Assembly (NCBI GenBank): GCA_018167155.1
Contig: GCA_018167155.1_4332.1
DNA from: a phage
DNA length: 43,803 nt
Strand: one strand, 5' to 3'
In this document: in pieces, positions 1 through 43,803 of the stretch
Layout of the letters: every line of letters begins with the position of its first letter
How positions within the stretch are numbered: the first letter of the stretch is position 1
The notes under the pieces: generated by a model
The model's database searches: none
What the model saw: the letters and a program-made list of their open reading frames with translations, nothing else
What the model was told of the DNA's origin: nothing
Made by a program: the position numbers and the translations under genes

Positions 1-30
1 AAAAAAAATCCCGGCTGGGTCAGGGCCGGG
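1..30 (-). terminator. Rho-independent terminator ending the leftward lysis operon
   Basis: Minus-strand transcript forms a CCCGGC...GCCGGG stem (about 10-30) followed by a run of 8 U (plus-strand A1-A8), 67 nt downstream of the lysozyme stop. Confidence 0.7.
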
Positions 31-96
31 ATAAAACTGGAGAGCAGAGGGATGGAACAGGAGGTGATTTAAGTATCGTCGGATTAGTCTTGGGTG

Positions 97-585
97 TCAA
101 CCTTTCACCGCGCGCCCGATAGCCTCTGCCTCTTGCCACGGTTTACCGTCAAACAGCGCCAGGCGACCGGCGGTACGGCGACGCAGGCCGAGGAGCGGTT
201 TGCCGTTCTGGTTGATGAACAGCGCCAGCTTAGCCCGCAGCGTCGCGATATCCCCGGAACGCAGCGCCTTACCCGTGCCAGTAGTAGCGGCAATCACACC
301 AGCACCCGCGTTATAGACCAGGTCGCACACAGCATCGAAATGTGCCTGTGTCAGTGAATGGTGTGCTGCCGCATCAACCGCGGCAACGGCCTTAGCCATA
401 TCGCGATTCAGTAACAGGAGGCCTTGCCCGGGAGTGATTGTCTTACCTGGTGTTACGTCTGGGCCATAGTGTCCGTAACCAATAGTCAGGTACTTCTCGT
501 TTGGTGTAGCACGATACGCAGTTCCGCGGAACCCCTCAAACGCGGCGGTAAAATGCAACCCGTTATCTGAAATGTTTCGAGACAC
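97..585 (-). CDS. Endolysin, glycoside hydrolase family 24 (T4-type lysozyme)
   Basis: ORF track 97..636 contains the motif FEGFRGTAYR...YLTIGYGHYG typical of phage lysozymes with catalytic Glu. Track start is TTG at 636; a GTG at about 585 preceded by GGAGGA is the more likely start. Confidence 0.85.
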   Translation of the reverse strand: MSRNISDNGLHFTAAFEGFRGTAYRATPNEKYLTIGYGHYGPDVTPGKTITPGQGLLLLNRDMAKAVAAVDAAAHHSLTQAHFDAVCDLVYNAGAGVIAATTGTGKALRSGDIATLRAKLALFINQNGKPLLGLRRRTAGRLALFDGKPWQEAEAIGRAVKG

Positions 586-835
586 GCTTATGTCCTCCGT
601 ATGACAGCCACGCCTGACGAATCTGACGCAGCGCAACTAATGTGATTAATGTCTCAGGCAGCGTCGGCGACATGCTGCCCTGTAACAGGTGGATACATCC
701 GGCGGCGCAGACGATAGCAGTCAGGATATAGAGCACCCGACCAAATAGCCCGTCGTCTACGCTGGGATGGTATACGTTAAACAGCGATGTGCCCCCGATT
801 GCCAGCATACCACCGAACCAGAATAACTCATTCAT
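563..835 (-). CDS. Holin-like small membrane protein
   Basis: ORF track 563..874; ATG start at 835 (MNELFWFGGMLAIGG...). About 90 aa, two hydrophobic helices and a charged C-terminus, directly upstream of and overlapping the lysozyme gene. Confidence 0.65.
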   Translation of the reverse strand: MNELFWFGGMLAIGGTSLFNVYHPSVDDGLFGRVLYILTAIVCAAGCIHLLQGSMSPTLPETLITLVALRQIRQAWLSYGGHKRVSKHFR

Positions 836-1136
836 CCGGGCCTCCTCGACGTGCGATGTATTCTCCGGCGACAATACCGGAGAGACGGGAATAGATAGGC
901 ATCCAGAGAATAGCGATTATGAAGCCCAGGCCTGCGATTTCACGGTCGCCCGTGATACCGAACCATTGAGCCGCGAGAGGTGCGCCAAATACGGCGCAAG
1001 TGAAGCCAGTTGCAATAAAGCAGAAGCCGTCTATGGGGCCAGAAATAACGGACTTATGTTGTCGTAGTCCGATTACCCCACCGGCTAGTGCGGCAGTGAG
1101 AAGCCAGCCTGTCACTGTTTCAGTAAATTTATCCAA
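828..1136 (-). CDS. Holin or antiholin-like membrane protein
   Basis: 102 aa with multiple hydrophobic segments, TTG start preceded by GGAGGA, overlaps the next holin gene by 8 nt. Confidence 0.55.
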   Translation of the reverse strand: MDKFTETVTGWLLTAALAGGVIGLRQHKSVISGPIDGFCFIATGFTCAVFGAPLAAQWFGITGDREIAGLGFIIAILWMPIYSRLSGIVAGEYIARRGGPDE

Positions 1137-1211
1137 GATGAATCCTCCAGGTGCGTATTAAGTATGCAGTAACTGGAGGATACCACGGGTAGGAATTATC
1201 TTAATAACGGT

Positions 1212-1505
1212 TTATTTGTGTCTCCAGATGTATTGTCGTCTCTGCGGTTTCGTCGGAATATCTTCATAACCCAGCGATTTCCAGTAATTAAATAGCCGAT
1301 TAGCAATAGCCGCGCGCTCCTGTGTCTTAAACTCACCGAGATTCACGGCCTTCCCGTTCTGGAATCCACAGGCGCGGACAGCTTTGCGTCTGGCCTGAAT
1401 CTCGGGGTACATCGCGTTACGGCGGCGCTTGTATATCTGTGTTTTAGCTCTCGGTGACAGCGGCGCAAGGCCGCTTCGTTTCAGGATGTCAGTTGCGAGG
1501 CTCAT
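1212..1505 (-). CDS. Hypothetical basic protein
   Basis: ORF track 1212..1529; internal ATG at 1505 overlaps the upstream stop as ATGA (translational coupling). Confidence 0.5.
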   Translation of the reverse strand: MSLATDILKRSGLAPLSPRAKTQIYKRRRNAMYPEIQARRKAVRACGFQNGKAVNLGEFKTQERAAIANRLFNYWKSLGYEDIPTKPQRRQYIWRHK

Positions 1506-1882
1506 GCTATGGCCCCACATTTCGAGCATGTCTGGAAGTCGTCCACATCATGCATAACCCACTCATGCTTGCATTCCTGCGCGTCTTCTTTACGACATCC
1601 GGATTGCCCCATAGCGTCTCCAACCCCTTCCACATGTGTAACGGACCCACAGTTCGCGCACTCGACGTAATCCGGGAACTGGTCTTTGTATTTCTGTAAC
1701 TCGGCTTCCGCTTTTTCGGCACGTGTCAAAAAGCTGAAAGCGTCATTGAGTATCTGCACACGCCGCGCCACGAGTTCCTTGAACTTACGCTCAAGTTCCT
1801 CGTAGTCTTCGTATCTTACGTATTCGCCGTCAGCATCCGCTACACAAAAACCGTTGTTAGAGTATCTCTGAACCATAATCAT
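1502..1882 (-). CDS. Cys-rich hypothetical protein, paralog A (coiled-coil N-term, QSGCRKEDxQECxHxW motif)
   Basis: 126 aa ORF; shares the motif QSGCRKED(A/T)QEC(K/E)H(E/S)W and a C-terminal CxxCG with the protein at 2079..2585. Confidence 0.55.
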   Translation of the reverse strand: MIMVQRYSNNGFCVADADGEYVRYEDYEELERKFKELVARRVQILNDAFSFLTRAEKAEAELQKYKDQFPDYVECANCGSVTHVEGVGDAMGQSGCRKEDAQECKHEWVMHDVDDFQTCSKCGAIA

Positions 1883-2082
1883 TTCTCCTGTTTACCAAGT
1901 CGCTTAGGTGAGCAGATAGTGCGTACCTCTGAATCGATGGGCTTGTCGCCCTGAAACAGGAAGTGCGCGTTCTCTGCGGCGCGTGCCGCTGACTGGCACG
2001 CCTCCATCGAGTAAAACGTTTCTGACGCCGCTAGTTGCATCTGGCCTGCGGATAGTACCCAGATAAAAAGGATGCTGGTCAT
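1879..2082 (-). CDS. Hypothetical small protein with hydrophobic N-terminus
   Basis: 67 aa ORF tiled between the two paralogs with 4-nt overlaps on both sides. Confidence 0.45.
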   Translation of the reverse strand: MTSILFIWVLSAGQMQLAASETFYSMEACQSAARAAENAHFLFQGDKPIDSEVRTICSPKRLGKQEK

Positions 2083-2585
2083 TCAACTCTCCCGCACGCA
2101 CGACACACAACATAATCCTCGTCAGACAACACCCAATCGTGCTCGCATTCCTGAGTATCGTTTTTCGGTTTATATTCCTTGTCGTCCCACTCACGTTTAC
2201 AACATTTAGAGCAAAGCTCACTACCAGGAACGTTGTTCGGATTGCCTTCGCTGAGAAACAACCCAGGCATAATAATCCAAGAGTGCTCGCATTCCTGAGT
2301 ATCTTCCTTACGGCAACCGGATTGCTCAGGCCCGTGCCCACCTACTACGTAGCTCTCCCCTTTAGGTAAAGGACCGCCCCGCCCTGTTACGCGGCCAAAG
2401 TCTTCATTCATCAACTTTATTGTCTCCTGCAACTCAGCCACCAGTGCCGAAGCATCACGTAACTGGTTCTTAAGTGACAGCACCTCATGGGCCAGGTCTT
2501 CGCACTGTTGCTTGTATGGGTTGTTACTTACCTGCTGCCGTAGCTGGTCAATCAGGTATTCGAATACTTCGTTTTTGTTACTCAT
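2079..2585 (-). CDS. Cys-rich hypothetical protein, paralog B (two copies of the QEC-H-W module)
   Basis: 168 aa; N-terminal coiled coil, then SGCRKEDTQECEHSW and DTQECEHDW repeats and a C-terminal CRACG. First gene after the leftward promoter at about 2616-2644. Confidence 0.55.
   Translation of the reverse strand: MSNKNEVFEYLIDQLRQQVSNNPYKQQCEDLAHEVLSLKNQLRDASALVAELQETIKLMNEDFGRVTGRGGPLPKGESYVVGGHGPEQSGCRKEDTQECEHSWIIMPGLFLSEGNPNNVPGSELCSKCCKREWDDKEYKPKNDTQECEHDWVLSDEDYVVCRACGRVE
2148..2303. repeat. Two exact 21-bp direct repeats (GTGCTCGCATTCCTGAGTATC) inside paralog B
   Basis: Copies at 2148-2168 and 2283-2303; a related copy sits near 1561-1580 in paralog A. Confidence 0.7.
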
Positions 2586-2615
2586 CTCTGTCTTTCCTCT
2601 CGTTTGTGTAAATGA

Positions 2616-2644
2616 ATAGTAGCCTATTATATCTTAGTGTGCAA
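2616..2644 (-). promoter_or_regulatory. Sigma70-like promoter (minus-strand TTGCAC-N17-TACTAT) with embedded AATAG-N4-CTATT palindrome
   Basis: Plus-strand gtgcaa at 2639-2644 and atagta at 2616-2621 with 17-nt spacing; palindrome AATAGTAGCCTATT at 2615-2628; 30 nt upstream of the start at 2585. Confidence 0.6.
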
Positions 2645-2791
2645 GTAAATTTTATTGGTGTTTGTATTGTTGCATCTCCTGCAATAGTCGCTTTGATTGT
2701 TGCGTTTGGTGAAATAGAACAAAAATGATACGCTGCTGGGTAGCAGCGTAAGTCACTCAGTAAAATCCCAAACTATTGTTACAATATAACA

Positions 2792-2977
2792 TCACACTTC
2801 TGGTGGCTCTGGTAACGGCATCCAGTGTGTGATATCACCATGATATAAACTCTTTGCGGGCCCCCAGTAGCCATCTGAATTAACACGCATAACCTCACAG
2901 CCAACAAAACCATCAGTTACAAGAACGTATTCATAAGGCTCTGGCATCCGCTGACTACACTTAACCCACTCACTCAT
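2792..2977 (-). CDS. DUF551-family phage protein
   Basis: 61 aa with W...RMPE...THWMPLPEPP, the signature I recognise for DUF551; SD GAGGTGA upstream. Confidence 0.6.
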   Translation of the reverse strand: MSEWVKCSQRMPEPYEYVLVTDGFVGCEVMRVNSDGYWGPAKSLYHGDITHWMPLPEPPEV

Positions 2978-2980
2978 AAA

Positions 2981-3124
2981 TCACCTCGTATTCATCGCAT
3001 ACTGCACACCAGCTTTCCACGCCCGCCACGCGAGACGCGTCTTAACGTTCAGGTACTCTTTCTTTGAACCCTTGTTAACAGGCAGACCCTCGACGACGGC
3101 CCACCGTTCGAATGCTTCTCTCAT
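2981..3124 (-). CDS. Hypothetical small protein (about 47 aa; hand-called, below track cutoff)
   Basis: ATG overlaps the upstream stop as ATGA and its stop lies 3 nt before the DUF551 start; reads MREAFERWAVVEGLPVNKGSKKEYLNVKTRLAWRAWKAGVQYAMNTR. Confidence 0.35.
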   Translation of the reverse strand: MREAFERWAVVEGLPVNKGSKKEYLNVKTRLAWRAWKAGVQYAMNTR

Positions 3125-3396
3125 ATGCGCGTCTCCTTCTTATCATTTACATGCACCCAAAACTCACCACCAGCCCAACACCACAGAAGCCACTCAGTTC
3201 GGCGCACCCAGCCATAGTCCTTTCTTGCGCTAATCGGATAAACGTCTTTGCAAAAATAATACCCTGTACTAAGAAACTCAGGGTCGCGCGTCGCGGTGCG
3301 CCACATGTTGTAAAACTGTTCAAGTCCGGCGCCACGGCGCAATACCTGTATTTTATGCAGGGAACTGGAAACATAATTAAGTTCGTTATTATTCAC
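3121..3396 (-). CDS. Hypothetical protein
   Basis: ORF track 3121..3432; a GTG at about 3396 preceded by AGGGAGG is the likelier start. Confidence 0.45.
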   Translation of the reverse strand: MNNNELNYVSSSLHKIQVLRRGAGLEQFYNMWRTATRDPEFLSTGYYFCKDVYPISARKDYGWVRRTEWLLWCWAGGEFWVHVNDKKETRI

Positions 3397-3628
3397 GGCA
3401 ACCTCCCTCAGAGTCGTCGGCACTCGCATCATGATTCGATGCCGTTGTGTGTACCTTCGCCTCGGCTTTAGTTACTGGCACTTTGTAATGTCCTACCTTA
3501 ATCCACCAGCCATCGTTACAGGAGTCCAGCATATCAAAAACATCACCAACATTTACGCCTATGCTTTCCAGAGTATCGTTAGCTGTTTCGTAGGTAACGG
3601 TGTTATCTGTAATTATGATTTGCATCAC
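3389..3628 (-). CDS. Hypothetical protein
   Basis: 79 aa ORF, co-directional and tightly packed with its neighbours. Confidence 0.5.
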   Translation of the reverse strand: MMQIIITDNTVTYETANDTLESIGVNVGDVFDMLDSCNDGWWIKVGHYKVPVTKAEAKVHTTASNHDASADDSEGGCRE

Positions 3629-3822
3629 TTCACCCCTTTGAATTTAAAATTGTTGCCGATGAGTTCTAAATCGGATGGCTTGCGATACGCTATCCATGAA
3701 CCTGTAACAGTTTTAACAGGCAAGAATCCTTTAAATTCAGATTCAATATTAATAGGCTTGCTGACAACCTGAACTAAAAGCCCTGTACCTATATCCCTGG
3801 CCAACTGACCCTTCTTAAACAT
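3625..3822 (-). CDS. Hypothetical protein (first gene of the leftward operon)
   Basis: ORF track 3625..3831; ATG at 3822 preceded by GAGGAGTGAGGG; promoter immediately upstream. Confidence 0.5.
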   Translation of the reverse strand: MFKKGQLARDIGTGLLVQVVSKPINIESEFKGFLPVKTVTGSWIAYRKPSDLELIGNNFKFKGVK

Positions 3823-3856
3823 AACCCTCACTCCTCTGTCTCGTTCCGATAAGTGA

Positions 3857-3885
3857 ATAGTATCCTATTATGTTGGGGTGTGCAA
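3857..3885 (-). promoter_or_regulatory. Sigma70-like promoter (TTGCAC-N17-TACTAT) with AATAG-N4-CTATT palindrome
   Basis: Plus-strand gtgcaa 3880-3885 and atagta 3857-3862; palindrome AATAGTATCCTATT at 3856-3869. Confidence 0.6.
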
Positions 3886-4266
3886 GAGATTCATTGAAAA
3901 TGGTTACGTTGCCGTTGTGGATTCTTTATGGGAGGTTGTGCCTTTATTCTTATTACTTGGTAACTAAAGGGCAGGCCTTAAGCCTGCCCAATAATCGTTA
4001 CATTTTTACGGTCGCGAATCTATGGCACATTAAGAAAATCAGATACTTAAGAGATATGCTGCCGATGTGAATAGAGCTTGCCCAGGGCAACCGGAGATAC
4101 TTAGGAAGGAAAGTTACGACAATTCTTATGTTCAGTAAGCCTGTGTTTAACCCTTTGCTTGACGCACGGGTTAAACATTCTTACAAGGTGAACAAGAATC
4201 AAAGTAACTAAGATATAGAAGCACCTTAAACGAAGATTTTCATAATGTCAATAGGTGCGATTATGT

Positions 4267-4295
4267 TTGATTTCCCATTATTCGCAATGTATACT
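4267..4295 (+). promoter_or_regulatory. Sigma70-like promoter TTGATT-N17-TATACT for the rightward replication operon
   Basis: Hexamers at 4267-4272 and 4290-4295, about 30 nt upstream of the SD and ATG at 4328; lacks the AATAG palindrome. Confidence 0.5.
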
Positions 4296-4327
4296 TGGTT
4301 TCGTTAACTGATAGTGAGGGTTTGAGA

Positions 4328-4498
4328 ATGACTCAGAATGAGGTAGCTGAGCGTATCGGGGTTACTCGTCGCACGCTTAATAACTGGTTAAAGAGTGGGA
4401 AGTTCCCGGATTGTTGTATTCGCATTATGGGTCGCCGGCAGCCAGGTACGTTCGACCCGGAGAAAGTGGAAGCGTGGATTAAGGAGAATGTGAAATGA
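4328..4498 (+). CDS. AlpA/excisionase-like HTH DNA-binding protein
   Basis: ORF track 4295..4498; ATG at 4328 after GAGGG; motif VAERIGVTRRTLNNWLKSGKFP...VEAWI resembles AlpA-family HTH regulators. Confidence 0.5.
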   Translation: MTQNEVAERIGVTRRTLNNWLKSGKFPDCCIRIMGRRQPGTFDPEKVEAWIKENVK

Positions 4499-4728
4499 CC
4501 GAGTTCCAGTCACGTGTATTTACGGCAGTCGTTTCATTAACCCGTAAAAAAGGGTCGTGCAGCGTTATGGACTTGCGCCGTAGTTATTTTAAGTACTATA
4601 GTTCAGCCATTATTGAAGGGTCGTTACGTGTACTGGTTAAATCCGGTGTCGTGAAAAATGTTGGCGGGAAATATAGTGCCGTTGCCGAAGTTCGCGGAAT
4701 GACCGCTACTTTAGAAGACCTGGAATAA
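4495..4728 (+). CDS. Hypothetical protein
   Basis: 77 aa, ATGA-coupled to the upstream gene. Confidence 0.5.
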   Translation: MTEFQSRVFTAVVSLTRKKGSCSVMDLRRSYFKYYSSAIIEGSLRVLVKSGVVKNVGGKYSAVAEVRGMTATLEDLE

Positions 4729-4787
4729 AAGAAAGCCCCGACGCGGTGAACGCCGAGGCCAAATTACTTGCTGAAGGAATATACAAC

Positions 4788-7028
4788 ATGTCCGATGTAA
4801 TTTTATCCTACTCTTGGTCCCGTCGCAACGCGCGGGCAGAGAAAAAGGATATAAACGTCAGAACCACCCACACGGCAACACTGGACGACCTGAAAGAGTT
4901 AATCCGGCCGCTTGATGCTGTTCGTGGTGGGATTAACCCGAAGACCGCGCCCGGTTATATCACCGCCGCGTGCGACTCGACGCACAGCACCGTAAAAGAC
5001 CCGGAAACAGGGGACTTTAAGCAGGCGCGTAAAGGCTTCTTTTATCGCTGTGATGCGTCTGTAAGCAAATCGTCGCTGGCGTACCTGGACTTTGACAGCG
5101 CAACGCCGGAAGAGTACCAGGAAGCTGTGCGCCTGGTTAAGCGCAGCCGCCAGGCCATGTGCCTCTACACCACGGCATCACATACCGACGAATCGCCGCG
5201 CTTTCGCGTCGTTATGCCGCTGGCCCGTCCGGTCGAAGGTGGTAACATCATCCGTGTTCGCCACGGATTGCTGGAGCACTTCTTCAAAGGCATGGGCGCG
5301 GATCGCAGCGGGTTCACTCTTTCGCAGCCGATGTACCTGCCGCCGGTTGGCTCTACCGTTATCTGGTCGCGCCGCAACGACCTGATTGACCCGGACGAAT
5401 TACTGGAAGGCATCCCGGATTACGAGGTGAGCAGCGCATCTGACTACCAGATACCGGAAGAACTGCGCACTGCATTTACCAACGCATTCGAGGCATTAGC
5501 GTTTGAGTACGGCGGCATCATGACACCCCGCGGCCTTAAGATGCCGGCCACACCAGAACACGCCGAAAACTACAGCGACCCGACGCCGCGCCATGACGAC
5601 TTCCTGCTGTGCTTCCCGCGCGAGGGATATGAAGCGCCGAATGTAACAATGATTCACGACACCGACATTACGGCAACCGAAGGCATGTCACCGAAAGAGG
5701 TGTGGAAATACGCGTGCGATGCGACCGGGCTGCCGTTCGGTGAAGTGGCTGAGGCGATAGGATGGGGCGCACGTGAATCTGCCTCATGCAGCCTTGACGA
5801 CCTGGAAGACGACGAGGACTCAGAGGATGGCGAGCTACCGGAACCAGTAAAGGCTGATTTCATCGTCGAAGGGTACATGCCGTCGGATTGTATCTGGGAT
5901 ATCGTCGGGGAATCTGGCACGTACAAATCGTTCTATACGCTGGGGATGATGTACCTTAGCGCCGCCGGATACCGGTTTGCCGGGGCTGATACCCAGCGTT
6001 GCCACCATTTCTATATCGACGGTGAGGGTGGCGCGGCCACACGTACACGTATTGATGCACTCGCGGCTAAATATGGCGAGGAAGGTAAAGATTACGTACA
6101 TGTCATCGACATGGGCGAAGTTGGAAAACTGAAAAGCCTGATTAAGCTAATGCGCGAAACTGCTGGCGACGAGCCAATTGGGATGGTTGCCTTTGACACA
6201 CTCAACCAGACGCTGGCGCTGACGATTGATAAGTTCGACGAGAATAGTTCATCAACGGCAATCGGCATGGGTAAAGTTATAGCCATCCTGAAAGAAGTTC
6301 GCGACGCGACTAGAGCCGCAGTAGGCGTTGTTCACCACACACCGAAGGGTGGAAAGAAAGCCCGTGGCAGCGGGGCATTGTACGCGGGCGTCGACGTGGA
6401 ACTGACAATCGAACGCGCTACTAACCAACAAATAAACGTATACCACTCAAAATTTAAGCACGGTCCTCAACAGAAAACGGTTGGTATGGTTCTGGAGTCT
6501 GTACAGTTCCGTGAAGCTCCGCCTCCAAAAGAGTACCGCGCGGTTGAGTTCCTCGGTAGCACGGAGGAATACGGCACAATCGTAAACCTCGACCTGCCTG
6601 AGCCGCACAAAGCGCTTGTTCTGATGCCGTGGGGTTTCGAGCCGTTCAAGACCGACGAGGAGAAAGAGCGGGAAGAAGGGCTGACAAAGGAAGGTAAAGA
6701 AAACGTAAAGAATGCCGTAAAACGTGGGAAGGATGAAGGGTGTAAGGAATCAATACTCGCTGCGCTGGAAGACCTGCAGCAGTCCGACGACACTGGACGC
6801 GGTTTCACCCAACGGCAGATAGTAGCGAACTCTGGCGACCACGCCATCACCAACCACCATCTTGAGAAGATGCTGAAAGACGGTGAGTTGATGCTTGGGT
6901 GTGATATTGACGGTGAAGTTATTCCCGGTACATACCGGATACCGGAAAAGATGGGTGACAGATTAAGACCGAAGACAATATACGAACCTAATGAAATGCT
7001 GATAGTTACAGAAGAGGATTTAGAGTAG
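4788..7028 (+). CDS. Primase-helicase-like replication protein (N-terminal AEP primase-polymerase motifs, C-terminal RecA-like P-loop ATPase)
   Basis: ORF track 4746..7028 (GTG); ATG at 4788 after AAGGA. N-terminal LDFDSA (DxD) and ASHTDESPRFRVVMPL (sxH) are AEP primase motifs; C-terminal Walker A GESGTYKS and HHTPKGG suggest a RepA/DnaB-like ATPase. Confidence 0.6.
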   Translation: MSDVILSYSWSRRNARAEKKDINVRTTHTATLDDLKELIRPLDAVRGGINPKTAPGYITAACDSTHSTVKDPETGDFKQARKGFFYRCDASVSKSSLAYLDFDSATPEEYQEAVRLVKRSRQAMCLYTTASHTDESPRFRVVMPLARPVEGGNIIRVRHGLLEHFFKGMGADRSGFTLSQPMYLPPVGSTVIWSRRNDLIDPDELLEGIPDYEVSSASDYQIPEELRTAFTNAFEALAFEYGGIMTPRGLKMPATPEHAENYSDPTPRHDDFLLCFPREGYEAPNVTMIHDTDITATEGMSPKEVWKYACDATGLPFGEVAEAIGWGARESASCSLDDLEDDEDSEDGELPEPVKADFIVEGYMPSDCIWDIVGESGTYKSFYTLGMMYLSAAGYRFAGADTQRCHHFYIDGEGGAATRTRIDALAAKYGEEGKDYVHVIDMGEVGKLKSLIKLMRETAGDEPIGMVAFDTLNQTLALTIDKFDENSSSTAIGMGKVIAILKEVRDATRAAVGVVHHTPKGGKKARGSGALYAGVDVELTIERATNQQINVYHSKFKHGPQQKTVGMVLESVQFREAPPPKEYRAVEFLGSTEEYGTIVNLDLPEPHKALVLMPWGFEPFKTDEEKEREEGLTKEGKENVKNAVKRGKDEGCKESILAALEDLQQSDDTGRGFTQRQIVANSGDHAITNHHLEKMLKDGELMLGCDIDGEVIPGTYRIPEKMGDRLRPKTIYEPNEMLIVTEEDLE

Positions 7029-7029
7029 G

Positions 7030-7056
7030 TAAAAAGAAAGGGGCGTTAAGCCCCTT
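7030..7056. terminator. Hairpin terminator between convergent genes
   Basis: AGGGGC-GTTAA-GCCCCT stem-loop; on the minus strand it is followed by TTTCTTTTT (terminates the XRE gene). Confidence 0.5.
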
Positions 7057-7261
7057 CACCGAACGCCAGCCACTTGGCGTCTACTTCCAGCACTTCCGCC
7101 AGTTTAAACAGCGTTGCCGGGCGGACGTCCTGAGTTACACCGAGCGCAAGTTGGTTAATTGCGCCCTGGGAAACACCAGCCAGGACAGCCAAACGGCGCT
7201 GGGAGATGCCGAGTTCTTTACGGCGTTGTTCTACACGGATGCCTAGTTCAGATGGTTGCAT
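7046..7261 (-). CDS. XRE-family (Cro/CI-type) helix-turn-helix transcriptional regulator
   Basis: 71 aa; LGISQRRLAVLAGVSQGAINQLALG is a classic HTH_3 motif. The only leftward gene inside the rightward operon; SD AAGGAG upstream of the ATG. Confidence 0.75.
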   Translation of the reverse strand: MQPSELGIRVEQRRKELGISQRRLAVLAGVSQGAINQLALGVTQDVRPATLFKLAEVLEVDAKWLAFGEGA

Positions 7262-7281
7262 GTCAATTACTCCTTAGTTAG

Positions 7282-7354
7282 TTGATATGTGAATAGTACC
7301 ATATTAATTATTTTATAAAAGCACATTGACATGTGAATAGTTCGCTATTATAGT
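7282..7354. promoter_or_regulatory. Divergent control region with two copies of the AATAG-N4-CTATT operator-like palindrome
   Basis: Copy 1 AATAGTACCATATT at 7292-7305; copy 2 AATAGTTCGCTATT at 7336-7349 inside TTGACA(7326-7331)-N17-TATAGT(7349-7354), which drives the + gene at 7386. A minus-strand TACTAT over copy 1 may serve the XRE gene. Confidence 0.55.
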
Positions 7355-7385
7355 TAGTCCATACCAAACGAGAGGAGAGAAACAG

Positions 7386-7643
7386 ATGCAGTTAATTGAC
7401 TTGCTGCTTAGAGAGCTGCCTAAGTATGGTGGTTGGCCTGCAGGTGCTACGGAATGTATCAGGTTTGTAGATGAAGCGACGATTGACTTCTACGACTCTA
7501 ACGGGGATTGGCCGTACGATTGTGCAGAGATATACGGTGGGATAGCATCCTGTCTGGTGCGTGATCCATCTAGACCGCTTGAAAGTGAAGTAGTTTACTA
7601 CGAAGACTATAAAAATGCGTTAAATAAACAGGAGAACAGATAA
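7386..7643 (+). CDS. Hypothetical protein
   Basis: 85 aa, ATG after GAGAGGAGAGAAACAG. Confidence 0.55.
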   Translation: MQLIDLLLRELPKYGGWPAGATECIRFVDEATIDFYDSNGDWPYDCAEIYGGIASCLVRDPSRPLESEVVYYEDYKNALNKQENR

Positions 7644-8140
7644 TGTTAGAGAAATTCTTAGTATTACTGGAACGTTTCGTAGTTGCACATGAACTGATTG
7701 CCGCGAACAGTGCGAAACAAGTTGTCGTTGCCGAAGTAGGTGGGTTAACCGCAGAGACTAAAGCAGACGTAGTTCGTGCCGTTGTAAAAGCTGAAGCAAC
7801 AAAAGAAATCCCGGTCGAAGGTGAAGATGTAGTTGACACCAAACCGGCAGAAGAAGAGAAGCCAAAACGCAAGCCGCGTAAAGCTAAAGTAGAGGAACCG
7901 ACGCCAGGGCCGCAAGAAGAGAAAGAAGAGGTCGATTATAAGTCTCTGCGCGACCAGATTCAGGCTATCGACGATGCGATTAACGAAGGCCCGAGCGATG
8001 CTGCGTGTGATGATTCTGATGAACTGCTGGAAGAGTTTACCGGTAAGAAGATGAAGATTGCCGCGATTAAAGATGAAGACCTGGCCGAGTACCTTGAACG
8101 TCTGACAGCAATCAAGAACAAGTATTTCGAAGAAGAATAA
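7643..8140 (+). CDS. Hypothetical acidic, Lys/Glu-rich protein
   Basis: 165 aa, start overlaps the upstream stop (TAATG). Confidence 0.55.
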   Translation: MLEKFLVLLERFVVAHELIAANSAKQVVVAEVGGLTAETKADVVRAVVKAEATKEIPVEGEDVVDTKPAEEEKPKRKPRKAKVEEPTPGPQEEKEEVDYKSLRDQIQAIDDAINEGPSDAACDDSDELLEEFTGKKMKIAAIKDEDLAEYLERLTAIKNKYFEEE

Positions 8141-8145
8141 CTATC

Positions 8146-8166
8146 CGGCGGCCTTCGGGCCGCTTT
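8146..8166 (+). terminator. Putative hairpin terminator or attenuator
   Basis: GCGGCC-TTCG-GGCCGC stem followed by TTT, just after the 7643..8140 stop. Confidence 0.35.
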
Positions 8167-8183
8167 AACTGAGGGTCGGAATT

Positions 8184-8498
8184 ATGAACTACGAAAATTT
8201 AACAGACATAGAAATTAATGCGCGTGTCAGCCGCGCACTATACGGAGATGTTTCGCGACGACATCAGATGCAATTAGCTTCTGGAGTAGTTGATTATTGT
8301 AATCGAATAGAGGACGCATGGCCTATTATTGAAGAAAACAACATCAGCCTGATTTTAGATAACCCGACAATGCCGTGTGCAACGTCAAACGCTCGGGATT
8401 TATTTAACGACGACGATACAGAAGTGGGTGTTGCCTATGGCAAGCCACTCCGCGCGGCCATGATAGTCTTTCTGGAAATGCAGGAGAAGGCACAATGA
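8184..8498 (+). CDS. DUF2591 (NinX-like) phage protein
   Basis: N-terminal MNYENLTDIEINARV and C-terminal PLRAAMIVFLEMQ resemble NinX/DUF2591 proteins as I recall them. Confidence 0.45.
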   Translation: MNYENLTDIEINARVSRALYGDVSRRHQMQLASGVVDYCNRIEDAWPIIEENNISLILDNPTMPCATSNARDLFNDDDTEVGVAYGKPLRAAMIVFLEMQEKAQ

Positions 8499-8767
8499 TT
8501 TACCAACTCTACCGCGCCGTTGACAGGCGGGATACCACAGAGGCGTTGTGGCTATTGCGTGCACCGTCAGGTGCGCACCTGATGGAAGAGATGGCGTACT
8601 TAGGCAAAGTACCACGGCCTAAAGATATAGGCCGTCACGTGTCTCAGATTAAGCGCACGACTTTCGCCAAGCCTGACTTTTATGTCTTCGAGTCGATGTA
8701 TGGGTGGGCTATGCACTGCGAACATAAGACACGGCATTTAATTGACCAGTGGGAGAACAGGGCATGA
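8495..8767 (+). CDS. Hypothetical protein
   Basis: 90 aa, ATGA-coupled. Confidence 0.5.
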   Translation: MIYQLYRAVDRRDTTEALWLLRAPSGAHLMEEMAYLGKVPRPKDIGRHVSQIKRTTFAKPDFYVFESMYGWAMHCEHKTRHLIDQWENRA

Positions 8768-10014
8768 TTTTAAAAGAACGCGGTGGCAATAACGATGTGC
8801 ACGCATTACTGTCGCCGTCTGGGGCTAAAAAGTGGCTGGCGTGCAGTGCATCACTGGCCTGTGAAAAAGATATTCCTAACACGTCAGGTAAAGCCGCGGT
8901 ATTAGGCACAGCCATGCATACAATAGCCGAGGTCCATTTAAATCAGTACATCAAAGGCACTGCACTGCCGTTAGAGCGTGAAGTTGGTGCTTATGTACTG
9001 GACGAGGGCAAAGGCCAGATTAAGGCGCTAATCAGTCCGATGAAAGGTGCGGTACTGATTACGGCGGACATGATTGAGCAGGTGCGCAAGTACACCGACT
9101 ACTGCAAAGCGATTATCGATGTGGCGACTTACGCCAAACTCGAGATGCGTGTCAATCTTACTGAGGTGTTGCATCCGGGGTATGAAGGCGTTGAGACGTT
9201 CGGAACTGCTGACCTTGTTGCCGTCCAGGAACTGGCTAACACCGACGAGCACATGCTTATCATCGGCGACCTGAAAACTGGACGGCATCGTGTCGAAGCG
9301 AAAGAAAACAAGCAGCTTATGCTTTACGCGCTAGGTGTTTATCGCAGACTCAAGAGACGTTATAGCATAACAACCGTTCGTCTGGTCATCTTCCAGCCGT
9401 ACGCGGGCGGTGCGTCGGAGTGGGACATCTCGGTTGAAGGCCTGGAACTGTTCGCTAAGTTCGCGCAGAAACGAGCACTGTTAGCGCTTGATGCTTATTC
9501 CCGAGGTAAGAAGAACCTGAAAGCGTCGGACTTCCGGCCGTCTGTCGACGGTTGTCAGTGGTGTCGGTTCTCGGAACAGTGCGCCGCGCGAACAAAAACC
9601 GTTAACGCGGTATTGGCGGAAGAACTGGAAGACGACTTTGCACTGGAACTTACGCCAGAGCAACTTGTAGCTGAGTATGAGAAGTTGCCGTTGTTGCGCC
9701 AGCACATAGACAAGGTTGAGAAAGCGATGGCTGCTGCGTTGCATTCCGGTAAAAAAGTACCGGGGTACAAGCTGGTAGAAGGTCGTCCTGGTAATCGTGC
9801 GTGGAAAGACGCCGATGCGATTGAAGTGTCGCACGGAGACATTCTCAAAAAAGAGGTATTGATGTCCCCTACGGAGGCGGCAAAAGTTCTTTCGGCAGAT
9901 GAGATGGCAGCGCTTGAGCCATTTATCACACGTAAGCCGGGTGCACCATGTGTCGCAACGGCGGACGACAAACGTCCTGAGTGGAATCAGGTAACAGAGG
10001 AGGATTTGGAATGA
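8764..10014 (+). CDS. PD-(D/E)XK nuclease, Cas4/RecB-like (DUF2800 family)
   Basis: ORF track 8749..10014; ATG at 8764. HALLSPSGA N-term, GDLKTGRHRVEAKENKQLMLYALG (D...EAK...QxxxY nuclease motif) and C-terminal CQWCRFSEQC Cys cluster. Confidence 0.6.
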   Translation: MILKERGGNNDVHALLSPSGAKKWLACSASLACEKDIPNTSGKAAVLGTAMHTIAEVHLNQYIKGTALPLEREVGAYVLDEGKGQIKALISPMKGAVLITADMIEQVRKYTDYCKAIIDVATYAKLEMRVNLTEVLHPGYEGVETFGTADLVAVQELANTDEHMLIIGDLKTGRHRVEAKENKQLMLYALGVYRRLKRRYSITTVRLVIFQPYAGGASEWDISVEGLELFAKFAQKRALLALDAYSRGKKNLKASDFRPSVDGCQWCRFSEQCAARTKTVNAVLAEELEDDFALELTPEQLVAEYEKLPLLRQHIDKVEKAMAAALHSGKKVPGYKLVEGRPGNRAWKDADAIEVSHGDILKKEVLMSPTEAAKVLSADEMAALEPFITRKPGAPCVATADDKRPEWNQVTEEDLE

Positions 10015-10166
10015 GCACGATTCAAGAACTGCATAAAAGCTATCTACAACAACACCGAAACGGAGCAAAGCTAGGCCGGAGCAAAGCCGTATACCGTGTA
10101 TTCAGTATGGTAATTAGAGACGAGTCGGCGAAAATTATCCGTATGACAAAAGAAACGTTTAAATAA
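10011..10166 (+). CDS. Hypothetical small protein
   Basis: ORF track 9981..10166; ATG at 10011 overlaps the nuclease stop as ATGA. Confidence 0.4.
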   Translation: MSTIQELHKSYLQQHRNGAKLGRSKAVYRVFSMVIRDESAKIIRMTKETFK

Positions 10167-10170
10167 AGTG

Positions 10171-10199
10171 TTGACACCTGAATAGCGAACTATTATAGT
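10171..10199 (+). promoter_or_regulatory. Sigma70-like promoter TTGACA-N17-TATAGT with AATAG-N4-CTATT palindrome in the spacer
   Basis: TTGACA 10171-10176, TATAGT 10194-10199, palindrome AATAGCGAACTATT at 10181-10194. Confidence 0.6.
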
Positions 10200-10254
10200 T
10201 CTAATCACTGGCCGGGCCGTTCCCGGAGTAAACTGAAAACTGAGGAATCGAAAA

Positions 10255-10881
10255 ATGGGAATTAAGCTTAATCTGCGTAAAGTAAACACTGCATGGGTCA
10301 ATGTATTCGAACGCGAAAAAGACCGTGAAAATGATGATGGCTCAATTACTAAAGGCCAGTACAGCGCGACTATTATCCTGCCGTCTGATCATGCTCAAAT
10401 CGACGCACTATACGACACCGTTTACGCTGTAGTTGAAGAGGCGTTAGGTGCAGCCGCTGCCGAGAAGTGGATGAAGTCCAACTACGGTGAAGGTAAGCAC
10501 ATGGATAAATGCGCGATTAAAGACATCGCCGAGCGCGACAATCCGTTTGAAGACTTCCCGGAAGGCTTCTACTTCAAAGCGAAGGCACAGAAACAGCCAC
10601 TGATTGTAACCTCTAAAAAAGGTGAGACTCAGGTAGAGCAGGACTTCAATGTAGACGGCGAACAGATTGAAGGCGAACAGGTTTACAGCGGCTGCGTCGC
10701 TAACGTAAGCGTAGAAATCTGGTTTAGCCAGAAATACAAAGTACTCGGCGTTAACCTGCTGGCGATTAAATACGTCGGCGAAGGTAAAGCATTCGGCGGT
10801 TCTAAAGTCGCCGCAAGCGTCGACGACCTGGAAGATGACGAAGAAGACGAAGCACCGCGCCGCGAACGTCGCCGCCGTTAA
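10255..10881 (+). CDS. Putative ssDNA-binding protein (DUF2815-like) with acidic C-terminal tail
   Basis: 208 aa; context (after DUF2800 nuclease, before polA) and the C-terminal DDLEDDEEDE tail match phage SSB-like DUF2815 proteins. Confidence 0.45.
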   Translation: MGIKLNLRKVNTAWVNVFEREKDRENDDGSITKGQYSATIILPSDHAQIDALYDTVYAVVEEALGAAAAEKWMKSNYGEGKHMDKCAIKDIAERDNPFEDFPEGFYFKAKAQKQPLIVTSKKGETQVEQDFNVDGEQIEGEQVYSGCVANVSVEIWFSQKYKVLGVNLLAIKYVGEGKAFGGSKVAASVDDLEDDEEDEAPRRERRRR

Positions 10882-10898
10882 TATCTGAATCAATTTAA

Positions 10899-10925
10899 CT
10901 AAGGCCCTTCATTGGGCCTTTTTAC
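10899..10925 (+). terminator. Rho-independent terminator
   Basis: AAGGCCC-TTCATT-GGGCCTT stem-loop followed by TTTTTA. Confidence 0.55.
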
Positions 10926-10935
10926 CGGAGTCAGA

Positions 10936-11409
10936 ATGGAACATATAAAAGATTTTCTTAGTTATAACCGAGAAACCGGAATATTCACATGGATACAACC
11001 TACGTACAGACGAGGAAAACCCGGAGACATCGCAGGATGCATCAATAGTAGCGGATACTGGCGAATACCTTATATGGGTAGATATTACATGGCCCACAGG
11101 CTTGCTTGGTTTTTCGAGTACGGTGAATGGCCCGAGGGGCCTCTTGACCACATAAACCGTGACAGGTTAGACAATAGGATTTCTAACCTAAGGAAAGCAA
11201 CCACCGCAGATAATGTGCGAAACGCTAAAAATAAGGGAGCGAGAACGGGAGTTAAGGGAGTAGTTAAAAACGGCAACCGATTTTATGGGCGGGTACATTT
11301 TAACTACAAAAGTTATAACGCGGGCAGCTACGGAACTCTTGAAGAAGCAGAAAGCGCTGTAAAGAAATTAAGAGAAAAACTGCATAAGGAATTTTATTGC
11401 CATGACTAG
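10936..11409 (+). CDS. HNH homing endonuclease with AP2-like DNA-binding domain (paralog 1)
   Basis: ORF track 10912..11409; ATG at 10936. HINRDRLDNRISNLR is an HNH motif; GVKGV...GNRFYGRV...EEA is AP2-like. Confidence 0.7.
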   Translation: MEHIKDFLSYNRETGIFTWIQPTYRRGKPGDIAGCINSSGYWRIPYMGRYYMAHRLAWFFEYGEWPEGPLDHINRDRLDNRISNLRKATTADNVRNAKNKGARTGVKGVVKNGNRFYGRVHFNYKSYNAGSYGTLEEAESAVKKLREKLHKEFYCHD

Positions 11410-13600
11410 TTTATTATACCTGGATACCGAGACATTCTCCGAAGCAGACTTAAAGAAAGTCGGGTCGTATGCGTATGCGGAGCACCCAACGACAGAGGTT
11501 ATAATTTGTACGTATGCCGTTGACGACGGTCCTGTAGAAGTATGGGATTGCACTTCCGAACCAGTAATGCCAATAAGCCTACGCGTGGCGCTCCGTAATG
11601 TTATGCGTGGGCGTATGAAAATCGTGGGCCATAACTTTTTAATGTTCGACCGCCTAATCATGAAACATTGCTGGGGCTTTGATATTCCGGTAAGCAACAC
11701 CATCGATACTATGATTTGGGCGTTTCGTCACGCGCTGCCGGGATCACTTGATGCGTTGTGCGAAGTGCTTGGCGTGTCCGCCGACAATGCGAAAGATAAA
11801 CGCGGCAAGGCGCTGATTCAGCGTTTCTCTAAACCGACACCGAAGAACTACAAAATCCGCCGTTACACCGCCGAAACACACCCGGATGAGTGGGCGCTGT
11901 TCATCAAGTACGCCGTTAGTGACATCACTGCGATGCGTGAAGTCTTCCATAAGCTGCCACGTTGGGGTAACTCCGAGTTCGAAGACCGGGTACTGGAACT
12001 GGACCAGTTAATCAATGACCGTGGGTTTAAGGTCGACGTTGCACTGGCGGAAGCTGCGATTGAAGCAGTGGAGAAGCACAAGGCACAGTTACAGGAAGAA
12101 GCCCAACGAAAATACGGCGGCTCACTTACTGGTAAGGACTTTCTGCCGATTCTGCGTGAACTTGCGCCGGCGCACCGAATCCACAACGCACAGAAGTCGA
12201 CGCTGAATGACCTGTTGGCGGATGATGATTTACCGGACGATGCTCGAACGATTATCGAAATGCGCCTGGGGGCCGCGTCCACTGCGTCAACGAAATATAA
12301 CCCATTGCTGCTGGGCCGCTCGTCTGACGACCGCCGCCGTGGTTGCTTACAGTACGGTGGGGCGAAACGTACTCTGCGGTGGGCGGGTAAAGGCTTCCAG
12401 CCGCAGAACCTGGCGCGCGGGTACTATCACGATGATGAACTGGATAAAGGCATTTCAGCGTTACTTAAAGGCCGCGCGCATCGCCGTTTCGATGTCGCTA
12501 AGCTAACAGCATCAACGGTGCGAAGCTGCATCATACCGGAAGCTGGACATAAGTTTGTCGTTGCCGATTACTCTAACGTCGAAGGCCGTGGGCTTGCGTG
12601 GCTGGCGGGCGAAGAAACCGCGCTTGATACGTTCCGCGCCGGACTGGATATTTATTGCGTAACCGCAGGTAAGATGTTTGGCATGGACCCAGATGATATT
12701 AAGAAAAACTTTAAGGAAATCAGACAGATAGGTAAGGCTTGCGAGCTTGGCCTCGGCTATGAAGGCGGCGTCGGAGCGTTCGTTACGTTTGCTAAAAACT
12801 TAGGTCTTGACCTTATTGAGATGGCAAAAACAATGGACGGTACTTTCCCTGATCATATATGGGCGGCTACCGCACGTGGTTATGAATGGGCGCGTATCCA
12901 GGAAGCAAAGCGACCACCGCATCCTGGTGAAAAGGACGACCGACCATCGTATATTCTGGACAAGAAAGTGTGGCGCACATGCGACGCAATCAAGCGTATG
13001 TGGCGTGAGTCACACCCTGAAACAGTAGCGTTCTGGCGCGACCTTAAAGACGGAATTTTAGCCGCTGTGCGTAATCCTGGTCGTGAATTTTGGGCGGGAG
13101 CACACTTGCGCAGGAATGGCGAGCGCGCTATCCGAATATGGAGAACAGTAGAATTTGATTCATCCGGTAGGAAGGTTCCTGGTTGGTGGTTGTGCGTGGA
13201 GTTGCCGTCGGGCCGTATCCTTTCGTATCCGGGAATCGGAGTTAGCGTGACAAAGGAAACAGACGAAGACGGACGGGTAAACACGAATGTGCGAATCAAG
13301 TACCAAGGTGAAAACCAGTTAACCCGCCAATGGACTACCCTGTACACCCACGGCGGTAAAGCCTGTGAAAACATTGTTCAGGCGCTGTGCCGTGATTTAC
13401 TCGCATATGCGATGGTTAATGTTGAGGGTGGCGGGTATCCCATCGTGCTTTCGGTACACGATGAACTGGTATGTGAAACTCCGGATACGCCCGAGTACAC
13501 GGTGGCTGAACTGGAAAAATTAATGTGCGCGTTGCCTGAGTGGGCGGAGGGGTTCCCTCTTGTAGCGGAAGGTGCGGAGATGAAGCGCTATGCTAAGTAA
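11402..13600 (+). CDS. DNA polymerase, family A, with N-terminal 3'-5' exonuclease domain
   Basis: 732 aa; LYLDTETF (exo I), DYSNVEGRGLAWLAGE (motif A), RQIGKACELGLGYEGG (motif B), VLSVHDELV (motif C). Confidence 0.85.
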   Translation: MTSLLYLDTETFSEADLKKVGSYAYAEHPTTEVIICTYAVDDGPVEVWDCTSEPVMPISLRVALRNVMRGRMKIVGHNFLMFDRLIMKHCWGFDIPVSNTIDTMIWAFRHALPGSLDALCEVLGVSADNAKDKRGKALIQRFSKPTPKNYKIRRYTAETHPDEWALFIKYAVSDITAMREVFHKLPRWGNSEFEDRVLELDQLINDRGFKVDVALAEAAIEAVEKHKAQLQEEAQRKYGGSLTGKDFLPILRELAPAHRIHNAQKSTLNDLLADDDLPDDARTIIEMRLGAASTASTKYNPLLLGRSSDDRRRGCLQYGGAKRTLRWAGKGFQPQNLARGYYHDDELDKGISALLKGRAHRRFDVAKLTASTVRSCIIPEAGHKFVVADYSNVEGRGLAWLAGEETALDTFRAGLDIYCVTAGKMFGMDPDDIKKNFKEIRQIGKACELGLGYEGGVGAFVTFAKNLGLDLIEMAKTMDGTFPDHIWAATARGYEWARIQEAKRPPHPGEKDDRPSYILDKKVWRTCDAIKRMWRESHPETVAFWRDLKDGILAAVRNPGREFWAGAHLRRNGERAIRIWRTVEFDSSGRKVPGWWLCVELPSGRILSYPGIGVSVTKETDEDGRVNTNVRIKYQGENQLTRQWTTLYTHGGKACENIVQALCRDLLAYAMVNVEGGGYPIVLSVHDELVCETPDTPEYTVAELEKLMCALPEWAEGFPLVAEGAEMKRYAK

Positions 13601-13721
13601 ACTGATTATCGCGGGGCTGGCAGGATTTGCCGCCGGTGTCTACTGTCACGAGGGGCAATACGGCATGACTGTCGCCGTATTAGGCATGTTCATCGCAATT
13701 TATCTGTGGGTGCTGGAATGA
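13590..13721 (+). CDS. Hypothetical small membrane protein (hand-called, 43 aa)
   Basis: Reads MLSKLIIAGLAGFAAGVYCHEGQYGMTVAVLGMFIAIYLWVLE; its stop overlaps the next ATG. Confidence 0.3.
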   Translation: MLSKLIIAGLAGFAAGVYCHEGQYGMTVAVLGMFIAIYLWVLE

Positions 13722-13807
13722 AAATTTACTGGTTATACGAAGAAGACTGTCGAATCTGCCCGCGTTGCGGGATTGAGCATACAAAACGAGAGGGGTGCGT
13801 ATTATGA
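13718..13807 (+). CDS. Hypothetical mini-protein with CxxCxxC motif (hand-called, 29 aa)
   Basis: Reads MKIYWLYEEDCRICPRCGIEHTKREGCVL; ATGA overlaps at both ends. Confidence 0.25.
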   Translation: MKIYWLYEEDCRICPRCGIEHTKREGCVL

Positions 13808-13998
13808 GCAACAAACCATTTAGTAAGAAACTAGCCGCGTTAGTGGATATGCCAGAATGGGAATTTATCATGGTAATGGGAGATGGGTTCTTTAGTGACG
13901 TTTGTGCAGGATGTACGCACAAAGGTGTTTACTACTCAGAACACGACATCTACCAAGCGTACTTCCTGCGTAACCCGGATGCGGAGCCGTTGTTATGA
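13804..13998 (+). CDS. Hypothetical protein
   Basis: ORF track 13795..13998; ATG at 13804. Confidence 0.45.
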   Translation: MSNKPFSKKLAALVDMPEWEFIMVMGDGFFSDVCAGCTHKGVYYSEHDIYQAYFLRNPDAEPLL

Positions 13999-14492
13999 AA
14001 GCACCAAGTGACGATATAAAAGATTTTCTGTCATACGACCCGGATACCGGGATATTTAAATGGGTCAAGCACAGATGCCAGACCGCGAAACCTGGAGATG
14101 TTGTTACCTACAAGGACCGTAAAGGGTACATATTGTTAGGATGGAATAGGGTGTATTACCGCGCACACAGGCTGGCGTGGTGGTGGGTATACGGAGAGAT
14201 GCCAACTAAGCAAATAGACCATATTAACGGCATACGGGACGATAACCGGATTTGTAACCTACGGCTTGCGGATGAATTTCAACAGAACCATAACCGCAAG
14301 ACCCCAGTTACGAACACCAGCGGCGTGAAAGGGGTTAACTGTAGTAAGCCTCATAATGCTTGGTGTGCTCGAGTTGCTTTTAAAGGTACACGCTATCAGA
14401 TTGGGTATTTCCAGAACCTAAATGAAGCAGAGGAATCGCTGAGAGAATTTAGGGCAAAACTGCACGGAGAGTTTTGCAACCATGGCGACTAA
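13995..14492 (+). CDS. HNH homing endonuclease with AP2-like domain (paralog 2)
   Basis: 165 aa; shares DIKDFLSYD...TGIF.W, AHRLAWW..YGE.P, DHINGIRDDNRICNLR and GVKGV...EEA with the paralog at 10936. Confidence 0.7.
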   Translation: MKAPSDDIKDFLSYDPDTGIFKWVKHRCQTAKPGDVVTYKDRKGYILLGWNRVYYRAHRLAWWWVYGEMPTKQIDHINGIRDDNRICNLRLADEFQQNHNRKTPVTNTSGVKGVNCSKPHNAWCARVAFKGTRYQIGYFQNLNEAEESLREFRAKLHGEFCNHGD

Positions 14493-14796
14493 AGAGGGCC
14501 GCGTACAGAAATACGCAAAAGAGCGATTCGAGGCCATTGGTGGCCTCGTTCGTAAACTTTCCTACGAAAACAGACGCGCAGCGATGGATTTGTTAGTGGT
14601 CCTGCCCGGCGGCATCATCTGGTTCGTCGAGATTAAGAAAGACGAAAACACGAAGCCAGACCCGCACCAGCTACGGGAACATGAGAGATTCCGGAAACGT
14701 GGTGCGAATGTTTTTGTCGTTGGTTCGTTTAAACAGGTTGACACCCTAATAGCGAACTATTATAGTCAGCCCTACACCAACAATATAAGGAATTGA
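14482..14796 (+). CDS. VRR-NUC domain nuclease
   Basis: 104 aa; DLLVVLPGGIIWFVEIKK...QLREHERFRKRGANVFVV matches the VRR-NUC PD-(D/E)XK pattern. Confidence 0.6.
   Translation: MATKEGRVQKYAKERFEAIGGLVRKLSYENRRAAMDLLVVLPGGIIWFVEIKKDENTKPDPHQLREHERFRKRGANVFVVGSFKQVDTLIANYYSQPYTNNIRN
14738..14766 (+). promoter_or_regulatory. Sigma70-like promoter TTGACA-N17-TATAGT with AATAG-N4-CTATT palindrome, inside the 3' end of the VRR-NUC gene
   Basis: TTGACA 14738-14743, TATAGT 14761-14766, palindrome AATAGCGAACTATT at about 14748-14761. Confidence 0.55.
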
Positions 14797-14799
14797 GAA

Positions 14800-14991
14800 A
14801 TGAAACACGAATATGACCGCAAACCAGCACGTGACATTGTACCAGGTGACATGATTTTCAACGTTAAAACACGTCGGCCTGTTGCCGTAGATACGGTGTA
14901 CGTAGAGTCGAATGGTAAACTGGTTATTGAAGACGTAACTGGCAACGTTACGGCGTTCGGGCGTAAAGAGTTAGTTCTGGTGCTGAAATGA
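14800..14991 (+). CDS. Hypothetical protein
   Basis: 63 aa ORF with SD AAGGAATTGAG. Confidence 0.5.
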   Translation: MKHEYDRKPARDIVPGDMIFNVKTRRPVAVDTVYVESNGKLVIEDVTGNVTAFGRKELVLVLK

Positions 14992-15671
14992 TTGTCTGGT
15001 CATTGTTTGACGGTTCGGGCCTTATGGCCCAACCGTGGGCGGAAGCGGGCCATACTTGCTATTGTTTCAACTACGACGGTGCCGACCACGGCGACTACGC
15101 ACGACTGGGTGCAAAAGTTGAACACGACAATATCCACTATATAAACGCGTGGATTGATAATAAGTTCGACTTCGAGGTTGCGCCGGATATTATTTTCGCG
15201 TTCCCTCCGTGCACAGATTTAGCCGTTAGCGGTGCGGCGCATTTTGAAACGAAGCGGAAGAAGAATCCAACGTTCCAAGTAGAGGCCGTGATTACATGCA
15301 AAGTGGCGGCGCGTCTGGCTAAAAAGTACAACGTACCTTATATGATTGAGAACCCGGTTAGTGTTCTTTCGTCTTTATGGCGTAAGCCGGATTATGTATT
15401 CAACCCGTATGAATACGGTGGTTATTTACCCGAAGACGACACGCATCCAATGTTCCCTGAATACATAAAACCACGGGACGCGTACCCTAAAAAGACATGT
15501 CTTTGGACGGGTAATGGTTTCGTAATGCCAGTTAAGTCATGTGTTGCTTCCAGAGACGGGTACTCTGACCAACACAATAAATTAGGCGGTAAATCGGTGA
15601 GGACAAAAACAATACGCAGCCTTACCCCGCGCGGTTTCGCAAAAGCAGTTTATGAGGCCAATCATGTCTAA
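14988..15671 (+). CDS. DNA (cytosine-5)-methyltransferase-like protein, short form
   Basis: LFDGSG (motif I-like), FAFPPCTDLAVSGAA (PC motif IV) and MIENPVSV (ENV motif VI). Confidence 0.55.
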   Translation: MIVWSLFDGSGLMAQPWAEAGHTCYCFNYDGADHGDYARLGAKVEHDNIHYINAWIDNKFDFEVAPDIIFAFPPCTDLAVSGAAHFETKRKKNPTFQVEAVITCKVAARLAKKYNVPYMIENPVSVLSSLWRKPDYVFNPYEYGGYLPEDDTHPMFPEYIKPRDAYPKKTCLWTGNGFVMPVKSCVASRDGYSDQHNKLGGKSVRTKTIRSLTPRGFAKAVYEANHV

Positions 15672-17088
15672 GTTTCAAAGGCGCGAATACCAGAAAATAA
15701 TGACGTCGTTTATGCTACAGCACCCACGTTGCAATATCTGGTGCGGTATGGGCGGCGGCAAGACCTCGTCGACAATGTGGGTGCTCAACCGACTGTTTCG
15801 CAACGGGCAGCTTACGGACGACGACAGGGTATTAATCCTCGCCCCGCTGCGCGTTGCGTCCGGCACATGGCCCGCAGAACAAGAGAAATGGCGATTCCCA
15901 TGCCTGAGTGTCGTCGATGCAACGGGTTCAGAGAAGCGCCGCATCGCGGCACTGGAGTCGGATGCTAACGTGGTGTGCACGAACTACGAAGTTATCGAAT
16001 GGCTGATTGACTACTACGGCAAAGACGACTGGCCTTTTACGGTTATTGTTGCCGATGAAAGCACGAAACTTAAATCATTCCGCAGCCGTTCAGGTGGTAG
16101 CAAGAGAGCGAAGGCGCTTAGTAAAGTGGCGTTCGGTAAGGTTAAGCGTTTCATCAACCTTACTGGCACCCCGTCGCCGAACGGCCTCAAGGACTTGTGG
16201 GGGCAGAACTGGTTTATCGACGCTGGCGAGCGCCTCGGGTCTTCATACACGGCATTCACCGACCGATGGTTTAACTCGGTACAGAAAGGCAAATCGGCTA
16301 TGGCGCGTGAGTATCATGCGCGCCCGGGTGCGGATACTGAGATTCATCAGAAGATGAAAGACATCAGTCTCACGATTGACGCTGCCGAGTGGTTTGGGTG
16401 TGAAGCACCGATTATTGTACCGGTTGAAATCGACCTGCCGAAGAAAGCACGTCAGGCGTACATCGATATGGAGGAAAAGTTATTCGCGGAACTGGAGAGC
16501 GGGGAAGTTGAAGCGGCTAACGCCGCGGCGAAGACCTCAAAATGCTTGCAGATTGCATCTGGTGCCGTATATGTGACGGGTGAAGACGGGGAAGCAACGA
16601 AAGACTGGGAGAAAGTGCACGACACGAAACTGGATGCGCTCGAGTCAATTGTTGAGGAGCTACAAGGTGCGCCGTTGCTTGTGGCTTATCAGTTTAAGCA
16701 TGAACTGGAGCGCATCCTTAAGCGATTCCCGCAGGCGCAGGCGTTCGCCAAAGGTGCGAAGGGTAATAAGCAGATGGAAGCGTGGAACCGTGGCGAAATC
16801 GAAATCTTATGCGTGCACCCGGCGTCAGCCGGGCATGGTTTGAATTTACAGGACGGCGGGCATCATCTGGCGTTTATTTCGCAAGGCTGGAATCTTGAAC
16901 ACTATTTGCAGGTTGTCGAGCGAATAGGCCCGGTCCGCCAGAAACAGGCAGGACACGAGCGGCCGGTGTTCCTGTACCACATCGTTGCTAAAGACACGCT
17001 GGACGAGGTTGTTGCCGCGCGTACAGACGAGAAGAAATCGGTCCAGGAAGAATTGCTTAATTATATGAAGAGAAGAGGTAAGAAATGA
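15664..17088 (+). CDS. SNF2-family helicase
   Basis: ORF track 15652..17088; ATG at 15664. Walker A CGMGGGKT, VIVADESTKLK, LTGTPSPNGLKDLW and C-terminal GHGLNLQDGGHHLAF helicase motifs. Confidence 0.75.
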   Translation: MSKFQRREYQKIMTSFMLQHPRCNIWCGMGGGKTSSTMWVLNRLFRNGQLTDDDRVLILAPLRVASGTWPAEQEKWRFPCLSVVDATGSEKRRIAALESDANVVCTNYEVIEWLIDYYGKDDWPFTVIVADESTKLKSFRSRSGGSKRAKALSKVAFGKVKRFINLTGTPSPNGLKDLWGQNWFIDAGERLGSSYTAFTDRWFNSVQKGKSAMAREYHARPGADTEIHQKMKDISLTIDAAEWFGCEAPIIVPVEIDLPKKARQAYIDMEEKLFAELESGEVEAANAAAKTSKCLQIASGAVYVTGEDGEATKDWEKVHDTKLDALESIVEELQGAPLLVAYQFKHELERILKRFPQAQAFAKGAKGNKQMEAWNRGEIEILCVHPASAGHGLNLQDGGHHLAFISQGWNLEHYLQVVERIGPVRQKQAGHERPVFLYHIVAKDTLDEVVAARTDEKKSVQEELLNYMKRRGKK

Positions 17089-17223
17089 ACATCATAGCCC
17101 CGATTCCCGCATTGCAAAAACGTATCAAGGAACTCGAAGAGGAGGTTCTACGACTACGACAACAGAGGGATGCCGCTAATGCACAACTGGCGTTTGTACT
17201 GGAGAAGCTATCAGAAGAGTAGA
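17086..17223 (+). CDS. Hypothetical small coiled-coil protein (hand-called, 45 aa)
   Basis: ATGA-coupled to the helicase stop; reads MNIIAPIPALQKRIKELEEEVLRLRQQRDAANAQLAFVLEKLSEE. Confidence 0.3.
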
Positions 17224-17253
17224 GAAAAGGCCCCGTTTGGGGCCTTAGTTTTA
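17224..17253. terminator. Bidirectional terminator between convergent operons
   Basis: AAAAGGCCCC-GTTT-GGGGCCTT followed by TAGTTTTA; flanked by T/A runs in both orientations. Confidence 0.65.
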
Positions 17254-20205
17254 TTTATCTTCTAGTGCTGCCAGCCTCTTCTCGAACTCGCGCATCTTCT
17301 TACGCTGATAGGCAATCTCGATGAAGAACATCTGGTCCGCCCTAACCCCCCATCTGCCGCCGGGAGGGGATACTTGTACAGTCTGGCCATCTTCATCAAT
17401 ATCATACGCAGCTTCAATTGAGTCGTAGCACAAGAAAGCATATTTACAATCGGTAGAATCTTTCTCCATAAGCCCATGGTTGACCAATATGTCTCGCACA
17501 TCTTGGGCTATCACACCGAAGTGTATCCTTGCAGTGTCACCCTTGATTGCTAGGCTTTCAAGCCACTTAAAAGATATTACATGTATATCCTCCCATGCGG
17601 TAAGGAGTTGTCCCTCAATTTCCTCTTTGTTCGTCTTAAGTGTACCATCAGACGTGTTTATCGTACCGGTGGCCGCGTACACCGTAGTCCACCTATTACC
17701 TGCCGAACCTAAAGACACTTGCGAGTCTAAGTAAGGAAGAAAATTGTTGTATGAGTAGAAGCCTCCTGACGCATACATAATAGCCCTGTTAGGCGTTGCA
17801 TGGTTTGCCCCGTACAGTTGCAGCAACGCACCATCGGAACTGGATGCACCATCACCACCGCTAACTATCAGTCTTTGACCCGATGGGGTTTTAGTGGGGA
17901 CTGTTTTTGAAATCAGCCCGTAATCACCATCAAACCGTGCGCGCACGGCAGACTGTTGTGTACCATCGTATTCCAGCCCCGTTACATGCAGGGAGTACAC
18001 GCTTACATCATTGTCAAACGTTAAAGGTGCTTCTACATGGCGTACACCATCTACCCCCATGGCGACAGGTATTGTACGGTTAGGAGTTGCTCCGTATTTG
18101 AAATCACGTGATACGTACGGGTGGTCTTCAATCTTTATCCGGTAGCTATATAAGTCAGCCGGATGCCCATCATGTTTGTACCATAACTTCGCACTGTTAT
18201 CCCCTATGCTCCAGGGAGAGAAGAAGTCTTCCCCACCAAAGATATAGTACAACCAGCCATCTTTAACACAGACCGAGCCGGCGCCGACAGCAGAGTTAAC
18301 GATATGACCCTGGTATATTTGGTCGGTAATATTAAACCACTGAACATCATCTAAAGATGAAGGCCAGGACGACACATTAACTTTGCACATAAAGGTCCTC
18401 GGATACGAACCTTCATAGCGGCTGTCCTGCTCGCCACCTTCCCACTCACCAAAGGCACGTTCTGTACCAAAGATGTAGAGATAGTCACCTACTTTAGCGA
18501 ACGGAAGATTGGAGCGATGTACATTGTTCGGAAATCGCAAGTAGCTCCAGTTTTGCCCAGAATCGGTGCTCATCGCCAGTGTAGAGCCAGGGGAAGTAGG
18601 TAATGTGCCGCGTGTGGTAAGGTATAACACACCACCATAACTTTTCACGCACGGCTCAGAAGCGTTATCAGCGTATGCCTGAGCGACAGTGCGACGAACG
18701 AATACGCCAGGATTGTCATACACGTTACTAAAATACAAGACACCGAGACGCCTAGGGGACACATCGCCGTTGTGATAGCCGACAGCGATAGTGTAGTTAA
18801 CATCATCTATAACCGCAAAACTATGTGTCTCCGTGACACACAAATCAGCGTTAGTGGAGTATGCTACCCCAGGCAATTCAGTAATTTCCCACGGGCTGTC
18901 CCAGAATCGCGTTGCGAAGTTCCAGGTAACACCCGCATTGTTTATGGTGGAACTCGCCGGGGTTGAGAGCGTAACAGTGAACGTATTTCGGTTAATTATA
19001 GACGAAACCGTCATATTACCCGATACGCCAGTTGCCGATGTATTAGAGAAGTTAACCGCATCTCCTGCTTTTAGGCCATGATTTTCTATGACAATGGTAG
19101 CAGTAGTGGAGCCAGAACTAATAGTTATTCCGCCGGTTGGGTGTCTAAAATACGGCATTGGGCGTGACCAAAGTTCTGCCTTCTTCATCCGCGTATTAGA
19201 TAAGTAGCGGGTTTCTATAACTGCATATAATCGGTTGCCGCATGTACCCATGCTCATGCAGTGGTAGTTAACTCTGTCCGTAGAAACACTAGCATTATAG
19301 TCAGCATGGATTGGAGTCAACCACTCAGGCATTGACCAAGTCTGCCCGTCGTCTCCAGAGCGAACCCAAGCTACATGTAAGTTTTGAACACCATGTCGTT
19401 CGCCCGCCATAAACGGGGCGTAAATAACATGGTCGTAGACGAAAGTTTTATCCTGCGTCCATGCGTTGTAGAACGGGGTATCCGTCACCTTAGTTAGTGA
19501 GCCGTTAAAGAAGCCATCAGCTACATAAGTAAGCGGTTGCCCGGCTACGCGCTCGTAAACGAATGCAGCATTCTTAAATTTACTAATGTCAGGTAATTGG
19601 GAAACTTTATAAGTCAAACCCCTGCCGTCTATAATCCAATTGTTGGGGGAAGCTGCTAATACATTAAAAATAGATTGAGTATCATCAGTTACGCCGTCGC
19701 CCACGGCGCCCCATGCGCGCGGGTCGTATTCGTCCTTCCATCGCGCCACATGTAAATCTGGGTACAGAATTGCACCGTTTACATCAGATATTTGCTGCCG
19801 CAGTATGACCGACCCGACAGGCTGCCACGCCCCATCTGCCACGCCACCGGTGGACTGCGGAGAAGATGACGCTGGGATAATTTTTGGTAGAGCACCCAAC
19901 CAATAGTACCAATCCCCGTCACCGCCAGAGGACGACGACCACAAAACTGCGGTGTTTCGGTCGTTAGCGGATAGTGTACCGCCTGACGTGAAATCAAAAT
20001 CTGCCAGTTTAAAACCAGCATCACGCAACACGGCAGGTAACGTCTTCTGGGTCTGTCCAGTAACCTGATTTGTCGCGTAATCAATATCGGCACCACCGGC
20101 GACACCGCCGGATTTGCCAGTGATAACCTCGGCCTCGAAAATCTGATGTTTCTTGGCGGTTTGTAAATCCGCCAGGCTTAAAACGTCACCGCATCCGCTT
20201 GACAT
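17251..20205 (-). CDS. Tailspike / tail fibre with Asp-box glycosidase-like domain and C-terminal intramolecular chaperone (peptidase S74-like) domain
   Basis: 984 aa; Asp-boxes SGDDGQTW and STDSGQNW; C-terminal roughly 130 aa resemble the auto-cleaving chaperone domain of endosialidases and L-shaped tail fibres; SD AAGAGGA. Confidence 0.7.
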   Translation of the reverse strand: MSSGCGDVLSLADLQTAKKHQIFEAEVITGKSGGVAGGADIDYATNQVTGQTQKTLPAVLRDAGFKLADFDFTSGGTLSANDRNTAVLWSSSSGGDGDWYYWLGALPKIIPASSSPQSTGGVADGAWQPVGSVILRQQISDVNGAILYPDLHVARWKDEYDPRAWGAVGDGVTDDTQSIFNVLAASPNNWIIDGRGLTYKVSQLPDISKFKNAAFVYERVAGQPLTYVADGFFNGSLTKVTDTPFYNAWTQDKTFVYDHVIYAPFMAGERHGVQNLHVAWVRSGDDGQTWSMPEWLTPIHADYNASVSTDRVNYHCMSMGTCGNRLYAVIETRYLSNTRMKKAELWSRPMPYFRHPTGGITISSGSTTATIVIENHGLKAGDAVNFSNTSATGVSGNMTVSSIINRNTFTVTLSTPASSTINNAGVTWNFATRFWDSPWEITELPGVAYSTNADLCVTETHSFAVIDDVNYTIAVGYHNGDVSPRRLGVLYFSNVYDNPGVFVRRTVAQAYADNASEPCVKSYGGVLYLTTRGTLPTSPGSTLAMSTDSGQNWSYLRFPNNVHRSNLPFAKVGDYLYIFGTERAFGEWEGGEQDSRYEGSYPRTFMCKVNVSSWPSSLDDVQWFNITDQIYQGHIVNSAVGAGSVCVKDGWLYYIFGGEDFFSPWSIGDNSAKLWYKHDGHPADLYSYRIKIEDHPYVSRDFKYGATPNRTIPVAMGVDGVRHVEAPLTFDNDVSVYSLHVTGLEYDGTQQSAVRARFDGDYGLISKTVPTKTPSGQRLIVSGGDGASSSDGALLQLYGANHATPNRAIMYASGGFYSYNNFLPYLDSQVSLGSAGNRWTTVYAATGTINTSDGTLKTNKEEIEGQLLTAWEDIHVISFKWLESLAIKGDTARIHFGVIAQDVRDILVNHGLMEKDSTDCKYAFLCYDSIEAAYDIDEDGQTVQVSPPGGRWGVRADQMFFIEIAYQRKKMREFEKRLAALEDK

Positions 20206-20217
20206 ATAGAGTCCTCT

Positions 20218-22773
20218 TTAATTAAAACCATTGCTGAATCCGTCGGAGAAACCGCTGCCGTATGGCGCGACGCCGTCGTATTTATAGAATCCGTCGTCAT
20301 AGTTGTAGCCAGTAATCTTGACCGTGCGGTCGTCGCCAGGGTCGATTGAAGAAACAACTATCTTCTGAGCATTATGCCTTGCTTCGTTGCCGAATGAAAA
20401 CTCAGTTTTTAGCGCACTATTCCCCGTGTAGATTGCCTCCTCCGGCGCGGAGAGCATAATCACTTCGCGGTCGTGGCTTCCTTTGATAACAGAGATACTC
20501 TGCACAGAGCCGTCGCGCTTCTTAAGAATGATGGAGTGGTCGTCCCCGGGAGTAAACGTAACAGGCTGTGACAGCGTCAGCGTAAGCCCGTTAACGTCAA
20601 CAACATAACCATCTTGCGGGGCGATGCGGGAGCCTTTAACTACGCTGATTACACCGCCGGGTGTAGCGAGAGCGCCTTCTTCTGTAGCTTCGAACTCTAC
20701 GACAACTTTACTTAACGCATTGCGCTGATAGCGACGCCGCGCCAGCCAGTACGCCTGCTGATAGTTACGCACGCCTTTCGATTCGTACTCCTCCGTGTTT
20801 GCGCCGAGTTCTTCCGGGATATAAATAGTTTCCTGTACGTTAGTATCCGGGTCAATGTACGAGAACGACAGGCTATCGTAGGTCGTAGAATCATTAAACG
20901 TGCGGGTCCATTTCTCTGTACCAGTAGTTTTGCTGCGGTGAGTGAACACCATCTCGGGCCCTGCAACCGGGCGGTCGAAGCGCAACATAATATCCGCGCC
21001 TTTACGGTACGCGGTACAGAACACGGCTTCGGCTATAGTCTGAACGATGTCCTGCATCGTGGTGTCGTAATCGTCGAACGTGTAGCAGAACTGACCTGCT
21101 AATTCGCTGCCAAAATAGGACTCAATTTCTTCTTGCACGGCAAGCAACTTATCCATGTTTGCCGTTGTCAGTTCCAGATTACCCACCACCGGGTCGCGAG
21201 CCAGTCTGATTAGCGACTGCACCGCTTGAGTATTTGGGGTCATTACTGTATCGAATACCCCATTGCCTAAGTATTTGTAGCACATCTCTGTCGCGATCAT
21301 GCGCAGTTCCGGGTTGTCGATACTGGCTGCACGCGGTGTCTGTTTACGGGCACAATGTACGGTAGTTCGGTTGCCGTAGTGCGGGGTTGTGTCCAGAGAC
21401 TGCCCGTACAGGTTAATGAAGGTTATCTCGTCGCTTACCGTTCCGTCGTAGTCCTTGTCGAAATTCGTTACACGGCGCATACGGGCGCGGAAACGCGATG
21501 CAGTAGGCAACTGCCCGTAGATAGACGTACCGACGTAATCCGTGCTATTACCAGTAATCGTAGCACGTACCGTGTAAATGTCGCTCAACGGGTTACGCTG
21601 AGAGTCAATCATCTGGTACTGGAGTTCTACCGTTACGCTGGTGCGATTATAGCCGCCGTCATATTTGTAGAGGCCGTTTTGCCCTGCAACGTTAGCAAGC
21701 ACACGGTCAACTTCCCCGCGCACCATGTAATACCAGTCGGTCAGGGATACGTCATAGGTGTTGCTCGGGCCGATAAACGTATCTGAACGCTCTGTTAGCG
21801 TGTACGTCTGCCCGCTAGTCAACGCGGCCCAGTTAGACGCCCCGTTTACGGCTAATCTTACTTCGAAGTCGTCAACGTATAAAACCTCAAACGAGCCGTT
21901 CAGGTTAGTGACATCAGTAACGTCAAAGTTGCTCAACACCGCGACATCACCGACGCTAAGAAACTCAGAAAAAGCAGAGTCGCCGGACGGGTCATAAATG
22001 TAGCCGGTGTTTGAAATACGTTTGGCTGTGCCGTCGGCGCTTGGGTTAGCCCCGATGTCGTTTGGCGCTTTCAGTACAATACCGTCAACGTCGTCGTTGG
22101 AGTATGTCACATAGAGTTTCTGGTCAATGACGTCGCCGATTTGTAGTTGCGGCGATGCGGTGTTGTTCGGTGACGTGTACGGTGCATATACAGCAACAGA
22201 GGAACCGGTGATGTCGCTTATCAGGGTATCGCCTTCCGTGACGCCATCAGACTCGATATGCAGATGCCCGCGCCCGGCATCATAGTACGAATACTCCAGC
22301 AAAGCACCCGTGGAGTTGAACGCCTTATACGTCTGCATCAGGTCGTTAGGGATTGTCTGCACAGTCCCGCAGATGTCATAAGAGCGCTCATAGGGGCGCG
22401 GCTTGTTGGAGCGGTCTGTGAGACTGTTATTAGGCGATGTTGTCTGGTTGTTAGTCGCCGTGTAGTTGGCGTTGGTGGCCGTGTTCAGACCGAACAACTT
22501 GGCAATTGGCTTAAGGATAAAACCGAACACCTTACTAACTGCACCGAGCGCCCCGCTACCGGCGCCCTCAATAATGTGGTACACGGCGTCTTCGTCTTTG
22601 AGTGCGTCGAAGTCGTCGGTGACATCAGTATCATCGCCAATCTCGCCCAGGTAGACGCGCACCGGCACGCCGTCCGGGATACGGTTAACGACAAACTCCA
22701 TCGGCATCCCGACGTGTTTTGTACGGTCGAAAGCTCCATCAGCGTTTCGCGTGTAGTGCAGGATTATCGCCAA
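20218..22773 (-). CDS. Central tail / host-specificity protein (gpJ-like)
   Basis: 851 aa, last large gene of the tail module before the tailspike; call is by size and synteny. Confidence 0.5.
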   Translation of the reverse strand: MAIILHYTRNADGAFDRTKHVGMPMEFVVNRIPDGVPVRVYLGEIGDDTDVTDDFDALKDEDAVYHIIEGAGSGALGAVSKVFGFILKPIAKLFGLNTATNANYTATNNQTTSPNNSLTDRSNKPRPYERSYDICGTVQTIPNDLMQTYKAFNSTGALLEYSYYDAGRGHLHIESDGVTEGDTLISDITGSSVAVYAPYTSPNNTASPQLQIGDVIDQKLYVTYSNDDVDGIVLKAPNDIGANPSADGTAKRISNTGYIYDPSGDSAFSEFLSVGDVAVLSNFDVTDVTNLNGSFEVLYVDDFEVRLAVNGASNWAALTSGQTYTLTERSDTFIGPSNTYDVSLTDWYYMVRGEVDRVLANVAGQNGLYKYDGGYNRTSVTVELQYQMIDSQRNPLSDIYTVRATITGNSTDYVGTSIYGQLPTASRFRARMRRVTNFDKDYDGTVSDEITFINLYGQSLDTTPHYGNRTTVHCARKQTPRAASIDNPELRMIATEMCYKYLGNGVFDTVMTPNTQAVQSLIRLARDPVVGNLELTTANMDKLLAVQEEIESYFGSELAGQFCYTFDDYDTTMQDIVQTIAEAVFCTAYRKGADIMLRFDRPVAGPEMVFTHRSKTTGTEKWTRTFNDSTTYDSLSFSYIDPDTNVQETIYIPEELGANTEEYESKGVRNYQQAYWLARRRYQRNALSKVVVEFEATEEGALATPGGVISVVKGSRIAPQDGYVVDVNGLTLTLSQPVTFTPGDDHSIILKKRDGSVQSISVIKGSHDREVIMLSAPEEAIYTGNSALKTEFSFGNEARHNAQKIVVSSIDPGDDRTVKITGYNYDDGFYKYDGVAPYGSGFSDGFSNGFN

Positions 22774-23129
22774 AATTCAATCTCCGTGTACGTGTCTCTG
22801 AGGTCCGCCAGCCTGTCAAGCCGTACCTGACGTGAGGCAAGCTCGCAATGGCTGACCATCCCGTCGAAGTAAACTCCTGCGTGCCACACGATACGACCCC
22901 CACGGCGATACCCCATAAGCACCGCACAGAAGTTTTCAGGCTTATCAATTTTCGTAAGCCCTTTTGTGTTGCGGTGGCCTTCGTCAAACGCTTCGTTAAT
23001 TGCCGTCGGGCTTGTAACGTCGAACGCCGGAGTATCTAGCCCGGCATCCGCGCGGACAATGCGCACGTGATGCCAGCAATTGCGCTTGCGAAAGTCGTAA
23101 GGTATGCCCGTGTAGTCGTTAATATTCAT
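22764..23129 (-). CDS. Minor tail protein (gpK-like, possible Cys/His peptidase fold)
   Basis: 121 aa between the distal tail genes and the J-like gene; Cys (RNCWHH) and His (WHAGVY) spacing reminiscent of NlpC/P60. Weak. Confidence 0.35.
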   Translation of the reverse strand: MNINDYTGIPYDFRKRNCWHHVRIVRADAGLDTPAFDVTSPTAINEAFDEGHRNTKGLTKIDKPENFCAVLMGYRRGGRIVWHAGVYFDGMVSHCELASRQVRLDRLADLRDTYTEIEFWR

Positions 23130-23641
23130 GTGGTCAACAGGCCGCGTAATAACGGTATCTCTTTAGGTGTCATCAGTATACCAGTGCTTCGTTGGTTCAG
23201 CATAGGCGTACCAACATCCGCAGAAAACTCGCCTTTCTCCTGGTTGATGGCCTGTAACTCGTACACGACGGGGCCGTCAGCCGGGTAAGACAGGTCGGTG
23301 CTGACGTAACGGCGGAATACGAACTTCGGCAACTCAGTATTGCTCATCGGGATTTTATCCATCTCATCGTCCAGTTGATTGAGGATATCCGGTAGAGTAA
23401 ACGTTGTCGTCTGGTCCATATCACTATTGTTAGCGGCCCCCGACGCCTCCATCGGGGTTGGCTCAAACGTGATAGTTTCGCCTGTCTCCAGTGTTGCCGT
23501 AAGTTCCTGTAGCCCGCGCACGAGATAGTACGTCTTTGATAGCAGCGGGTGGCTGATTTGCAACGTGATGTAGTCCATCTCGCCGTCCGGGTTAGACGCC
23601 AGCTTACGGCGATAGGCTGCTTCTACTGATTCCTGGCTCAT
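23126..23641 (-). CDS. Minor tail protein (gpL-like by position)
   Basis: ORF track 23126..23656; ATGA coupling on both sides. Confidence 0.4.
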   Translation of the reverse strand: MSQESVEAAYRRKLASNPDGEMDYITLQISHPLLSKTYYLVRGLQELTATLETGETITFEPTPMEASGAANNSDMDQTTTFTLPDILNQLDDEMDKIPMSNTELPKFVFRRYVSTDLSYPADGPVVYELQAINQEKGEFSADVGTPMLNQRSTGILMTPKEIPLLRGLLTT

Positions 23642-24138
23642 TGCATCGGGTCCCAAATTCGTGGAAACGTTGATTGTGCAGTTCCGTAGGCTTTAAGGAA
23701 ACACCCCAGCCCGTCACCATAGCAACCGTACAAATCCGGCAGATTGTTAATCAGGCACTGGTTCTCAAGATCCTGGAACGGCGATTTCTCAGCGGTTGCC
23801 GTGAAAGTAATTGTCCAGTTAATCCCGTCTTCGGTGGACTCAGCGATGGTTGACGTGATTGTTACCTGGTAATCCTCGATACCCATGCCGAAGTCATGTG
23901 CCATCCAGAAACTTGACGCACCGCCATCGACTTTCTCAAGGAACGACAGAAACGCCTGCCGCCCTAGCGCCGATGTAATCAGGGTTACGCTTATCGGGAA
24001 CACGTCGTAATACGTGTCGCGCCCCTGACGTACACCTCCGCCAGCTAAATCGACGCTCCAGACGTTGTTACGTCTGGTCATTGAGTAGCCTTTTGACACC
24101 ACCGGCTTAAGGCTACGTGGGAAATATAAGTCGCTCAT
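23638..24138 (-). CDS. Minor / distal tail protein (gpM-like by position)
   Basis: 166 aa, immediately downstream of the tape measure gene. Confidence 0.45.
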   Translation of the reverse strand: MSDLYFPRSLKPVVSKGYSMTRRNNVWSVDLAGGGVRQGRDTYYDVFPISVTLITSALGRQAFLSFLEKVDGGASSFWMAHDFGMGIEDYQVTITSTIAESTEDGINWTITFTATAEKSPFQDLENQCLINNLPDLYGCYGDGLGCFLKAYGTAQSTFPRIWDPMQ

Positions 24139-24183
24139 TATTTGAACCTCGATAGATTGGATATTAACCTAACACCCATATTA

Positions 24184-26456
24184 TCACTTAAAGCCTGGTG
24201 CGTTTCTTGTAGCCTTCCTAGCTTTCGATATTTTGCTGTTACTATTCTGCAGCGAAGCAGCAACTTGTTCCTCTATGATGATACGCAAACGGCCTTCTTC
24301 GTCCTGTTCAACGCTGGTGTTGCCAATTTGTGCGCTGGTGTTATTTATAATGCTGATATTGGCCGGCCCGGTACCGCCGCCGTTCTGCCCCATAATTTCC
24401 TTCATCTGCTGTGCTGTGCGTACACGAGACGCGCCAGCTGGCATGATAACTTCTGGTTTACCACGTTCGGCGATAGTAGAAGCCTGCCCCGCAGATAACT
24501 GACCGCCTTGTTCACGGGCGGACCTGATAGCGGAAATCTGCGCCATACCAGCCCCAACGGCAGCAGCAGCGGCTACAGGTGCCAGGAACGGACCAACAAC
24601 AGGGATAGCGGCCGTTGACTTATACGCTTCAATAGCTGCGGTGTACGTGGCGATAGTGGCCTGTACGATAGCGAATGCCTTATACGCGCCAGAAGCCTCG
24701 CCCAACGCGGACCCGATATTTGAGGCCATGTTACCAAAGGCCGTTGCCGTTGCCTCAGCACGCTTGGTGGCGTATTGCTCGTTGATGGCGTTAAGTGCCG
24801 CTTGATACTGTTCCTCTTTAATCAGACCCTGCTCGCGGTACTTATCAGCTACCGCCAGTTTCTGCTGTTCCTGGATATCGAGAAGCTCAAGCTCCGTGGC
24901 ATTCTGGCCCATAATTTGAGCCATGAAGTCGTCGCCTTTCTGCTGCTTTTCCTGGGCTTCTTTCTGACGTTTATCCAGTTCATCTTGCCGTTTTTGCCCT
25001 GCTTCAAGGACAATAGCCGTTTTTGCTTGCTCGTATTCTTTCAGAGACAACGCGCCCTGGCTGTAAAACTCTTTTGCTTTAGCCAGTTTCTGCTGTTCCT
25101 GGGCGTCAATAGCCTTTAACTCGTCGTTGTTCTGACGGGCCAAAGTGTCGAGGTAATCTTGCGCCTGATTGCGCAATTGCTCCGCCTTCTTAGCGGCGGC
25201 TTTTGCCGCTTTATCGTCGGCGTTTCCGGTGCCGCCAGTTCCGCCCTTTTTATTAACAAGGCTGGCTAAGTCAATTTCTTGCTTCTTGCGCTCGTCATAC
25301 TGCTTGCGCTGTTCCTCAATTTCTTTCTTACGCTGCTTAGACCTGTCGGTAATGGCCTGGGATTCCGCCGCTGCGCGTTTTATGCTGGCGGCGTATGCGG
25401 CGTCAGCCTCTGCGGTCAGGTTTTTAAATGTGAGCGCTGCCGTTTTGCTCGGGTCAAACACATCAGCAAGGGTCTGACCTAACGCTACAGCGTAATCGTC
25501 AATGCGCTGGAACCACGCAATAACCTCGTGGAACGTCTGCTGAATGTCAGGCAACCACTCACGGATAGCATCAGGTATAGCCCCCAGCGAGTCTGACATA
25601 TCAACGGATTTGTCCTCGGTGTCGTATGCCAGGTCATTCAGGGCATCAGAAATAAACTTGAACGATTCATTGAACAGTGTCACCCAATCCTGGAGCGTGG
25701 CTGCTATCTCATTAGACGCTATGGCGTCGGTGAGTGCCGCGATAGCATCTTCCGCTCTCGCGGCTTGCTCACCTACGGCGTCACCAAAACCGGATTGCGC
25801 TACCGCAAGAACAAGACCATCGAAGGAGTCGGCGAGGCTCGACAACTGGCCATCTAAGGTCTTCGAACGCGTCTCCATAGCTCCGGCGAAATCAGTGTTG
25901 CCGATGTTTAGCAGGTATTTCTGAATCTCTTCGGAGTTCTTCTTAACGGTAGTCGTTACGCCGCGGAACGTGAACGAAACGGTATCTGCCTGTTGGGAAG
26001 ACTTAATGCCGAACTCTTTCAGCCGCTCAAACTCAAAGGTACTGGCGTCAGCCACAGCCTCAATCATCTGATTAAGGTCTTTACCCATAGCCGCCGCGGT
26101 GTTGCCGTAGGAGATTAACGCCTCTTTGCTGGGATTCAGGCCGAGGGCTACAAGTTTAGTGAAACCCTCTACCGCCTGATTGAGGCCATACGGGGTTTCT
26201 TTTGCGAACTGTTGCAGGACGCTGAAAGCCTTAGCCGCGTTCTCGGCGCTTCCGGTCATTGTGATGAGGCCGGAATTCAGCTTATCGAAGTTGCGCTGAG
26301 AGTCCACCAGCGCACTGAACACCTGTTTGGCGGTTTCCAGACTGACAATGGCAGCCGCGGCAGCACCTGCGGCTTTGGTAAGCCCGTTCAGTTGTGATGT
26401 GGTTTTATCGACGCCGGTCGAAGATACTCGTACTATCAAGCTAGCGGTATCAGCCA
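24184..26456 (-). CDS. Tail tape measure protein
   Basis: ORF track 24184..26472; about 757 aa, Ala/Gln/Glu-rich helical low-complexity sequence, follows the G/T chaperone pair. Confidence 0.85.
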
Positions 26457-26782
26457 TGATTTCTACCTTCAAAGATTGCTTCTAAGCCCATGATAATGTC
26501 TATCTCGAACAGGCTAAGCTGTTTTTGCGTAACATCGAGATAGGCTTTCAGGTCTTGCCACGTAACGGATTCTCTTGCAAACAATACTACAGCGTCCTCG
26601 CGCACGTGTCGCGTAAACTTAATGTCGCAATACGTCTCAAAGGTGGATATAAAAAGGGGCGGGCATTCTGGCCCACCCCGTCGCGCTGCACGTTTTTTCT
26701 TATCGATTACACCCATCGCGATAAGCGCCTGTTCGTGCCCGTCAGCTATAGAATCAAACTCTCTGATTTTATGCTTATCCAC
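26450..26782 (-). CDS. Tail assembly chaperone, gpT-like frameshift extension
   Basis: 110 aa ORF in the -1 frame relative to the upstream G-like gene; that frame stays open upstream across the G stop. Confidence 0.5.
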   Translation of the reverse strand: MDKHKIREFDSIADGHEQALIAMGVIDKKKRAARRGGPECPPLFISTFETYCDIKFTRHVREDAVVLFARESVTWQDLKAYLDVTQKQLSLFEIDIIMGLEAIFEGRNHG

Positions 26783-26814
26783 AAACTCGTAGGTGGCGAA
26801 CCTGTACAGCGCGT

Positions 26815-27231
26815 CTACTTTTCCTGTAATGCTTTGCGCTCAGCGTTATGGAACGCAGCTACCTGTGTGCCTAATGCCTTGAACTGGTCGAGCAACTTGT
26901 TAAACGCTTCCTTAGAGAAGGGCTCATCAAAGCTCCAGCCGTTTACAACTTCTGCTGCAAGTTGCCGGTTGAGGTCTTCCGCCAGTTCGTTAACCGCCAG
27001 GTTATATTCAGTATAGTCGCCGGTTTCTTTGGCGGCTTTTTCCAGTTCTTCAAAACGCGCCAGTCCGCGACGGTACGCGATAATGAAAGCACGCCCCGCT
27101 TTAACGGCGACATCCGCATCCGGGCTTACAACATTAAGCCATTCCCCCGAGTCTTCACCATTCGGCAGGAGAATCGGCATCTTCTTGCCTACCAGCGCTT
27201 TCTCTTCGAAATAAAAATCAGAAAGTTTCAT
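26815..27231 (-). CDS. Tail assembly chaperone (gpG-like)
   Basis: 138 aa acidic protein just upstream of the tape measure gene; candidate slippery site GGAAAAG before its stop. Confidence 0.6.
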   Translation of the reverse strand: MKLSDFYFEEKALVGKKMPILLPNGEDSGEWLNVVSPDADVAVKAGRAFIIAYRRGLARFEELEKAAKETGDYTEYNLAVNELAEDLNRQLAAEVVNGWSFDEPFSKEAFNKLLDQFKALGTQVAAFHNAERKALQEK

Positions 27232-27338
27232 TCTTTAATCCTTTGGTTAAGAGGTTACAGGTTAAGGAAAATGCGCCAGACGGGAACCACCCGCTTTTCG
27301 TGTGCGACACTAGGCGCAAAATTATTCTATCACATTAC

Positions 27339-27367
27339 TTGCACACCCCAATATAATAGGGTACTAT
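27339..27367 (+). promoter_or_regulatory. Sigma70-like promoter TTGCAC-N17-TACTAT with AATAG-N4-CTATT palindrome
   Basis: TTGCAC 27339-27344, TACTAT 27362-27367, palindrome AATAGGGTACTATT at about 27355-27368. Confidence 0.6.
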
Positions 27368-27396
27368 TCACTTACACCAACAATGAGGGGTTTAAA

Positions 27397-27588
27397 ATGT
27401 CAAGTTTACCAGTTTCCTTAATCCTGTTTGCACTTCTCGCCTATTTCGCACCTTTCCTGGTTGCATATTTCCGTAACCATAAAGCGAAGTTGGCGATATT
27501 CATGGCCAACCTGTTTCTCTGTTGGGTTCTGCTGCCGTGGGTATTTATTTTAATCTGGGCGTGCAACTCGAATGTTAACGAGAAGTGA
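27397..27588 (+). CDS. Superinfection immunity (Imm-like) small membrane protein
   Basis: 63 aa; YFAPFLVAYFRNHKAKLAIFMANLFLCWVLLPWVFILIWA matches the Imm_superinfect pattern as I recall it. Track ORF 26962..27588 is a longer frame; the ATG at 27397 follows SD GAGGGG. Confidence 0.55.
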   Translation: MSSLPVSLILFALLAYFAPFLVAYFRNHKAKLAIFMANLFLCWVLLPWVFILIWACNSNVNEK

Positions 27589-27626
27589 GCTAGTATAGGA
27601 CAAATCCTAAACACGAGGAAGTAAGC

Positions 27627-28757
27627 ATGGCCCGTAAGAAAATAACCGACGAACAGTTACAGGAAGAATTGAACGCCGGAATGAAGAATATCGATATAGC
27701 CCGTAAATACGGCATCTCAGACCGCGTTATTCGTATCCGTAAAGCGAAGCTGGCAAAGAAAGGCGTAGGCCACGGCCGCGACGTCAGCCACCTTGTACCG
27801 GACGGCTACAAGATTAAAGGCACGTCGTCACTGGTGGACGAGTTCGGCAACACTAAGCTGCAATGGGTTAAAACCGACACTGACGCCGAACGTCAGGTCG
27901 AGTTGATGAAAGCCGTAATCGAAGGCATGAAGTCAGAGATTACGCCGGTTGCGCCTGTTAAAGCTGCACGCGTCAAACGCGACGATAAACTACTCAATCT
28001 TTACACTGTATCTGATTTCCATCTCGGTATGCTGGCCTGGGCCGACGAGAGCGGCGACGACTGGGATATGAAAATCGCGGAAGACCTGTTCTCTCGTTGG
28101 TTCGACGCGGCGTTTCAGAAAGCGCCAGATGCAGGAACAGGGGTTATTAACCTGCTGGGCGACTTCGCGCACTTCGATAGTCTGGATGCCGTTACCCCCG
28201 AGTCGCGTCATGTGTTGGACGCAGACACTCGCTACCAGAAACTGGTGCGCTACATGATTCGTATGGTGCGCCGTGTTGTTGATATGGCGCTGGTTAAGCA
28301 TAAAAATGTCCGCTTGCTCATCGTGCAAGGGAACCACGACGAGAGCGGAATGATTTGGTTGGCTGAGATGTTTAGCACTCTGTACGACAACGAGCCGCGT
28401 GTGTTCGTCGATACGTCGCCGGATGTGTACAAGATGGTGCAACACGGCAAAACGACATTGTTCTTTACCCACGGACATAAAGCGCGCTTCGACGCTATCG
28501 AACCGGTTATGATTGCCAAGTTCCGCAAAGCGTTTGGTGAGAGCGTTTACAGCTACGCCCACGTAGGACACCTACACCATCAGAAGATTGTAGAAAGCCG
28601 TAATATGATTGTTGAGCAACACCGCACCTTAGCGGCTAAAGACGCCTACGCCTCCCGCGGCGGATGGATGTCAAGCCGCAGTGCAAACGTAATTACTTAT
28701 AGCGCCGAATATGGCGAGGTTGCACGTTTAACTATTTCACCGGAGATGCTGGGATGA
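27627..28757 (+). CDS. Calcineurin-like metallophosphoesterase with N-terminal HTH-like domain
   Basis: 376 aa; ordered motifs SDFHLG (DxH), GDFAHFD (GD), QGNHDE (GNH[DE]), THGH, GHLHH (GHxH); N-terminal KNIDIARKYGISDRVIRIRK looks like an HTH. Confidence 0.65.
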   Translation: MARKKITDEQLQEELNAGMKNIDIARKYGISDRVIRIRKAKLAKKGVGHGRDVSHLVPDGYKIKGTSSLVDEFGNTKLQWVKTDTDAERQVELMKAVIEGMKSEITPVAPVKAARVKRDDKLLNLYTVSDFHLGMLAWADESGDDWDMKIAEDLFSRWFDAAFQKAPDAGTGVINLLGDFAHFDSLDAVTPESRHVLDADTRYQKLVRYMIRMVRRVVDMALVKHKNVRLLIVQGNHDESGMIWLAEMFSTLYDNEPRVFVDTSPDVYKMVQHGKTTLFFTHGHKARFDAIEPVMIAKFRKAFGESVYSYAHVGHLHHQKIVESRNMIVEQHRTLAAKDAYASRGGWMSSRSANVITYSAEYGEVARLTISPEMLG

Positions 28758-28984
28758 CTTCAAAATACAACCGAACAATGACAAACACTCACGGCAGCAC
28801 TATGACCGTAGACGTTTACGATGTTCTCCGTGCATTCGACATCCGTGACCCCGCACTACAGCACGCATTGAAGAAACTATTGTGTATGGGTCTTCGCGGG
28901 CACAAGGACACCGGAACCGACTTAGCGGAAGCAATTGAAAGTCTGGAGAAGTTACGAGAGTACCGTAGTAATATAGATGAGTAA
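28754..28984 (+). CDS. Hypothetical protein
   Basis: 76 aa, ATGA-coupled to the phosphoesterase gene. Confidence 0.45.
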   Translation: MTSKYNRTMTNTHGSTMTVDVYDVLRAFDIRDPALQHALKKLLCMGLRGHKDTGTDLAEAIESLEKLREYRSNIDE

Positions 28985-28991
28985 GAATGTA

Positions 28992-29150
28992 ATGAAAACA
29001 ATATACGTAATCCGCGTATATGACGAAGAATGGGATGAGTGGGTTGGTATTTATGCTGTTGGTAGTAAGGAAGAGGCCTCGAAAGAAATGACAGAACGTA
29101 GTAACCGAGGTCAGTTAACTAACTTCTATGAAATGCCATTCAAAAGTGAG
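28992..29150 (+). CDS. Hypothetical small protein (hand-called, 52 aa)
   Basis: Reads MKTIYVIRVYDEEWDEWVGIYAVGSKEEASKEMTERSNRGQLTNFYEMPFKSE; ends 5 nt before the terminator. Confidence 0.3.
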
Positions 29151-29154
29151 TGAG

Positions 29155-29183
29155 AAAAGGCCCCGTTAGGGGCCTTAGTTTTA
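29155..29183. terminator. Bidirectional terminator (strong on minus strand after the tail tube gene)
   Basis: AAAAGGCCCC-GTTA-GGGGCCTT-AGTTTTA, a near-identical copy of the element at 17224. Confidence 0.7.
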
Positions 29184-30353
29184 GGCGTAACTAATACGCT
29201 GGATGACAATAGATGACTGGTACTGGTTGCCTGTGGACTGCCCTTCTATACTTTGAGTAATTGATTCCGGACCAGATATTTCTGGTGTAACAGCCGTAAG
29301 TTCGGCGCGTTTCAAACTGAAAGACATAGCCCCGTTTACCCCAGCCAGAATAGAGTTAATCTCTACCTGCTGTTCGTTGATAAACTTCTGAATCATAGCC
29401 ATATCGTACAGCTTACCGGAGATGGAGAAGGTGTTAGCTGCGCGGCTACGTTCCACAAACGCAACGTTAGAGTTGCCGAGTTCGAACTGTGCGGACGCGC
29501 TGTTGTCGTTGGTGATGGTAAGGCTATCGCAACGCAACGGGGTAGAACCGTCGAACACAGAAACGTCGACCGAGGAGAACGGCTCATCACCAAACGTAAC
29601 GGAAGAGAAGTCAGAACCAGACGGCGCCGCGGTGAGAATCTCCTGGCTGCGACCGATGAACGGGAAGCTGCCCGTTACCATCGCGTTAACGGCCTGCTCA
29701 ACGGTAAAACCAGAAACTTCCACGCCTTTGGTTAACGTGTACGCGTCAGTCCCGCCGCACTGGCCTTTGTACCAGGTGAGGATAGAGAACGTCTTACACG
29801 CGTTACCAGTTTCCAGTTTGTCGCCGGTCTTAGCCGCAGTAGTGGCAGTCTCTGTGGTGAGGGTGTGCTGAATGCCCGCACCGGTAACTACCAGTGCCTC
29901 TACCGAGGTAACGATAAACGGTTTTGCGTTGTCGCCCGTCAAGTCGGTAAACGCAATCAGGTCACCCACTTCAACGCCGTCAGTAATGAAGCTGCCATCA
30001 GCACGAGTGAACGTCTTGCCCGCCGGTGCGACGGTAATCGATAGACTGGACAGGGAAACACCGGATTGCCACGTAGAGCCTAAAGCACCCGCCAGCCAGT
30101 CGTCCTGGCTTTTCGAGCTAAGCTCGATCGCGTATTCACCGCTAACCTGTTTGTTACCGGTGCGGATGGATGTAGTCTCACGGCTGCCGTCCAGTTCGTT
30201 GGATGTCAGCGTGTCTCGGGTAATAGCAGGAACGCCACCTGTGTTACGCAACGGCGACCATACCGGGTTAGTCGGTGTTACGCCCGGGGTGACTTCCGCC
30301 ACATAGAATTGCGCGGTAGTCGCGCCCTTAAAAGGAGTTGTAGCCATATTCAC
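29181..30353 (-). CDS. Major tail (tube) protein
   Basis: 390 aa Thr/Ser/Gly-rich protein upstream of the chaperone and tape measure genes, followed by a strong terminator. Confidence 0.65.
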   Translation of the reverse strand: MNMATTPFKGATTAQFYVAEVTPGVTPTNPVWSPLRNTGGVPAITRDTLTSNELDGSRETTSIRTGNKQVSGEYAIELSSKSQDDWLAGALGSTWQSGVSLSSLSITVAPAGKTFTRADGSFITDGVEVGDLIAFTDLTGDNAKPFIVTSVEALVVTGAGIQHTLTTETATTAAKTGDKLETGNACKTFSILTWYKGQCGGTDAYTLTKGVEVSGFTVEQAVNAMVTGSFPFIGRSQEILTAAPSGSDFSSVTFGDEPFSSVDVSVFDGSTPLRCDSLTITNDNSASAQFELGNSNVAFVERSRAANTFSISGKLYDMAMIQKFINEQQVEINSILAGVNGAMSFSLKRAELTAVTPEISGPESITQSIEGQSTGNQYQSSIVIQRISYA

Positions 30354-30763
30354 AGCCTCTTGGTGAATGCAATAAAGTTAATTGACAATGGTCTTTTGGC
30401 CCATCCGTTTTCTACAATCAGCGGCCCCAGGCTAACCGATTGAACCTCGGCGCAGATGTCGTTACGTGAAAATGACTTACCTGCTTTAAACGCCGTGTTA
30501 AGTAAGTCTGCCATTTTATTGATTGGCGCGCTACCTTTCACCGATGCGTAGTTAATATCCACCTGATAGACGCCAGAGCGTTGTTCCGTGAAGAATAAGT
30601 CAGCCTGCTCGGTATCCGCCAGCAACATGTAACTTGCCAGATACGGCGTATCTGTTGACGTCGGCGCGTCGATGTTTTCAAGCGCTACCTTGATGCCGTT
30701 GGTTGTTCCGAAGGATACCAGCGGCACGTCAAACGCTTTTGTTAAGTCCTCAAAGTAGCCCAT
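30350..30763 (-). CDS. Tail terminator / tail completion protein (by position)
   Basis: 137 aa immediately upstream of the tail tube gene, ATGA-coupled. Confidence 0.4.
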   Translation of the reverse strand: MGYFEDLTKAFDVPLVSFGTTNGIKVALENIDAPTSTDTPYLASYMLLADTEQADLFFTEQRSGVYQVDINYASVKGSAPINKMADLLNTAFKAGKSFSRNDICAEVQSVSLGPLIVENGWAKRPLSINFIAFTKRL

Positions 30764-31158
30764 TATTTCACCTTGTTGGCTTCTTCGTTAATTAGTTGCT
30801 GGAAGCGGGACACGTTAGTCCTGACCATCCCGGCGGGGGCCTGTTGTGACCAACCGTACTCCAGCCGTTGCGCATACGGCAGGTTATTAGTCAGCGTGAA
30901 CTCGCGCCAGTCGGTGTCTTTCAGTACGAAACTTGTAGCGTTTCCGATAGCTATGTTTCCCGATTTATCGGTGGCGTCTGTAGTTCCGGAGGAAGGGGCG
31001 CTGCCAGACGCCATCCAGTTCATACGAAAGCGACCCGTATCTACCGGACTCGCCTTTATAATAGCGGAAAACAGCTTGATAGACACCTGACGCATCACCT
31101 TCTCAGGGTTCTTCTTCGCCTTTTCCACGAACTTAGAGACATCAAGCGCAAAACTCAT
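30763..31158 (-). CDS. HK97 gp10-like neck / tail completion protein
   Basis: 131 aa; PVDTGRFRMNWMAS resembles the DTGxLRxSW core of the HK97 gp10 family. Confidence 0.5.
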   Translation of the reverse strand: MSFALDVSKFVEKAKKNPEKVMRQVSIKLFSAIIKASPVDTGRFRMNWMASGSAPSSGTTDATDKSGNIAIGNATSFVLKDTDWREFTLTNNLPYAQRLEYGWSQQAPAGMVRTNVSRFQQLINEEANKVK

Positions 31159-31514
31159 TTTCTCACCTGAATAAAGTAGGCCACGACATCATCGTTAACC
31201 ATCTTCTTCTCAATGGCTACGACAGACCATTGCTCGCCACCGTATTGTACCTTGTCTTCCATCTTAGGAACGACGCTGCAATCGGCTTTAACAATCATGT
31301 CCCCCGCCTGAATCGTCGTACCGTTCACCAGTCCAGCGTTTACCGGAACCGGAACAGCCTTCAACGGCAACACTTCATCCGCAGACCAGACGTACTCCCC
31401 CAGAACTTCATCCCACACTTTCGAGCCAGCGCGAACCAGAGATACCGTGCTACCGAATTTGGTTAACAGGCGCGTACCTACGCCTTGCATACGTTTACTG
31501 AAAGCGGTGCTCAT
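31155..31514 (-). CDS. Head closure / head-tail joining protein (by position)
   Basis: ORF track 31155..31568; internal ATG at 31514 abuts the upstream stop. Confidence 0.4.
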   Translation of the reverse strand: MSTAFSKRMQGVGTRLLTKFGSTVSLVRAGSKVWDEVLGEYVWSADEVLPLKAVPVPVNAGLVNGTTIQAGDMIVKADCSVVPKMEDKVQYGGEQWSVVAIEKKMVNDDVVAYFIQVRK

Positions 31515-32128
31515 CAGGCGGCCTCCAGTCTCGAGATAACCAGTAGCGCAGATGGCGCGGTACCCCATGAGGTTACAGTAGCTGCTTGTGGGTATACTCC
31601 GCCGAAGTCACTCCCGGCGCTGTCCCGCATAATCTGAACGGCAAAAGTCTGGCCTGCGGTCGTGTTAATAACAACGCGAGACTCAATCGGGATTGTCATG
31701 TCGGCGCTGACTAGTTTTGTAGCTGCGGGAGAGCCGTACTGGGCACCGTTCAGGAGAATGCGTGATAGCAGGATAGAGGTCCCGCTGGCCCCTGTGCGGC
31801 CCGCCTGTAACTTGACGCGAACGGCATAGCTACCCGCTGTGTTGAACGTAACCAGCCCCGCGGCATTAATCATCACGGGGTCAGATGCGCTTCCCTGAGC
31901 AGAGCCGAACGATACCTGCAACGCCGTGTCCACTGCGGTAGGCGCTTGTGCCACGGTTGCCGCGGCACGGAGAACCTCAACCTCTTTCACCCCAGGAGTG
32001 GCGTAAATAGGTGAGTCCGCCATCTGAGTCATTACCTCGCGTAGCTTCGCGGGTGTAATAGCTCCGGTGGTGTTATCTGGGAGATTCGCACCGATAAGAG
32101 TAAACATCTCTGTTTTAGTCTTCGCCAT
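31514..32128 (-). CDS. Virion structural protein, hypothetical
   Basis: 204 aa Ala/Thr/Gly-rich protein in the neck region. Confidence 0.45.
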   Translation of the reverse strand: MAKTKTEMFTLIGANLPDNTTGAITPAKLREVMTQMADSPIYATPGVKEVEVLRAAATVAQAPTAVDTALQVSFGSAQGSASDPVMINAAGLVTFNTAGSYAVRVKLQAGRTGASGTSILLSRILLNGAQYGSPAATKLVSADMTIPIESRVVINTTAGQTFAVQIMRDSAGSDFGGVYPQAATVTSWGTAPSALLVISRLEAA

Positions 32129-32130
32129 TT

Positions 32131-32643
32131 TTAACCCCGGTACACGTTAAATGAGAAGCCATTATTAAGACCACCACACAATAAAGGGCGCAAAGCGTCG
32201 TCCGCAGCGGTAATCGCGGTTGTAGAGCCACTGTTGCCGTTATTGAAGTAGGTAACTGTTACCGCACTCTCGACACGCTCAGTCTGCACGGAACGACCGT
32301 CTGTGTTGGCCCGCACCTCAGTACCCGCACCATACGTAACGGCGGCGGTTACCTGCGCAAGAATTACCTGCTTCGGAATGACATTGTTCGCTACAGGGAA
32401 CCCATTTAATGTAACTCCGGTGCGCGGATACGCAAGAGACTGTTCGGCGGTTACACGACGACCGCACATCTGCGGTTCCGCAAGCCCAACATAAGTAGCA
32501 CCGTTGCGCAGGGCCACCTCTGCGGCTGTATCGTCTGCGGGTAGCTCCAGACCATAATTAGCCGCTAACGCGCGGGCGTCAGCCAGACTAATGTAGCTGT
32601 CAGCATTAAGTACGATTTCGCCCGTTTCCACGATTAGCGGCAT
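32131..32643 (-). CDS. Head-tail adaptor-like structural protein, hypothetical
   Basis: 170 aa; assignment by position only. Confidence 0.4.
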   Translation of the reverse strand: MPLIVETGEIVLNADSYISLADARALAANYGLELPADDTAAEVALRNGATYVGLAEPQMCGRRVTAEQSLAYPRTGVTLNGFPVANNVIPKQVILAQVTAAVTYGAGTEVRANTDGRSVQTERVESAVTVTYFNNGNSGSTTAITAADDALRPLLCGGLNNGFSFNVYRG

Positions 32644-32649
32644 AAATTA

Positions 32650-32826
32650 TTCCTCTGACTTACGGCGACGACGCTTAGTACCACCGCCGTTGTTGTGCGC
32701 TTCTTCGTTCTCCGGTTGGGCCGCAACCAGTTCATCCGCTTCTACCACACCGCGAACAGGCATTACCTGACCGTCAACAATATCGACGTGGGTGTACTTT
32801 TCGCGGATTACATAATTATCTGCCAT
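32650..32826 (-). CDS. Hypothetical small protein (hand-called, about 58 aa)
   Basis: ATG after AAGGAAAGG; reads MADNYVIREKYTHVDIVDGQVMPVRGVVEADELVAAQPENEEAHNNGGGTKRRRRKSEE. Confidence 0.3.
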
Positions 32827-32862
32827 GACCTTTCCTTATTACGGCCCCGAAGGGCCGTTGCA

Positions 32863-33213
32863 TTAAGACACAGTTGCTACGGTGCTGCTGGAGATAATAT
32901 TACCATACACATCGTGAACAACCACTTTATACGTGCCTGAATCTGCGGTAGTAGTGGACGCTTTAGCATAGGTAGCTGCGGTAGCTCCGTCGATAGCGTT
33001 GTTGTTCTTGTACCACTGGTAAGTGTACGGAGCCAGACCGCCAGTAACAACTACGGTCAGGGTCATAGTCTGCCCGGCTGTAACTGCTGTGGTAGCGTTC
33101 AGCGCGGTAGAAAAAGACGCTGGAGAGATGTTTGCCATGTCGATTTCAACCTGACCATCAGCAGGAGAATCGTCAGAAACTCCGGTAATACGACGTTTGA
33201 TTACATCAACCAT
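32863..33213 (-). CDS. Ig-like domain protein (possible head decoration)
   Basis: 116 aa; TMTLTVVVTGGLAPYTYQWYKNNNAI...SGTYKVVV is a bacterial Ig-like signature. Confidence 0.5.
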   Translation of the reverse strand: MVDVIKRRITGVSDDSPADGQVEIDMANISPASFSTALNATTAVTAGQTMTLTVVVTGGLAPYTYQWYKNNNAIDGATAATYAKASTTTADSGTYKVVVHDVYGNIISSSTVATVS

Positions 33214-33225
33214 TTTTAAGCTCCT

Positions 33226-33525
33226 TTAGCTTACAGTTCCTGCGTTTTTAAGCGCAGTCAACAGATCTGCTACGGTAGTGCGCAGCGCGATAACATCAGT
33301 TAGAAGTTTGTCGTACTCCGCTACAAGCGCATCGAACTCCGCCTTAGTCGGGTCCGTCGCGGCCTGAACTCCAGCAGCGGCGGTAATGGCGGCGGGTGCA
33401 GCCACAGTAGCTGACTTTTTAACGCCACCAACTACGCTGGTAGTGGCGGGAGTGACGGGGATATCAAAGTCGCCGAAATTGACATTCTGAAGGCTGCGCG
33501 GCAAGCCTTTTCCGGTCTTAGCCAT
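33226..33525 (-). CDS. Hypothetical structural protein
   Basis: 99 aa Ala/Thr-rich protein between the capsid and Ig-like genes. Confidence 0.45.
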   Translation of the reverse strand: MAKTGKGLPRSLQNVNFGDFDIPVTPATTSVVGGVKKSATVAAPAAITAAAGVQAATDPTKAEFDALVAEYDKLLTDVIALRTTVADLLTALKNAGTVS

Positions 33526-33584
33526 AATTTACCTCTTAGTAAATGAAAAGAGGGACCGAAGTCCCTCTCGATTATATCTTAACC

Positions 33585-34634
33585 TTAAGCACCGACACCA
33601 GTTACCAGGAAGGCAATCGGTACATGCTTACGGTCAACAACACGGTTCCAGTTAGAGGCGTTCGCCAGGTCCTGCCAGGAAGCGGAACGCGCAACAGTCT
33701 CGGTGCCGTTACCGGTGATTACCGCGCTGGTGAAGCTGTAACCAAACGGATGCAGCAACCAGGTCTTACGTGACCACAGGGTTTCAACACCACCACCGTT
33801 ACCACGAGACGCTTCATACTCATAGTGCAGCGGTTTGACCGGATTGCCTTCACCGTAACCGATAGCGCCGTTACCGAAGATGATAGAGATGAACTTGCGG
33901 CTACCACCGGAGCCAACTACGGTCATGCTGTCGTCGACAATAACGCGGTAGCCCTGGTAGGTGGCGAACAGGGTGTCGTTGTCGGCGTCTTTGATGAAGT
34001 CGATAAGCTGCTGCTTACGCGCCTGCGCATAAACGAAGCTGTGCATCGCGATAGCACCCAGCACTTCACCACCGTTATCCATCAGAGCATCACCCATAGT
34101 CTGGGTAGCGTCGATGAACGCGCCAGCGTCGAAGCCCAGAGTAGCGGACACGTCGATAACCATGTCATTCTGCTCGTGGTAAGCATCAGTAGCGGCTACG
34201 TTGTCATTGTACAGGCCGAGCGCGGTAGCAATCAGACGGCGCTGTGCCTGACGCTGCCAGAAGTTATCAAGACGGGACGCTACGGATTGCAGCGGGTTCT
34301 GGCTGGTGAGTTCAACAGTCAGGTCAGCCTGGCCAAAACCTTCGTTCAGGTACGCAACGCGGGCCATCATCTCACCAGTCTGCACATTACGCGGGGTGGC
34401 TATGTCCTGATACACATCGTTCGAGTAATTAGGCTCGATGGATGTGTCAATCGCTTTCCAGAAAGGAATGTTGGCGACGTTGGACGAGCCGCGAGCAATC
34501 TCTGCGGCGTACGGAGTCGGGGTCAGAATACCGGACTGGAAGAACGCGGTTTTTTCTACCGGGTCCTCGGTCATGTAAGACGCCAGGACCGGGATGTTGC
34601 CAGTTACGATATCGCCGATAGTGGTAATTGCCAT
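33585..34634 (-). CDS. Major capsid protein
   Basis: 349 aa directly downstream of the scaffold gene; SD GAGGAAATAATA; size and position fit an HK97-fold capsid protein. Confidence 0.75.
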   Translation of the reverse strand: MAITTIGDIVTGNIPVLASYMTEDPVEKTAFFQSGILTPTPYAAEIARGSSNVANIPFWKAIDTSIEPNYSNDVYQDIATPRNVQTGEMMARVAYLNEGFGQADLTVELTSQNPLQSVASRLDNFWQRQAQRRLIATALGLYNDNVAATDAYHEQNDMVIDVSATLGFDAGAFIDATQTMGDALMDNGGEVLGAIAMHSFVYAQARKQQLIDFIKDADNDTLFATYQGYRVIVDDSMTVVGSGGSRKFISIIFGNGAIGYGEGNPVKPLHYEYEASRGNGGGVETLWSRKTWLLHPFGYSFTSAVITGNGTETVARSASWQDLANASNWNRVVDRKHVPIAFLVTGVGA

Positions 34635-34636
34635 TA

Positions 34637-35338
34637 TTATTTCCTCAGGGCTTTAAGTTGCCGTTCAAATTCGGCAGGGTTCGATTTATACAGAGCTAAA
34701 CGCTCCGCTTCACTCATGTCTTTAAACGCTGGTGCGGCCCCGCCGCATTTGCCACCGGAAGCCCCGCCGCCGGAAGCTGCATTTGCTTTAATCAAATGCG
34801 AAAACGCTTTGTGTTCACGCAGGTATTTGCGGAACTGTTCCGGGTCAGTCGTGATTACGTTACCGTCTGCGCCAACAAACTTAGTAACCACATCATCACC
34901 TTCGAACTCAGTCTTAACGAACGGTGCAAGAATGTCCACTGCTTCCGGGGTGATAAAGTCGCCCGCGAAAGAGCCTAACACCGCTTTACGTTCGCTGCCG
35001 AGGATGCGCTCAGCCATTTTGGTGATGCGGCCATCTTTCTCGGCTAACACCGGGTCATACTGGCTACGAATCGTCTTTTCGAACTCGTCCATTTTACCAG
35101 CGGCTTTTAACGCCTCCTGGTGTGCACGTTGCCGTTCTTCTTCGGCCTCTTTTGCTTTGCGAGCGGCTTCTTTCTTCTCCGCCAGCAATGCTTCCTGATT
35201 GGCCTTAAGACCGGCAACTTCTTTCTCAATCAGCGCCTGAACTTCTTCAGCGGTGAACATTTTCGGAGCGTCACCGCCACCGGCTTTATCTTCTGCCCCA
35301 GCTTCTTCCTGGAACGGATAACGTAAAAAACGATTCAT
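34637..35338 (-). CDS. Capsid scaffolding protein
   Basis: ORF track 34637..35392; ATG at 35338. Highly charged coiled-coil sequence (EALLAEKKEAARKAKEAEEERQRAHQEALKAAG) immediately upstream of the capsid gene. Confidence 0.65.
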   Translation of the reverse strand: MNRFLRYPFQEEAGAEDKAGGGDAPKMFTAEEVQALIEKEVAGLKANQEALLAEKKEAARKAKEAEEERQRAHQEALKAAGKMDEFEKTIRSQYDPVLAEKDGRITKMAERILGSERKAVLGSFAGDFITPEAVDILAPFVKTEFEGDDVVTKFVGADGNVITTDPEQFRKYLREHKAFSHLIKANAASGGGASGGKCGGAAPAFKDMSEAERLALYKSNPAEFERQLKALRK

Positions 35339-35420
35339 AGTCAGTATGTCCCCTGGACGTTGGAACCCGGGCCACCCGGATTTACATGTCAAGAATAAAT
35401 TATTCCAACATGCAAGGCAA

Positions 35421-35684
35421 CTATTCCAGAATATTCCTCACGTAATCCTGCAACATGAACACTTTCAGTCTCAGTTGCCGTACGCATTCGGCATTCTGAA
35501 CGTCGATAGCCAAATCCTCGTCAGCGTCGTTACTTGGCGGCGCCAGTTTGCACGGCGGCTGCATCATCGTCGTATCCGGGGATGGAATTGGCGTTGGCGA
35601 CGGCGCGGGACTTGAGCTGCACGCGCTCAGGGTCAAAAGTGCACACGCTGCGACCAGGCGTTTTAATGTACTTAACGACTTCAC
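35421..35684 (-). CDS. o-spanin (Rz1-like outer-membrane lipoprotein), overlapped with the i-spanin gene
   Basis: 87 aa in a different frame; signal peptide with lipobox LTLSAC, then Pro-rich SSSPAPSPTPIPSP. Starts inside the Rz-like gene and extends past its stop. Confidence 0.65.
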   Translation of the reverse strand: MKSLSTLKRLVAACALLTLSACSSSPAPSPTPIPSPDTTMMQPPCKLAPPSNDADEDLAIDVQNAECVRQLRLKVFMLQDYVRNILE

Positions 35685-35916
35685 GGGTAATCACCTCTGA
35701 TTTCGTCTTGCCTTCGTTGTCAGCGGCTGCGGCCTTCGATTCATCCTGCTGCTGCCGTTGTGTTTTCTTCGCTAACTCAGCCTGTGCTTTCTGCTGTTGC
35801 TGCGAAACGAGATTCTCCCGGCCTTCGCCCCAGCCGATGCGGTATTGATAGTAGCCGTGTGCGTATAACAGGATGATGAAACATGCTCCCGCTACGACAG
35901 TTGCTTTAAGATTCAT
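35530..35916 (-). CDS. i-spanin (Rz-like)
   Basis: 128 aa; N-terminal transmembrane segment TVVAGACFIILLYAHGYY, then Gln/Ala/Lys/Glu-rich coiled coil; perfect SD AAGGAG 5 nt upstream. Confidence 0.65.
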   Translation of the reverse strand: MNLKATVVAGACFIILLYAHGYYQYRIGWGEGRENLVSQQQQKAQAELAKKTQRQQQDESKAAAADNEGKTKSEVITREVVKYIKTPGRSVCTFDPERVQLKSRAVANANSIPGYDDDAAAVQTGAAK

Positions 35917-36140
35917 GTTTCTCCTTTCTAGATAAGTAAAGCCCCGCCTTAAAGCGGGGCGCTAGTCCTTATCATTTAAACATAGAAACGGCGTAATCTC
36001 AGTAAACCAGTTACTTTTTACACAAGCAATAGAGTATGGCCCTTCCGAACGCGTCAGCGTAACTACACTCAGGACTTACGTCCCGCTCCGTTACCTGCCC
36101 GCGCCGCGGTCGCTTGTTCATACTTCACAAGCTCAGGTGG

Positions 36141-36184
36141 AGCTTAGCACATTTTCAGTTAAAAGTCAACTATTCGAATAGTTT
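36141..36184 (-). promoter_or_regulatory. Candidate leftward promoter (TTGACT-N17-TAAGCT) abutting a 16-bp perfect palindrome AACTATTCGAATAGTT
   Basis: Minus-strand -35 from plus agtcaa 36164-36169 and -10 from plus agctta 36141-36146; palindrome at 36168-36183. Confidence 0.35.
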
Positions 36185-36235
36185 ATTCCAACATTTACAA
36201 TTGAGCGGAATAACTGGAATAGGTAAATAAATAGT

Positions 36236-36264
36236 TTGCAGACACCAGTATAATAGGGTACTAT
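36236..36264 (+). promoter_or_regulatory. Sigma70-like promoter TTGCAG-N17-TACTAT with AATAG-N4-CTATT palindrome
   Basis: TTGCAG 36236-36241, TACTAT 36259-36264, palindrome AATAGGGTACTATT. Confidence 0.6.
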
Positions 36265-36298
36265 TCAGTTATCGAAGCGAGAGATAAGGGGCTTAAAG

Positions 36299-36535
36299 AT
36301 GAAAGAATTAATTATCGCGGTATTGACGACACTGGCAGTTTCGCTGGCAGTTTCGCTGGCAGTTTCACTGGTAATTGCTGCTGGTGTACGTAGCCTAGAT
36401 AAACACGAGTGTGAGAACTACGGAGATGTCACAGGCAGAGAGGTAATGTATAGTTACACAACTTGTTATGTGAAAACTGATAGAGGTTTTATCCCTCGTG
36501 GAGAACTTAATTTTAGAGCAGCGACACATGAATAA
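36299..36535 (+). CDS. Small membrane-anchored protein with tandem AVSL repeats
   Basis: 78 aa; N-terminal hydrophobic LIIAVLTTLAVSLAVSLAVSLVIAAGV encoded by three tandem 12-bp repeats, then a 50-aa Cys-containing domain; own promoter and terminator. Confidence 0.6.
   Translation: MKELIIAVLTTLAVSLAVSLAVSLVIAAGVRSLDKHECENYGDVTGREVMYSYTTCYVKTDRGFIPRGELNFRAATHE
36334..36369 (+). repeat. Three tandem 12-bp repeats (GGCAGTTTCGCT-like) inside the CDS
   Basis: Directly visible: ctggcagtttcgctggcagtttcgctggcagtttcactgg. Confidence 0.7.
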
Positions 36536-36538
36536 AAC

Positions 36539-36564
36539 TAAGGCCCCATAACGGGGCCTTTTAT
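36539..36564. terminator. Terminator hairpin between convergent genes
   Basis: AGGCCCC-ATAAC-GGGGCCT followed by TTTTAT; identical stem to the element at 38641. Confidence 0.65.
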
Positions 36565-37025
36565 CATTCTGGCTTAGTAACCTTCGCCGCCTTGCTTACC
36601 GCCTCAACTCCATCGGCATCGGTAACTTTAACGAAGTATTCGCCAACGGCATTAACCGTCAGGGACAGGGCCTCTTCCGGGGCGTTTACCACTTCCTTAC
36701 CGTCTTTGTACCAGGTCAGCGCGTATGGCGCTTTTCCAGCCTTAACCTCGACAGTGATAGTCGCGCTGCCGTCTACCAGTTCAGCGTCCTGGGGTTGTAC
36801 GGAGAAATACACATCACCTGCGTCCGCCAGATACGGAATCTCGTAAAACATGCCCGCCGCCGGTAGCGCAATACCGGTCTTGTCTGCAAACGGCATATCG
36901 TCTACCGGTGTACCGAGTACACTTTCGTCTTCAATAAACACCACGTTCTCGCCGGAGCCAGACACGCGGGCATACTGGACTACACGACGCGACGGCACAT
37001 CTGTTACTTTGAAAAAGCCCATCAT
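36564..37025 (-). CDS. Hypothetical structural protein with C-terminal Ig-like domain
   Basis: 153 aa; TITVEVKAGKAPYALTWYKDGKEV is Ig-like. Confidence 0.5.
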   Translation of the reverse strand: MMGFFKVTDVPSRRVVQYARVSGSGENVVFIEDESVLGTPVDDMPFADKTGIALPAAGMFYEIPYLADAGDVYFSVQPQDAELVDGSATITVEVKAGKAPYALTWYKDGKEVVNAPEEALSLTVNAVGEYFVKVTDADGVEAVSKAAKVTKPE

Positions 37026-38070
37026 TATTCCCCTTTCAGATAATCAGCAACACGTTTATCGAGTTCCGCCATCTGCTTAAGTGTGAGCGGATTCCCGAAA
37101 CAATCTACAGATATTACGCGAAACTCTTCTGGCGATATACCGCTGTTGCGGAAAATCTTACCTCGCACCGGGCCGAGGGCTTCATCCACGAACCACGCCG
37201 GTTGTTGTTTCAGGAACTCGTAGTAAGTGGTGTCTGCGCTTACCTGAGTACCTCCGTCCGCACCCTTAGCCGCACGTTTTGCACCTTTATCGAGGAAGTC
37301 GAACTCTGAACTGATTACAGGCGCAGTGGTCGTTCTGCAGTTAGGATGGAAAGGTGGCCTCGGCCCTTTGCCGATTTCGTATTCCTGCCCGTCCAGGCTA
37401 CGGCATATTGTTGATGTACGACTGTCGAGTGTGGCGACGATTTCGTATTTCTCGATGATGTCGTCGTTCTGGCGGTACGTCTCGTTGCGTGCTTCGTTGG
37501 ACACGTGAGACAGCGCAGTACGTATTACCGTAGCGGCGTTACGTTCAGAGATGTCAGCCAGTCCACCAGCGCCTACGACATTCTTAACAATCTGCCGTGT
37601 TGTTTGGCCTTGTACAAAGCCCATCTTAACGCCGGTTACCAGGCGAGCGACTTCGGTTTCACCCCAGCCAGACATCAACTTAGTGAAATCAACCGGCTTG
37701 TCGCTTAGCGATAGCGGTTGAAACTCGGCGGCGGCCCACACCTGTTCGGCGGTAGGCGTAACAAATTCCGCATTAACGTTGGTGGTAAGTGTCTTTACGT
37801 TCCACTCTGCTTCATATGCCGCCAGTTCCTTAAGGTCTTCTGTCAGCTTTGTCTGCCAGTCACCAGTAAGCCCTGTCAGTGCTTCTTCAAGGTCACGTAA
37901 CAGTTTATTCAGTCGCGCTGTGCTGCGACCGTCGTCGCCGAACAACAGCACCTGTCGTTTGATTTCGTCCCGCATTTCCCGGATGAACGGTGTGAGGTCT
38001 TTCACTTCGCCGGATGCGGTGCGTTGCAGCCATATCTGGTGGCTAATTAGGGATGTAAGTAAGCTCATAT
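37025..38070 (-). CDS. Head morphogenesis protein (Mu gpF / SPP1 gp7 family)
   Basis: ORF track 37025..38125; ATG at 38070 after AGGAGGG. C-terminal ICRSLDGQEYEIGKGPRPPFHPNCRTT matches the Mu F HPNCRC signature. Confidence 0.7.
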
Positions 38071-38112
38071 GCCCTCCTGTAGTATCGACAGTGTAACGTA
38101 TAAAAATAATAT

Positions 38113-38141
38113 TTGCAGACACCAATATAATAGGGTACTAT
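38113..38141 (+). promoter_or_regulatory. Sigma70-like promoter TTGCAG-N17-TACTAT with AATAG-N4-CTATT palindrome
   Basis: TTGCAG 38113-38118, TACTAT 38136-38141; the promoter-to-SD sequence is nearly identical to the 36236 promoter. Confidence 0.6.
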
Positions 38142-38167
38142 TCAGTTAACTTAAACAGGAGATGAAA

Positions 38168-38329
38168 ATGGTTACTTTGATTACTTGGGAACACGAAAAT
38201 AGTCAACCTGAAACGCGTGAATTCGAAACTGTAGCGGCTTGCTACCGCCTGGCGTCAGGCGGATTCTATAAATCACAGATTGTAAATGAGTTTGGAGTGG
38301 TGGATTATGAGTTTACGAAACAATCTTAA
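38168..38329 (+). CDS. Hypothetical small protein (hand-called, about 53 aa)
   Basis: ATG 6 nt after AGGAG; reads MVTLITWEHENSQPETREFETVAACYRLASGGFYKSQIVNEFGVVDYEFTKQS. Confidence 0.35.
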   Translation: MVTLITWEHENSQPETREFETVAACYRLASGGFYKSQIVNEFGVVDYEFTKQS

Positions 38330-38651
38330 GAACCACTTGAAGGTCTACGGGCCTTATGGCTTGCATTCATGGAACGGTGGGTATGACGTAAACGATGACC
38401 TGCCGATACGTAAAATAGCACGCGCGGCGCGACGCAATGTAAAGCCGGGTGACGTGCTAGTCATACGAGATAATAATGTCATTGTTGAGGTTGAGAAAGT
38501 TCATGGCATGTTTCTCACAGTAATACCTGTTGATGTTGCTTTGCGTGACGCAAGGCCCTACCGAGAAGCTGGGGGTGGTAAAACTGGTAAATACACATAC
38601 GGCAGGATTGAGATACATAAAACACATCTTGATAAAGTTAAGGCCCCATAA
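38307..38651 (+). CDS. Hypothetical protein
   Basis: ORF track 38286..38651; internal ATG at 38307 after GGAGTGGTGG; 114 aa basic protein. Confidence 0.5.
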   Translation: MSLRNNLKNHLKVYGPYGLHSWNGGYDVNDDLPIRKIARAARRNVKPGDVLVIRDNNVIVEVEKVHGMFLTVIPVDVALRDARPYREAGGGKTGKYTYGRIEIHKTHLDKVKAP

Positions 38652-38664
38652 CGGGGCCTTTTTC
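38641..38664. terminator. Rho-independent terminator between the plus cassette and the portal gene
   Basis: AGGCCCC-ATAAC-GGGGCCT followed by TTTTTCTTT. Confidence 0.7.
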
Positions 38665-38665
38665 T

Positions 38666-40138
38666 TTACTGCGGTTGTTGTTGAGCCGACTGCGGAATCT
38701 CTCCTGATACCTGAGTAACCGCACCCAACGGCAGCGGCGCGTCCTCGATAGCGTTCTGAATATCCTCGTCTGTCCAGTCGATTACACCCGCTTTACGCAA
38801 CGCAGCATAATAAGCAGTAGCGGGTAGCAGGCCGGCGTTAATATCCGCCATCCACTGCGCTCGTTCGGGCGCGGTCATCGGTTGCAGGAAGAACTCCATG
38901 TTAAGTTTAAACTCAATCTCTGTGCCTTCACGCAACCCTAACATCGCGGCTACCCAGCGCAACGCATCGGTGTACGCCATGCTTACGTTACGCGCAATTG
39001 TCGCCATAACAGACGTGTCGGCGCCGCGTTGCAGGCGGGCCGATTCGGCGGTGATTTGCTGCGTCGGGGTGATAAGCTGTGCGCCAATCTGAATGGCCTG
39101 ATTCTCCTTATCCAGCATGTTCTGCTTGGCGAGGTTGTTCTCTCCAGCCTGAACCAGAAACGCGTTGCCGCCGTAACCGATGTTATGGCCTGAACGCGAC
39201 CCCATACGCACGCCGTGGGGGTTGGCTTCTTTCCACTGTTCCATGCTCATGTTCTCGCCAGGGGCGATGAACAGAGTGGGCTGGCCTACAACGAAGCTGG
39301 ATTCCTCATTGTCTGCGCTGTTGCGGAAATGTCCGATATTAAGCTCAGCCAACGGCAGCAAAGGTGCGTCGTCAATGGTTGCATCGTTGTTGCTCGCCCC
39401 AATGAACGTGAACGGGATTTTACCGCGCAACTGTTCGCCGAGTTCCGGGAATATCTCGATTACTTCGTCCTTAGCGCCACCTTCGGCATCGAAGCGGTAA
39501 ATGCGCTGGCGATAACGACCGTCAATCAGGTCAAGGACGCGGTATTGTTCGCCGAACTTTGTTTCGAACTCTGCACCAGGTTCTGAGTATTCCCATACCT
39601 CACGCAGCACGACCATTGTCACACGGTTAACTGAACCGACGCGGGTCAGTCGCCAGTTGATGATGTTCTCTGCGGTGTAGAATGCGATGACCGGGTTTAA
39701 TAATCCTGCGTTCTGTTCGGCTGCTGTTGCCGCTGCTGTCTCCGGCGCATCCACCAGCAAGCCCCCACGCCCCATTGAGTCAATCTCCATTAGCGTGTCC
39801 TGCGCGTGCTGCCACAGCCCGACACCGGAGCCATCAGCATTGCGCAACAGGTACTCCAGTTCAGGCGGGATAATCTGCTCAGGGTCTTTGTGCATCACTG
39901 ACCCCACCATCCCAGCCAGGGTACGTTTAGTGAAGTTGTAGCAAATAGCGCCGTTCTCGTATTCTTCCTGGCGCTGTGCAGCGTAGGTCTGGTCGGGTTC
40001 GTTCTTCCCGACATTTCGAAGATAGCGAATAAGGTCGCCTTCCAGCGCGTGTCGCACCTTCTGCCATTTATTGAAGTGATGCAGCCATTCCCGGTGTTTT
40101 GTCTTAACACCCTGATTCTGACCGTTCATAGTTAACAT
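38666..40138 (-). CDS. Portal protein
   Basis: 490 aa directly downstream of TerL; SD AAGAGGA; call rests on size and conserved TerS-TerL-portal-MuF synteny. Confidence 0.65.
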   Translation of the reverse strand: MLTMNGQNQGVKTKHREWLHHFNKWQKVRHALEGDLIRYLRNVGKNEPDQTYAAQRQEEYENGAICYNFTKRTLAGMVGSVMHKDPEQIIPPELEYLLRNADGSGVGLWQHAQDTLMEIDSMGRGGLLVDAPETAAATAAEQNAGLLNPVIAFYTAENIINWRLTRVGSVNRVTMVVLREVWEYSEPGAEFETKFGEQYRVLDLIDGRYRQRIYRFDAEGGAKDEVIEIFPELGEQLRGKIPFTFIGASNNDATIDDAPLLPLAELNIGHFRNSADNEESSFVVGQPTLFIAPGENMSMEQWKEANPHGVRMGSRSGHNIGYGGNAFLVQAGENNLAKQNMLDKENQAIQIGAQLITPTQQITAESARLQRGADTSVMATIARNVSMAYTDALRWVAAMLGLREGTEIEFKLNMEFFLQPMTAPERAQWMADINAGLLPATAYYAALRKAGVIDWTDEDIQNAIEDAPLPLGAVTQVSGEIPQSAQQQPQ

Positions 40139-40150
40139 TGAATAATCCTC

Positions 40151-41422
40151 TTAAAGTGCGAAAGTCACCGGGACGTTAATAACTGGTTTGCGAATCGGCA
40201 TTTCATATGCAATTGGGTATGTGGTTCCGTCATTCTGGTGGTCCACGCCGCCAGATTTATCCGGTTCGCCGTTCTTGTCGTAAGCCTGTTGCTCCAGGCA
40301 TCGCGCCGTAACTGGGCAAGCCTGTTCATTAATCATGACCATACCAGATTCAAGCGCCTTATTCATCGCCGATACGCGGTCTTTAACCGGCGGGTTTGTC
40401 GATTTAGCGCGTACTTCGAAACCGGCCTGCTGTAGCTGGGCGATGTCTGAGGTACTGGCGTTGTTGCTTTTACGGTTTTTGCCGCTGGCGTCCGGGTACA
40501 TAACGATATAGTGGCCCTTACTTTTCCAGCGTTCAGTTATAGCCCGCACTACATCCGGCGTATCGAACATATCAACCAACTCGGCAACAGCGTGCCACAC
40601 CTTCCCGCGTTGCACGTAAACTGTGCTCGCCATGTGACCTACGTTAAAGTCCTGCCCGATATACAGAGTCTCGCCAGGCTTGATTGTTTCGCGACTACTA
40701 TTTTTCCTGCGGTCGTAAGCGTAGTAGACCGTCCCAGCCGTGAGGTTCACGAACTCGCCGTTGATGTAGGCGTCGATCAACTGACCCGGGTATGTGTCGC
40801 GTAATGACTGCACATAATCTTCTGGCAGGAACGGGTTAGACAGGGTAGATGCCTGAATCATCTCGTAGCCTGGATTCTTTTTTACTACCCAGCGGTCATG
40901 TACGAAACGGAACCCTTCCGGCGTAGTGAACACGGAAACGGTATTAGCCGGTTTCGGCGTAATAGGTTTATACGTCCGCGGTAACTGGCGGTTACGGGCG
41001 ATTACTTTGTTCCACGCGTGCTCAGCGTGTTCCATGTTAAGGGTGTCCAATTCGTCGATTTTTGCACGAAACGATTCGTAGCCAACTATTCGTGCTGGAT
41101 TATCGAGTGTACGCAGGACAAAATCCCCGAATTGTCCTGAAGACGTATATATTATGTTGTCTGACTTGTTGTATTTGTACCGGATACCCCAGTCCGTCAG
41201 CTTCTCTTCCATACGAGGCGCAAGGATAAGACGTACCAGGTCGTAGGTAGGCTCGTACATGGCGATGATAGAATCGCTACCACCTTCCATACTGTCCAGT
41301 AGCGCGGAGTTGCACATAACCTCTGATTTCCCGGTGCCGAAGCCAGCTACGAACGCAGGGAACTTGCAATGCATACCGAGAAACGCGCCTTGCGGTTCTG
41401 TCGCCGTGATATTAACGTTCAC
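40151..41422 (-). CDS. Terminase large subunit
   Basis: 423 aa; Walker A FVAGFGTGKSE near the N-terminus, acidic nuclease-like C-terminal region; GTG start with AAGGTG SD. Confidence 0.8.
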   Translation of the reverse strand: MNVNITATEPQGAFLGMHCKFPAFVAGFGTGKSEVMCNSALLDSMEGGSDSIIAMYEPTYDLVRLILAPRMEEKLTDWGIRYKYNKSDNIIYTSSGQFGDFVLRTLDNPARIVGYESFRAKIDELDTLNMEHAEHAWNKVIARNRQLPRTYKPITPKPANTVSVFTTPEGFRFVHDRWVVKKNPGYEMIQASTLSNPFLPEDYVQSLRDTYPGQLIDAYINGEFVNLTAGTVYYAYDRRKNSSRETIKPGETLYIGQDFNVGHMASTVYVQRGKVWHAVAELVDMFDTPDVVRAITERWKSKGHYIVMYPDASGKNRKSNNASTSDIAQLQQAGFEVRAKSTNPPVKDRVSAMNKALESGMVMINEQACPVTARCLEQQAYDKNGEPDKSGGVDHQNDGTTYPIAYEMPIRKPVINVPVTFAL

Positions 41423-41921
41423 CGGGCACCACCTTAATCGTTACTTCACTGATTGGCTCGTCGCGTACTTCTTCGGCGGCAACTGTTTTATTCAGTCCCA
41501 GCTTCGCAGCAGCAAACGTAGCGGAGATGCCCGCAGCCCCTGTCTCGGTGAAGTATGCCTCTTCCAGCGCCTGTGCTGTTTCATAGGCTTCTGCAAATGC
41601 GGGGATCTCACGCAGCCACAGCTTAATAATCGGGATAGTGACGCCGATGTGTAAGGCAAAGCGGGCGAGTGATGGTGGTTTATCCTGAATCAGTGGGCGT
41701 TCGTCACCTTTGGACGTTGGCACAAGCTCCCACGACGTGCGGTCGAAGAACTCGATTAACGCGTCGCAATAGTCCGGGTCCCACAACGCGGCGGAATTAC
41801 GGGATGATTGGTAAAGGCTCTGTTTACCGCGCGGCCGTCTGCGGCGACGGTTTGCGCTAACAGCTTCTTCATGTGCAGCTTGCACCACCTCTGGCGATGG
41901 CTGCTTGAGTTTCAGCTTCAT
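41412..41921 (-). CDS. Terminase small subunit (putative)
   Basis: ORF track 41412..41960; ATG at 41921 after AAGGGGA; basic N-terminus, overlaps the TerL start by 11 nt. Confidence 0.5.
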   Translation of the reverse strand: MKLKLKQPSPEVVQAAHEEAVSANRRRRRPRGKQSLYQSSRNSAALWDPDYCDALIEFFDRTSWELVPTSKGDERPLIQDKPPSLARFALHIGVTIPIIKLWLREIPAFAEAYETAQALEEAYFTETGAAGISATFAAAKLGLNKTVAAEEVRDEPISEVTIKVVPGER

Positions 41922-42011
41922 AGAATCCCCTTGCATATGCGTCTGACCATCAGAGCGCATCAGACGCGCCCTGCGCGTCTAAAGGGATTATATAAGGGGA
42001 TTGGGCGGGAT

Positions 42012-42040
42012 GTACAGAAAAGCCCTCAGTAGAGGGCTTG
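42012..42040 (-). terminator. Rho-independent terminator ending the right-end early operon
   Basis: Minus-strand hairpin AAGCCCTC-TACT-GAGGGCTT followed by TTTTCT. Confidence 0.55.
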
Positions 42041-42140
42041 TGTCAGTTATATAGGCCGTGTCGTGGTGCTCTTTTGCCATCGCCGCCGTAATGGTCGTTA
42101 GCCACAGCGATAACCCAGGCGTTAGGGATCACCAACAGTC

Positions 42141-42377
42141 TCATTCCCCGCTCTCCCCTTTAGCAATGCGTTGTTCAGTTTTAGTGATACCCCGGCGCGT
42201 GAATAACACAGGGCTTGTCTTAACGTGCGTCATCAGACGGTTGTTATAAATTACGTGGCGCTCGCAGTTCACGTCTTTGCTGTACTTGGCAATCGTCATT
42301 TCGTTGAGGCCAGTTTGTCGGCATGTCTCCGCCATCGTGCCAAATTCTTTAATCAGGTTCGGAATGCTGGTAATCAT
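42141..42377 (-). CDS. Hypothetical protein (possible HTH)
   Basis: ORF track 42141..42401; internal ATG (MITSIPNLIKEFG...) is the likelier start. Confidence 0.45.
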   Translation of the reverse strand: MITSIPNLIKEFGTMAETCRQTGLNEMTIAKYSKDVNCERHVIYNNRLMTHVKTSPVLFTRRGITKTEQRIAKGESGE

Positions 42378-42546
42378 CCTAAGAAATTCCTCGTTGTCCA
42401 CATCGCATTCGGGTATTTGTTATCGCGATCCTGTACCACGGCAATCATGTTTCCGCGTTGCACCAGGCAGAAGTGCCGTTGTTGGTCGCCGTTGTACCTG
42501 CGCCAGATTGCTTCTTCGATTGCTGCGTTGATGTCACTGAACACAA

Positions 42547-42777
42547 TCAATCCTCCATACTTAGTAGAACGTATCCCGGCAGGTAAACCCCAACGTCCGC
42601 AACATGGATAACGCGGCGGTAAACGATACGTCCTGTGTATTCGCCGTTTTCATATTCTCTCAGGCACAGAGTGTCGTCTTCCTTGAAATCGCGGTCGTTT
42701 AATCGCAGTTCTGCCAGCTTGATTCCTGCCATAACAGGCTCAAAATGCTCAGGTAATATCTTTAGTTCGTGAAACAT
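42547..42777 (-). CDS. DUF3850 / ASCH-like (PUA-fold) phage protein
   Basis: 76 aa; MFHELKILPEHFEPVMAGIKLAELRLNDRDF...EYTGR matches the DUF3850 pattern as I recall it. Confidence 0.5.
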   Translation of the reverse strand: MFHELKILPEHFEPVMAGIKLAELRLNDRDFKEDDTLCLREYENGEYTGRIVYRRVIHVADVGVYLPGYVLLSMED

Positions 42778-42781
42778 ACCC

Positions 42782-42964
42782 TTACCCCACTATCTCATCG
42801 CCAAGCCACGCTGTTTCTCGTATATCATCAACCACACAAGCGGCGTGCTCACGGCTAATTGCAAAAATGTAGAAGCTGAACTTCTTCCCGTCGGCGTCGA
42901 TGTGGTTAACCGAGTAGGGTTTCCACAGGACGCCATCGATAACTACTGGTTCAGGCGCTTTCAT
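42782..42964 (-). CDS. Hypothetical protein
   Basis: 60 aa ORF tiled in the early block. Confidence 0.45.
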   Translation of the reverse strand: MKAPEPVVIDGVLWKPYSVNHIDADGKKFSFYIFAISREHAACVVDDIRETAWLGDEIVG

Positions 42965-43250
42965 CTTCTGGCCCGACTACATTGTCGTACAGCGGGATTA
43001 TTACGTCGGCCCCGTTCTTTAAGGCCTCGTTTGCAGTGGTGTAATAGGCCAGTGACGAACCACTCTCACCGACGAACAACCCCGCGTACACGTTCGGTTC
43101 TTGCGTCTTAATAGCCAGTAGCTCTTTAAACGCCTCCAGTTGAAACTCACCGTTAATTGACAGTTGCCCACCTAACGTCTGTTTCTCTGACTCAAGAACA
43201 TGAATACGGCGTTCGAGTGATGCGATTGTGATTTTAGGCATTGGTATCAC
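42951..43250 (-). CDS. Hypothetical protein
   Basis: 99 aa ORF tiled in the early block. Confidence 0.5.
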   Translation of the reverse strand: MIPMPKITIASLERRIHVLESEKQTLGGQLSINGEFQLEAFKELLAIKTQEPNVYAGLFVGESGSSLAYYTTANEALKNGADVIIPLYDNVVGPEDESA

Positions 43251-43419
43251 CTTTGTTCAGGTTAAAGCGGTTAATCAGTTCGCGGCGTGTCTCGTAAAGC
43301 GACTCAACCATTTGCTCCGCTACTGCGATTTTAGTATTAAGGACGTGCATCACGTGCCCGATGTCTACGCCGCCGTTAACAGCCTCTACCATCATCTTTT
43401 CGTATTCGCGGTCAGTCAT
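43234..43419 (-). CDS. Hypothetical protein
   Basis: 61 aa ORF. Confidence 0.45.
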   Translation of the reverse strand: MTDREYEKMMVEAVNGGVDIGHVMHVLNTKIAVAEQMVESLYETRRELINRFNLNKGDTNA

Positions 43420-43573
43420 TTTTACGCTCTCCCCACATGCGATTTAGATACTTATTCTTGTCCGGCCCCGGAAAACTGTTACGTTTCATCAATTCCTCGC
43501 GTGTCGGGAACGGGGTGTGGCTGACTTTACGGCCTACCCGTAATGGTTGGCTTACTTGACCTTGTTCGCTCAT
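43412..43573 (-). CDS. Hypothetical small protein (hand-called, about 53 aa)
   Basis: ATG after AGGAGA, ATGA-coupled to the gene upstream; reads MSEQGQVSQPLRVGRKVSHTPFPTREELMKRNSFPGPDKNKYLNRMWGERKND. Confidence 0.3.
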   Translation of the reverse strand: MSEQGQVSQPLRVGRKVSHTPFPTREELMKRNSFPGPDKNKYLNRMWGERKND

Positions 43574-43719
43574 TTCTTCTCTCCTGCATAAGCTGCTTTA
43601 AGTGCCTGCATCGCCGCGTTCCAGAACGCGTCCGCGGGAATGCTCCCACCAAGGTTGCTAACGGCAATGCGTGCCATCAGTTGCGCGTCTTCGAATGCTT
43701 CGATATCTGTGATTTTCAT
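43570..43719 (-). CDS. Hypothetical small protein (hand-called, 49 aa), first gene after the right-end promoter
   Basis: ATG after GGAG; reads MKITDIEAFEDAQLMARIAVSNLGGSIPADAFWNAAMQALKAAYAGEKK. Confidence 0.3.
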   Translation of the reverse strand: MKITDIEAFEDAQLMARIAVSNLGGSIPADAFWNAAMQALKAAYAGEKK

Positions 43720-43752
43720 CTTCTCTACTCCGTTCTCGTTGTCGATGGAGTA

Positions 43753-43781
43753 AATATAGTAGGGTCGCAGGTAATAGTCAA
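43753..43781 (-). promoter_or_regulatory. Sigma70-like leftward early promoter TTGACT-N17-TATATT with a degenerate AATAG/CTAGT palindrome over the -35
   Basis: Plus agtcaa 43776-43781 and aatata 43753-43758; about 30 nt upstream of the first early ORF. Confidence 0.5.
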
Positions 43782-43803
43782 CTAGTCATTGCAGAAAATA
43801 GAT

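Follow-up and report, generated by a model that had tools for sequence, protein, structure and literature searches.

I-HmuI of the Bacillus phage SPO1 (PDB 1U3E) consists of an N-terminal beta-rich DNA-binding region followed by a His-Me finger of the DH…N…N type, and it is associated with the gene for a phage DNA polymerase. Its reading frame lies within a group I intron of that gene, and the protein terminates in helical and helix-turn-helix DNA-binding modules. Free-standing 'HNN-AP2' genes are found in the Xanthomonas phages Xp10, OP1 and Xop411 and in T5, T1, RB16 and RB43 (Magnani et al. 2004 as cited in PMC2248197). They occur in multiple copies per genome, vary among relatives and leave degenerate remnants, which were taken as a sign that such genes are gained and later decay (PMC2248197). 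The Xoo phages showed no conserved flanks around these genes, and a sequence-independent random insertion was suggested by the authors (PMC2248197). For the free-standing homing endonucleases of the T4 type (SegB, SegF, SegG and MobE), activity was shown experimentally; they cause marker exclusion and co-conversion, with preferential inheritance of the endonuclease gene and its flanking markers as the predicted outcome (PMC2330249, PMC2790892).

Here, we analysed two genes, HEG1 and HEG2, at two intergenic junctions in the replication operon of a K1G-like Kagunavirus (Guernseyvirinae). The window, i.e. the whole stretch of DNA analysed, comprises 43,803 nucleotides. Like I-HmuI, both proteins have a beta-rich N-terminal region in front of the DH…N…N motif and are associated with the polymerase gene, and HEG1 keeps D/H/N/N/N at the catalytic positions. 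Unlike I-HmuI, they are free-standing and end in an AP2 fold, the sequence identity is only about 19%, and HEG2 has a glutamine at the equivalent of N96. With the 'HNN-AP2' genes they share the two domains, the conserved boxes (HRLAW, DH, DNR, NLR, xN), the multiple copies, the variable presence among relatives and the degenerate remnants (PMC2248197). In contrast to the genes of the Xoo phages, the sites of HEG1 and HEG2 are fixed and have precise boundaries, their empty alleles are conserved, and a flanking haplotype is linked to HEG1. Because of these three features, site-specific homing would fit them better than random insertion. As in the T4 type, they are intergenic and located beside essential or conserved genes, and the tract of about 250 nt in pol that is linked to HEG1 looks, by analogy, like a product of T4-type co-conversion. 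The Seg proteins, however, belong to the GIY-YIG enzymes, MobE is of the HNH type but lacks an AP2 domain, and the activity of HEG1 and HEG2 is inferred.

The features of the locus are listed in Table 1. HEG1 starts with an ATG that is preceded by a GGAG Shine-Dalgarno (SD) sequence 5 nt upstream (10928-10931) and stops with the TAG at 11407-11409. A first reading of the sequence alone (the sequence-only reading) had given both genes 165 amino acids, which holds for HEG2 but not for HEG1. A HEG1 protein of that length would need the TTG at 10912, which lies inside the terminator-like hairpin of ssb and has no SD sequence, and the annotation in Escherichia phage EM1 has the same 474-nt reading frame as ours. 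The hairpin gave a folding energy of -19.4 kcal/mol with z=-2.9 (RNA fold of 10882-10950).

Table 1. Features between the ssb stop codon and the VRR-NUC gene (positions in the window)
Feature	Position	Strand	Context or basis
Stem-loop AAGGCCC-ttcatt-GGGCCTT, then TTTAC	10901..10925	+	3' of ssb stop; sequence
HEG1, free-standing HNH_3 + AP2-like endonuclease gene, 157 aa	10936..11409	+	
Family A DNA polymerase (pol), 732 aa, without putative intein	11402..13600	+	DNA_pol_A plus 3'-5' exonuclease
Three small overlapping ORFs, pol to HEG2	13590..13998	+	
43-aa membrane-like peptide ORF	13590-13721	+	
29-aa CxxC zinc-ribbon-like peptide ORF	13718-13807	+	
orf64/67	13804 or 13795 to 13998	+	PHROG 25645
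HEG2, free-standing HNH_3 + AP2-fold endonuclease gene, 165 aa	13995..14492	+	
VRR-NUC nuclease gene	14482..14796	+	PHROG 93 and 5702; relatives' annotations

The two genes had been read as flanking the polymerase gene. The overlap of HEG1 with the pol start by 8 nt (11402-11409) was confirmed, whereas HEG2 begins 394 nt past the pol stop and lies at the junction to the VRR-NUC gene. The three small reading frames in between are chained by overlapping stop and start codons, and the ATG of HEG2 overlaps the stop codon of orf64 (ATGA). The 3' end of HEG1 carries the SD sequence (AAGGA, 11388-11392) and the start codon of pol and replaces the native ribosome-binding site and the first codons of the polymerase gene. 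HEG2 does likewise for VRR-NUC, overlapping its start at 14482 by 11 nt and supplying its first codons. Each gene thereby overlaps its neighbours and keeps the operon intact. HEG1 and HEG2 appear to be co-transcribed with the replication genes, as a promoter-like site belonging to either of them was not found. The Rfam introns gave no match at the gathering threshold in the window, nor at E<=1 over 10700-14700. Because no intron-like RNA was found, the genes are regarded as free-standing; an intron- or intein-encoded endonuclease was rejected, as the reading frames are intergenic and have their own start and stop codons.

Within the window HEG1 and HEG2 are the sole two copies of their family and share 44% identity over 158 aa (BLASTP, E=2e-38). 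Both matched Pfam HNH_3 (PF13392) with 56.5 and 46.7 bits, respectively, at a gathering cut-off of 24.8, as did all 56 aligned family members, and both matched PHROG 99 'HNH endonuclease' (E=1e-58 and 1e-63). The residues D71, H72, N84, N93 and N96 of HEG1 align to D74, H75, N87, N96 and N99 of I-HmuI, and the catalytic residues are all intact. In I-HmuI, D74 and H75 are reportedly (Shen et al. 2004) the Asp-His general-base pair, N87 a structural and N96 a metal-binding asparagine. HEG2 retains D75, H76 and N88 and the invariant N100, and has Q97 at the position of I-HmuI N96, with N98 adjacent. This position is an asparagine in 51 of the 56 members and a glutamine only in the clade of HEG2. 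Because the glutamine at the metal-ligand position is confined to this clade, the chemistry of HEG2 may be altered.

The sequence-only reading had called both proteins HNH-AP2 paralogs. Its HNH part scored above the gathering cut-off, and the AP2 assignment is upheld at the level of family, profile and fold, although neither protein on its own reaches Pfam AP2 (PF00847), with no match for the whole proteins at E<=0.01 or for the C-terminal fragments at E<=10. The same domain was matched individually by 48 of the 56 homologues. The family profile matched I-HmuI (1u3e, E=5e-7) and, with its positions 95-158, the plant AP2 proteins WRI1 (7wq5, E=7.6e-7) and TEM1 (7et4, E=3.6e-4). In the AlphaFold2 model of HEG2 (pLDDT 93), a ββα-metal fold is predicted with strands at 73-76 and 89-92 and a helix at 94-99, followed by an AP2-type C-terminus with strands at 114-117, 122-129 and 132-139 and a helix at 142-160. 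The best PDB match of this model in Foldseek was I-HmuI (1u3e, prob 0.95), with a global TM of only 0.38 because the domain orientations differ. AtERF1 (1gcc) was matched with an rmsd of 1.5 Å over 49 columns and TEM1 (7et5) with 1.8 Å over 54 columns (prob 1.00). HEG1 aligns to HEG2 over the AP2 region without large gaps. As to the term paralogs, the two genes are homologous and belong to one family, but they are not each other's closest relatives; they are separate lineages of one large family, acquired independently, and not the product of a local duplication.

Orthologues have been deposited from Escherichia phage EM1 (gp66 and gp62, PQ571293), vB-Eco-KMB36 (OR525703) and Salmonella phage SETP3, where the label is 'NHN endonuclease'. 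They lie at the same positions, with 97-98% nucleotide identity for HEG1 and 98-99% amino acid identity for HEG2. EM1 has the same order ssb-HEG1-pol…orf64-HEG2-VRR-NUC, and both genes are annotated as HNH endonucleases. It differs from the window by a third PHROG-99 endonuclease gene in place of the Dcm-like methyltransferase, whereas KMB36 differs by the presence of the putative pol intein and the lack of orf64. In the literature searched, no functional characterisation of the orthologues of EM1, KMB36 and SETP3 was found. The arrangement is a known kind of element that is already carried and annotated in EM1.

Most relatives are empty at both sites. HEG1 was present in about 6 and HEG2 (at an amino acid identity of at least 90%) in about 55 of 459 related phage records of INPHARED, a count that includes duplicate and near-clonal records. 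The two genes are clearly not fixed at identical positions in all relatives, the situation that the sequence-only reading had set against its own proposal. In the 6 records HEG1 is always located upstream of pol. The ssb-pol site was measurable in 72 loci, 4 of them with HEG1; the gap spans 57-65 nt in most of these loci and 518-523 nt when HEG1 is present. For both genes the junctions are identical in every occurrence, so each is a separate cassette whose limits are fixed. On its left side the HEG1 cassette is bounded by the 3' edge of the hairpin (…TTTTTAC, ending at 10925), which is common to the HEG-free alleles, and GGGCCTTTTTAC was found exactly in 39 loci. Empty alleles are present in L004, whose pol is 98% identical in amino acids, in SP-101, in Jersey and in K1G-type phages. 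At the same ssb-pol site, the locus L078 has a 68% identical HEG1 orthologue next to a pol of only 64% identity.

HEG2 adjoins VRR-NUC in every examined genome that carries it. Among the INPHARED records listed, it overlaps or adjoins the VRR-NUC gene, labelled 'Holliday junction resolvase' in relatives, wherever this gene is annotated. It follows orf64 in the window and in EM1, or comes straight after the 29-aa reading frame in KMB36, L041 and L064. The orf64/67 gene is an optional cassette too and is missing from the other HEG2-carrying loci L001, L041 and L064. All combinations of HEG1, HEG2 and the putative pol intein occur, and the two genes assort independently of the intein, of orf64 and of each other. 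Cassettes that encode no nuclease, such as orf64, a 49-aa membrane ORF, 51-aa and 92-aa ORFs and methyltransferases, occupy the slots of HEG1 and HEG2 as well and have ATGA-type junctions like theirs. For this reason, presence and absence alone do not require a nuclease.

The divergence of the genes was compared with that of their flanks in the same genome pairs. Against EM1, dS was 0.11 for HEG1 and 0.057 for the pol codons 1-80, compared with 0.35 for ssb, 0.95 for the rest of pol and 0.78 for the helicase; for HEG2 it was 0.03 and for VRR-NUC 0.41. The dS of the flanking genes was thus 3- to 13-fold above that of the endonuclease genes. HEG2 is 94% identical between the backgrounds of Escherichia Kagunavirus and Salmonella Jerseyvirus, whereas the Jerseyvirus ssb is only 75% identical. 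These histories are discordant with the flanks and provide evidence of a probable horizontal spread. Both genes are under purifying selection, with ω=0.01-0.03 over dS up to 0.6 for HEG1, equal to ssb and pol, and ω=0.09-0.18 for HEG2.

Among the sampled loci, the haplotype of the first 250 nt or so of pol (11402 to about 11650) is present only together with HEG1. Between 11410 and 11700 the identity was 92-94% to the HEG1-carrying loci, 83-86% to four HEG-less loci, whose pol 5' haplotype is thus related to the HEG1-linked one, and 71-76% to the remaining Kagunavirus loci without HEG1. In mid-pol it was about 90% for all of them. The block boundary lies near 11650. The association is compatible with co-conversion and is no proof of it. 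For HEG2, no flanking co-conversion tract was detected: VRR-NUC is no more similar in HEG2-carrying genomes, and its 5' haplotype was found in HEG-less loci as well. A decayed copy was seen for HEG2 and a possible one for HEG1. Jersey gp40 is a relic of HEG2 that still has some 25 codons of the N-terminus and roughly the final 20 nt, with the HNH core deleted, and HEG1 of L003 has a 1-nt insertion that shifts the frame, possibly an assembly error.

Most likely, HEG1 and HEG2 were acquired independently of each other and are free-standing genes for homing endonucleases of the phage HNH_3 (I-HmuI-type, 'HNN') plus AP2 family. The homing proposed by the sequence-only reading gains support from the empty sites, the constant junctions, the independent assortment, the low divergence, the HEG1 haplotype and the Jersey relic. 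Marker exclusion in mixed infections, which that reading also suggested, would be a by-product. In a co-infection with a HEG-less relative, the enzyme would bind DNA by its N-terminal beta region and its AP2 domain and then nick or cut the empty allele, either right at the junction or close to it. The most promising target candidate of HEG1 would be a conserved 24-mer, TTTTTACTAAGGGTCGAAAATAAT, or else about the first 250 nt of pol in HEG-less phages. With the HEG-carrying genome as template, recombinational repair would copy the gene together with adjacent sequence, which would account for the pol 5' haplotype linked to HEG1. The carrier's own allele would be immune, its site having been destroyed or altered by the insertion. 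Selection would keep both genes functional, and copies that do not home would decay as in Jersey.

The same distribution might arise if the genes were passive accessory cassettes (morons), moved between phages only by ordinary recombination, whether homologous or illegitimate, at gene junctions that are conserved, with proteins that do not drive their own spread and are possibly inert or only bind DNA. The many unrelated optional cassettes that share ATGA/TTATGA-type junctions in the slots ssb-pol and pol-VRR-NUC, the lack of a visible co-conversion tract at HEG2 and the replacement of its canonical metal-binding asparagine by Q97 speak for this. We nevertheless consider it unlikely, as purifying selection that equals in strength that on core genes (ω≈0.02 for HEG1) argues for a working protein. 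In addition, the catalytic residues of HEG1 are intact, both genes have diverged much less than their flanks, a haplotype of the neighbouring essential gene is linked to HEG1, and HEG1 lineages recur at the same site in the distant phage of L078. A role of such HNH proteins in terminase-dependent packaging, like that of the terminase-adjacent HNH genes of many cos siphophages, has practically no chance of being correct. All that speaks for it is the HNH superfamily common to both. Our genes are of the I-HmuI/AP2 homing architecture, and the idea is already contradicted by their position in the replication module (ssb, pol, VRR-NUC), not beside terminase or portal, and by their dispensability, as both are missing from most relatives.

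The nucleases could also be domesticated rather than purely selfish and benefit the phage, e.g. as weapons for degrading or excluding relatives in a co-infection or as nickases that stimulate replication or recombination at the replication module, with HEG1 further entrenched by the pol translation-initiation region that it supplies. The low ω of HEG1 over a long divergence indicates long-term maintenance, the SD sequence and ATG of pol lie inside HEG1 with the native SD sequence deleted, both genes are apparently co-transcribed with the replication genes, and I-HmuI-type enzymes are nickases. Still, this seems very unlikely: about 99% of the sequenced relatives do without HEG1 and 88% without HEG2, hence the genes are dispensable, and the relics show that their loss is tolerated. 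Recurrent homing alone can explain the purifying selection while empty targets abound, and the idea overlaps with the homing explanation, marker exclusion being a by-product of homing. A related reading is unlikely as well. Because HEG1 supplies the deleted ribosome-binding site and first codons of pol and is conserved like a core gene, it might be an entrenched, selectively maintained module that serves as a weapon in inter-phage competition and forces the linked pol 5' allele into relatives; its precise loss would then cripple pol expression. Along the same line, the change from Asn to Gln in HEG2 might mark an altered activity, e.g. that of a nickase or of a binding-only protein.

The current understanding of homing endonucleases is unchanged: this is ordinary homing-endonuclease biology, and public genomes that are nearly identical already have it annotated. 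As an example from nature, the locus illustrates the homing cycle cleanly, with occupied, empty and decayed alleles and a linked tract within an essential gene, and it has two further optional elements, the putative intein and the third endonuclease slot. As small enzymes, HEG1 and HEG2 are candidates for site-specific nickases or nucleases, and their substrate, the empty junction that is conserved, would be predictable. The phage group concerned comprises therapeutically relevant E. coli and Salmonella phages, and when HEG-carrying and HEG-less phages are mixed in cocktails or in engineered Kagunavirus chassis, the inheritance of pol-region alleles may be biased. In conclusion, the locus helps to explain the mosaicism of the replication modules of the Guernseyvirinae.

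By megablast, the phage was placed in the genus Kagunavirus of the Guernseyvirinae. Over the replication region it was closest to Escherichia phage vB-Eco-KMB36 (92% identity across 81% of the length), and in its structural half it resembled the K1-capsule phages JSSK01 and K1G at about 91% identity; no genome closer than these was found among the deposited genomes compared. The gene order around the two endonuclease genes, HEG1 and HEG2, is listed in the table. The stretch 10015-10254 between the DUF2800 nuclease gene and ssb (ORF 9981-10166, 61 aa) had a counterpart in none of the 78 fetched loci, and of the phage records just a few (Hrm2, G AB-2017, L AB-2017) aligned from query position 1. 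It looks like another optional cassette.

Genes of the replication module, with positions in the window
Feature	Position	Remark
DUF2800/PD-(D/E)XK nuclease	8749-10014	first listed gene of the module
Enc34-type ssDNA-binding protein (ssb)	10255-10881	
HEG1	10936-11409	between ssb and pol; ATG 10936, TAG 11407-11409
Family A DNA polymerase (pol)	11402-13600	
Three small ORFs (orf43, orf29, orf64)	13590-13721, 13718-13807, 13804-13998	pol to HEG2 interval
HEG2	13995-14492	
VRR-NUC nuclease	14482-14796	
63-aa ORF		between VRR-NUC and methyltransferase
Methyltransferase, weakly Dcm-like (cytosine-5)	14988-15671	
SNF2-type helicase	15652-17088	named from relatives' annotation

Both endonuclease ORFs proposed in the sequence-only reading exist, and the window holds no further copy. 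HEG2 has the expected 165 aa. The same length had been given for HEG1, which encodes 157 aa from its ATG with a GGAG five bases before it; the longer form would require a TTG at 10912, inside the hairpin that follows ssb. The annotation of phage EM1 has HEG1 with this same 474-nt extent. The claimed 8-nt overlap between the 3' end of HEG1 and the start of pol is correct. The description of the pair as flanking the polymerase gene fits HEG1 and not HEG2, which is separated from pol by three small ORFs chained through overlapping stop and start codons, and whose last 11 nt overlap the start of VRR-NUC. In this chain (13590-13998) the pol/orf43 overlap is 11 nt, and those of orf43/orf29, orf29/orf64 and orf64/HEG2 are ATGA. 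Optional cassettes of the relatives start at the same TTATGA-type junctions.

Near-consensus sigma-70-like sites were found upstream of ssb (10171-10199, TTGACA-17-TATAGT) and of the 63-aa ORF (14738-14766). In the promoter and terminator scan, hits were no more numerous than in shuffled controls, and no promoter specific to either endonuclease gene emerged. RNA folds around the starts of pol, HEG2 and VRR-NUC were unremarkable, and no Rfam family, including the group I and II introns, was matched. Since neither a HEG-specific promoter-like site nor an Rfam intron was found, both genes appear to be free-standing and to share transcription with the replication genes.

Both proteins matched Pfam HNH_3 above threshold and PHROG 99. 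Pfam AP2 was reached by neither whole protein, and isolated C-terminal fragments had no match even at E≤10; this question was decided by the family profile and the structure. With HEG2 as query, 795 homologues were obtained, many annotated with HNH_3 and AP2, and 48 of the 56 members of the family alignment matched AP2 individually. The profile of this alignment matched I-HmuI with its N-terminal two thirds (1u3e, E=5e-7) and plant AP2 domains with its C-terminal third (WRI1, E=8e-7; TEM1, E=4e-4). In the AlphaFold2 model of HEG2 (pLDDT 93), a ββα HNH core is followed by a C-terminal region made of a three-stranded sheet and a helix; in Foldseek, I-HmuI ranked first and AP2 domains came next (rmsd 1.5-1.8 Å). 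Searching the PDB with one sequence at a time gave almost nothing (for HEG1, 1u3e at E=0.42; for HEG2, one spurious hydrolase), and no NCBIfam model was found for either protein. The HNH_3 and PHROG 99 matches, the family profile and the HEG2 model therefore show that the label HNH-AP2 was right. HEG1 retains every residue aligned to the catalytic and metal-binding positions of I-HmuI. HEG2 has Gln97 where HEG1 has Asn93 and I-HmuI the metal ligand Asn96, and this Gln is directly followed by an Asn (Q97-N100, window 14283-14294). This Gln is limited to HEG2 and its four closest sequences, and the other 51 of the 56 have Asn.

The two proteins are 44% identical over 158 aa (E=2e-38), and the 5' ends of their genes have in common a 50-nt DNA stretch of 76% identity. 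An origin of the pair by local tandem duplication was rejected because HEG1 is less close to HEG2 than many proteins from other phages are; it ranks only 25th among 55 neighbours of HEG2. Judged by sequence, HEG1 and HEG2 are distinct lineages and not a pair. A role as a packaging HNH protein was ruled out by the gene position and the dispensability.

Occupied and empty alleles were compared in 76 polymerase loci from IMG/VR and in records from the phage collection. The ssb-pol spacer is 57-65 nt in most genomes. A HEG1 cassette of 518-523 nt was found at this junction in four loci (KMB36, L003, L005 and L016), and other loci have small, unrelated ORFs (51 or 92 aa) there. L078, a phage with an only 64%-identical polymerase, has a 68%-identical HEG1 orthologue at the same site. 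HEG1 DNA occurred in only six records of the collection, always directly upstream of the polymerase (EM1, VIPECOTPH05A, KMB36, VIPECOMC04, fBC-Eco01 and P AB-2017). HEG2 at ≥90% amino acid identity was present in 55, namely 4 Escherichia phages and 51 SETP3-type Salmonella phages, many of the latter nearly clonal; in every annotated record among the matches listed, it either overlaps the VRR-NUC gene or lies directly beside it. With HEG1 in six and HEG2 in 55 of the about 459 records matching the region, the sites are therefore not occupied in all relatives, and the endonuclease-free alleles that had been looked for were found in most relatives.

On the left side of HEG1, alleles with and without the cassette align unbroken as far as …GGGCCTTTTTAC, where the ssb hairpin has its 3' edge. 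The empty alleles continue with TAAGGGTCGAAAATAATG…, the native Shine-Dalgarno sequence (SD, TAAGGG) and start of the polymerase, and the occupied ones with CGGAGTCAGAATG…, the SD and start of HEG1. Collinearity resumes around the third polymerase codon, so that in occupied alleles the polymerase SD (AAGGA) and ATG lie within HEG1. The empty junction includes TTTTTACTAAGGGTCGAAAATAAT (e.g. K1G, SP-101 and the L004 type), and a 24-mer across it was exact in 26 loci and had ≤2 mismatches in 34. The four HEG1-carrying loci do not differ at either HEG1 junction. HEG2 starts with an ATGA overlap after orf64 in the window and EM1, and directly after the 29-aa ORF in KMB36, L041 and L064. Its 3' end provides the first VRR-NUC codons in all these cases.

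HEG1 was seen both in the presence and in the absence of HEG2, and each of the two in all combinations with the presence and absence of the putative polymerase intein and of orf64. In the comparison of the window with EM1, HEG1 had a dS of 0.11 and polymerase codons 1-80 one of 0.057. The values were higher for ssb (0.35), the helicase (0.78) and the remainder of the polymerase (0.95). For HEG2 dS was 0.03, against 0.41 for VRR-NUC. In Jerseyvirus genomes HEG2 is 94% identical to that of the window, and ssb only 75%. At the 5' end of the polymerase gene (~290 nt) the window is 92-94% identical to the four HEG1-carrying loci. Four loci lacking HEG1 reach 83-86% there and the other HEG-less Kagunavirus loci only 71-76%, although the latter reach ~90% in mid-polymerase. 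The block common to the HEG1-carrying 5' ends stops near 11650. Such a tract is the pattern expected of co-conversion beside a free-standing endonuclease gene, as an association and not a proof. A HEG2-linked flanking haplotype was sought in VRR-NUC and not found.

The dN/dS of HEG1 was 0.01-0.03 at dS up to 0.6, equal to ssb and polymerase, and that of HEG2 was 0.09-0.18, similar to VRR-NUC. Decay was also seen: gp40 of phage Jersey, a 40-aa ORF (L081:3617-3739; also L017:6382-6506), is a HEG2 relic in which ~25 codons at the N-terminus and the final ~20 nt survive, and the HNH core and AP2 part are deleted. Its annotators had already recorded the likeness to the N-terminus of the SETP3 protein. 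The HEG1 of L003 has a one-base insertion, either real decay or an assembly error.

Other optional elements occur at the locus. An in-frame insert of 300 aa occurs in the polymerase of about 14 related loci, SP-101 and KMB36 among them, at the equivalent of window 12737-12742, between codons A446 and C447 within RQIGKACELGLGY (compare L002:3625-4524 and L001); the window is the insert-free allele. The insert begins CLHRHT…, includes TEDHKIL and ends …VYDLIDVEDGNRFLIASDSGFLVAHN|C, which by eye resemble intein blocks A, B, F and G. It had no Pfam, NCBIfam or PDB sequence match and is a putative intein from these motifs, read by eye only. The record of Escherichia phage M01 (L080, OR061069.1, 1983-4193), in which the polymerase is given in six pieces as 'DNA polymerase I (x6)', was rejected as a split or intron-containing polymerase; many other short CDSs lie nearby and it looks frameshift-ridden. 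Occupancy of the methyltransferase slot varies: only 12 related loci align between the 63-aa ORF and the helicase, and EM1 has a third PHROG-99/HNH_3 endonuclease gene instead (L079:5994-6491). In the pol-to-VRR-NUC interval, L012 has a distinct HNH_3+AP2 endonuclease immediately behind the pol stop (6202-6717), L078 has an N6/N4 DNA methylase (6229-6876), and others have Cys-rich ORFs of 210-235 aa without a clear Pfam match (L026:6241-6948, L039:3556-4188, L043 and L070).

The architecture, multiplicity and decay of phage HNN/HNH-AP2 proteins have been reported for Xanthomonas phages, T5, T1 and others (PMC2248197), and homing endonucleases, inteins and mosaicism are mentioned for Jerseyvirus (PMC8425127). 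The literature searched held general statements on these in Jerseyvirus and Kagunavirus, and no functional study of the HEG1 or HEG2 enzymes was found in it. EM1 and KMB36 have near-identical genes at the same positions, already annotated. The observation is correct and is a standard instance of a known phenomenon, with activity, target sites and marker exclusion predicted only. In conclusion, the empty alleles, the identical junctions, the low dS relative to the flanks and the relic make homing of HEG1 and HEG2 at this locus an interpretation that is well supported comparatively.

Follow-up and report, generated by a model that had tools for sequence, protein, structure and literature searches.

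The gene cluster around the cytosine methyltransferase (MTase)-like gene of this phage is a repair module into which a methylase gene has been inserted. In the Guernseyvirinae the MTase gene is accessory: in other phages it is absent, replaced or located elsewhere, and we therefore describe the cluster as the sum of these two parts. The data as a whole are probably best explained by a repair core that is transcribed as a unit from a sigma-70-type promoter and carries an accessory, minimal C5-MTase producing 5-methylcytosine (5mC).

Gene layout

The window, i.e. the whole analysed stretch of 43,803 nucleotides, comes from a Kagunavirus-like (Guernseyvirinae) siphophage, a K1-type E. coli phage. 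Its relatives SZH-1, RP180 and JSSK01 are 88–90% identical at the nucleotide level and carry the same annotated genes. According to the list of open reading frames, the gene order on the plus strand is VRR-NUC nuclease, orf63, MTase-like gene, SNF2 gene and orf45, followed by a terminator. For coordinates see Table 1.

Table 1. Features of the region, in window coordinates.
Feature	Position	Strand	Remarks
HNH homing-type endonuclease	13995–14492	+	HNH_3, E = 2e-12; phrog_99
VRR-NUC (PD-(D/E)xK) nuclease	14482–14796	+	104 aa; homology to PDB 4QBN
Sigma-70-type promoter, TTGACA-17 nt-TATAGT	14738–14766	+	11 of 12 consensus positions
16-bp palindrome, TAATAG-CGAA-CTATTA (site TAATAGCGAACTATTA)	14747–14762	.	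perfect; starts in the spacer of the promoter and extends into the -10 region
orf63	14800–14991	+	63 aa; first gene after the promoter; conserved ORFan, Guernseyvirinae only
Short 'Dcm-like' DNA cytosine-C5 MTase	14988–15671	+	227 aa; motifs, fold and family homology
SNF2-family ATPase/translocase	15652–17088	+	478 aa from the first ATG; 474 aa from the likely start at 15664
orf45	17085–17222	+	45 aa; small coiled-coil protein; phrog_5915
GC-rich hairpin terminator	17227–17246	.	8-bp stem with 6 GC pairs, then a T run

A preliminary description of this DNA had named the nuclease, the short MTase-like protein and the SNF2 protein, and we found all three where it had placed them. Their order was given correctly, but orf63, which separates the nuclease from the MTase gene, had been missed. 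The cluster had also been taken to end at position 17088, whereas the predicted transcription unit continues through orf45 to the terminator. Gene order, nuclease structure, promoter and the label 'DNA cytosine methyltransferase' are already present in public records of sister phages, and the window in itself is of little significance.

The orf63 product is predicted to be a small β-barrel similar to EF-P domain I, KOW or Tudor folds. The start codon of orf45, the last gene of the unit, overlaps the stop codon of the SNF2 gene (ATGA). Downstream, the terminator separates the plus-strand unit from a convergent tailspike gene on the minus strand; the PVP-SE2 annotation has a terminator on each strand at the equivalent place. 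Directly upstream, the HNH endonuclease gene overlaps the start of the nuclease gene. It was not found at the equivalent position in JSSK01, AG11 and K1G and is a mobile insertion outside the module.

Nuclease and SNF2 ATPase

The nuclease aligns with saNUC, the VRR-Nuc of Salmonella phage SETP3 (PDB-entry 4QBN), with ~88% identity (E = 1e-51), and the catalytic D/E/K residues D36 and E50-x-K52 are conserved in this alignment. Further matches were obtained to PDB-entry 4QBO (E = 1e-5), phrog_93 and phrog_5702. A Pfam search yielded neither the VRR_NUC family (PF08774) nor any other family at E ≤ 0.1; membership in the VRR-NUC family is indicated by the homology to a structurally defined VRR-Nuc and by the PD-(D/E)xK residues. 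The 4QBN protein is dimeric and resembles Holliday-junction resolvases, and saNUC cuts four-way junctions symmetrically but weakly in vitro (PMC4103454). From its sequence, the window nuclease is likewise predicted to be a dimeric Holliday-junction resolvase. It is nine codons longer than the nucleases of its relatives, because the usual TAG stop codon reads CAG.

The SNF2 protein comprises an SNF2-related N-lobe (SNF2-rel_dom, 46.9 bits, Pfam cut-off 24.9) and a helicase C-lobe (Helicase_C, 20.0 bits, slightly below the Pfam cut-off of 23.5) and matches phrog_62 with E = 1.5e-168. Translation more likely starts at the ATG at 15664 than at the first ATG, because a GAGG ribosome binding site is located 6 nt upstream of it. 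From this start the gene overlaps the MTase stop codon by 8 nt. Relatives have the gene annotated with 1425 bp. A comparison with the defence helicases DrmD, ZorD and DpdE resulted in 13–51 bits against cut-offs of 950–1500 (PADLOC, NCBIfam), reflecting the generic SNF2 core only. The pair of SNF2 and VRR-NUC genes is conserved from the Guernseyvirinae to Dhillonvirus, with identities of 67% for SNF2, 66% for PolA and 40% for VRR-NUC.

Promoter and palindrome within the nuclease gene

The promoter occupies the final codons of the nuclease gene and is the sole site between positions 11000 and 18000 that matches 11 of the 12 consensus positions. In AG11 and PVP-SE2 a promoter is annotated at the equivalent place. 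The promoter which the preliminary description had placed inside the nuclease gene and called operator-bearing is a real element, and together with its palindrome it is conserved at synonymous sites.

One could argue instead that the two elements are by-products of encoding the nuclease C-terminus and that the downstream genes are expressed by read-through from upstream promoters only. The site does lie within a coding region, promoter-like matches are not enriched overall between 11000 and 18000 (9 compared to 7.4 expected), and, taken over all codon positions, invariant sites are no more frequent within the promoter (18 of 29) than elsewhere in the gene (149 of 256). The invariance, however, is found preferentially at synonymous positions: 7 of 10 third-codon positions are invariant inside the promoter as opposed to 20 of 85 elsewhere in the nuclease gene (Fisher p = 0.005), and among them is a rare ATA codon for isoleucine. 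In addition, the promoter keeps its position in relatives in which the stop codon has moved or an extra gene has been inserted downstream. The palindrome also speaks against a by-product. Sites of the form [G/T]AATAG-N4-CTATT[A/C] occur 11 times in the window compared to 1.3 expected, a number reached by none of 100 shuffled sequences. Most copies, including those among the ten further sites, are found at promoter-like positions upstream of open reading frames, mostly in intergenic regions. In 14 of 15 relatives the arm sequences are the same; the four nucleotides between them vary. We therefore regard the by-product explanation as unlikely. The palindrome itself is a putative operator, but it may alternatively be a part of the promoter. 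An HTH_3 protein encoded in the window (7046–7261, minus strand) is a candidate for binding to it.

The methyltransferase-like protein

Fold and family homology of the MTase are unambiguous. The protein has the fold of a C5-MTase catalytic domain and matches phrog_757 from residue 1 to 226 (E = 4.7e-88). With its full-length homology and its 227 residues it belongs to the short phage 'Dcm-like' family, nearly all members of which have 210–260 residues. At 90% identity the family forms over 7800 clusters; it has 1298 representatives at 50% identity and is present in 1523 phage records.

The SAM-binding motif I (F7-D-G9-S-G11), the catalytic motif IV (P73-P-C75-T) and motif VI (E121-N-P) are conserved in both family alignments (A1 and the diverse A2). 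Among 81 representatives with 35–60% identity, Cys75, E121-N-P and F/P73 show little or no variation. An hhalign comparison with the single sequence of E. coli Dcm paired motifs IV and VI with PCQ and ENV, respectively; its probability was 1.2% and it was used for motif mapping only. The position of QxRxR (motif VIII) is occupied by K168-K169-T170, and the usual acidic residue of motif II is an asparagine in the subclade of the window protein. Signatures of QxRxR, a canonical target-recognition domain (TRD), motif IX and the GNxVP of motif X were not found in the alignment. The C-terminal RGFAKAV resembles only loosely the RGYGNAI of the C5-MTase from phage K1G, so that motif X is degenerate. 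With the C5-MTase model PF00145 (cut-off 22 bits) the protein scores 15.9 bits, and the match is limited to residues 3–101 in the N-terminal part; merely 3 of the 81 family members reach E ≤ 0.01 with this model.

Neither the single sequence nor a 29-sequence profile gave a match in a search of PDB sequences, and searches of NCBIfam and PADLOC were likewise without a match. Ten longer family members were scanned for fusion domains; an inserted HNH domain and a weak match to a dimerisation domain were all that appeared. A search for literature on cytosine MTases without a TRD brought up nothing specific.

The window MTase is 58% identical over its full length (E = 2e-98) to bas06_0055, a 236-residue Dcm-like protein of phage KarlJaspers (Bas06). 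The K42/KarlJaspers Dcm-like MTase is the trigger of retron Ec86, and phage escapers of this retron carry lesions in dcm (bioRxiv 10.1101/2023.08.16.553469). In the same study the K42 enzyme raised 5mC in msDNA as judged by LC-MS, with a product that co-eluted with a 5mC standard, whereas a quadruple mutant did not. The four residues required there, C82, E128, K175 and K176, correspond in the alignment with the window protein to C75, E121, K168 and K169. The only substrate shown was the stem-loop of the retron msDNA, and CCWGG specificity was assumed, not mapped (bioRxiv 10.1101/2023.08.16.553469). The intact catalytic cysteine, ENP and motif I, together with the identity to a phage enzyme that is reported to form 5mC in DNA in vivo, bear out the earlier label 'C5-methyltransferase-like'. 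Given the low PF00145 score and the lack of QxRxR, GNxVP and a TRD, the activity of the window protein is deduced from one preprint about this homologue; the sequence comparison suggests that the protein is catalytically active.

Two other functions were considered. In the first, the transferred group would not be methyl but, for instance, carboxymethyl derived from Cx-SAM, as is the case for CmoX, or the protein would act on single-stranded or hairpin DNA or on RNA and not on duplex phage DNA. This would agree with the msDNA stem-loop as substrate of the homologue and with the missing canonical TRD, yet it is improbable in view of the LC-MS identification of the homologue's product and of the gene neighborhoods, since no hypermodification genes adjoin the MTase gene in any context examined. 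Carboxymethylation of the CmoX type was set aside. In the second, the protein would be catalytically dead or repurposed, e.g. as a SAM- or DNA-binding decoy against host defences, and methylation would not be its function. The score below the Pfam threshold, the degenerate motifs VIII and X and the asparagine in motif II could be read in this way. We nevertheless judge it very unlikely, as the catalytic cysteine and ENP are strongly conserved throughout the family and the assayed homologue is active with the same asparagine and the same degenerate motifs, its effect being abolished by mutation of the four residues named above.

Genomic context of the MTase gene

The Jerseyviruses AG11 and PVP-SE2 retain the arrangement VRR-NUC–orf63–SNF2, and the MTase gene is absent. 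In K1G the slot between orf63 and the SNF2 gene is filled by an unrelated C5-MTase (ORF31, 274 residues), which passes PF00145 with 62.8 bits and contains the motifs FAGIGG, PPCQPFS, HKRER and GNAIVP. BLASTP detected no sequence homology between ORF31 and the window MTase (E = 0.44), and the two genes represent a non-orthologous replacement. Among 80 other viral loci with an MTase gene of this family, 55 have no SNF2 or VRR-NUC neighbor (SNF2 was checked within 5 kb). In two phage lineages, which are different genera, a homologous SNF2 gene lies directly next to the MTase gene, but on opposite sides. Furthermore, a BFVD entry from an uncultured phage contains an MTase-like fold inside a helicase-annotated protein of 1397 residues.

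The MTase-free relatives, the replacement in K1G and the context survey do not support the single unit of DNA modification and remodelling that the three genes had been proposed to form. On account of the MTase-free relatives and the context survey we also rejected an integrated restriction-modification or DISARM-like unit, in which the MTase would mark phage DNA while SNF2 protein and nuclease attack unmarked host or competitor DNA: in spite of the adjacent, translationally coupled genes, the weak similarity to defence helicases, the SNF2 neighbor in two lineages and the BFVD protein, such a unit is hardly credible, since the crystallized homologue of the nuclease is a junction resolvase and not a sequence-specific restriction enzyme, the PADLOC/NCBIfam scores of 32–51 bits are far from the cut-offs without any full-length match, and no partner genes or other components of DISARM, Zorya or Dpd were found.

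Proposed mechanism and significance

Based on these results we propose the following scheme. The region would be the downstream part of a Kagunavirus-like replication and recombination gene block, with VRR-NUC, orf63 and SNF2 as its conserved core. The conserved linkage of their genes suggests that the SNF2 protein, a dsDNA translocase, and the VRR-NUC resolvase act jointly; most likely they would process branched DNA that arises in replication or recombination, by migrating the branches and cutting them, and would thereby allow concatemers to be packaged. From a host-type sigma-70 promoter inside the nuclease gene, one transcript would cover the translationally coupled genes orf63, MTase, SNF2 and orf45 and end at the hairpin; this promoter would share its dyad-symmetric site with most promoters of the genome. 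Inserted after orf63 and before the SNF2 gene, the MTase gene would be an accessory, horizontally mobile member of the phage 'Dcm-like' family.

In the methylation reaction, Cys75 would attack C6 of a flipped cytosine and Glu121 of the ENP motif would protonate N3, with Lys168 and Lys169 standing in for the usual QxRxR. The methyl group would be provided by SAM bound to motif I, and the product would be 5mC in phage (and host) DNA. Protection from cytosine-sensitive restriction would be the most likely benefit. The cost would be vulnerability to defences that sense methylation, e.g. retron Ec86 and type IV (Mcr-type) enzymes. It is plausible that the MTase may counteract restriction; in the BASEL study, possession of an MTase gene of this kind was not related in any simple way to restriction resistance. 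We found nothing in support of the previously suggested marking of DNA for packaging. The literature searched on methylation in Guernseyvirinae and Kagunavirus contained annotation-level mentions only.

Site avoidance in the phage DNA allowed no target to be inferred, because CCWGG (observed/expected 0.74) and 4-bp GC palindromes occur near expectation. To our knowledge, the specificity of the short Dcm-like family has never been mapped. There is a small chance that these proteins are a distinct class of minimal, TRD-less C5-MTases with a specificity other than CCWGG and assisted by a translocase in some lineages. Their specificity could then be very relaxed or directed to single-stranded or hairpin DNA (replication intermediates, retron msDNA). 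Assistance by a translocase is considered because the MTase gene abuts an SNF2 gene in two genera, is coupled to it here, and its fold occurs in the giant helicase-annotated protein. Remodeler-assisted cytosine methylation is seen with DNMT5 and DDM1, to which such proteins, if they exist, would be a parallel in prokaryotic viruses.

For the accessory C5-MTase two practical consequences emerge. Since it belongs to the family that triggers retron Ec86, presence or absence of this optional Guernseyvirinae gene should predict the sensitivity of therapeutic K1 phages to Ec86 and Mcr-type enzymes, a cost to be set against any restriction protection. Moreover, a large MTase family (~1500 phage genomes, thousands of metagenomic clusters) escapes the Pfam C5-MTase model, and annotation of phage methylomes will miss or mislabel its members.

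Comparison with known systems

The window nuclease shares with saNUC the catalytic residues and the location of its gene after that of the DNA polymerase, and differs by its nine-residue C-terminal extension. The pairing of a translocase gene with a junction-resolvase gene is reminiscent of RuvAB–RuvC, although RuvAB and RuvC are not related to the SNF2 and VRR-NUC proteins.

The MTase has the family, architecture, catalytic cysteine, ENP glutamate and Lys-Lys equivalent in common with the K42/KarlJaspers enzyme, and a DNMT3-like fold is predicted for both. That enzyme, however, is from Drexlerviridae and its gene in KarlJaspers lies among small early genes, whereas the window gene has orf63 and the SNF2 gene as its neighbors and belongs to a member of the Guernseyvirinae. 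K1G ORF31 is also a short C5-MTase and occupies the same slot in a sister Kagunavirus, but its motifs are the canonical ones. In comparison with the canonical C5-MTases M.HhaI, M.HaeIII and E. coli Dcm, the window protein is ~100 residues shorter, has neither a canonical TRD nor motif IX, contains KKT in place of QxRxR together with a degenerate motif X, and stays below the PF00145 gathering score. DNMT3 works as an oligomer with DNMT3L and bears N-terminal chromatin-reading domains; the catalytic domain of DNMT3A/3B is 14% identical to the window MTase, which implies no evolutionary closeness.

Gene organization and phage lineage

The region carries the three genes named in a preliminary description, at the coordinates given there according to the ORF calls, together with two small genes, orf63 and orf45, which that gene list had overlooked. 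Start and stop codons overlap as ATGA at 14988 and at 17085. The true start of the SNF2 gene is most likely an ATG at 15664, which has GAGG upstream and an 8-nt overlap with the preceding stop. The HNH endonuclease gene is an insertion that separates the polymerase block from the nuclease gene; phages JSSK01, AG11 and K1G lack it at this position.

Coordinates of genes and promoter elements in the window
Feature	Position	Strand	Basis or remark
HTH_3 protein, 71 aa	7046-7261	-	adjoins divergent region 7262-7385 with two palindrome copies
Family A DNA polymerase	11402-13600	+	ORF; followed by small ORFs
Homing-type HNH endonuclease	13995-14492	+	Pfam HNH_3
VRR-NUC nuclease, 104 aa	14482-14796	+	homology to PDB 4QBN
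Promoter TTGACA-17 nt-TATAGT	14738-14766		
orf63, 63 aa	14800-14991	+	ORF call
C5-methyltransferase-like protein, 227 aa	14988-15671	+	phrog_757
SNF2 protein, 478-aa ORF	15652-17088	+	SNF2-rel_dom, phrog_62
orf45, 45 aa	17085-17222	+	ORF call
GC-rich hairpin, then T run	17227-17246		facing convergent tailspike gene
Convergent gene, 984 aa	17251-20205	-	
Palindrome copies (16 bp)	2614, 3855, 7291, 7335, 10180, 14747, 27354, 36160, 36251, 38128, 43772		
Promoter type TTGACA-N3-[G/T]AATAG-N4-CTATTATAGT	7335, 10180, 14747		
Promoter type TTGCA[C/G]A-N8-TAATAGG-N-TACTATTC	2614, 3855, 27354, 36251, 38128		
Other palindrome copies	7291, 36160, 43772		more degenerate

A nucleotide search with the 2.6-kb region matched 462 phage records, only 50 of which cover at least 80% of it. 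The best matches are all Guernseyvirinae of two genera, Kagunavirus (hosts E. coli and Raoultella) and Jerseyvirus (host Salmonella), with 88-90% identity to Escherichia phages SZH-1, UTEC10 and JSSK01 and Raoultella phage RP180. Since the public records of these close relatives label the same genes "VRR-NUC domain protein / Holliday junction resolvase", "DNA cytosine methyltransferase" and "DNA helicase", the finding sits in a well-sampled lineage. All findings on this region are already in public annotation and literature. The convergent 984-aa gene is identical in length and position to a JSSK01 gene annotated as endo-N-acetylneuraminidase (K1 capsule endosialidase tailspike), which makes K1-capsule specificity of the phage probable.

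The nuclease has no match in Pfam; PHROGs assigned it to endonuclease/Holliday-junction-resolvase families. It is ~88% identical (E = 1e-51) to PDB entry 4QBN and retains the PD-(D/E)xK residues D36 and E50-x-K52. This entry is saNUC, the VRR-Nuc protein of Salmonella phage SETP3, a dimer with an archaeal Hjc-like fold that cuts a mobile four-way junction symmetrically, the preparation being weakly active (PMC4103454). The homology therefore bears out the name VRR-NUC nuclease, whose function is best described as that of a predicted junction resolvase. The ORF exceeds those of relatives by nine codons (14767-14796) because their usual TAG stop reads CAG in the window.

The SNF2 protein scores far above threshold for Pfam SNF2-rel_dom and slightly below it for Helicase_C, and matches phrog_62 (E = 1e-168). 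Its matches to the helicases DrmD, ZorD and DpdE of defence systems involve the generic ATPase core alone (tens of bits against cut-offs of ~1000).

The methyltransferase-like protein

Judged from its sequence alone, the 227-aa protein is a borderline C5-methyltransferase. It scores 15.9 bits against PF00145, under the cut-off of 22, with an alignment confined to the first 100 residues, and had no match in NCBIfam, PADLOC or PDB sequence searches. It belongs, however, to a very large, tight family (phrog_757, E = 5e-88) that comprises over 7800 clusters at 90% identity and, at 50% identity, 1298 representatives, almost all of them 210-260 aa long. Members occur in 1523 phage genomes of several unrelated families, mostly Escherichia, Klebsiella and Salmonella phages. 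Residues that are invariant or nearly so among 81 representatives of 35-60% identity include F72-P73-x-C75, E121-N122-P123, K168 and T170; close relatives also retain F7-x-G9-S-G11. The BASEL phage annotation names the family "Dcm-like C5 cytosine methyltransferase", and its members are predicted to be minimal C5-methyltransferases without a target-recognition domain. The same short fold was found inside giant proteins of uncultured phages (BFVD A0A6J5SE15, 1397 aa, and A0A6J5NPY6, 1126 aa), the larger of which is annotated "Helicase/UvrB, N-terminal".

An optional gene in a variable slot

Jerseyviruses AG11 and PVP-SE2 have the order VRR-NUC, orf63, SNF2, with the methyltransferase slot empty. 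In the sister Kagunavirus K1G the equivalent slot (1302-2126 of locus L017) encodes a 274-aa protein for which BLASTP detects no similarity to the window protein (E = 0.44). This K1G protein is a short C5-methyltransferase of the canonical PF00145 type (62.8 bits; motifs FAGIGG, PPCQPFS, HKRER and GNAIVP). The slot between orf63 and SNF2 is thus a hot spot at which methyltransferase genes are gained, lost and replaced, and the presence of two unrelated C5-methyltransferases argues that cytosine methylation itself is under selection there.

Elsewhere, family members lie among DnaB/PIF1 replication genes (Salmonella phage SSE121, 148 kb), between the major tail protein and tail chaperone genes (phage Phagiculus), amid small ORFs (a 70-kb phage) and among early genes in Drexlerviridae, where the nearby helicase is DUF3987 and not SNF2. 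In 80 IMG/VR loci surveyed for a homologue of the window SNF2 protein within 5 kb, one was present in 25 and absent in the other 55. The methyltransferase gene lies upstream of SNF2, as in the window, in 11 of the 25 and immediately downstream in 14 of Dhillonvirus type. Dhillonvirus JL1 (L018, 2080-4196) shows this mirror image of the window order, and the Dhillonvirus SNF2 protein (JL1; loci L051-L074) is 67% identical to that of the window. The adjacency recurs in two lineages sharing a homologous PolA-VRR-NUC-SNF2 module.

The proposal of a joint modification and remodelling cluster is not supported, in view of the methyltransferase-free Jerseyviruses, the small share of matching records (50 of 462) that cover at least 80% of the region, the unrelated K1G enzyme and the 55 loci without SNF2. 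Despite the recurrent adjacency and the occurrence of the fold within a helicase-annotated protein, the gene clearly works without SNF2 or VRR-NUC partners.

Promoter and palindrome

An operator-bearing promoter had been proposed inside the nuclease gene. The promoter and its palindrome are present and conserved; the operator is putative. The promoter is the sole 11/12 match in 7 kb. Promoter-like matches at the scan threshold show no overall enrichment (9 versus 7.4 expected). The AG11 and PVP-SE2 records, annotated by others, also have a promoter at the corresponding site. Its spacer contains the perfect palindrome TAATAG-CGAA-CTATTA. The pattern [G/T]AATAG-N4-CTATT[A/C], with up to two mismatches, occurs 11 times in the window (1.3 expected; no shuffle reached 11). 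Eight copies form two promoter types and lie in each case 25-40 nt ahead of a Shine-Dalgarno-bearing ORF, on both strands.

At the nuclease-gene promoter, the palindrome arms are unchanged in 14 of 15 relatives, whereas the central four bases and those beside the -35 element are variable, with accompanying changes in the encoded amino acids. Inside the promoter, 7 of 10 third codon positions are invariant, versus 20 of 85 in the remaining gene (Fisher p = 0.005); the conserved codons include the rare Ile codon ATA. This pattern fits a putative protein-binding dyad. The HTH_3 protein is the obvious candidate for a global regulator of the phage's promoters. In the IMG/VR Guernseyvirinae contigs L024, L025 and L090 an extra gene of ~300 bp directly follows the promoter, before orf63; behind it lie a GC hairpin and a duplicated orf63 ribosome-binding region.

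Possible role and comparison with K42 Dcm

An orphan phage methyltransferase would by default be expected to protect against cytosine-sensitive restriction, and such a putative role would fit the mobile, optional and replaceable character of the gene. No support was found for the suggestion that it marks DNA for packaging. In a transcriptome study of Kagunavirus K1B4 the C5-methylase gene was among the late-peaking transcripts.

Site counts over the whole window gave no clue to target or role of the methyltransferase. CCGG, GCGC, CGCG and GGCC occur about as often as expected, and the observed/expected ratio for CCWGG is 0.74. GATC is nearly absent (13 sites versus ~151 expected, ratio 0.09), and AAGCTT (1 versus 12), CAGCTG (1 versus 10) and GCATGC (0 versus 5) are also depleted, a pattern that points to loss of sites as an escape from restriction, or to evasion of Dam, MutH or SeqA.

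The only documented consequence of the family is a cost, the triggering of retron Ec86 (bioRxiv 10.1101/2023.08.16.553469). That preprint used phage K42, which shares 95.4% genome identity with KarlJaspers. All four Ec86 escaper phages had lesions within or just upstream of the 711-bp dcm gene. Its expression was toxic only in cells with the retron, and LC-MS showed high 5mC in msDNA from expressing cells; with a C82A/E128A/K175A/K176A mutant, toxicity and 5mC were both absent. The CCWGG specificity stated there is an assumption taken from host Dcm, its sole support being an msDNA site mutation (bioRxiv 10.1101/2023.08.16.553469).

The 236-aa product of the 711-bp KarlJaspers gene bas06_0055 shares 58% identity with the window protein along the full length (E = 2e-98). 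The methyltransferase reading is supported by the fold, the catalytic residues and this likeness to a protein for which, in K42, an assay exists.

Follow-up and report, generated by a model that had tools for sequence, protein, structure and literature searches.

The open reading frame at 17251..20205 on the minus strand of the window, the whole 43,803-nucleotide stretch of phage DNA analyzed, is almost certainly the tailspike gene of a Kagunavirus that depends on the K1 capsule (K1G/K1H/63D type), and its product is predicted from the sequence to be an endo-alpha-2,8-sialidase (endo-N-acetylneuraminidase). The spike is of an already known kind, an ordinary K1G/63D-type endosialidase tailspike, and its domain content, residue conservation and near-identity to characterized enzymes were observed directly. 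It advances no open question, because the literature already covers the family, its structure, its catalytic residues and the chaperone-autocleavage mechanism, and GenBank contains near-identical sequences. Phage endosialidases make up CAZy family GH58.

The practical value of the assignment is host prediction, in that infection should depend on the K1 capsule of polysialic acid. Hosts with this capsule are extraintestinal pathogenic E. coli, including strains from neonatal meningitis and urinary tract infection and avian pathogenic strains. Endosialidases as a class are already in use as polySia-specific reagents and as anti-capsule therapeutics.

Gene context and domain architecture

The coding sequence is complete (984 aa, 108.0 kDa precursor) and was assigned from the ORF list, Pfam, PDB and DNA matches. 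It is a single ORF spanning exactly 17251-20205 (-), with an ATG start and a TAA stop codon at 17251-17253. Reading of the sequence places a Shine-Dalgarno motif, AGAGGA, at 20212..20217 (-). The motif immediately follows the TAA (20218-20220) of the upstream J-like tail gene and is spaced 6 nt from the ATG of the spike gene. The order tape measure, minor tail proteins, J-like protein and then spike is the same in K1G, and the position of the spike directly after the J-like gene matches the gene order of K1G, JSSK01 and Schulenburg. In K1G and K1H, the spike likewise follows the J-like gene and has a convergent helicase gene downstream.

Beyond the stop codon, the terminator scan and the sequence itself revealed a GC-rich hairpin, AAGGCCCC-GTTT-GGGGCCTT, at 17227..17246 (no strand assigned), with T-runs on both strands. 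Judged solely from its match to the consensus, this hairpin is probably a bidirectional intrinsic terminator, and the putative terminator probably separates the convergent transcription units of the tailspike and of the helicase and small ORFs. A bidirectional terminator is annotated at the equivalent place in phage Schulenburg.

All four Pfam endosialidase domains and a C-terminal Peptidase_S74 domain are present in canonical order and cover aa 167-912. The N-terminal extension or cap (End_N_terminal, PF12218, E = 8e-38) lies at 19507..19707 (-), aa 167-233, the region at which the crystal constructs of both endoNF and endoN92 begin. It is followed by the six-bladed beta-propeller catalytic domain (End_beta_propel, PF12217, E = 4.5e-221) at 18127..19506 (-), aa 234-693, into which a beta-barrel (End_beta_barrel, PF12195, E = 1.9e-40) is inserted at 18907..19155 (-), aa 351-433. 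Both models are covered over their full length (1-367/367 and 1-83/83, respectively). The triple beta-helix stalk (End_tail_spike, PF12219, E = 7.1e-75) occupies 17653..18126 (-), aa 694-851. Its last residue, T851, is predicted to be the C-terminus after maturation.

The preliminary description had remarked on the combination of Asp-box repeats with a self-cleaving chaperone domain. The combination is indeed present, but it is not unusual, since phage endosialidases all share this canonical architecture. A pectate-lyase-type depolymerase, as attributed to K1-independent Kagunaviruses, was considered and rejected, as PF12708 gave only 0.23 over 20 residues.

Endosialidase relatives, active site and predicted substrate

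Among solved structures, the spike matches the phi92 endosialidase (PDB 4HIZ) with E = 0 over aa 166-851 and K1F endoNF (1V0E/3GVL) with E of about 1e-229, and the alignment to 4HIZ and 1V0E is collinear across the whole catalytic and stalk region (aa 166-851), which weighs more than a predicted fold would. With the full endosialidase domain set, these matches bear out the earlier suggestion of a capsule-degrading tailspike. The phi92 enzyme endoN92 (gp143) shares 78.4% identity over 686 aa, aa 166-851, which comprise the mature catalytic and stalk parts. Phage phi92 is a myovirus with a 148-kb genome and more than one kind of spike, and the N-terminal attachment region of endoN92 bears no relation to that of the window spike. 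K1F endoNF (gp17; 1V0E, 3GVL, 3GW6), from a T7-like podovirus, has the same architecture and, according to the alignment used, about 48-51% identity.

Much closer relatives are found among the K1 phages. The gene is 96.3-99.4% DNA-identical to those of LF7074P1, L AB-2017, K1G and K1H and to the 63D gene, and K1G, K1H and L AB-2017 were isolated on E. coli O18:K1:H7. The tailspike of K1G and K1H, “endosialidase 63D” (ADA82273.1; Kagunavirus, Guernseyvirinae), is likewise 984 aa long with its domains in the same order, and at the protein level the window spike shows 99.2% identity to the K1G “tailspike 63D sialidase”. The cloned phage 63D endo-N-acetylneuraminidase (AB015437 / BAA32990) is 97.5% identical. 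It is listed among the characterized endo-N-acetylneuraminidases, catalogued with the alpha-2,8 endosialidases (PMC5380687), and K1 specificity has been attributed to the endosialidase gene (PMC5582158). The sister phage JSSK01 carries an orthologue with 95.9% nucleotide identity, the recombinant product of which degrades K1 capsule, forming halos on a lawn of K1 host, and specifically recognizes K1 cells in an agglutination test (PMC11641727). The 97.5% identity to 63D and the activity of the JSSK01 orthologue suggest that the window spike would cleave alpha-2,8-polysialic acid internally. It may act on alpha-2,8 linkages alone or on alpha-2,9 linkages too, as has been described for endoN92. 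The possible specificity for polysialic acid and the K1 capsule put forward in the preliminary description is supported by the near-identical K1-phage genes, the JSSK01 orthologue and a conserved active site (below).

It is unlikely that this is a spike of endosialidase fold directed at another polysialic acid, either the alternating alpha-2,8/alpha-2,9 polymer of K92 or O-acetylated K1, such that K1 is not the (sole) receptor. Such a substrate would suit the stalk position equivalent to K1F Q853, a residue with a presumed part in a second sialic-acid-binding site, which is Leu794 here. The phi92 enzyme endoN92 is the nearest solved structure (78% identity), and the original host of phi92 was E. 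coli K92 (PMC5380687). However, the phages that encode proteins 96-99% identical to the spike were isolated on O18:K1 hosts and depend on them, the 63D enzyme has its place among the alpha-2,8 endosialidases (PMC5380687), and an added K92 activity would widen and not replace the K1 prediction.

The active site agrees with an endosialidase that cleaves K1 polysialic acid. By alignment, H271, R485, E517, R532 and R583 correspond to K1F H350, R549, E581, R596 and R647, the active-site roles of which are given in PMC12632334, and the second-shell residues Q251, D252, H461, S462, K521 and N637 are identical to those of K1F as well. Taken with the cleavage residues, all 13 of the 13 K1F active-site, second-shell and cleavage residues that were checked (residue list from PMC12632334 and PMC3742443) are identical. 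Relative to K1G, the spike has eight substitutions (window residue, position, K1G residue: S90P, T338M, T415S, R564H, A642V, G776A, A845T and D919S). None of these eight, and none of the 25 differences from 63D, falls on the 13 functional residues.

Both Asp-boxes named in the preliminary description were found again, SGDDGQTW at 19336..19359 (-), aa 283-290, and STDSGQNW at 18547..18570 (-), aa 546-553. They are the two occurrences of the strict motif S-x-D-x-G-x-x-W in the protein, for which 20,000 protein shuffles gave a chance mean of 0.014 and P(>=2) = 1.5e-4, and they align column for column to the endoNF pair SGDDGQTW at 362 and SRDIGQTW at 610. The window spike and K1F endoNF agree at all five active-site residues, in both Asp-boxes and at the cleavage dyad (S911/K916 in K1F), and their chaperone domains are 49% identical.

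A catalytically dead derivative that binds polysialic acid but leaves it intact, in the manner of laboratory active-site mutants, is very improbable. Binding and cleavage are separable in endosialidases according to the title of Jakobsson et al. 2007, but the five active-site and six second-shell residues are all identical to K1F and the eight substitutions relative to K1G are located elsewhere. Least credible, and refuted by the domain searches and alignments, is a generic BNR/Asp-box exosialidase or other glycosidase of superficial endosialidase likeness on a common S74 domain. Neither Asp-boxes nor S74 domains are peculiar to endosialidases, both being found in a range of unrelated proteins, but the endosialidase-specific models fit at 1e-38 to 1e-221 over their full lengths and the protein is collinear with endosialidase crystal structures from aa 166 to aa 851. 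The Pfam matches to BNR_2 (0.023) and BNR (0.43) were below threshold, so the window spike is not a generic exosialidase.

C-terminal chaperone and proposed mechanism

The last 133 residues (aa 852-984, 15.2 kDa; 17254..17652, (-)) form an intramolecular chaperone and autoprotease domain of the Peptidase_S74 family, as identified by Pfam and PDB. PF13884 (Peptidase_S74, “Chaperone of endosialidase”) matches aa 852-912 with E = 8e-13, and the endoNF C-terminal chaperone construct 3GW6 matches aa 756-984 with E = 7.6e-57. The likeness of the C-terminal roughly 130 aa to the endosialidase chaperone, proposed from the sequence beforehand, is therefore confirmed. The domain also matches 3GUD (phi29 neck appendage) and 4UW8 (T5 L-shaped fiber). 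In T5 pb1, the phi29 neck appendage and the eukaryotic MYRF ICA, a homologous C-terminal domain with a Ser-Lys dyad is joined to unrelated receptor-binding or DNA-binding parts.

Cleavage by a Ser-Lys dyad has been described (PMC3742443). Here the S-x-x-x-x-K dyad is S852-DGTL-K857, with the nucleophile S852 (17650-17652, (-)) aligned to K1F S911 and K857 (17635-17637, (-)) to K1F K916. The phi92 record annotates a “proteolytically matured endosialidase”, and the crystal chain of endoN92 (4HIZ) ends in TGTINT. These residues are identical in the window spike and align to aa 846-851, so that the terminus lies exactly at the equivalent of T851. Dyad and chain end both speak for the self-cleavage claimed in the preliminary description, and autocleavage should yield the 133-aa, 15.2 kDa chaperone and a 92.8 kDa mature spike.

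For activity, trimerization and cleavage of the window spike, we infer the following by homology from K1F endoNF and phi92 endoN92. Three 108 kDa precursor chains would assemble with the help of the C-terminal chaperone domain, which would nucleate folding of the stalk into a triple beta-helix. In the folded trimer, the T851-S852 bond would then be cleaved by the Ser852/Lys857 dyad, which would free the chaperone (15 kDa) and leave the stable mature chain. Docking on the siphovirus tail tip, beside the J-like protein, would be the part of the N-terminal ~140-165 aa. The propeller, with its two Asp-boxes, the inserted beta-barrel and H271/R485/E517/R532/R583, would bind polysialic acid and cleave it internally, so that the phage could bore its way through the K1 capsule and reach the outer membrane. 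The host predicted on this basis is E. coli K1. A homotrimer is expected by analogy with the K1F and phi92 structures; this conflicts with the report of a homotetramer for the 63D enzyme (Machida et al. 2000, as cited in PMC5380687).

N-terminal anchor and Kagunavirus background

The window is the genome of a Kagunavirus (siphovirus), as its backbone matches Kagunavirus genomes. Terminal redundancy was looked for as a repeat between the two ends of the window and none was found, and tRNA and Rfam scans of the window found nothing.

The particle-binding module of the spike (19711..20205, (-), aa 1-165) was delimited by Pfam and by comparison with Kagunavirus spikes, and contains Tail_spike_N (PF18668) at aa 96-131 with E = 5.4e-14. 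Its first 141 residues are common to the tailspikes of K1-independent Kagunaviruses, and at the DNA level many further spikes of the genus match its initial 250-390 nt at 76-84%. The K1-independent phages Schulenburg, Snoke, Shashou and EcoPhCCP1 have the same anchor, gene position and terminator, but their spikes bear other enzymatic heads and are unrelated after ~aa 141. The Schulenburg spike (QEG06822), for example, is 66% identical over aa 1-141, with the first ~66 aa nearly identical, and is without similarity to the window spike beyond that point. Its Pfam matches are to G7C tail-fiber domains and, below threshold, a GDSL esterase, and it lacks endosialidase and S74 domains. K1F endoNF is longer at its N-terminus by about 85 residues that the window spike lacks, and its residues 85-245 align to aa 6-165 of the window spike with about 43% identity. 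This genus-specific N-terminal anchor went unmentioned in the preliminary description.

Compared with K1G, the surrounding genome aligns over 83% of its length, at only about 89% identity. In relatives, the spike gene is 96-99% identical whereas the backbone is only about 88-89% identical, which indicates recent module exchange. It is conceivable, although we advance it only tentatively, that the window represents a previously unsequenced species-level Kagunavirus which recently acquired a K1-specific distal-tail module by recombination. The bidirectional terminator at ~17.2 kb would bound this module on one side and the end of the tape-measure gene at ~24.1 kb on the other, with a lineage like phage L AB-2017 as the donor. 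Another possibility is a subtle change of capsule specificity, for instance in tolerance of O-acetylation or of K92, brought about by one of the eight substitutions that distinguish the spike from that of K1G.

The spike gene and its endosialidase domains

The tailspike is encoded by a single unbroken ORF of 984 codons (17251-20205, minus strand) running from ATG to TAA. The ATG is preceded, at a distance of 6 nt, by an AGAGGA Shine-Dalgarno sequence, which abuts the stop codon of the tail gene upstream. Both Asp-boxes of the preliminary description are present as quoted, SGDDGQTW at aa 283-290 (nt 19336-19359) and STDSGQNW at aa 546-553 (nt 18547-18570), and they line up exactly with the Asp-box pair of the K1F phage endosialidase (endoNF). 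Shuffled proteins contain the strict motif S-x-D-x-G-x-x-W 0.014 times on average, with a probability of 1.5e-4 for at least two (20,000 shuffles).

Pfam models recovered every endosialidase domain, arranged in the canonical order: End_N_terminal (aa 167-233, E = 8e-38), End_beta_propel (aa 234-693, E = 4.5e-221, whole model covered) with an inserted End_beta_barrel (aa 351-433, E = 1.9e-40), End_tail_spike (aa 694-851, E = 7.1e-75), and Peptidase_S74 “Chaperone of endosialidase” (aa 852-984, E = 8e-13). The last confirms the suggested C-terminal chaperone of roughly 130 residues, and the solved construct 3GW6 of the endoNF chaperone matches its 133 residues as well (E = 7.6e-57). In a Protein Data Bank search, aa 166-851 gave alignments free of major gaps with 4HIZ, the phi92 endosialidase (E = 0), and with K1F endoNF (1V0E, 3GVL, 3GVJ, and 3GVK; E ~1e-229). 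By tblastn, identity was 78.4% over 686 residues to phi92 gp143 and ~50% to the K1F, K1E, and K1-5-type podovirus enzymes.

Much closer relatives were found among Kagunaviruses, with DNA identities of 99.4% (LF7074P1), 99.3% (L AB-2017), 98.7% (K1G), and 97.3% (K1H) for the spike gene, and 96.3% to AB015437, the “Phage #D” (63D) endo-N-acetylneuraminidase gene, which was cloned separately. At the protein level, identity is 99.2% with the K1G “tailspike 63D sialidase” and 97.5% with the 63D enzyme. Together with the Pfam domain set and the structure alignments, these identities support the endosialidase-type reading, and the spike belongs with the K1G/K1H/63D endosialidase, of which it is essentially an allele. 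The phage endosialidase family (CAZy GH58) is well studied, and enzymatic activity and autoproteolysis are established for close relatives. The spike has every defining feature that can be tested from sequence. The novelty implied earlier does not hold, because Asp-boxes combined with this chaperone domain are standard endosialidase architecture.

Predicted K1 receptor, catalytic residues, and predicted maturation

The proposal of polysialic acid (K1 capsule) as the receptor gains support from several sides. Phages with near-identical spikes have E. coli O18:K1:H7 hosts, and the K1 specificity of the Smith and Huggins phages, L AB-2017 included, has been ascribed to the endosialidase gene (PMC5582158). 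The recombinant JSSK01 orthologue, with 95.9% nucleotide identity to the spike, produced dose-dependent halos on the lawn of its K1 host and specifically recognized K1 cells in an agglutination test (PMC11641727). The 63D enzyme is among the characterized endo-N-acetylneuraminidases in PMC5380687. The linkage specificity may be shifted or broadened, for example toward K92, but this is unlikely to replace K1, judging by which hosts the relatives with 96-99% identity have.

Functional residues were mapped by aligning the spike with full-length K1F gp17 from NC_007456. The K1F catalytic or substrate-binding residues H350, R549, E581, R596, and R647, named in a deep mutational scanning study (PMC12632334), correspond to H271, R485, E517, R532, and R583 and are all identical in the spike, as are the second-shell K1F residues Q330, D331, H527, S528, K585, and N699 highlighted in the same study. 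This full conservation of the active site contradicts a binding-only, catalytically dead variant. The 8 differences from K1G and the 25 from 63D all fall outside the catalytic, second-shell, and cleavage residues. A generic BNR sialidase is at odds with the endosialidase-specific model scores and the structure alignments.

S852 and K857 align with the K1F autocleavage residues S911 and K916 (local sequence TINT/SDGTLK), for which a Ser-Lys dyad mechanism has been described (PMC3742443). The crystal chain of 4HIZ ends in ...TGTINT, aligning with aa 846-851, and the phi92 GenBank record carries the annotation “proteolytically matured endosialidase”; the predicted cleavage position T851/S852 is therefore well supported. 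Cleavage there would turn a precursor of 108.0 kDa into a 92.8-kDa mature chain and a free 15.2-kDa chaperone (predicted masses).

By homology, the C-terminal chaperone domain would direct trimerization and folding of the stalk, after which the S852/K857 dyad would cut the T851-S852 bond and free the chaperone. The mature spike would be held at the tail tip by its N-terminal module, and the propeller active site would make internal cuts in alpha-2,8-polysialic acid, removing the K1 capsule and giving the phage access to the cell surface. The K1F and phi92 endosialidase structures are trimers, and by analogy we expect a trimer here. The 63D endosialidase was described as a homotetramer by Machida et al. 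2000, as cited in a review (PMC5380687), a discrepancy with the K1F/phi92-based expectation that has apparently never been revisited.

N-terminal anchor and probable module exchange

The K1-independent Kagunavirus Schulenburg has a tailspike that shares 66% identity with spike residues 1-141; the first ~66 residues are nearly identical, and the similarity ends sharply at ~aa 141. Past this anchor, the Schulenburg protein instead has G7C tail-fibre Pfam matches and a sub-threshold GDSL esterase match, without an endosialidase. For many other Kagunavirus spikes, the match to this gene is limited to its first 250-390 nt. The spike therefore follows the usual design of an exchangeable enzymatic head fused to a genus-specific N-terminal anchor. 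K1F residues 85-245 align with aa 6-165 (~43% identity), and thus part of the N-terminal region accompanies endosialidases in other phage groups too.

The spike gene is far better conserved than the surrounding genome, with identities for spike and rest of genome of 99.3% and 87.5% (L AB-2017), 98.7% and 88.8% (K1G), and 95.8% and 88.9% (JSSK01). Against L AB-2017, per-kilobase identity is 95-99% throughout the distal-tail block at ~17.0-24.1 kb (spike, J-like protein, and three minor tail proteins), and the adjacent tape-measure region at 25-27 kb gave no blastn matches; against K1G, the spike gene alone stands out. This elevated conservation looks like recent horizontal or recombinational exchange of the host-recognition module, a well-known pattern. 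The best matches in the phage collection have ~91% identity across 80-91% of each window half. As no record there covers the whole window at ≥95% identity, the backbone may belong to a Kagunavirus species new to that collection.

Genome context and neighboring genes

The window has the appearance of a complete, or near-complete, Kagunavirus (Guernseyvirinae siphovirus) genome (43,803 bp; 43,587 bp in K1G). No repeat shared by its ends was found, and a scan for tRNAs and Rfam families found none. Upstream of the spike on the same minus strand lie the tape-measure gene (24184-26472), three minor tail protein genes, and the gene for an 851-aa J-like tail protein (20218-22773), the order seen in K1G, JSSK01, and Schulenburg.

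Downstream of the spike come a convergent small ORF and an SNF2-type helicase, set apart from it by a GC-rich hairpin with T-runs on both strands (17227-17246). The hairpin is probably a bidirectional terminator, and the Schulenburg annotation includes an equivalent one. The small ORF (~17085-17222, plus strand; ~45 aa, MNIIAPIPALQKRIKELEEEVLRLRQQRDAANAQLAFVLEKLSEE) has a coiled-coil-like appearance, overlaps the helicase stop codon, and terminates just ahead of the hairpin. ORFs at this position are labeled “hypothetical” in JSSK01 and K1G and “exonuclease subunit SbcD” in L AB-2017, the latter probably a misannotation.

Two paralogous HNH_3/phrog_99 homing-endonuclease ORFs of 165 aa each (10912-11409 and 13995-14492, plus strand) flank a 732-aa ORF (11402-13600, plus strand), by position the counterpart of the K1G/JSSK01 DNA polymerase gene. 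Both HNH ORFs coincide with nucleotide-coverage gaps against K1G, JSSK01, and L AB-2017 and are thus probably mobile insertions specific to this genome.

A 227-aa ORF (14988-15671, plus strand) matches PHROG 757 DNA methyltransferase (E = 4.7e-88) and, weakly, the Pfam C-5 cytosine methylase (E = 0.009). Its positional counterparts are ORF30 of K1G (“putative Mte8-like protein”) and, in JSSK01, a “DNA cytosine methyltransferase”. The ORF is present in some Kagunaviruses only and probably encodes an anti-restriction methylase. Within the structural module, a 208-aa ORF (26962-27588, plus strand) runs opposite to the tail genes and has a superinfection immunity domain (Pfam Imm_superinfect, E = 4e-10) at its C-terminus. 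Phages of this type are described as strictly lytic, and the ORF is an accessory “moron”-like gene.

Follow-up and report, generated by a model that had tools for sequence, protein, structure and literature searches.

The DNA analysed here (the window) is a 43,803-nucleotide stretch of phage genome (GenBank assembly GCA_018167155.1, contig GCA_018167155.1_4332.1), and on its minus strand it carries two overlapping reading frames that together form a candidate recoded G/GT gene (26450..27231). The first is a G-like tail assembly chaperone ORF of 138 amino acids in the zero frame (27231..26815). It starts with ATG at 27231, 7 nt downstream of the Shine-Dalgarno sequence AAGGA (27239..27243, minus strand), and the block AACCAAAGGA at this Shine-Dalgarno is conserved in relatives. 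The last codons, as read from the minus strand, are ...CAG GAA AAG TAG, giving the C-terminus ...ALQEK, and the protein has an exact match in public databases. The second, T-like frame has its codons starting at 26818, a single base before the G stop codon, and is therefore the -1 frame; the T and A of the stop codon TAG (26815..26817) are at the same time the last two bases of its first codon, GTA. Upstream, the -1 frame is closed by a TGA at 26840..26842, which caps the G/T overlap at 8 codons, and from 26839 it is open to the TGA at 26452-26450. The original prediction had ended the G ORF at 26815, exactly where the TAG is read, and had described the T-like ORF as a -1 frame open across the G stop, which was correct except that the opening, given as about 26838, was one base off. 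The T extension (26450..26818, minus strand) comprises 122 codons (VDALYRFATYEF...EGRNHG) plus the stop codon, so that the predicted GT protein has 260 amino acids with the junction ...ALQEK/VDALY..., and the Glu-C peptide across this junction would be KVDALYRFATYE. At its 3' end the T stop codon overlaps the tape measure ATG at 26457 (ATGGCTGA, 26450..26457, minus strand), and the tape measure protein in the phage K1G record is annotated from the equivalent ATG.

The source phage belongs to Kagunavirus (K1G-like), a group of E. coli phages. The G protein matched Pfam family PF08748 (Phage_TAC_4) with 27.0 bits against a cut-off of 21.1 and the T frame matched PF23812 (Phage_TAC_18) with 67.5 bits against a cut-off of 27. 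In addition, a single PHROG profile of 259 positions (phrog_15027) covers first G and then T, with profile positions 1-138 matching G and positions 135-259 matching T. The tape measure gene (PF20155/phrog_1538) follows the pair directly, and the next same-strand gene upstream of the pair is the tail tube gene (PF18906, 29181-30353). Two ORFs between the tube and tape measure genes, as expected for a G/GT locus, are thus present despite a 2-kb opposite-strand module that sits between the tube gene and the pair. When solved structures were searched by sequence, only a chance-level match was obtained (7uek, E = 0.006, 33 residues).

Immediately before the G stop, at 26824-26818 on the minus strand, the sequence GGAAAAG is found as G_GAA_AAG in the G frame with TAG as the next codon, in agreement with the original prediction. 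The prediction also described this sequence as a slip heptamer on which tRNA-Lys moves from AAG to AAA; the lysine slip is upheld by our analysis, whereas "heptamer" was an overstatement because only A_AAG (26821-26818) is conserved. G_GAA_AAG is not a canonical X_XXY_YYZ tandem-slippage heptamer since the shift from GAA to GGA leaves a G.U pair in the middle position, and only the tetranucleotide A_AAG re-pairs perfectly after the slip. The same site is present in a Kagunavirus genome announcement (Shashou) in which a canonical slippery sequence was stated to be absent (PMC6776780). By itself the motif is not rare: in-frame A_AAG was found 33 times in the approximately 12,000 codons of the window, in-frame G_GAA_AAG occurs several more times, and the chance of finding an A_AAG within the 8-codon overlap is roughly 2%. 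Of the lysine codons of this phage only about 43% are AAG, and only about 20% of its third codon positions are A. It is the positional conservation which, judged from the alignments, lifts the site far above chance.

To assess conservation, 80 related loci were compared, representing 66 distinct contexts with G identities down to approximately 49%. In all 66 distinct contexts NNA_AAG constitutes the last two sense codons of G, and in 65 of them the stop codon (TAG or TAA) directly adjoins the AAG. The -1 overlap is only 2-3 codons long in some relatives, compared with 8 here, which confines the shift to the two final sense codons of G. The codon preceding AAG varied (GAA in 51 contexts, GCA in 12, and GGA, TCA and AAA in one each) and canonical heptamers were found only in the close relative L013/L053 (G_GGA_AAG) and in one distant relative (A_AAA_AAG). 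Given that this codon varies while NNA_AAG stays constant, the conserved core of the site is, as far as comparative sequence data can tell, a single tRNA-Lys slip on A_AAG and not a canonical X_XXY_YYZ heptamer. The locus thus has a slippery sequence within the overlap that is kept among relatives, albeit not of the X_XXY_YYZ form, and an overlapping second ORF in the -1 frame that lacks a start codon and Shine-Dalgarno of its own.

The T frame is conserved as protein from its very first codon (V1, A3, L4, A8, F21, D22, I24 and H28) and the variation among relatives is mostly at third positions. This bears on two readings in which no fusion is made. According to the first of these, T is a separate protein translated from its own start, either the GTG at 26782 (26780..26782, minus strand) or a CTG or TTG six bases past the G stop. 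Such starts have indeed been used: the ORF finder lists a free-standing T ORF of 110 amino acids from the GTG, and a T protein of 119 amino acids is annotated from leucine codon 3 (CTG or TTG) in Bas74, SE2 and Shashou. However, neither of these candidates is preceded by a Shine-Dalgarno, the GTG is not a conserved start codon but reads GTT, GTC or GTA in relatives both close and distant, and codon 3 is in this phage a CTG, which is not a canonical start. Across loci the first ATG, GTG or TTG of the T frame occurs anywhere between codons 3 and 108, again without a Shine-Dalgarno, and two lineages are devoid of any canonical start before codon 108. Residues V1, A3, L4 and A8, which lie upstream of every candidate start, are conserved as protein, and we consider an independent T protein very unlikely. 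According to the second reading, G is finished at the TAG and some of the ribosomes restart nearby in the -1 frame, which would fit with the direct abutment of the G stop to the conserved beginning of the T-frame protein. Most lineages have no AUG, GUG or UUG at or near the stop, the first T-frame codons are GTA, GAC and GCG, and in both the PHROG family and the deposited proteins G and T form a single chain. Furthermore, T of phage lambda is tethered to the tape measure protein through the fused G part (PMC5009743). Termination followed by reinitiation is on these grounds highly improbable.

The variation in the codon before AAG is also informative about the mode of slippage. Two tRNAs could slip in tandem on G_GAA_AAG, tRNA-Glu from GAA to GGA and tRNA-Lys from AAG to AAA, in the same way as on G_GGA_AAG of lambda and with no involvement of the stop codon. 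The predominance of GAA before AAG, here as in most contexts, is compatible with this, tRNA-Glu would retain two Watson-Crick pairs and a central G.U, the lambda heptamer itself occurs in L013/L053 and A_AAA_AAG in one distant relative, and the two bases 5' of A_AAG are known to modulate efficiency (PMC5009743). In 13 distinct contexts, however, GCA or TCA precedes AAG and re-pairing in the P site is impossible, yet conservation of the T frame is just as strong there. What selection maintains family-wide is hence not tandem re-pairing, and the lysine slip alone is common to all lineages. A tandem event at this site is possible but rather doubtful, and the slip is probably a single-tRNA event; in the lineages with GAA, tandem re-pairing may still add efficiency.

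A fusion could also arise during transcription if RNA polymerase added or dropped an A in the short A-run at the site (AAAA here), producing a minority of mRNAs with G and T in frame. To be productive, slippage by bacterial polymerases requires much longer A-runs; the run is only four A in this phage and three A in lineages with GCA_AAG, and the conserved G after the A residues suits re-pairing of tRNA-Lys but not polymerase slippage. The probability of this explanation is close to negligible.

The surroundings of the A_AAG site were examined for elements that might stimulate frameshifting. At stimulated bacterial -1 sites (dnaX, IS3/IS911/IS1222 type) a stem-loop or pseudoknot is expected 5-8 nt after the slip site and/or a Shine-Dalgarno-like element 10-14 nt upstream of it, and neither was found. 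Among 10 diverged junctions, RNAalifold gave a downstream consensus structure of only -0.7 kcal/mol with three invariant pairs and no covariation, and single-sequence folds of 26817-26720 and 26850-26760 were no better than shuffled sequences (z-scores of -0.88 and +0.97). The upstream alignment columns contained no conserved block that could serve as a Shine-Dalgarno-like stimulator and no Rfam frameshift element matched the locus even at E <= 10. The sequence GCGCTGT, located 5-11 nt past the slip site, was considered as a 3' element acting at the nucleotide level as it was invariant, synonymous positions included, in the first 33 sequences, but it was downgraded to a weak candidate when the wider set was found to contain GCGTTGT, ACGCTGT and GCCCTGC. 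It is best explained, from the sequences compared, by conserved residues (Ala-Leu-Tyr/Cys) together with preferred codons. A hairpin inside T (described below) is, at about 139 nt from the slip site, too far away to act as a stimulator. Given that no stimulatory element was found, the efficiency of frameshifting is possibly low.

The same gene pair is present as ORF22A/ORF22B in phage K1G, the type species of Kagunavirus, where it is about 96% identical to the present locus at the DNA level and has an identical slip site and context; the G parts differ at two amino acids (T70S and V79I). For K1G a joined G/GT coding sequence has already been annotated (GU196277 and NC_027993). When the K1G fusion was built at the junction equivalent to ours, it was identical to the 260-amino-acid protein ADA82267.1 / YP_009168804.1 and to two further deposited proteins; for the fusion of the present phage no identical entry was found in the protein collection. 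The G/GT frameshift is in our view real, yet already known as annotation. In the literature on Kagunavirus, K1G or Jerseyvirus we found no experimental paper that demonstrates the GT product.

In phage lambda, gpG and gpGT are produced by a -1 frameshift at G_GGA_AAG (Levin 1993, Xu 2004/2013/2014, summarised in PMC5009743). In both loci the tape measure gene is directly preceded by a pair of overlapping ORFs, of which the second is read in the -1 frame and has no start of its own, tRNA-Lys shifts from AAG to AAA so that a single start yields a shorter and a longer chaperone, and no obvious RNA structure is required. They differ in that the G and T proteins described here have no detectable similarity to those of lambda and belong to other Pfam families (TAC_4 and TAC_18), in that the P-site codon is GAA instead of GGA, hence the non-canonical heptamer, in that the slip takes place on the last sense codon, directly followed by the stop, and in that the 2-kb opposite-strand module lies between the tube gene and the pair. 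Slippage by -1 on A_AAG, or NNA_AAG, is well established in E. coli-type systems, and E. coli itself has a single tRNA-Lys for reading AAA as well as AAG (PMC5009743, PMC6815119). In IS1222 (G_CGA_AAG), Bacillus subtilis cdd (A_CGA_AAG) and IS3 (A_AAG), as at the present site, a single tRNA-Lys slips and re-pairing of the P-site codon is dispensable (PMC5009743, PMC6815119); these sites, in contrast to ours, depend on a pseudoknot downstream or a Shine-Dalgarno-like stimulator upstream, neither of which is conserved here, and at the present site a stop codon abuts the slip site. A slip site abutting the stop of the short product has likewise been predicted for the tail chaperone genes of KL1, also as a prediction only, but there it is a canonical X_XXY_YYZ heptamer in an unrelated sequence.

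Taken together, the chaperone families, the adjacency to the tape measure gene, the conservation of both slip site and T frame and the join annotated in K1G support the G/GT-type -1 frameshift that was originally proposed. We conclude with high confidence that G and T are joined by a programmed -1 frameshift on A_AAG before the G stop. In loci of the G/GT type, as Xu, Hendrix & Duda reportedly set out in 2004, a short and an extended protein are made in a fixed ratio and both are needed for tail assembly. Translation would start at the ATG at 27231 and most ribosomes would stop at the TAG at 26817-26815 to give the 138-amino-acid G protein, while a small fraction would slip one base back on A_AAG (26821-26818), with the sole E. 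coli tRNA-Lys leaving AAG and re-pairing perfectly with AAA. The next codon would then be GTA, and after 122 codons read in the -1 frame translation of the 260-amino-acid GT protein would end at the overlapping tape measure start codon. The adjacent stop codon may aid the slip by holding up the ribosome while peptidyl-tRNA-Lys occupies the P site, but the stop adjacency could instead reflect avoidance of a dual-coding overlap and have no mechanistic role. Judging from lambda gpG/gpGT, the G portions would coat the tape measure protein and the T portion of the rare GT molecules would recruit the tail tube protein; how often the slip occurs would thus fix the G:GT ratio required for tail assembly. 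Such G/GT frameshifting is conserved among long-tailed phages (PMC5009743).

Two further elements were identified at the locus. Inside T there is a sequence resembling an intrinsic terminator (26646..26679, minus strand), with the stem GGGGUGGGC / GCCCGCCCC (26679-26656) followed by UUUUUAUAUC (26655-26646). The hairpin has 9 bp, of which 8 are G-C pairs, and a 6-nt loop, and it is the only strong terminator-like site within a coding region in the window. It is retained in several lineages with differing outer-stem sequences, and rare-codon and synonymous-recoding tests of the T frame support selection on it at the nucleotide level. We regard it as a putative intrinsic terminator, "terminator-like" in sequence. 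The second element is a structured 5' leader of the G transcript (27256..27320, minus strand), recognised by an Rfam match to int-alpA (RF02996) and by covariation, with an extended -10-like sequence TGATAGAAT (27332-27324, minus strand) just upstream. The match to RF02996 was full-length but reached only 33.5 bits, short of the gathering score of 35.8 (E = 7e-5 in 1.1 kb), and the leaders of relatives, at 27.8-33.5 bits, also fell below this cut-off. In five diverged relatives the leader occupies the same position; in the window it is present as a single copy, and its alifold consensus has four covarying pairs. In sequence terms it resembles int-alpA in architecture and linkers over the whole length, with covarying pairs, without passing the threshold.

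Under the G/GT model the stretch containing the T hairpin (26679-26646) is read only by frameshifted ribosomes. As a speculation, a terminator in T would end most transcripts after G, resulting in a high ratio of G to tape measure protein, and a frameshifted ribosome trailing the polymerase could disrupt the hairpin and favour read-through. The G/GT site might then be part of a larger device in which a stop-adjacent, unstimulated A_AAG slip is combined with the terminator in T and the int-alpA-like leader. We rate this idea as a long shot; if true, transcription of the tape measure gene would be coupled to frameshifting in an attenuation-like manner.

With regard to annotation, these results imply that the 260-amino-acid GT fusion should be called in this phage, replacing the T ORFs of 110 or 119 amino acids (from GTG, CTG or TTG) found in many related records. 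The family-wide survey also resolves a small inconsistency in the literature in that the Guernseyvirinae do possess a slip site, which, as deduced from sequence conservation, is an A_AAG tetranucleotide against the stop codon and not a canonical heptamer. Since the A_AAG lies at the stop and is not heptameric, heptamer-based predictors and manual checks can miss the site, as exemplified by the Shashou announcement. For the biology of these phages the frameshift represents one further instance of the conserved G/GT mechanism. Of the features described here, only the hairpin in T and the int-alpA-like leader hold the prospect of something new; they bear on how transcription and recoding may jointly set the stoichiometry of the tail proteins.

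The tail genes of the window lie on the minus strand (coordinates of minus-strand features are given 5' to 3' wherever codons are listed), and over the 1.1 kb around the chaperone genes the identity to K1G-like Escherichia phages (genus Kagunavirus, subfamily Guernseyvirinae) is 95-97%, with 117 phage records matching. The short tail assembly chaperone ORF (G, 138 aa) was read from ATG 27231 to TAG 26817-26815, the end given in the original prediction, and closes with ...GCA TTA CAG GAA AAG TAG. Its extension T occupies the -1 frame (codons at 26818, 26815 and onwards), which runs across the G stop as predicted and ends at TGA 26452-26450. This frame had been described as open from about 26838; the openness was borne out but the exact position is 26839, directly after TGA 26842-26840. 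GGAAAAG was indeed found immediately before the G stop, at 26824-26818, although G_GAA_AAG does not follow the canonical X_XXY_YYZ heptamer pattern. Pfam assigned G to Phage_TAC_4 (27 bits, cut-off 21.1) and the -1 frame to Phage_TAC_18 (67.5 bits, cut-off 27). A single 259-position profile, phrog_15027 'tail assembly chaperone', covers G with positions 1-138 and the -1 frame with positions 135-259, and given that one profile spans both, public phage protein sets already contain fused G-T proteins of this family. The predicted product after the slip is 260 aa long, with the junction ...ALQEK-VDALYRF....

The slip site was compared among IMG/VR loci, of which 32 were retrieved with the G protein and 80 by way of a T-sequence alignment, and the annotated records of K1G, Bas74, SE2 and Shashou were added. 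The survey spanned G identities to the window from 99% to about 49%, and the 80 loci represented 66 distinct contexts (90-nt stretches around the junction). In 66/66 contexts the final two sense codons of G were NNA_AAG (GAA_AAG in 51, GCA_AAG in 12, and GGA_AAG, TCA_AAG and AAA_AAG in one each), and the -1 frame extended 120-122 codons beyond the junction in every locus (n = 80). In three contexts the -1 frame was open for only 2-3 codons upstream, so that a shift is possible there only on the last two sense codons. The site variants included a distant relative with a canonical A_AAA_AAG before the stop and a stop-displaced form, AAG TTA TAG, in which the stop lies one codon further. The G_GGA_AAG of lambda was present in one close relative.

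The T-frame protein was conserved from codon 1, with residues V1, A3, L4, A8, F21, D22, I24 and H28 invariant in nine diverged representatives and with variation at conserved residues mainly at third codon positions. An independent start for T, which the original prediction had set against a frameshift, was not conserved: the position of the first ATG, GTG or TTG of the frame varied between codons 3 and 108, with none before codon 108 in two lineages, and no Shine-Dalgarno sequence preceded the candidate starts in the loci surveyed. GTG 26782 of the window, for example, is replaced by GTT, GTC or GTA in relatives both near and distant. Taken as a whole, the original prediction was confirmed as a correct reading of an ordinary G/GT programmed -1 frameshift that is already annotated.

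The sole feature common to all lineages was A_AAG, on which the single tRNA-Lys of E. coli can move from AAG to AAA. Because a P-site tRNA at GCA or TCA cannot re-pair one base back, the event conserved across lineages must, judged from these codon pairs, involve the slip of one tRNA only and belong to the NNA_AAG type, for which IS1222, Bacillus cdd and IS3 provide precedents (PMC5009743; PMC6815119). In the window tRNA-Glu could also shift from GAA onto GGA, forming a central G.U pair, and this additional re-pairing may raise the efficiency. No stimulatory element was detected at the junction: single-sequence folds were no better than those of shuffled sequences, the alignment fold contained only three invariant pairs (-0.7 kcal/mol), no upstream Shine-Dalgarno-like block was conserved in the alignment and no Rfam frameshift element matched. 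The sequence GCGCTGT just 3' of the stop appeared invariant at first, but its invariance was lost once more lineages were added. The stop directly followed AAG in 65/66 contexts (46 TAG, 19 TAA) and came one codon later in the remaining one. This near-universal adjacency may mean that the stop assists the slip by terminating slowly while peptidyl-tRNA-Lys occupies the P site (a 'shifty stop'); alternatively, it may reflect mere selection against dual-coding overlap.

The motif by itself is weak evidence for a frameshift. The roughly 12,000 codons of the window include 33 cases of in-frame A_AAG, which corresponds to a chance of about 2% in an 8-codon overlap, and exact in-frame G_GAA_AAG has several further occurrences in the window. 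In a rough set of 52 likely genes, A preceded in-frame AAG in 33/301 cases, which is rarer than third-position A (about 20%) and suggests avoidance of the shift-prone tetranucleotide outside the G stop.

The gene order is tail tube (29181-30353, minus strand, PF18906), an opposite-strand module of 2 kb (27380-29153, plus strand), G, T and tape measure (24184-26457/26472, minus strand). The module carries two small ORFs besides genes for a 376-aa metallophosphatase/'DNA repair exonuclease' and for a small membrane protein that is superinfection-immunity-like, and the tube/module/G layout was also seen in K1G, Bas74, SE2 and Shashou. The stop codon of T shares bases with the start of the tape measure gene (ATGGCTGA, 26457-26450). 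The mechanical ORF list begins that gene at TTG 26472, whereas the start annotated in relatives is the overlapping ATG 26457, which has a GAAGG-type Shine-Dalgarno sequence upstream.

Directly 5' of G, at 27320-27256 on the minus strand, a structured leader matching Rfam int-alpA (RF02996) over the full length was found in single copy in the window. It scored 33.5 bits, below the gathering threshold (35.8 bits), with E = 7e-5 when 1.1 kb were searched and 0.003 for the whole window. Five diverged relatives had equivalently placed matches of 27.8-33.5 bits 5' of G, and the leader was absent in two Jerseyvirus-type loci. Two hairpins and an outer stem emerged from an alignment of 10 leaders; four pairs had both partners changed, these compensatory changes being spread over three helices, and the leader was far more conserved than the adjoining G protein. 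An extended -10-like sequence, TGATAGAAT, was read by eye just before it (27332-27324, minus strand).

A terminator-like element (26646-26679, minus strand) within the T portion of GT consists of a hairpin on the coding strand at 26679-26656 (6-nt loop, 9-bp stem with 8 G-C pairs) and the U-run tract TTTTTATATC directly after it. It is placed between the slip site, about 139 nt to its 5' side, and the tape measure start, about 190 nt to its 3' side, and is the strongest terminator-like site of the window by G-C pairs and the only strong one within a coding region. The others are intergenic (17227-17246, 33569-33548, 35960-35941, 36540-36560 and 38640-38660); the first and last two are copies of a near-identical bidirectional terminator hairpin, AAGGCCCC(N4-5)GGGGCCTT, at strand-switch points. 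The conserved motif G-P-E-C-P fixes the inner four pairs of the hairpin in T, and the outer stem differs by lineage and still pairs (GAGAGGGGC/GCCCCUCUC, AAAGGGGC/GCCCCUUU, AAUUAAGGGGC/GCCCCUUAAUU), with a U-run after each. Among 25 distinct sequences two-sided changes were found in 28 cells versus 14.9 +/- 3.2 in shuffles (0/500 reached 28), and 26% of the cells were unpaired because SE2-type and GPECP-less lineages are without the extension. In the window the 13 codons that make up the site are unusually rare (0.65% of 11,757 windows score this low). When RRGGPECPPLFIS was recoded synonymously 3,000 times with phage codon usage, 0.9% of the versions were as stable and 0.13% were as stable with the T-run kept. 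The rare codons and the recoding test argue for selection on this sequence at the RNA or DNA level. Hypothetically, the element may act as a partial terminator and may be coupled to frameshifting. This stretch is translated by frameshifted ribosomes alone, so that the hairpin could normally form.

The G/GT frameshift of the window is already known as annotation. The K1G records (GenBank GU196277, RefSeq NC_027993) list G as ORF22A and annotate ORF22B as a CDS joined from two pieces, and the K1G fusion built at the junction was identical residue for residue to ADA82267.1/YP_009168804.1 and to two entries of other Kagunaviruses named 'putative tail assembly chaperone'. Annotation of T is inconsistent across records: those of Bas74, SE2 and Shashou give a separate 119-aa T (at 4593, 1623 and 14816 of the respective fetched loci) from Leu codon 3, 6 nt after the G stop, a codon that reads CTG in the Bas74 record and TTG in the other two. 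The Shashou announcement reports 'no canonical slippery sequence' (PMC6776780); Shashou carries CAG GAA AAG TAG, identical to the window. A Jerseyvirus announcement describes a slippery sequence as present (PMC6763656), and our literature search found no experimental demonstration of the G/GT shift in Guernseyvirinae. Remote G homologues had other sites well upstream of the stop, CGA_AAG inside a 118-nt overlap in a Serratia phage and T_TTT_TTC in a Vibrio phage. Given that these more distant relatives use other sites, the stop-adjacent A_AAG is a trait of Guernseyvirinae, and the modest added value of the present analysis is a family-wide definition of the site as A_AAG plus stop, without a stimulator.

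Follow-up and report, generated by a model that had tools for sequence, protein, structure and literature searches.

Between the tail tube gene and the chaperone genes of a Kagunavirus-like (Guernseyvirinae) virulent siphophage lies a short run of genes on the opposite strand. The initial annotation of this DNA, a 43,803 nt stretch here called the window, read the run as a moron-like insertion in which an Imm-like superinfection immunity protein is paired with a metallophosphoesterase (MPE) carrying an N-terminal HTH, and proposed that the pair forms an undescribed accessory system. This raises two questions: do these genes constitute one acquired system, and what does the HTH-MPE most probably do?

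Organization and control elements of the cassette

All of the elements that had been listed for this locus were found, namely a promoter, an Imm-like gene, a gene for a 376-aa HTH-MPE, two small genes and a terminator hairpin. An ORF reading of the window places all four plus-strand genes close together, and the features relevant to their organization are as follows.

7046-7261, minus: 71-aa XRE/Cro-type HTH protein (PF01381 HTH_3, 2.3e-12)
26450-26782, minus: chaperone ORF (Phage_TAC_18; within phrog_15027)
26815-27231, minus: chaperone ORF (Phage_TAC_4; within phrog_15027)
27276-27322: conserved, structured 47 nt stretch separating the chaperone start codon from the cassette promoter
27339-27367, plus: sigma-70-type promoter TTGCAC-N17-TACTAT (TTGCA and TA-TAT invariant in relatives)
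27355-27368: palindromic operator AATAG-GGTA-CTATT, overlapping the cassette promoter
27397-27588, plus: Imm-family small inner-membrane protein, 63 aa (PF14373, phrog_1039; Shine-Dalgarno GAGGGG)
27627-28757, plus: HTH-MPE, 376 aa (phrog_704, five motifs, model; preceded by GAGGAAG), with a LuxR/GerE-like HTH (residues 8-44), a beta-hairpin and helix (61-103) and a binuclear MPE core (119-376)
28754-28984, plus: p76, small soluble protein (phrog_2452, 2.4e-36)
28977-29153, plus: p58, small soluble protein, overlapping p76 by 8 nt
29157-29176: bidirectional terminator-like hairpin AAGGCCCC-GTTA-GGGGCCTT, between the convergent cassette and tail tube gene
29181-30353, minus: tail tube gene (PF18906, 7.7e-35)

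Conservation, motif recurrence and folding support the view that the cassette is transcribed from the plus strand as a unit of its own, complete with an operator-bearing promoter and a terminator. The promoter is a weak match to the sigma-70 consensus (about 7 of 12 positions by our own count), and its two invariant elements are unchanged in the relatives compared, from Kagunavirus to Jerseyvirus. Because of this conservation, it is preferred over the overlapping ATCACA-17-TATAAT chosen by a simple promoter scan, since neither Jersey nor the paralogous promoters preserve the -35 element of the latter. The 20 nt promoter core occurs seven times in the window (0 expected), and the extended motif also heads four other transcription units.

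The palindrome AATAG-N4-CTATT is present at nine sites in the window compared with 0.17 expected. Its sites lie upstream of replication genes and of two other antisense islands, and a pair of them precedes the gene for the XRE/Cro-type protein (7292-7305 and 7336-7349, within that gene's own promoter region). The palindrome also precedes the cassette in almost all Guernseyvirinae loci retrieved. This 71-aa protein is a candidate repressor of the cassette promoter. It would probably control the promoters of the cassette, the replication genes and the two antisense islands, together with its own, through the shared palindrome. With regard to timing, RNA-seq of a Kagunavirus places imm in one temporal class with DNA polymerase and methylase genes, which is no more than a hint since the time classes are coarse; the class of imm is named 'late' there (PMC12645636).

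At the other end of the cassette, the stem of the hairpin is invariant and its loop variable in seven relatives, and folding z-scores are -3.6 on the plus strand and -4.4 on the minus strand. The hairpin was not called by a terminator scan because its T-tracts are short. In the record of phage fBC-Eco01 it is annotated as a terminator on both strands, and it looks bidirectional here as well. The 47 nt element that precedes the promoter is nearly invariant from Kagunavirus to Jerseyvirus and folds into a three-helix structure. It shows three covarying pairs with 93% of cells paired, figures that derive from only about two lineages and from a search pattern in which helix 2 was preset. No Rfam family matched in the window. 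One possible role for the element is that of a leader in the chaperone/tape-measure mRNA of the minus strand.

A subfamily-wide cassette with exchangeable slots

The interval between the tail tube and chaperone genes carries the same cassette in 447 public phage records of the Guernseyvirinae. Escherichia phage ZCEC5 (MK542015) has the identical Imm-MPE-p76-p58 order with 90% DNA identity to the window. In ZCEC5, Bas74 SonjaBuckley, fBC-Eco01 and Jerseyvirus jersey, the site and orientation of the cassette and its promoter, operator and terminator are the same as in the window. The Guernseyvirinae relatives differ only in the contents of the slots, which in some cases hold an extra 66-aa ORF, HNH endonucleases, a Rha/ANT protein, a HAD protein with a dNMP kinase, or a signal-peptide protein instead of Imm.

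Among 37 complete cassettes, the MPE gene is kept in every one. The first slot holds Imm in 31, an unrelated 108-aa signal-peptide protein in five and nothing in one, and the downstream slots are likewise variable. The proposal of a moron-like insertion is therefore not supported: the cassette does have its own promoter and terminator, but its presence is not sporadic and its GC content (0.487 versus 0.508 for the whole window) is ordinary. Judged from these sequence comparisons, it is only the first slot, with Imm or the 108-aa protein, that shows moron-like behaviour.

The cassette is thus an already known trait of Jersey/K1-type virulent phages. Its genes are labelled 'superinfection immunity protein' and 'DNA repair exonuclease/calcineurin-like phosphoesterase' in GenBank, and imm has been described as present in all Jerseyviruses (PMC8425127). 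The initial annotation had held that a conserved core cassette with a documented replication or repair role would speak against a new accessory system; conservation extends to all relatives examined, whereas the replication or repair role is stated only by annotation.

The first slot encodes an Imm-family protein that is probably not tied to the MPE

Assignment of the first gene to the Imm family is borne out by an HMM search, in which its 63-aa product scores 43 bits against PF14373 (Imm_superinfect; cut-off 27.9, E 4.2e-11) over 41 of 42 profile positions. It also matches phrog_1039, 'immunity to superinfection' (8.8e-21). Its Kyte-Doolittle profile, taken over windows of 19 residues with a threshold of 1.6, has one hydrophobic stretch at residues 1-26 and a second at 30-60. 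The protein is akin to T4 Imm, itself a member of PF14373, in being a small two-span protein of a virulent phage with an HMM score above the curated threshold. T4 Imm is longer, and tblastn matches to imm in T4-like phages are weak (E 2e-3 to 6e-3). In our reading the first slot carries a swappable envelope protein, represented here by a member of the T4 Imm family that most likely blocks entry of superinfecting phage DNA.

Imm and the MPE could act jointly, the membrane protein for instance detecting or letting in the DNA of a superinfecting phage and the nuclease then destroying it. In 31 of 37 cassettes their genes are neighbours within one transcript, and the pre-early region of T5 is arranged in a comparable way, a 65-aa two-span membrane protein being encoded beside the A1 metallophosphatase. 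However, the MPE stays in the six cassettes where Imm is swapped or absent. This Imm was found in only 364 phage records compared with 2,051 for MPE homologues, the MPE is encoded without it in at least about 1,700 phage records, and Imm homologues of T4-like phages occur without an MPE of this type. The likeness to T5 finds no support at the sequence level. We consider such a coupled system improbable, and the suggestion of a new two-gene system is unsupported, like that of a moron insertion; the transcription unit and the Imm, HTH and MPE identities remain.

The MPE is a predicted DNA nuclease

All five MPE signature motifs (DxH, GD, GNH[DE], H and GHxH) are present in the 376-aa protein. 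Among 70 homologues with 31-49% identity, residues D130, H132, G178, D179, N236, H237, H282 and H317 are invariant and H315 is nearly so. An AlphaFold model (pLDDT 92.6) has a three-helix HTH at the N-terminus followed by the MPE beta-sandwich fold. Pfam scores fall just under the gathering thresholds (24.6 versus 27 for Metallophos, 19.4 versus 21.5 for Metallophos_2). Because the sequence is divergent, membership in the calcineurin-like MPE group rests on motifs and fold. The match to PHROG 704 ('DNA repair exonuclease') spans nearly the entire protein (E 6.3e-166; residues 4-375, profile positions 2-389 of 390), and at E ≤ 1e-3 this family takes in 4,633 sequences, each standing for a cluster at 50% identity.

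The model is nearest to the PolD-DP1, Mre11 and SbcD nucleases. Profile similarity to Mre11/SbcD is insignificant (E 0.24), a sequence search of PDB chains yielded no meaningful hit (E 0.69), a profile search against the same chains returned only sub-threshold matches to GerE, Mre11/SbcD and MPE nucleases, and a search of NCBIfam gave nothing useful. Mre11 and SbcD have a C-terminal capping domain, whereas the window protein lacks one, its model ending with core strands at residues 353-370; the parts that it has in addition to the Mre11/SbcD and PolD-DP1 core are N-terminal, comprising the HTH and the beta-hairpin extension. No SMC-like partner of the Rad50/SbcC type is present among window ORFs of at least 200 aa, all of which are assigned elsewhere. 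The MPE, which forms the constant core of the cassette, is predicted to be a DNA nuclease, and of the three activities proposed earlier (superinfection exclusion, degradation of nucleotide second messengers and nuclease action) this one fits best.

Hydrolysis of the cyclic (oligo)nucleotide messengers of CBASS, Pycsar, Thoeris or type III CRISPR systems would make the MPE an anti-defence enzyme. Its superfamily includes cyclic-nucleotide phosphodiesterases, and Rv0805 is the top Foldseek hit of the model (E 1.8e-8). The anti-defence enzymes Acb1 and Apyc1 have a 2H phosphoesterase or metallo-beta-lactamase fold, whereas the window protein has a calcineurin-like MPE fold. We regard this activity as improbable, if marginally less so than a coupled Imm-MPE system.

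The HTH domain shows weak matches to GerE/LuxR regulators and to a 'late transcriptional activator' PHROG. Conceivably, it binds the AATAG-N4-CTATT operators and controls the regulon, with the MPE domain being secondary; T5 A1 has been reported to dampen pre-early transcription (bioRxiv 10.64898/2026.04.02.716235). The 71-aa XRE/Cro-type protein is a better candidate, having two operators upstream of its own gene. In addition, the catalytic residues of the MPE are invariant across the 70 homologues, and the palindrome was not found in the retrieved fragments of other MPE-bearing phage families, which constitute a limited test. A link between the HTH and the operator is therefore unsupported, and we give a regulatory role for the MPE very little credence.

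Downstream genes and the genomic company of the MPE

The ATG of p76 overlaps the MPE stop codon (ATGA), and p76 is translationally coupled to the MPE. Its product has a conserved motif, DVYDVL..PA.QHALKKLLC.GLRGHKD, and no Pfam match at E ≤ 0.1. In its model (pLDDT 87.8) the fold resembles DUF3310/SaV-like and T7-type 'nucleotide kinase' domains, the Foldseek matches in BFVD being DUF3310, SaV-like and 'nucleotide kinase' proteins (E 8e-3 to 3e-2, TM 0.53-0.71). Across the 37 complete cassettes, p76 and the HAD-dNMP kinase pair are mutually exclusive. BLASTP and hhalign led us to reject both derivation of p76 as a remnant of the 189-aa kinase and its relationship to a Bonnellvirus dGTP_diPhyd_N protein. 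The p58 product has no match in Pfam, PHROG or NCBIfam, and its gene is present in only part of the surveyed cassettes.

Outside the Guernseyvirinae, the MPE homologues of T1, Webervirus, Dhillonvirus and Bonnellvirus occur without Imm, amid replication, repair, nucleotide-kinase or lysis genes. The T1 gene comes after helicase, VRR-NUC and Dam genes. In Bonnellvirus the MPE adjoins DNA polymerase, an exonuclease, an endonuclease and a HAD protein of the PNK type (polynucleotide kinase/phosphatase), in Webervirus and PY100 it is followed by HAD phosphatase and kinase genes, and in a Campylobacter phage it adjoins DNA ligase and a resolvase.

Some of this company would suit an end-healing enzyme, a 2',3'-cyclic phosphodiesterase or 3'-phosphatase acting with a HAD PNKP-type phosphatase and a P-loop kinase to repair nucleic acids cut by host defence nucleases. 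Clostridium thermocellum Pnkp employs an MPE domain for end-healing. In 10 of 37 Guernseyvirinae cassettes the MPE gene is followed by genes for a HAD_PNKP phosphatase (6e-19) and a kinase, as it is in the Webervirus, PY100 and Bonnellvirus loci; the ligase gene of the Campylobacter phage points the same way. Yet the family to which the P-loop partner matches is phrog_139, a dNMP kinase family, rather than polynucleotide kinase, the window lacks both partners and has no ligase among its large ORFs, all of which are assigned, and the nearest structural neighbours of this protein, which has an HTH DNA-binding domain, are DNA exonucleases. Both the end-healing activity and its role in repairing defence-inflicted cuts seem to us unlikely, though less so than the other alternatives.

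Phage MPEs that attack host DNA

Although no biochemically characterized member of the HTH-MPE family was found in the literature searched, two phage MPEs offer points of comparison. T5 A1 is an MPE-type protein that is necessary and sufficient for host DNA degradation (bioRxiv 10.64898/2026.04.02.716235). It has the same structural neighbours as the window MPE, namely double-strand-break repair nucleases and the PolD proofreading subunit, but is 556 aa long rather than 376, and it is accompanied in the pre-early operon by the membrane protein, DNA-binding A2 and the nucleotide phosphatase dmp. The best BLASTP match between A1 and the window MPE has an E-value of 0.19, and hhalign aligns 20 columns around motif III with a probability of 17%. 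Neither T5.005 (the membrane protein) nor A2 has convincing similarity to the cassette. Homology between the cassette and the T5 operon is rejected for this lack of significant similarity, and the T5 operon is therefore only an analogy of organization, not a case of family membership.

The second protein, Gp48 of mycobacteriophage A10ZJ24, is an early-expressed MPE with phosphodiesterase and DNase activity that breaks host DNA and thereby blunts host defences (PMC12287305). It is likened to the window MPE by description, is smaller, comes from a phage of a different host phylum, and has no N-terminal HTH because its first motif lies at residue 10. A published catalogue of escape mutants makes no mention of phosphoesterases (10.1101/2022.08.27.505566). 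The examples of A1 and Gp48 establish that host DNA can be destroyed by a phage MPE, and a direct test of the HTH-MPE is therefore worthwhile.

A proposed operon of independent genes

On balance we favour, with some reserve, a reading in which the cassette is an operon of independent, co-regulated genes for an exclusion protein, a core DNA nuclease and a DUF3310-like protein that do not form one system. Host RNA polymerase would drive this operon, which is embedded on the opposite strand where transcription of the tail tube gene ends at its terminator, a natural boundary. The MPE, tethered by its HTH and belonging to the Mre11/SbcD/PolD-DP1 neighbourhood, would most likely be a metal-dependent DNA nuclease that has no Rad50-like partner. 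Its tasks would be the breakdown of host DNA, the processing of intermediates in phage replication and recombination, or both, with the products entering nucleotide salvage. The downstream slot would hold genes related to nucleotide metabolism, here the DUF3310-like 76-aa protein and in other relatives a HAD phosphatase with a dNMP kinase.

The Imm-MPE pairing is accordingly only a lineage-specific adjacency within a standard and already annotated cassette, whose first slot is a place where exclusion proteins directed at the envelope are naturally exchanged. Jersey/K1-type phages are widely used in phage therapy and biocontrol. The transcription programme of this phage group is essentially undescribed, and the shared operator and the Cro-like repressor provide a testable regulatory map. 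Spread through T1-like phages, Dhillonvirus, Guernseyvirinae, Bonnellvirus and marine phages, the HTH-MPE is among the more widespread uncharacterized enzymes of virulent enterobacterial phages. As a tentative extension, this family may be the long-unidentified nuclease with which these virulent phages degrade the host chromosome for nucleotide salvage. If so, the HTH-MPE would work alone as an Mre11-like enzyme guided by its HTH, having converged in function with T5 A1, and the Guernseyvirinae would co-express it with an envelope exclusion factor from a compact operon for host takeover that belongs to a Cro-controlled regulon.

Genome context and gene content of the cassette

The window comprises essentially the whole genome of a virulent siphophage that is Kagunavirus-like. 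Its minus strand, from about 17 to 43 kb, carries the genes for the tail spike, tail, tape measure, chaperones, tail tube, connector, capsid, portal and terminase, and its plus strand, from 4.7 to 17 kb, those for a helicase-primase, exonuclease, Gp2.5-like SSB, DNA polymerase, methyltransferase and helicase. Two paralogous HNH endonuclease genes (phrog_99; 10912-11409 and 13995-14492) are located on either side of the DNA polymerase gene. Residues 444-537 encoded by the polymerase ORF (11402-13600) match an 'endonuclease' PHROG; a homing element or an intein may have been inserted at this internal site.

Within the late region, four tightly coupled plus-strand genes lie between the tail tube gene (PF18906) and two chaperone ORFs, a G/T pair whose members jointly span a single PHROG profile. 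All four are present:

27397-27588, plus strand, Imm, a 63-aa Imm_superinfect (Pfam) protein with two hydrophobic spans
27627-28757, plus strand, HTH-metallophosphoesterase (MPE) of 376 aa, phrog_704
28754-28984, plus strand, p76, a 76-aa protein whose start overlaps the MPE stop
28977-29153, plus strand, p58, an ORF of 58 aa

The initial annotation had described such a unit, and its gene content holds. Imm scores 43 bits and so passes the Pfam threshold of 27.9. The p76 protein carries a conserved motif (DVYDVL...QHALKKLLC.GLRGHKD) and is confidently predicted to form a β-hairpin and three helices. Foldseek assigns it to a phage family with a domain that also occurs as part of longer fusion proteins, whose annotation is ligase or phosphodiesterase; scores are weaker for DUF3310, SaV-like and 'nucleotide kinase' proteins. 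A search for family matches to p58 found none.

An ancestral unit in which the MPE is constant and its neighbours vary

Cassette DNA (27200-29250) used as a query retrieved 447 phage records, almost all from Salmonella Jerseyvirus and Escherichia Kagunavirus (Guernseyvirinae). The best match, phage ZCEC5, is 90% identical at 100% query coverage, and proteins 98% identical to the MPE are encoded on contigs of roughly 44 kb. To survey variation, 50 IMG/VR loci were gathered via a conserved upstream element and pooled with annotated relatives, yielding 37 complete cassettes of 1.7-3.1 kb. Every one of these (37/37) encodes the MPE. The first slot is occupied by Imm in 31/37, by an unrelated 108-aa signal-peptide protein (phrog_14165) in 5/37, and is empty in 1/37. 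Downstream of the MPE is either p76, optionally with a 66-aa ORF, an HNH endonuclease, a Rha/ANT protein or p58, or else a HAD PNKP-type phosphatase with a dNMP kinase. In the 37 Guernseyvirinae cassettes p76 and the phosphatase-kinase pair are mutually exclusive, which suggests that the DUF3310-like p76 and the enzyme pair are alternative solutions to one task.

This survey, together with the ordinary GC content of the cassette, indicates an ancestral Guernseyvirinae feature, in which the MPE is constant and the slots around it vary, rather than the moron-like insertion originally proposed. Imm is an accessory, swappable gene, and imm is carried by all Jerseyviruses (PMC8425127).

The HTH-MPE family outside Guernseyvirinae cassettes

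The MPE belongs to phrog_704, 'DNA repair exonuclease' (6e-166), a very large family that is present in 2,051 phage records and, after clustering at 50% identity, counts 4,633 cluster representatives. Across 70 homologues, all five MPE motifs are fully or almost fully conserved. The AlphaFold model (pLDDT 92.6) comprises a three-helix HTH (residues 8-44), a β-hairpin and helix (61-103) and the MPE core (119-376). Seven contexts in other phages are as follows:

T1: MPE after helicase, VRR-NUC and Dam genes, before holin
Webervirus TAH8: MPE, HAD phosphatase, dNMP kinase, holin
Yersinia phage PY100: MPE, pseT, P-loop protein
Bonnellvirus usur: DNA polymerase, exonuclease, endonuclease, MPE, PNK-type HAD protein
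Dhillonvirus: MPE after lysin
Rhodobacter phage RcWata: MPE after holin and endolysin
Campylobacter phage F356: DNA ligase, then MPE without HTH; resolvase nearby

The recurring partners of the MPE are DNA-metabolism and nucleotide-phosphate enzymes, and this Imm is absent from all seven contexts. T1, which has an orthologous MPE, has been well studied and is known to break down host DNA. The idea of an undescribed Imm-phosphoesterase system is not supported: Imm is swappable, the MPE occurs elsewhere without it, and the cassette is already annotated, with predicted roles, in hundreds of genomes.

Separately, HTH-MPE genes lie one to four genes from holin or endolysin genes in six unrelated lineages (T1, PY100, Webervirus, a Vibrio phage, RcWata and Dhillonvirus). 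This closeness could simply mark the end of an early/middle operon, or it could be something more.

A predicted promoter-operator regulon and a bidirectional terminator-like hairpin

The cassette promoter first read as TTGCAC-17-TACTAT, with an embedded operator, is conserved in relatives: TTGCA and TA-TAT are invariant as far as Jerseyvirus, where the site is TTGCAT-17-TATTAT. A consensus scan favoured ATCACA-17-TATAAT, which was set aside because the comparison of relatives backs the first assignment. The 20-nt promoter core (opposite strand: TGAATAGTACCCTATTATAT) has seven copies in the window where none is expected, and the operator palindrome AATAG-N4-CTATT has nine, against 0.17 expected. 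The full TTGCA[C/G]AC...ATAATAGGNTACTATTCA arrangement occurs in five copies, each directed at a downstream transcription unit:

plus strand, one copy, heading the cassette
plus strand, two copies, at islands 36299-36535 and 38162-38651 inside the late region
leftward, two copies, one each for the units at 2613 and 3854

Two further palindromes are located in the spacer of perfect TTGACA-17-TATAGT promoters (10166-10200 and 14739-14767; AATAGCGAACTATT), which precede the Gp2.5-like SSB gene and the methyltransferase-helicase genes, respectively; here the palindrome is 6 nt nearer the -35 element than in cassette-type promoters. The last two copies are in tandem upstream of a gene for a 71-aa XRE/Cro-type HTH protein.

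That gene (7261-7046, minus strand) is antisense within the plus-strand replication module; in its region (7046-7353), two operator-bearing promoters in tandem precede it and a strong terminator follows it. The protein probably represses the nine-site operator regulon, its own gene included.

The two plus-strand islands, 36248-36535 and 38125-38651, lie within the minus-strand head module, each behind a cassette-type promoter/operator, where local GC falls to about 0.43. The 78-aa product of ORF 36299-36535 has a membrane anchor at its N terminus; 38162-38651 encodes a 55-aa protein (phrog_4653) and a 121-aa protein for which no family was found. In the leftward unit with its operator-bearing promoter at 2613-2632, the terminal ORFs (97-1136) are, from our reading of the sequence, presumably holins and an endolysin. 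If these assignments hold, the regulon may include lysis genes alongside the replication genes and the cassette.

A study of phage fBC-Eco01 lists this motif as a PHIRE 'phage promoter' and ascribes the repeated sequence tgAATAGTa-ccTATTat-T to a phage-encoded RNA polymerase (PMC9825357). The window is a close relative of fBC-Eco01, and no RNA polymerase gene is found among its assigned ORFs. A sigma-70-type promoter combined with an operator is a better reading of the motif than a phage RNA polymerase promoter.

The predicted terminator is also upheld. In seven relatives, the hairpin AAGGCCCC-N4-GGGGCCTT has an invariant stem and a variable loop; it folds well on both strands, is bounded by short T-runs on either side, and is marked as bidirectional in the fBC-Eco01 annotation. 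This bidirectional hairpin places the cassette at a transcription boundary after the tail tube gene.

A conserved element upstream of the cassette promoter

The gap between the cassette promoter and the start codon of the chaperone gene holds a 47-nt element (27276-27322). From Kagunavirus to Jerseyvirus, this element is better conserved than the coding DNA on either side. It adopts a three-helix fold in which three pairs covary (GTGT/ACAC to CGGT/ACCG; CG to UA), a covariation that represents about two lineages, with one helix set by the search pattern. On the minus strand its plus-strand C.A mismatches would read as G.U pairs, a hint that the element is an RNA leader of the chaperone/tape-measure mRNA.

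A proposed role for the cassette

We propose that host polymerase would transcribe all cassette genes from the operator-controlled promoter, co-regulated with replication genes and presumably with similar timing; in a coarse RNA-seq study, imm falls into one class with the polymerase and methylase genes (PMC12645636). Imm would act alone as an exclusion factor. The MPE would be a DNA nuclease, with DNA as its likely substrate and the HTH tethering the enzyme to it, and might serve in host-DNA breakdown, in processing replication and recombination intermediates, or in both. The downstream slot would provide nucleotide-handling functions.

There are precedents for such a nuclease. T5 A1 is required for the degradation of host DNA and suffices to cause it, and it shares structural neighbours with the window MPE (bioRxiv 10.64898/2026.04.02.716235); sequence comparison of the two gave no significant similarity. 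Mycobacteriophage Gp48 is an early-expressed DNase (PMC12287305). A1 and Gp48 are thus two phage MPEs capable of destroying host DNA; they serve as analogies, homology to the window MPE being demonstrable for neither. The remaining interest of the cassette is modest, and resides in a very widespread, uncharacterised HTH-MPE family and in the regulatory map.

Follow-up and report, generated by a model that had tools for sequence, protein, structure and literature searches.

Copies of one terminator-like hairpin close putative promoter-cargo-terminator units at convergent gene junctions of a Kagunavirus-type phage

Hendrix and colleagues reportedly conceived of morons as promoter-gene-terminator units inserted between conserved phage genes; the classical examples are described in temperate lambdoid phages, and their regulatory sequences are unrelated. 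Bidirectional intrinsic terminators are a second familiar class, in which a perfect GC-rich palindrome lies between convergent stop codons, an A-tract flanking one arm and a T-tract the other. A third system is that of the promoter-early stem-loops (PeSLs) of T4-type phages, where repeated sigma70-like promoters and G/C-tract stem-loop terminators surround non-essential ORFs (Arbiol et al. 2010, PMC2839356; 2014 follow-up, PMC4122927). A PeSL unites both parts in a single composite motif that is repeated ~50 times between genes of hyperplastic regions; it shields virion genes from spill-over transcription and has been proposed as a crossover point of modular shuffling, recombination between copies yielding insertions, deletions, replacements and mini-circles (PMC2839356, PMC4122927).

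We analyzed a 43.8-kb stretch of phage DNA (the window; 43,803 nucleotides, contig GCA_018167155.1_4332.1), which represents an E. coli siphophage of Kagunavirus type (Guernseyvirinae) with ~90% identity to named phages and is probably the whole genome. Its hairpins share the palindrome, the tracts and the siting of bidirectional terminators, but here one sequence, near invariant in two genera, is reused at four junctions with a fixed flank polarity that differs by site. Its cassettes resemble morons in carrying a promoter-like element, accessory cargo (e.g., superinfection immunity) and a terminator, and in being present or absent between collinear relatives; unlike morons, they all reuse the same promoter and the same terminator, and they belong to a phage group reported to be without lysogeny genes. 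The likeness to PeSLs is that a 31-nt element of presumed promoter activity and a hairpin bracket three cassettes, yet the two lie 0.3-1.8 kb apart at opposite cassette ends, with 3-4 pairs per genome in a small siphovirus. We therefore did not class these elements as PeSLs, the separate promoter and hairpin and the few pairs departing from the composite-motif definition. Hybrid hairpins, relocated cassettes and breakpoint enrichment were seen in relatives and may be indirect signs of recombination between copies.

On the ORF map, the plus-strand replication module ends at 17222 and is followed by the first hairpin, after which the tail genes (17251-27231) run on the minus strand up to cassette 2 (27397-29153, plus strand). 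The second hairpin follows this cassette, and then come minus-strand genes from the tail tube to the capsid and lysis genes; a 78-aa ORF (cassette 3; 36299-36535, plus strand) precedes the third hairpin and the minus-strand decoration and head-morphogenesis genes, and a two-ORF cassette 4 (38162-38651, plus strand) precedes the fourth hairpin and the minus-strand portal and terminase genes. Each cassette lies on the strand opposite to its neighbours and has its own promoter-like element. In the head-morphogenesis gene of phage Snoke (L001; 29488-31347), a 273-residue intein is annotated by the depositors; the homologue in the window (37025-38125, 366 aa) is short enough to be intein-free.

The sequence AAGGCCCC-loop-GGGGCCTT occurs exactly four times in the window. 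The pattern GGCCCC-N3-8-GGGGCC also gave four matches (17229-17244, 29159-29174, 36542-36558 and 38642-38658) versus none in 100 dinucleotide-preserving shuffles, and the hexamer GGCCCC alone is not enriched (22 found versus 16.7 expected). All four copies reported by the first-pass annotation (17224-17253, 29155-29183, 36539-36564 and 38641-38664) are present at those sites, though its intervals are a few bases wider than the stems and include flanking stop codons; its claim that each copy sits where plus and minus units converge was also borne out. Counting the A/T extension, hairpin 1 (17227-17246, AAGGCCCC-GTTT-GGGGCCTT) lies between a 45-aa ORF (17085-17222, plus) and the tail fibre/tailspike gene (17251-20205, minus), and hairpin 2, the focal copy (29157-29176, AAGGCCCC-GTTA-GGGGCCTT), between the last ORF of cassette 2 (28977-29153, plus) and the tail tube gene (29181-30353, minus). 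Hairpin 3 (36540-36560, AAGGCCCC-ATAAC-GGGGCCTT), inverted relative to the first two, separates ORF 36299-36535 (plus) from the decoration gene (36564-37025, minus); hairpin 4 (38640-38660, AAGGCCCC-ATAAC-GGGGCCTT), oriented like hairpin 3, separates ORF 38286-38651 (plus) from the portal gene (38666-40138, minus). The space between the convergent stop codons is 26-30 nt at each site and is filled by the hairpin, leaving 3-5 nt between stem and stop codon on either side, except that the plus-strand stop codon at hairpin 4 falls inside the loop.

The copies at 36k and 38k are the reverse complement of those at 17k and 29k, flanks included, and therefore all four represent one oriented element, roughly GAnAAAAGGCCCC-GTTA(T)-GGGGCCTTAGTTTTAT, with the aligned consensus GAnAAAAGGCCCCGTTAtGGGGCCTTAGTTTTAT. 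In element orientation their loops are alike (GTTT, GTTA, GTTAT and GTTAT); homogenization of loops within a genome was considered and rejected, as relatives lack such a pattern. A fifth convergent junction, between the helicase-primase end (7028) and the end of a Cro-like gene (7046), carries a different hairpin, GAAGGGGC-TTAAC-GCCCCTTT, at 7037-7057; its U-tract is on the minus strand only, and the plus-strand replication transcript has no obvious terminator there.

The stem has 8 bp (six G-C and two A-U pairs), and the calculated folding energy is about -15 kcal/mol on both strands at every copy (-14.9 to -15.8 kcal/mol). Directly 3' of the GC stem, one strand has the tract UUUUCUCU, UUUUAUCA or UUUUUCUU, and the opposite strand has UUAGUUUU or UUAACUUU. 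T/A runs on both sides had been noted for two copies; the runs are real, but all four copies, not two, are A-rich 5' and T-rich 3' on both strands. The element thus has a polarity, TAA-AACT-AAGGCCCC-loop-GGGGCC-TTTT, one side offering a clean run of four to five U (GGGGCC-UUUU(U)CU) and the other an interrupted one (GGGGCC-UUAGUUUUA). At sites 1 and 2 the clean side is turned toward the transcripts of the fibre and tube genes (at hairpin 1 the tract is UUUUCUCU, facing the minus-strand transcript), and at sites 3 and 4 toward those of the cassettes. A consensus terminator scanner also detects the hairpins, and the depositors of Snoke annotated paired plus and minus terminators at three homologous junctions, including the site of hairpin 2.

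The hairpins thereby combine the features of an intrinsic (Rho-independent) terminator, i.e., a stable GC stem-loop, a U-rich 3' tract and siting at the 3' end of a transcription unit, and the first-pass reading of them as terminators fits this anatomy, including the U-rich tails on both strands, the adjacent stop codons and the Snoke annotations. Stable stem-loops directly after stop codons could also act on the RNA, as 3'-end stability or processing elements that block 3' exonucleases or serve as an RNase site without stopping the polymerase, a role that would not conflict with termination and could operate alongside it. We consider this explanation very unlikely: U-rich tails, here on both strands, typify intrinsic terminators, an 8-bp stem is far below the ~20 bp of a typical RNase III substrate, and Rfam 15 gave no match at the gathering threshold in the whole window.

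As predicted from this anatomy, the four hairpins would be copies of one asymmetric bidirectional intrinsic terminator. Host RNA polymerase arriving from either side would be released at the hairpin, since the RNA folds at about -15 kcal/mol and carries a U-rich tail on either strand, and the convergent units would be kept from antisense read-in. The interrupted UUAGUUUUA side may be the leakier one; at sites 3 and 4 this presumably leakier side is turned toward the structural-gene transcript, which would suit these sites because structural-gene transcription must continue to downstream genes.

To place the hairpins in a comparative frame, we collected ~100 related loci from IMG/VR and found the homologous junctions by their anchor proteins, not by the hairpin. 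Among these loci, which are not phylogenetically independent and come in part from the same contigs, the exact stem was present in 22 of 23 distinct sequences at the helicase module/tail fibre junction (J1), in 45 of 51 at the 3' end of the tail tube gene (J2; 7 nt after the stop codon), in 37 of 45 at the 3' end of the decoration gene (J3) and in 17 of 45 at the 3' end of the portal gene (J4). Stem-bearing relatives include loci whose flanking DNA is only 66-76% identical, such as Salmonella phage SE2 (Jerseyvirus), and the flank polarity of the hairpin is kept. Compensatory stem variants are nearly absent, and two sequences have the arms swapped (GGGGCC...GGCCCC).

Stem identity had been taken in the first-pass annotation as a sign of one spreading repeat. 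On its own it is weak evidence of shared descent, because AAGGCCCC-N3-6-GGGGCCTT occurs in >120 unrelated viral contigs among the matches listed, usually once per contig; the shared oriented flanks, on the other hand, extend the likeness beyond the stem. The commonness of the bare stem means that convergence could contribute to the stem similarity. Pure convergence would have each junction arrive independently at the same optimum for a two-way terminator, the copies being unrelated by descent and having no part in exchange, and other terminators in the window do share GCCCC/GGGGC cores. Such an origin is nonetheless unlikely in our estimation: the likeness reaches into the oriented flanks (TAAAACT... 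and ...TTTTCT), co-directional terminators of the same genomes have their own, different stems, compensatory variants are almost missing despite the divergence of the flanking genes, and relatives contain hybrid hairpins, double hairpins around added genes and an 88% identical unit at two junctions, all described below.

The loops behave differently from the stems. In close relatives they often differ by exact inversion while the stems remain identical (L122-L226, at all four junctions); J1 loops include AAAC (16) and GTTT (4), J2 loops include TTTC (27) and GAAA (12), and at J3 the reverse complement is also present for 7 of 14 loop classes. Because the loops differ by exact reverse complementation over unchanged stems, this pattern points to frequent small inversions at a perfect palindrome, as would be left by template switching or intra-palindrome inversion. 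A literature search for earlier descriptions of the hairpin element in Guernseyvirinae, or of terminator loop inversion, returned general papers only.

The far end of the cassettes carries a second shared sequence, which we located through a conserved block at the far end of relocated cassettes in relatives. The 31-nt element TTGCAGACACCAATATAATAGGGTACTATTC occurs three times in the window with 0-2 mismatches (none expected), always on the plus strand and heading a cassette: at 27339-27369 (TTGCACACCCCAATATAATAGGGTACTATTC) it opens the cassette closed by hairpin 2, at 36236-36266 that closed by hairpin 3 and at 38113-38143 that closed by hairpin 4. The first start codon of each cassette follows its copy at a distance of 19-33 nt, and the copies can be read as a -35 box TTGCAC (TTGCA(C/G) across copies), a 17-nt spacer and a -10 box TACTAT, the last overlapped by the dyad AATAG-N4-CTATT. 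In relatives, 74 of 75 occurrences of the element are oriented toward the hairpin; the element is absent from their empty slots and not recognizable in Jerseyvirus loci.

The cassettes opened in this way carry typical accessory genes, all on the plus strand. Cassette 2 encodes an Imm-type superinfection immunity protein (27397-27588), a metallophosphoesterase/'DNA repair exonuclease' (27627-28757) and two small ORFs without assigned function (28754-28984 and 28977-29153). Cassette 3 consists of the 78-aa protein (36299-36535), whose function is not assigned and which contains LAVS repeats; these are encoded by a 12-nt unit repeated three times at 36332-36370 (ctggcagtttcg) and lie in a hydrophobic segment. 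Cassette 4 encodes a DUF7170 protein (38162-38329) and a 121-aa ORFan (38286-38651) that reads through the 5' arm of hairpin 4 to a TAA in its loop, for which neither Pfam nor PHROG gave a match and the cassette ORFs of the examined relatives included no homologue.

A 17-nt core of the 31-nt element is found seven times in the window versus 0.05 expected: in addition to the three cassette copies, four copies lie on the minus strand in the early region, two of them (7291-7307 and 7335-7351) upstream of a minus-strand HTH_3 (Cro-like) regulator gene (7046-7261). Exact AATAG-N4-CTATT dyads number eight versus 0.02 expected, all at promoter-like sites, and the same dyad lies in the spacer/-10 region of all three near-consensus sigma70 promoters (TTGACA-17-TATAGT, 11/12 matches) that face rightward on the plus strand of the replication module (7326-7354, 10171-10199 and 14738-14766). 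This excess over expectation suggests one regulon under a single DNA-binding protein, for which the HTH_3 product is a candidate. The promoter-like element of the cassettes shares its dyad with the replication-module promoters. We also weighed the opposite reading, with the 31-nt element directing transcription into the structural genes, and discarded this orientation, which fits some copies only; in the cassette orientation an RBS and a start codon follow 19-33 nt downstream in six of the seven core copies, the seventh lying upstream of the copy nearest the cro-like gene, and we infer that the cassette orientation is to be kept.

The core has a published counterpart. In Kagunavirus fBC-Eco01, the PHIRE program yielded a 'phage promoter' repeat, tgAATAGTa-ccTATTat-T, in seven copies (PMC9825357), and this consensus is the reverse complement of the core that is found seven times in the window. 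That study assigned the repeat to a phage-encoded RNA polymerase and drew no link to a hairpin, whereas the window copies read as a sigma70-type promoter with a dyad operator; a host-type promoter of this kind appears to suit the sequence better than a phage RNA polymerase promoter. RNA-seq of K1B4 (Kagunavirus) gives gene-level time classes only, with the HTH gene in the early class and the Imm gene in the late one, and because of this split we dropped the label 'early' for the cassette promoters.

The comparison of relatives ties the hairpin to the cassettes most clearly at J4. There, 17 of 17 occurrences of the GGCCCC form come with an antisense ORF (minimum 40 aa) that ends at the hairpin, and no empty slot has this form; empty J4 slots (64 nt) have AGCCCC-GAAA-GGGGCT or no hairpin, and empty J3 slots in Kagunavirus have AAGCCCC-GAAA. 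The J3 and J4 slots are filled or empty in relatives whose flanking proteins are 95-98% identical, i.e., whole units bounded by hairpin and promoter element come and go between conserved neighbours. Extra cassettes bracketed by two hairpins hold a 223-aa antirepressor-like gene in SE2-like phages and an HNH-like ORF in L161. Clustering of the cargo ORFs revealed at least four cargo families that occupy different junctions in different phages, and a 268-nt unit, beginning at the hairpin and ending shortly beyond the promoter element, is 88% identical between J3 of L129 and J4 of L161. For two relocated families the likeness is at the protein level: HNH-type cargo at J1 and J2 gave no nucleotide match, and the phosphoesterase at J3 and J2 shares the coding region alone. 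As no hairpin-to-hairpin nucleotide homology was found for these two, they do not show the hairpin moving with its gene.

The notion of the first-pass annotation that the element spreads with accessory cassettes consequently holds in part. It applies to sites 2-4, which close cassettes headed by the 31-nt element, and is backed by the J4 association, the extra copies and the 88% identical unit. It does not apply as a general rule, since hairpin 1 ends the essential replication module rather than an accessory cassette, the J1 and J2 hairpins are resident in nearly all relatives, and 10 Jerseyvirus-type sequences have a GGCCCC hairpin at J3 without a cassette.

Endonuclease-like genes occur both inside and outside of these slots. 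Two HNH_3 homing-endonuclease-like genes lie on the plus strand within the replication module of the window (10912-11409 and 13995-14492); the related HNH-like ORF of L161 (15553-16099) sits between its two hairpin copies at the tube junction, and another is found at the fibre junction of a different relative. The fibre gene itself (17251-20205, minus strand, 984 aa) matches K1-specific endosialidase tailspikes annotated in K1G, K1H and ULINTec2, and its 3' end is common to only 3 of 22 relatives; for these reasons K1-capsulated E. coli is probably the target of the window phage.

At J1 the hairpin marks a sharp boundary. Across 22 distinct contexts, 16 mutually non-homologous fibre 3' ends all run into TAA-AACTAA-GGCCCC...GGGGCC-TTTTCTCTACTCTTC, and from the fibre stop codon onward the genomes are again homologous. 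More generally, ends of homology blocks lie at most 20 nt from the hairpin in 57 of 68 covering loci at hairpin 2, 40 of 45 at hairpin 3, 35 of 45 at hairpin 4 and 17 of 37 at hairpin 1, compared with 2.1 on average (95th percentile, 15) for random windows of equal size, bearing in mind that intergenic regions are natural breakpoints anyway. In hybrid hairpins (L138 at J4; L125 and L133 at J3), the arm and flank on the left belong to one type and those on the right to the other, which indicates crossovers inside the hairpin. Between filled and empty J4 alleles the entire intergenic region is different, and for this reason much of the exchange may use homology of the flanking genes rather than the hairpin. 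The hairpins thus appear to mark where accessory and tail-fibre genes are swapped, with recombination presumably occurring at these sites.

A palindrome that bounds cassettes, with an invariant stem lacking covariation and loops that flip by exact inversion, might alternatively be a dedicated DNA recombination site akin to the attC of integrons, recognized as hairpin or duplex DNA by a phage-encoded nuclease or recombinase that captures and relocates cassettes; the window does encode HNH endonucleases, a PD-(D/E)XK nuclease and the metallophosphoesterase. However, attC sites are imperfect palindromes with extrahelical bases and a cognate integrase, and the element here is a perfect palindrome of only 8 bp. 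Neither an integrase nor another site-specific recombinase was found among the scanned ORFs, which make up part of the window's ORFs, and papers on relatives report no recombinase and a lack of lysogeny genes. Moreover, the promoter-side boundary of the cassettes has no matching site, and ordinary short-homology recombination accounts for the data, making this explanation highly improbable. As a short palindrome in several copies, the hairpin also recalls a selfish, self-inserting miniature repeat of the REP/MITE kind without function, an idea to which we give almost no credence, as the copies are confined to gene 3' ends at the same four junctions in two genera, with no target-site duplications and no scattered copies.

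Taken together, the sequence comparisons make it probable that the hairpins are conserved bidirectional intrinsic terminators that close promoter-cargo-terminator units and also serve as crossover points for the exchange of cargo and fibre genes. Three of them would be the 3' ends of moron-like units inserted antisense among the structural genes, each opening with the conserved sigma70-like 31-nt promoter. Hairpin and promoter are proposed as crossover points because both are short, repeated at several junctions and common to co-infecting relatives; cargo could in this way be gained, lost and moved, and fibre genes could be swapped up to the hairpin. A bolder version of this proposal, which we regard as rather doubtful, is that the hairpin and the 31-nt promoter are universal linkers, i.e., subfamily-wide docking points through which co-infecting Guernseyvirinae exchange cargo and receptor-binding fibres by short-homology recombination. 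If so, the stem would never covary because of selection for compatibility, and host-range engineering would find, in the hairpin next to the fibre stop codon, a junction already in place.

As terminators the hairpins are ordinary and already annotated in relatives; the comparative picture is the more valuable part. It suggests that one terminator of 20-35 nt and one promoter sequence define the slots for variable cargo, superinfection immunity genes for instance, in Kagunavirus and Jerseyvirus, a widely used group of candidates for therapy, and that the same terminator is the exact 3' boundary of the swappable fibre/tailspike. Annotators would gain a simple rule for finding accessory cassettes, and phage engineers natural, conserved junctions for fibre swaps or payload insertion. 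A motif published as a phage RNA polymerase promoter would, moreover, look more like a host-type promoter with a dyad operator. These observations may also carry the idea of PeSLs and morons, described in large T4-type phages and in temperate ones, over to virulent siphoviruses of small size.
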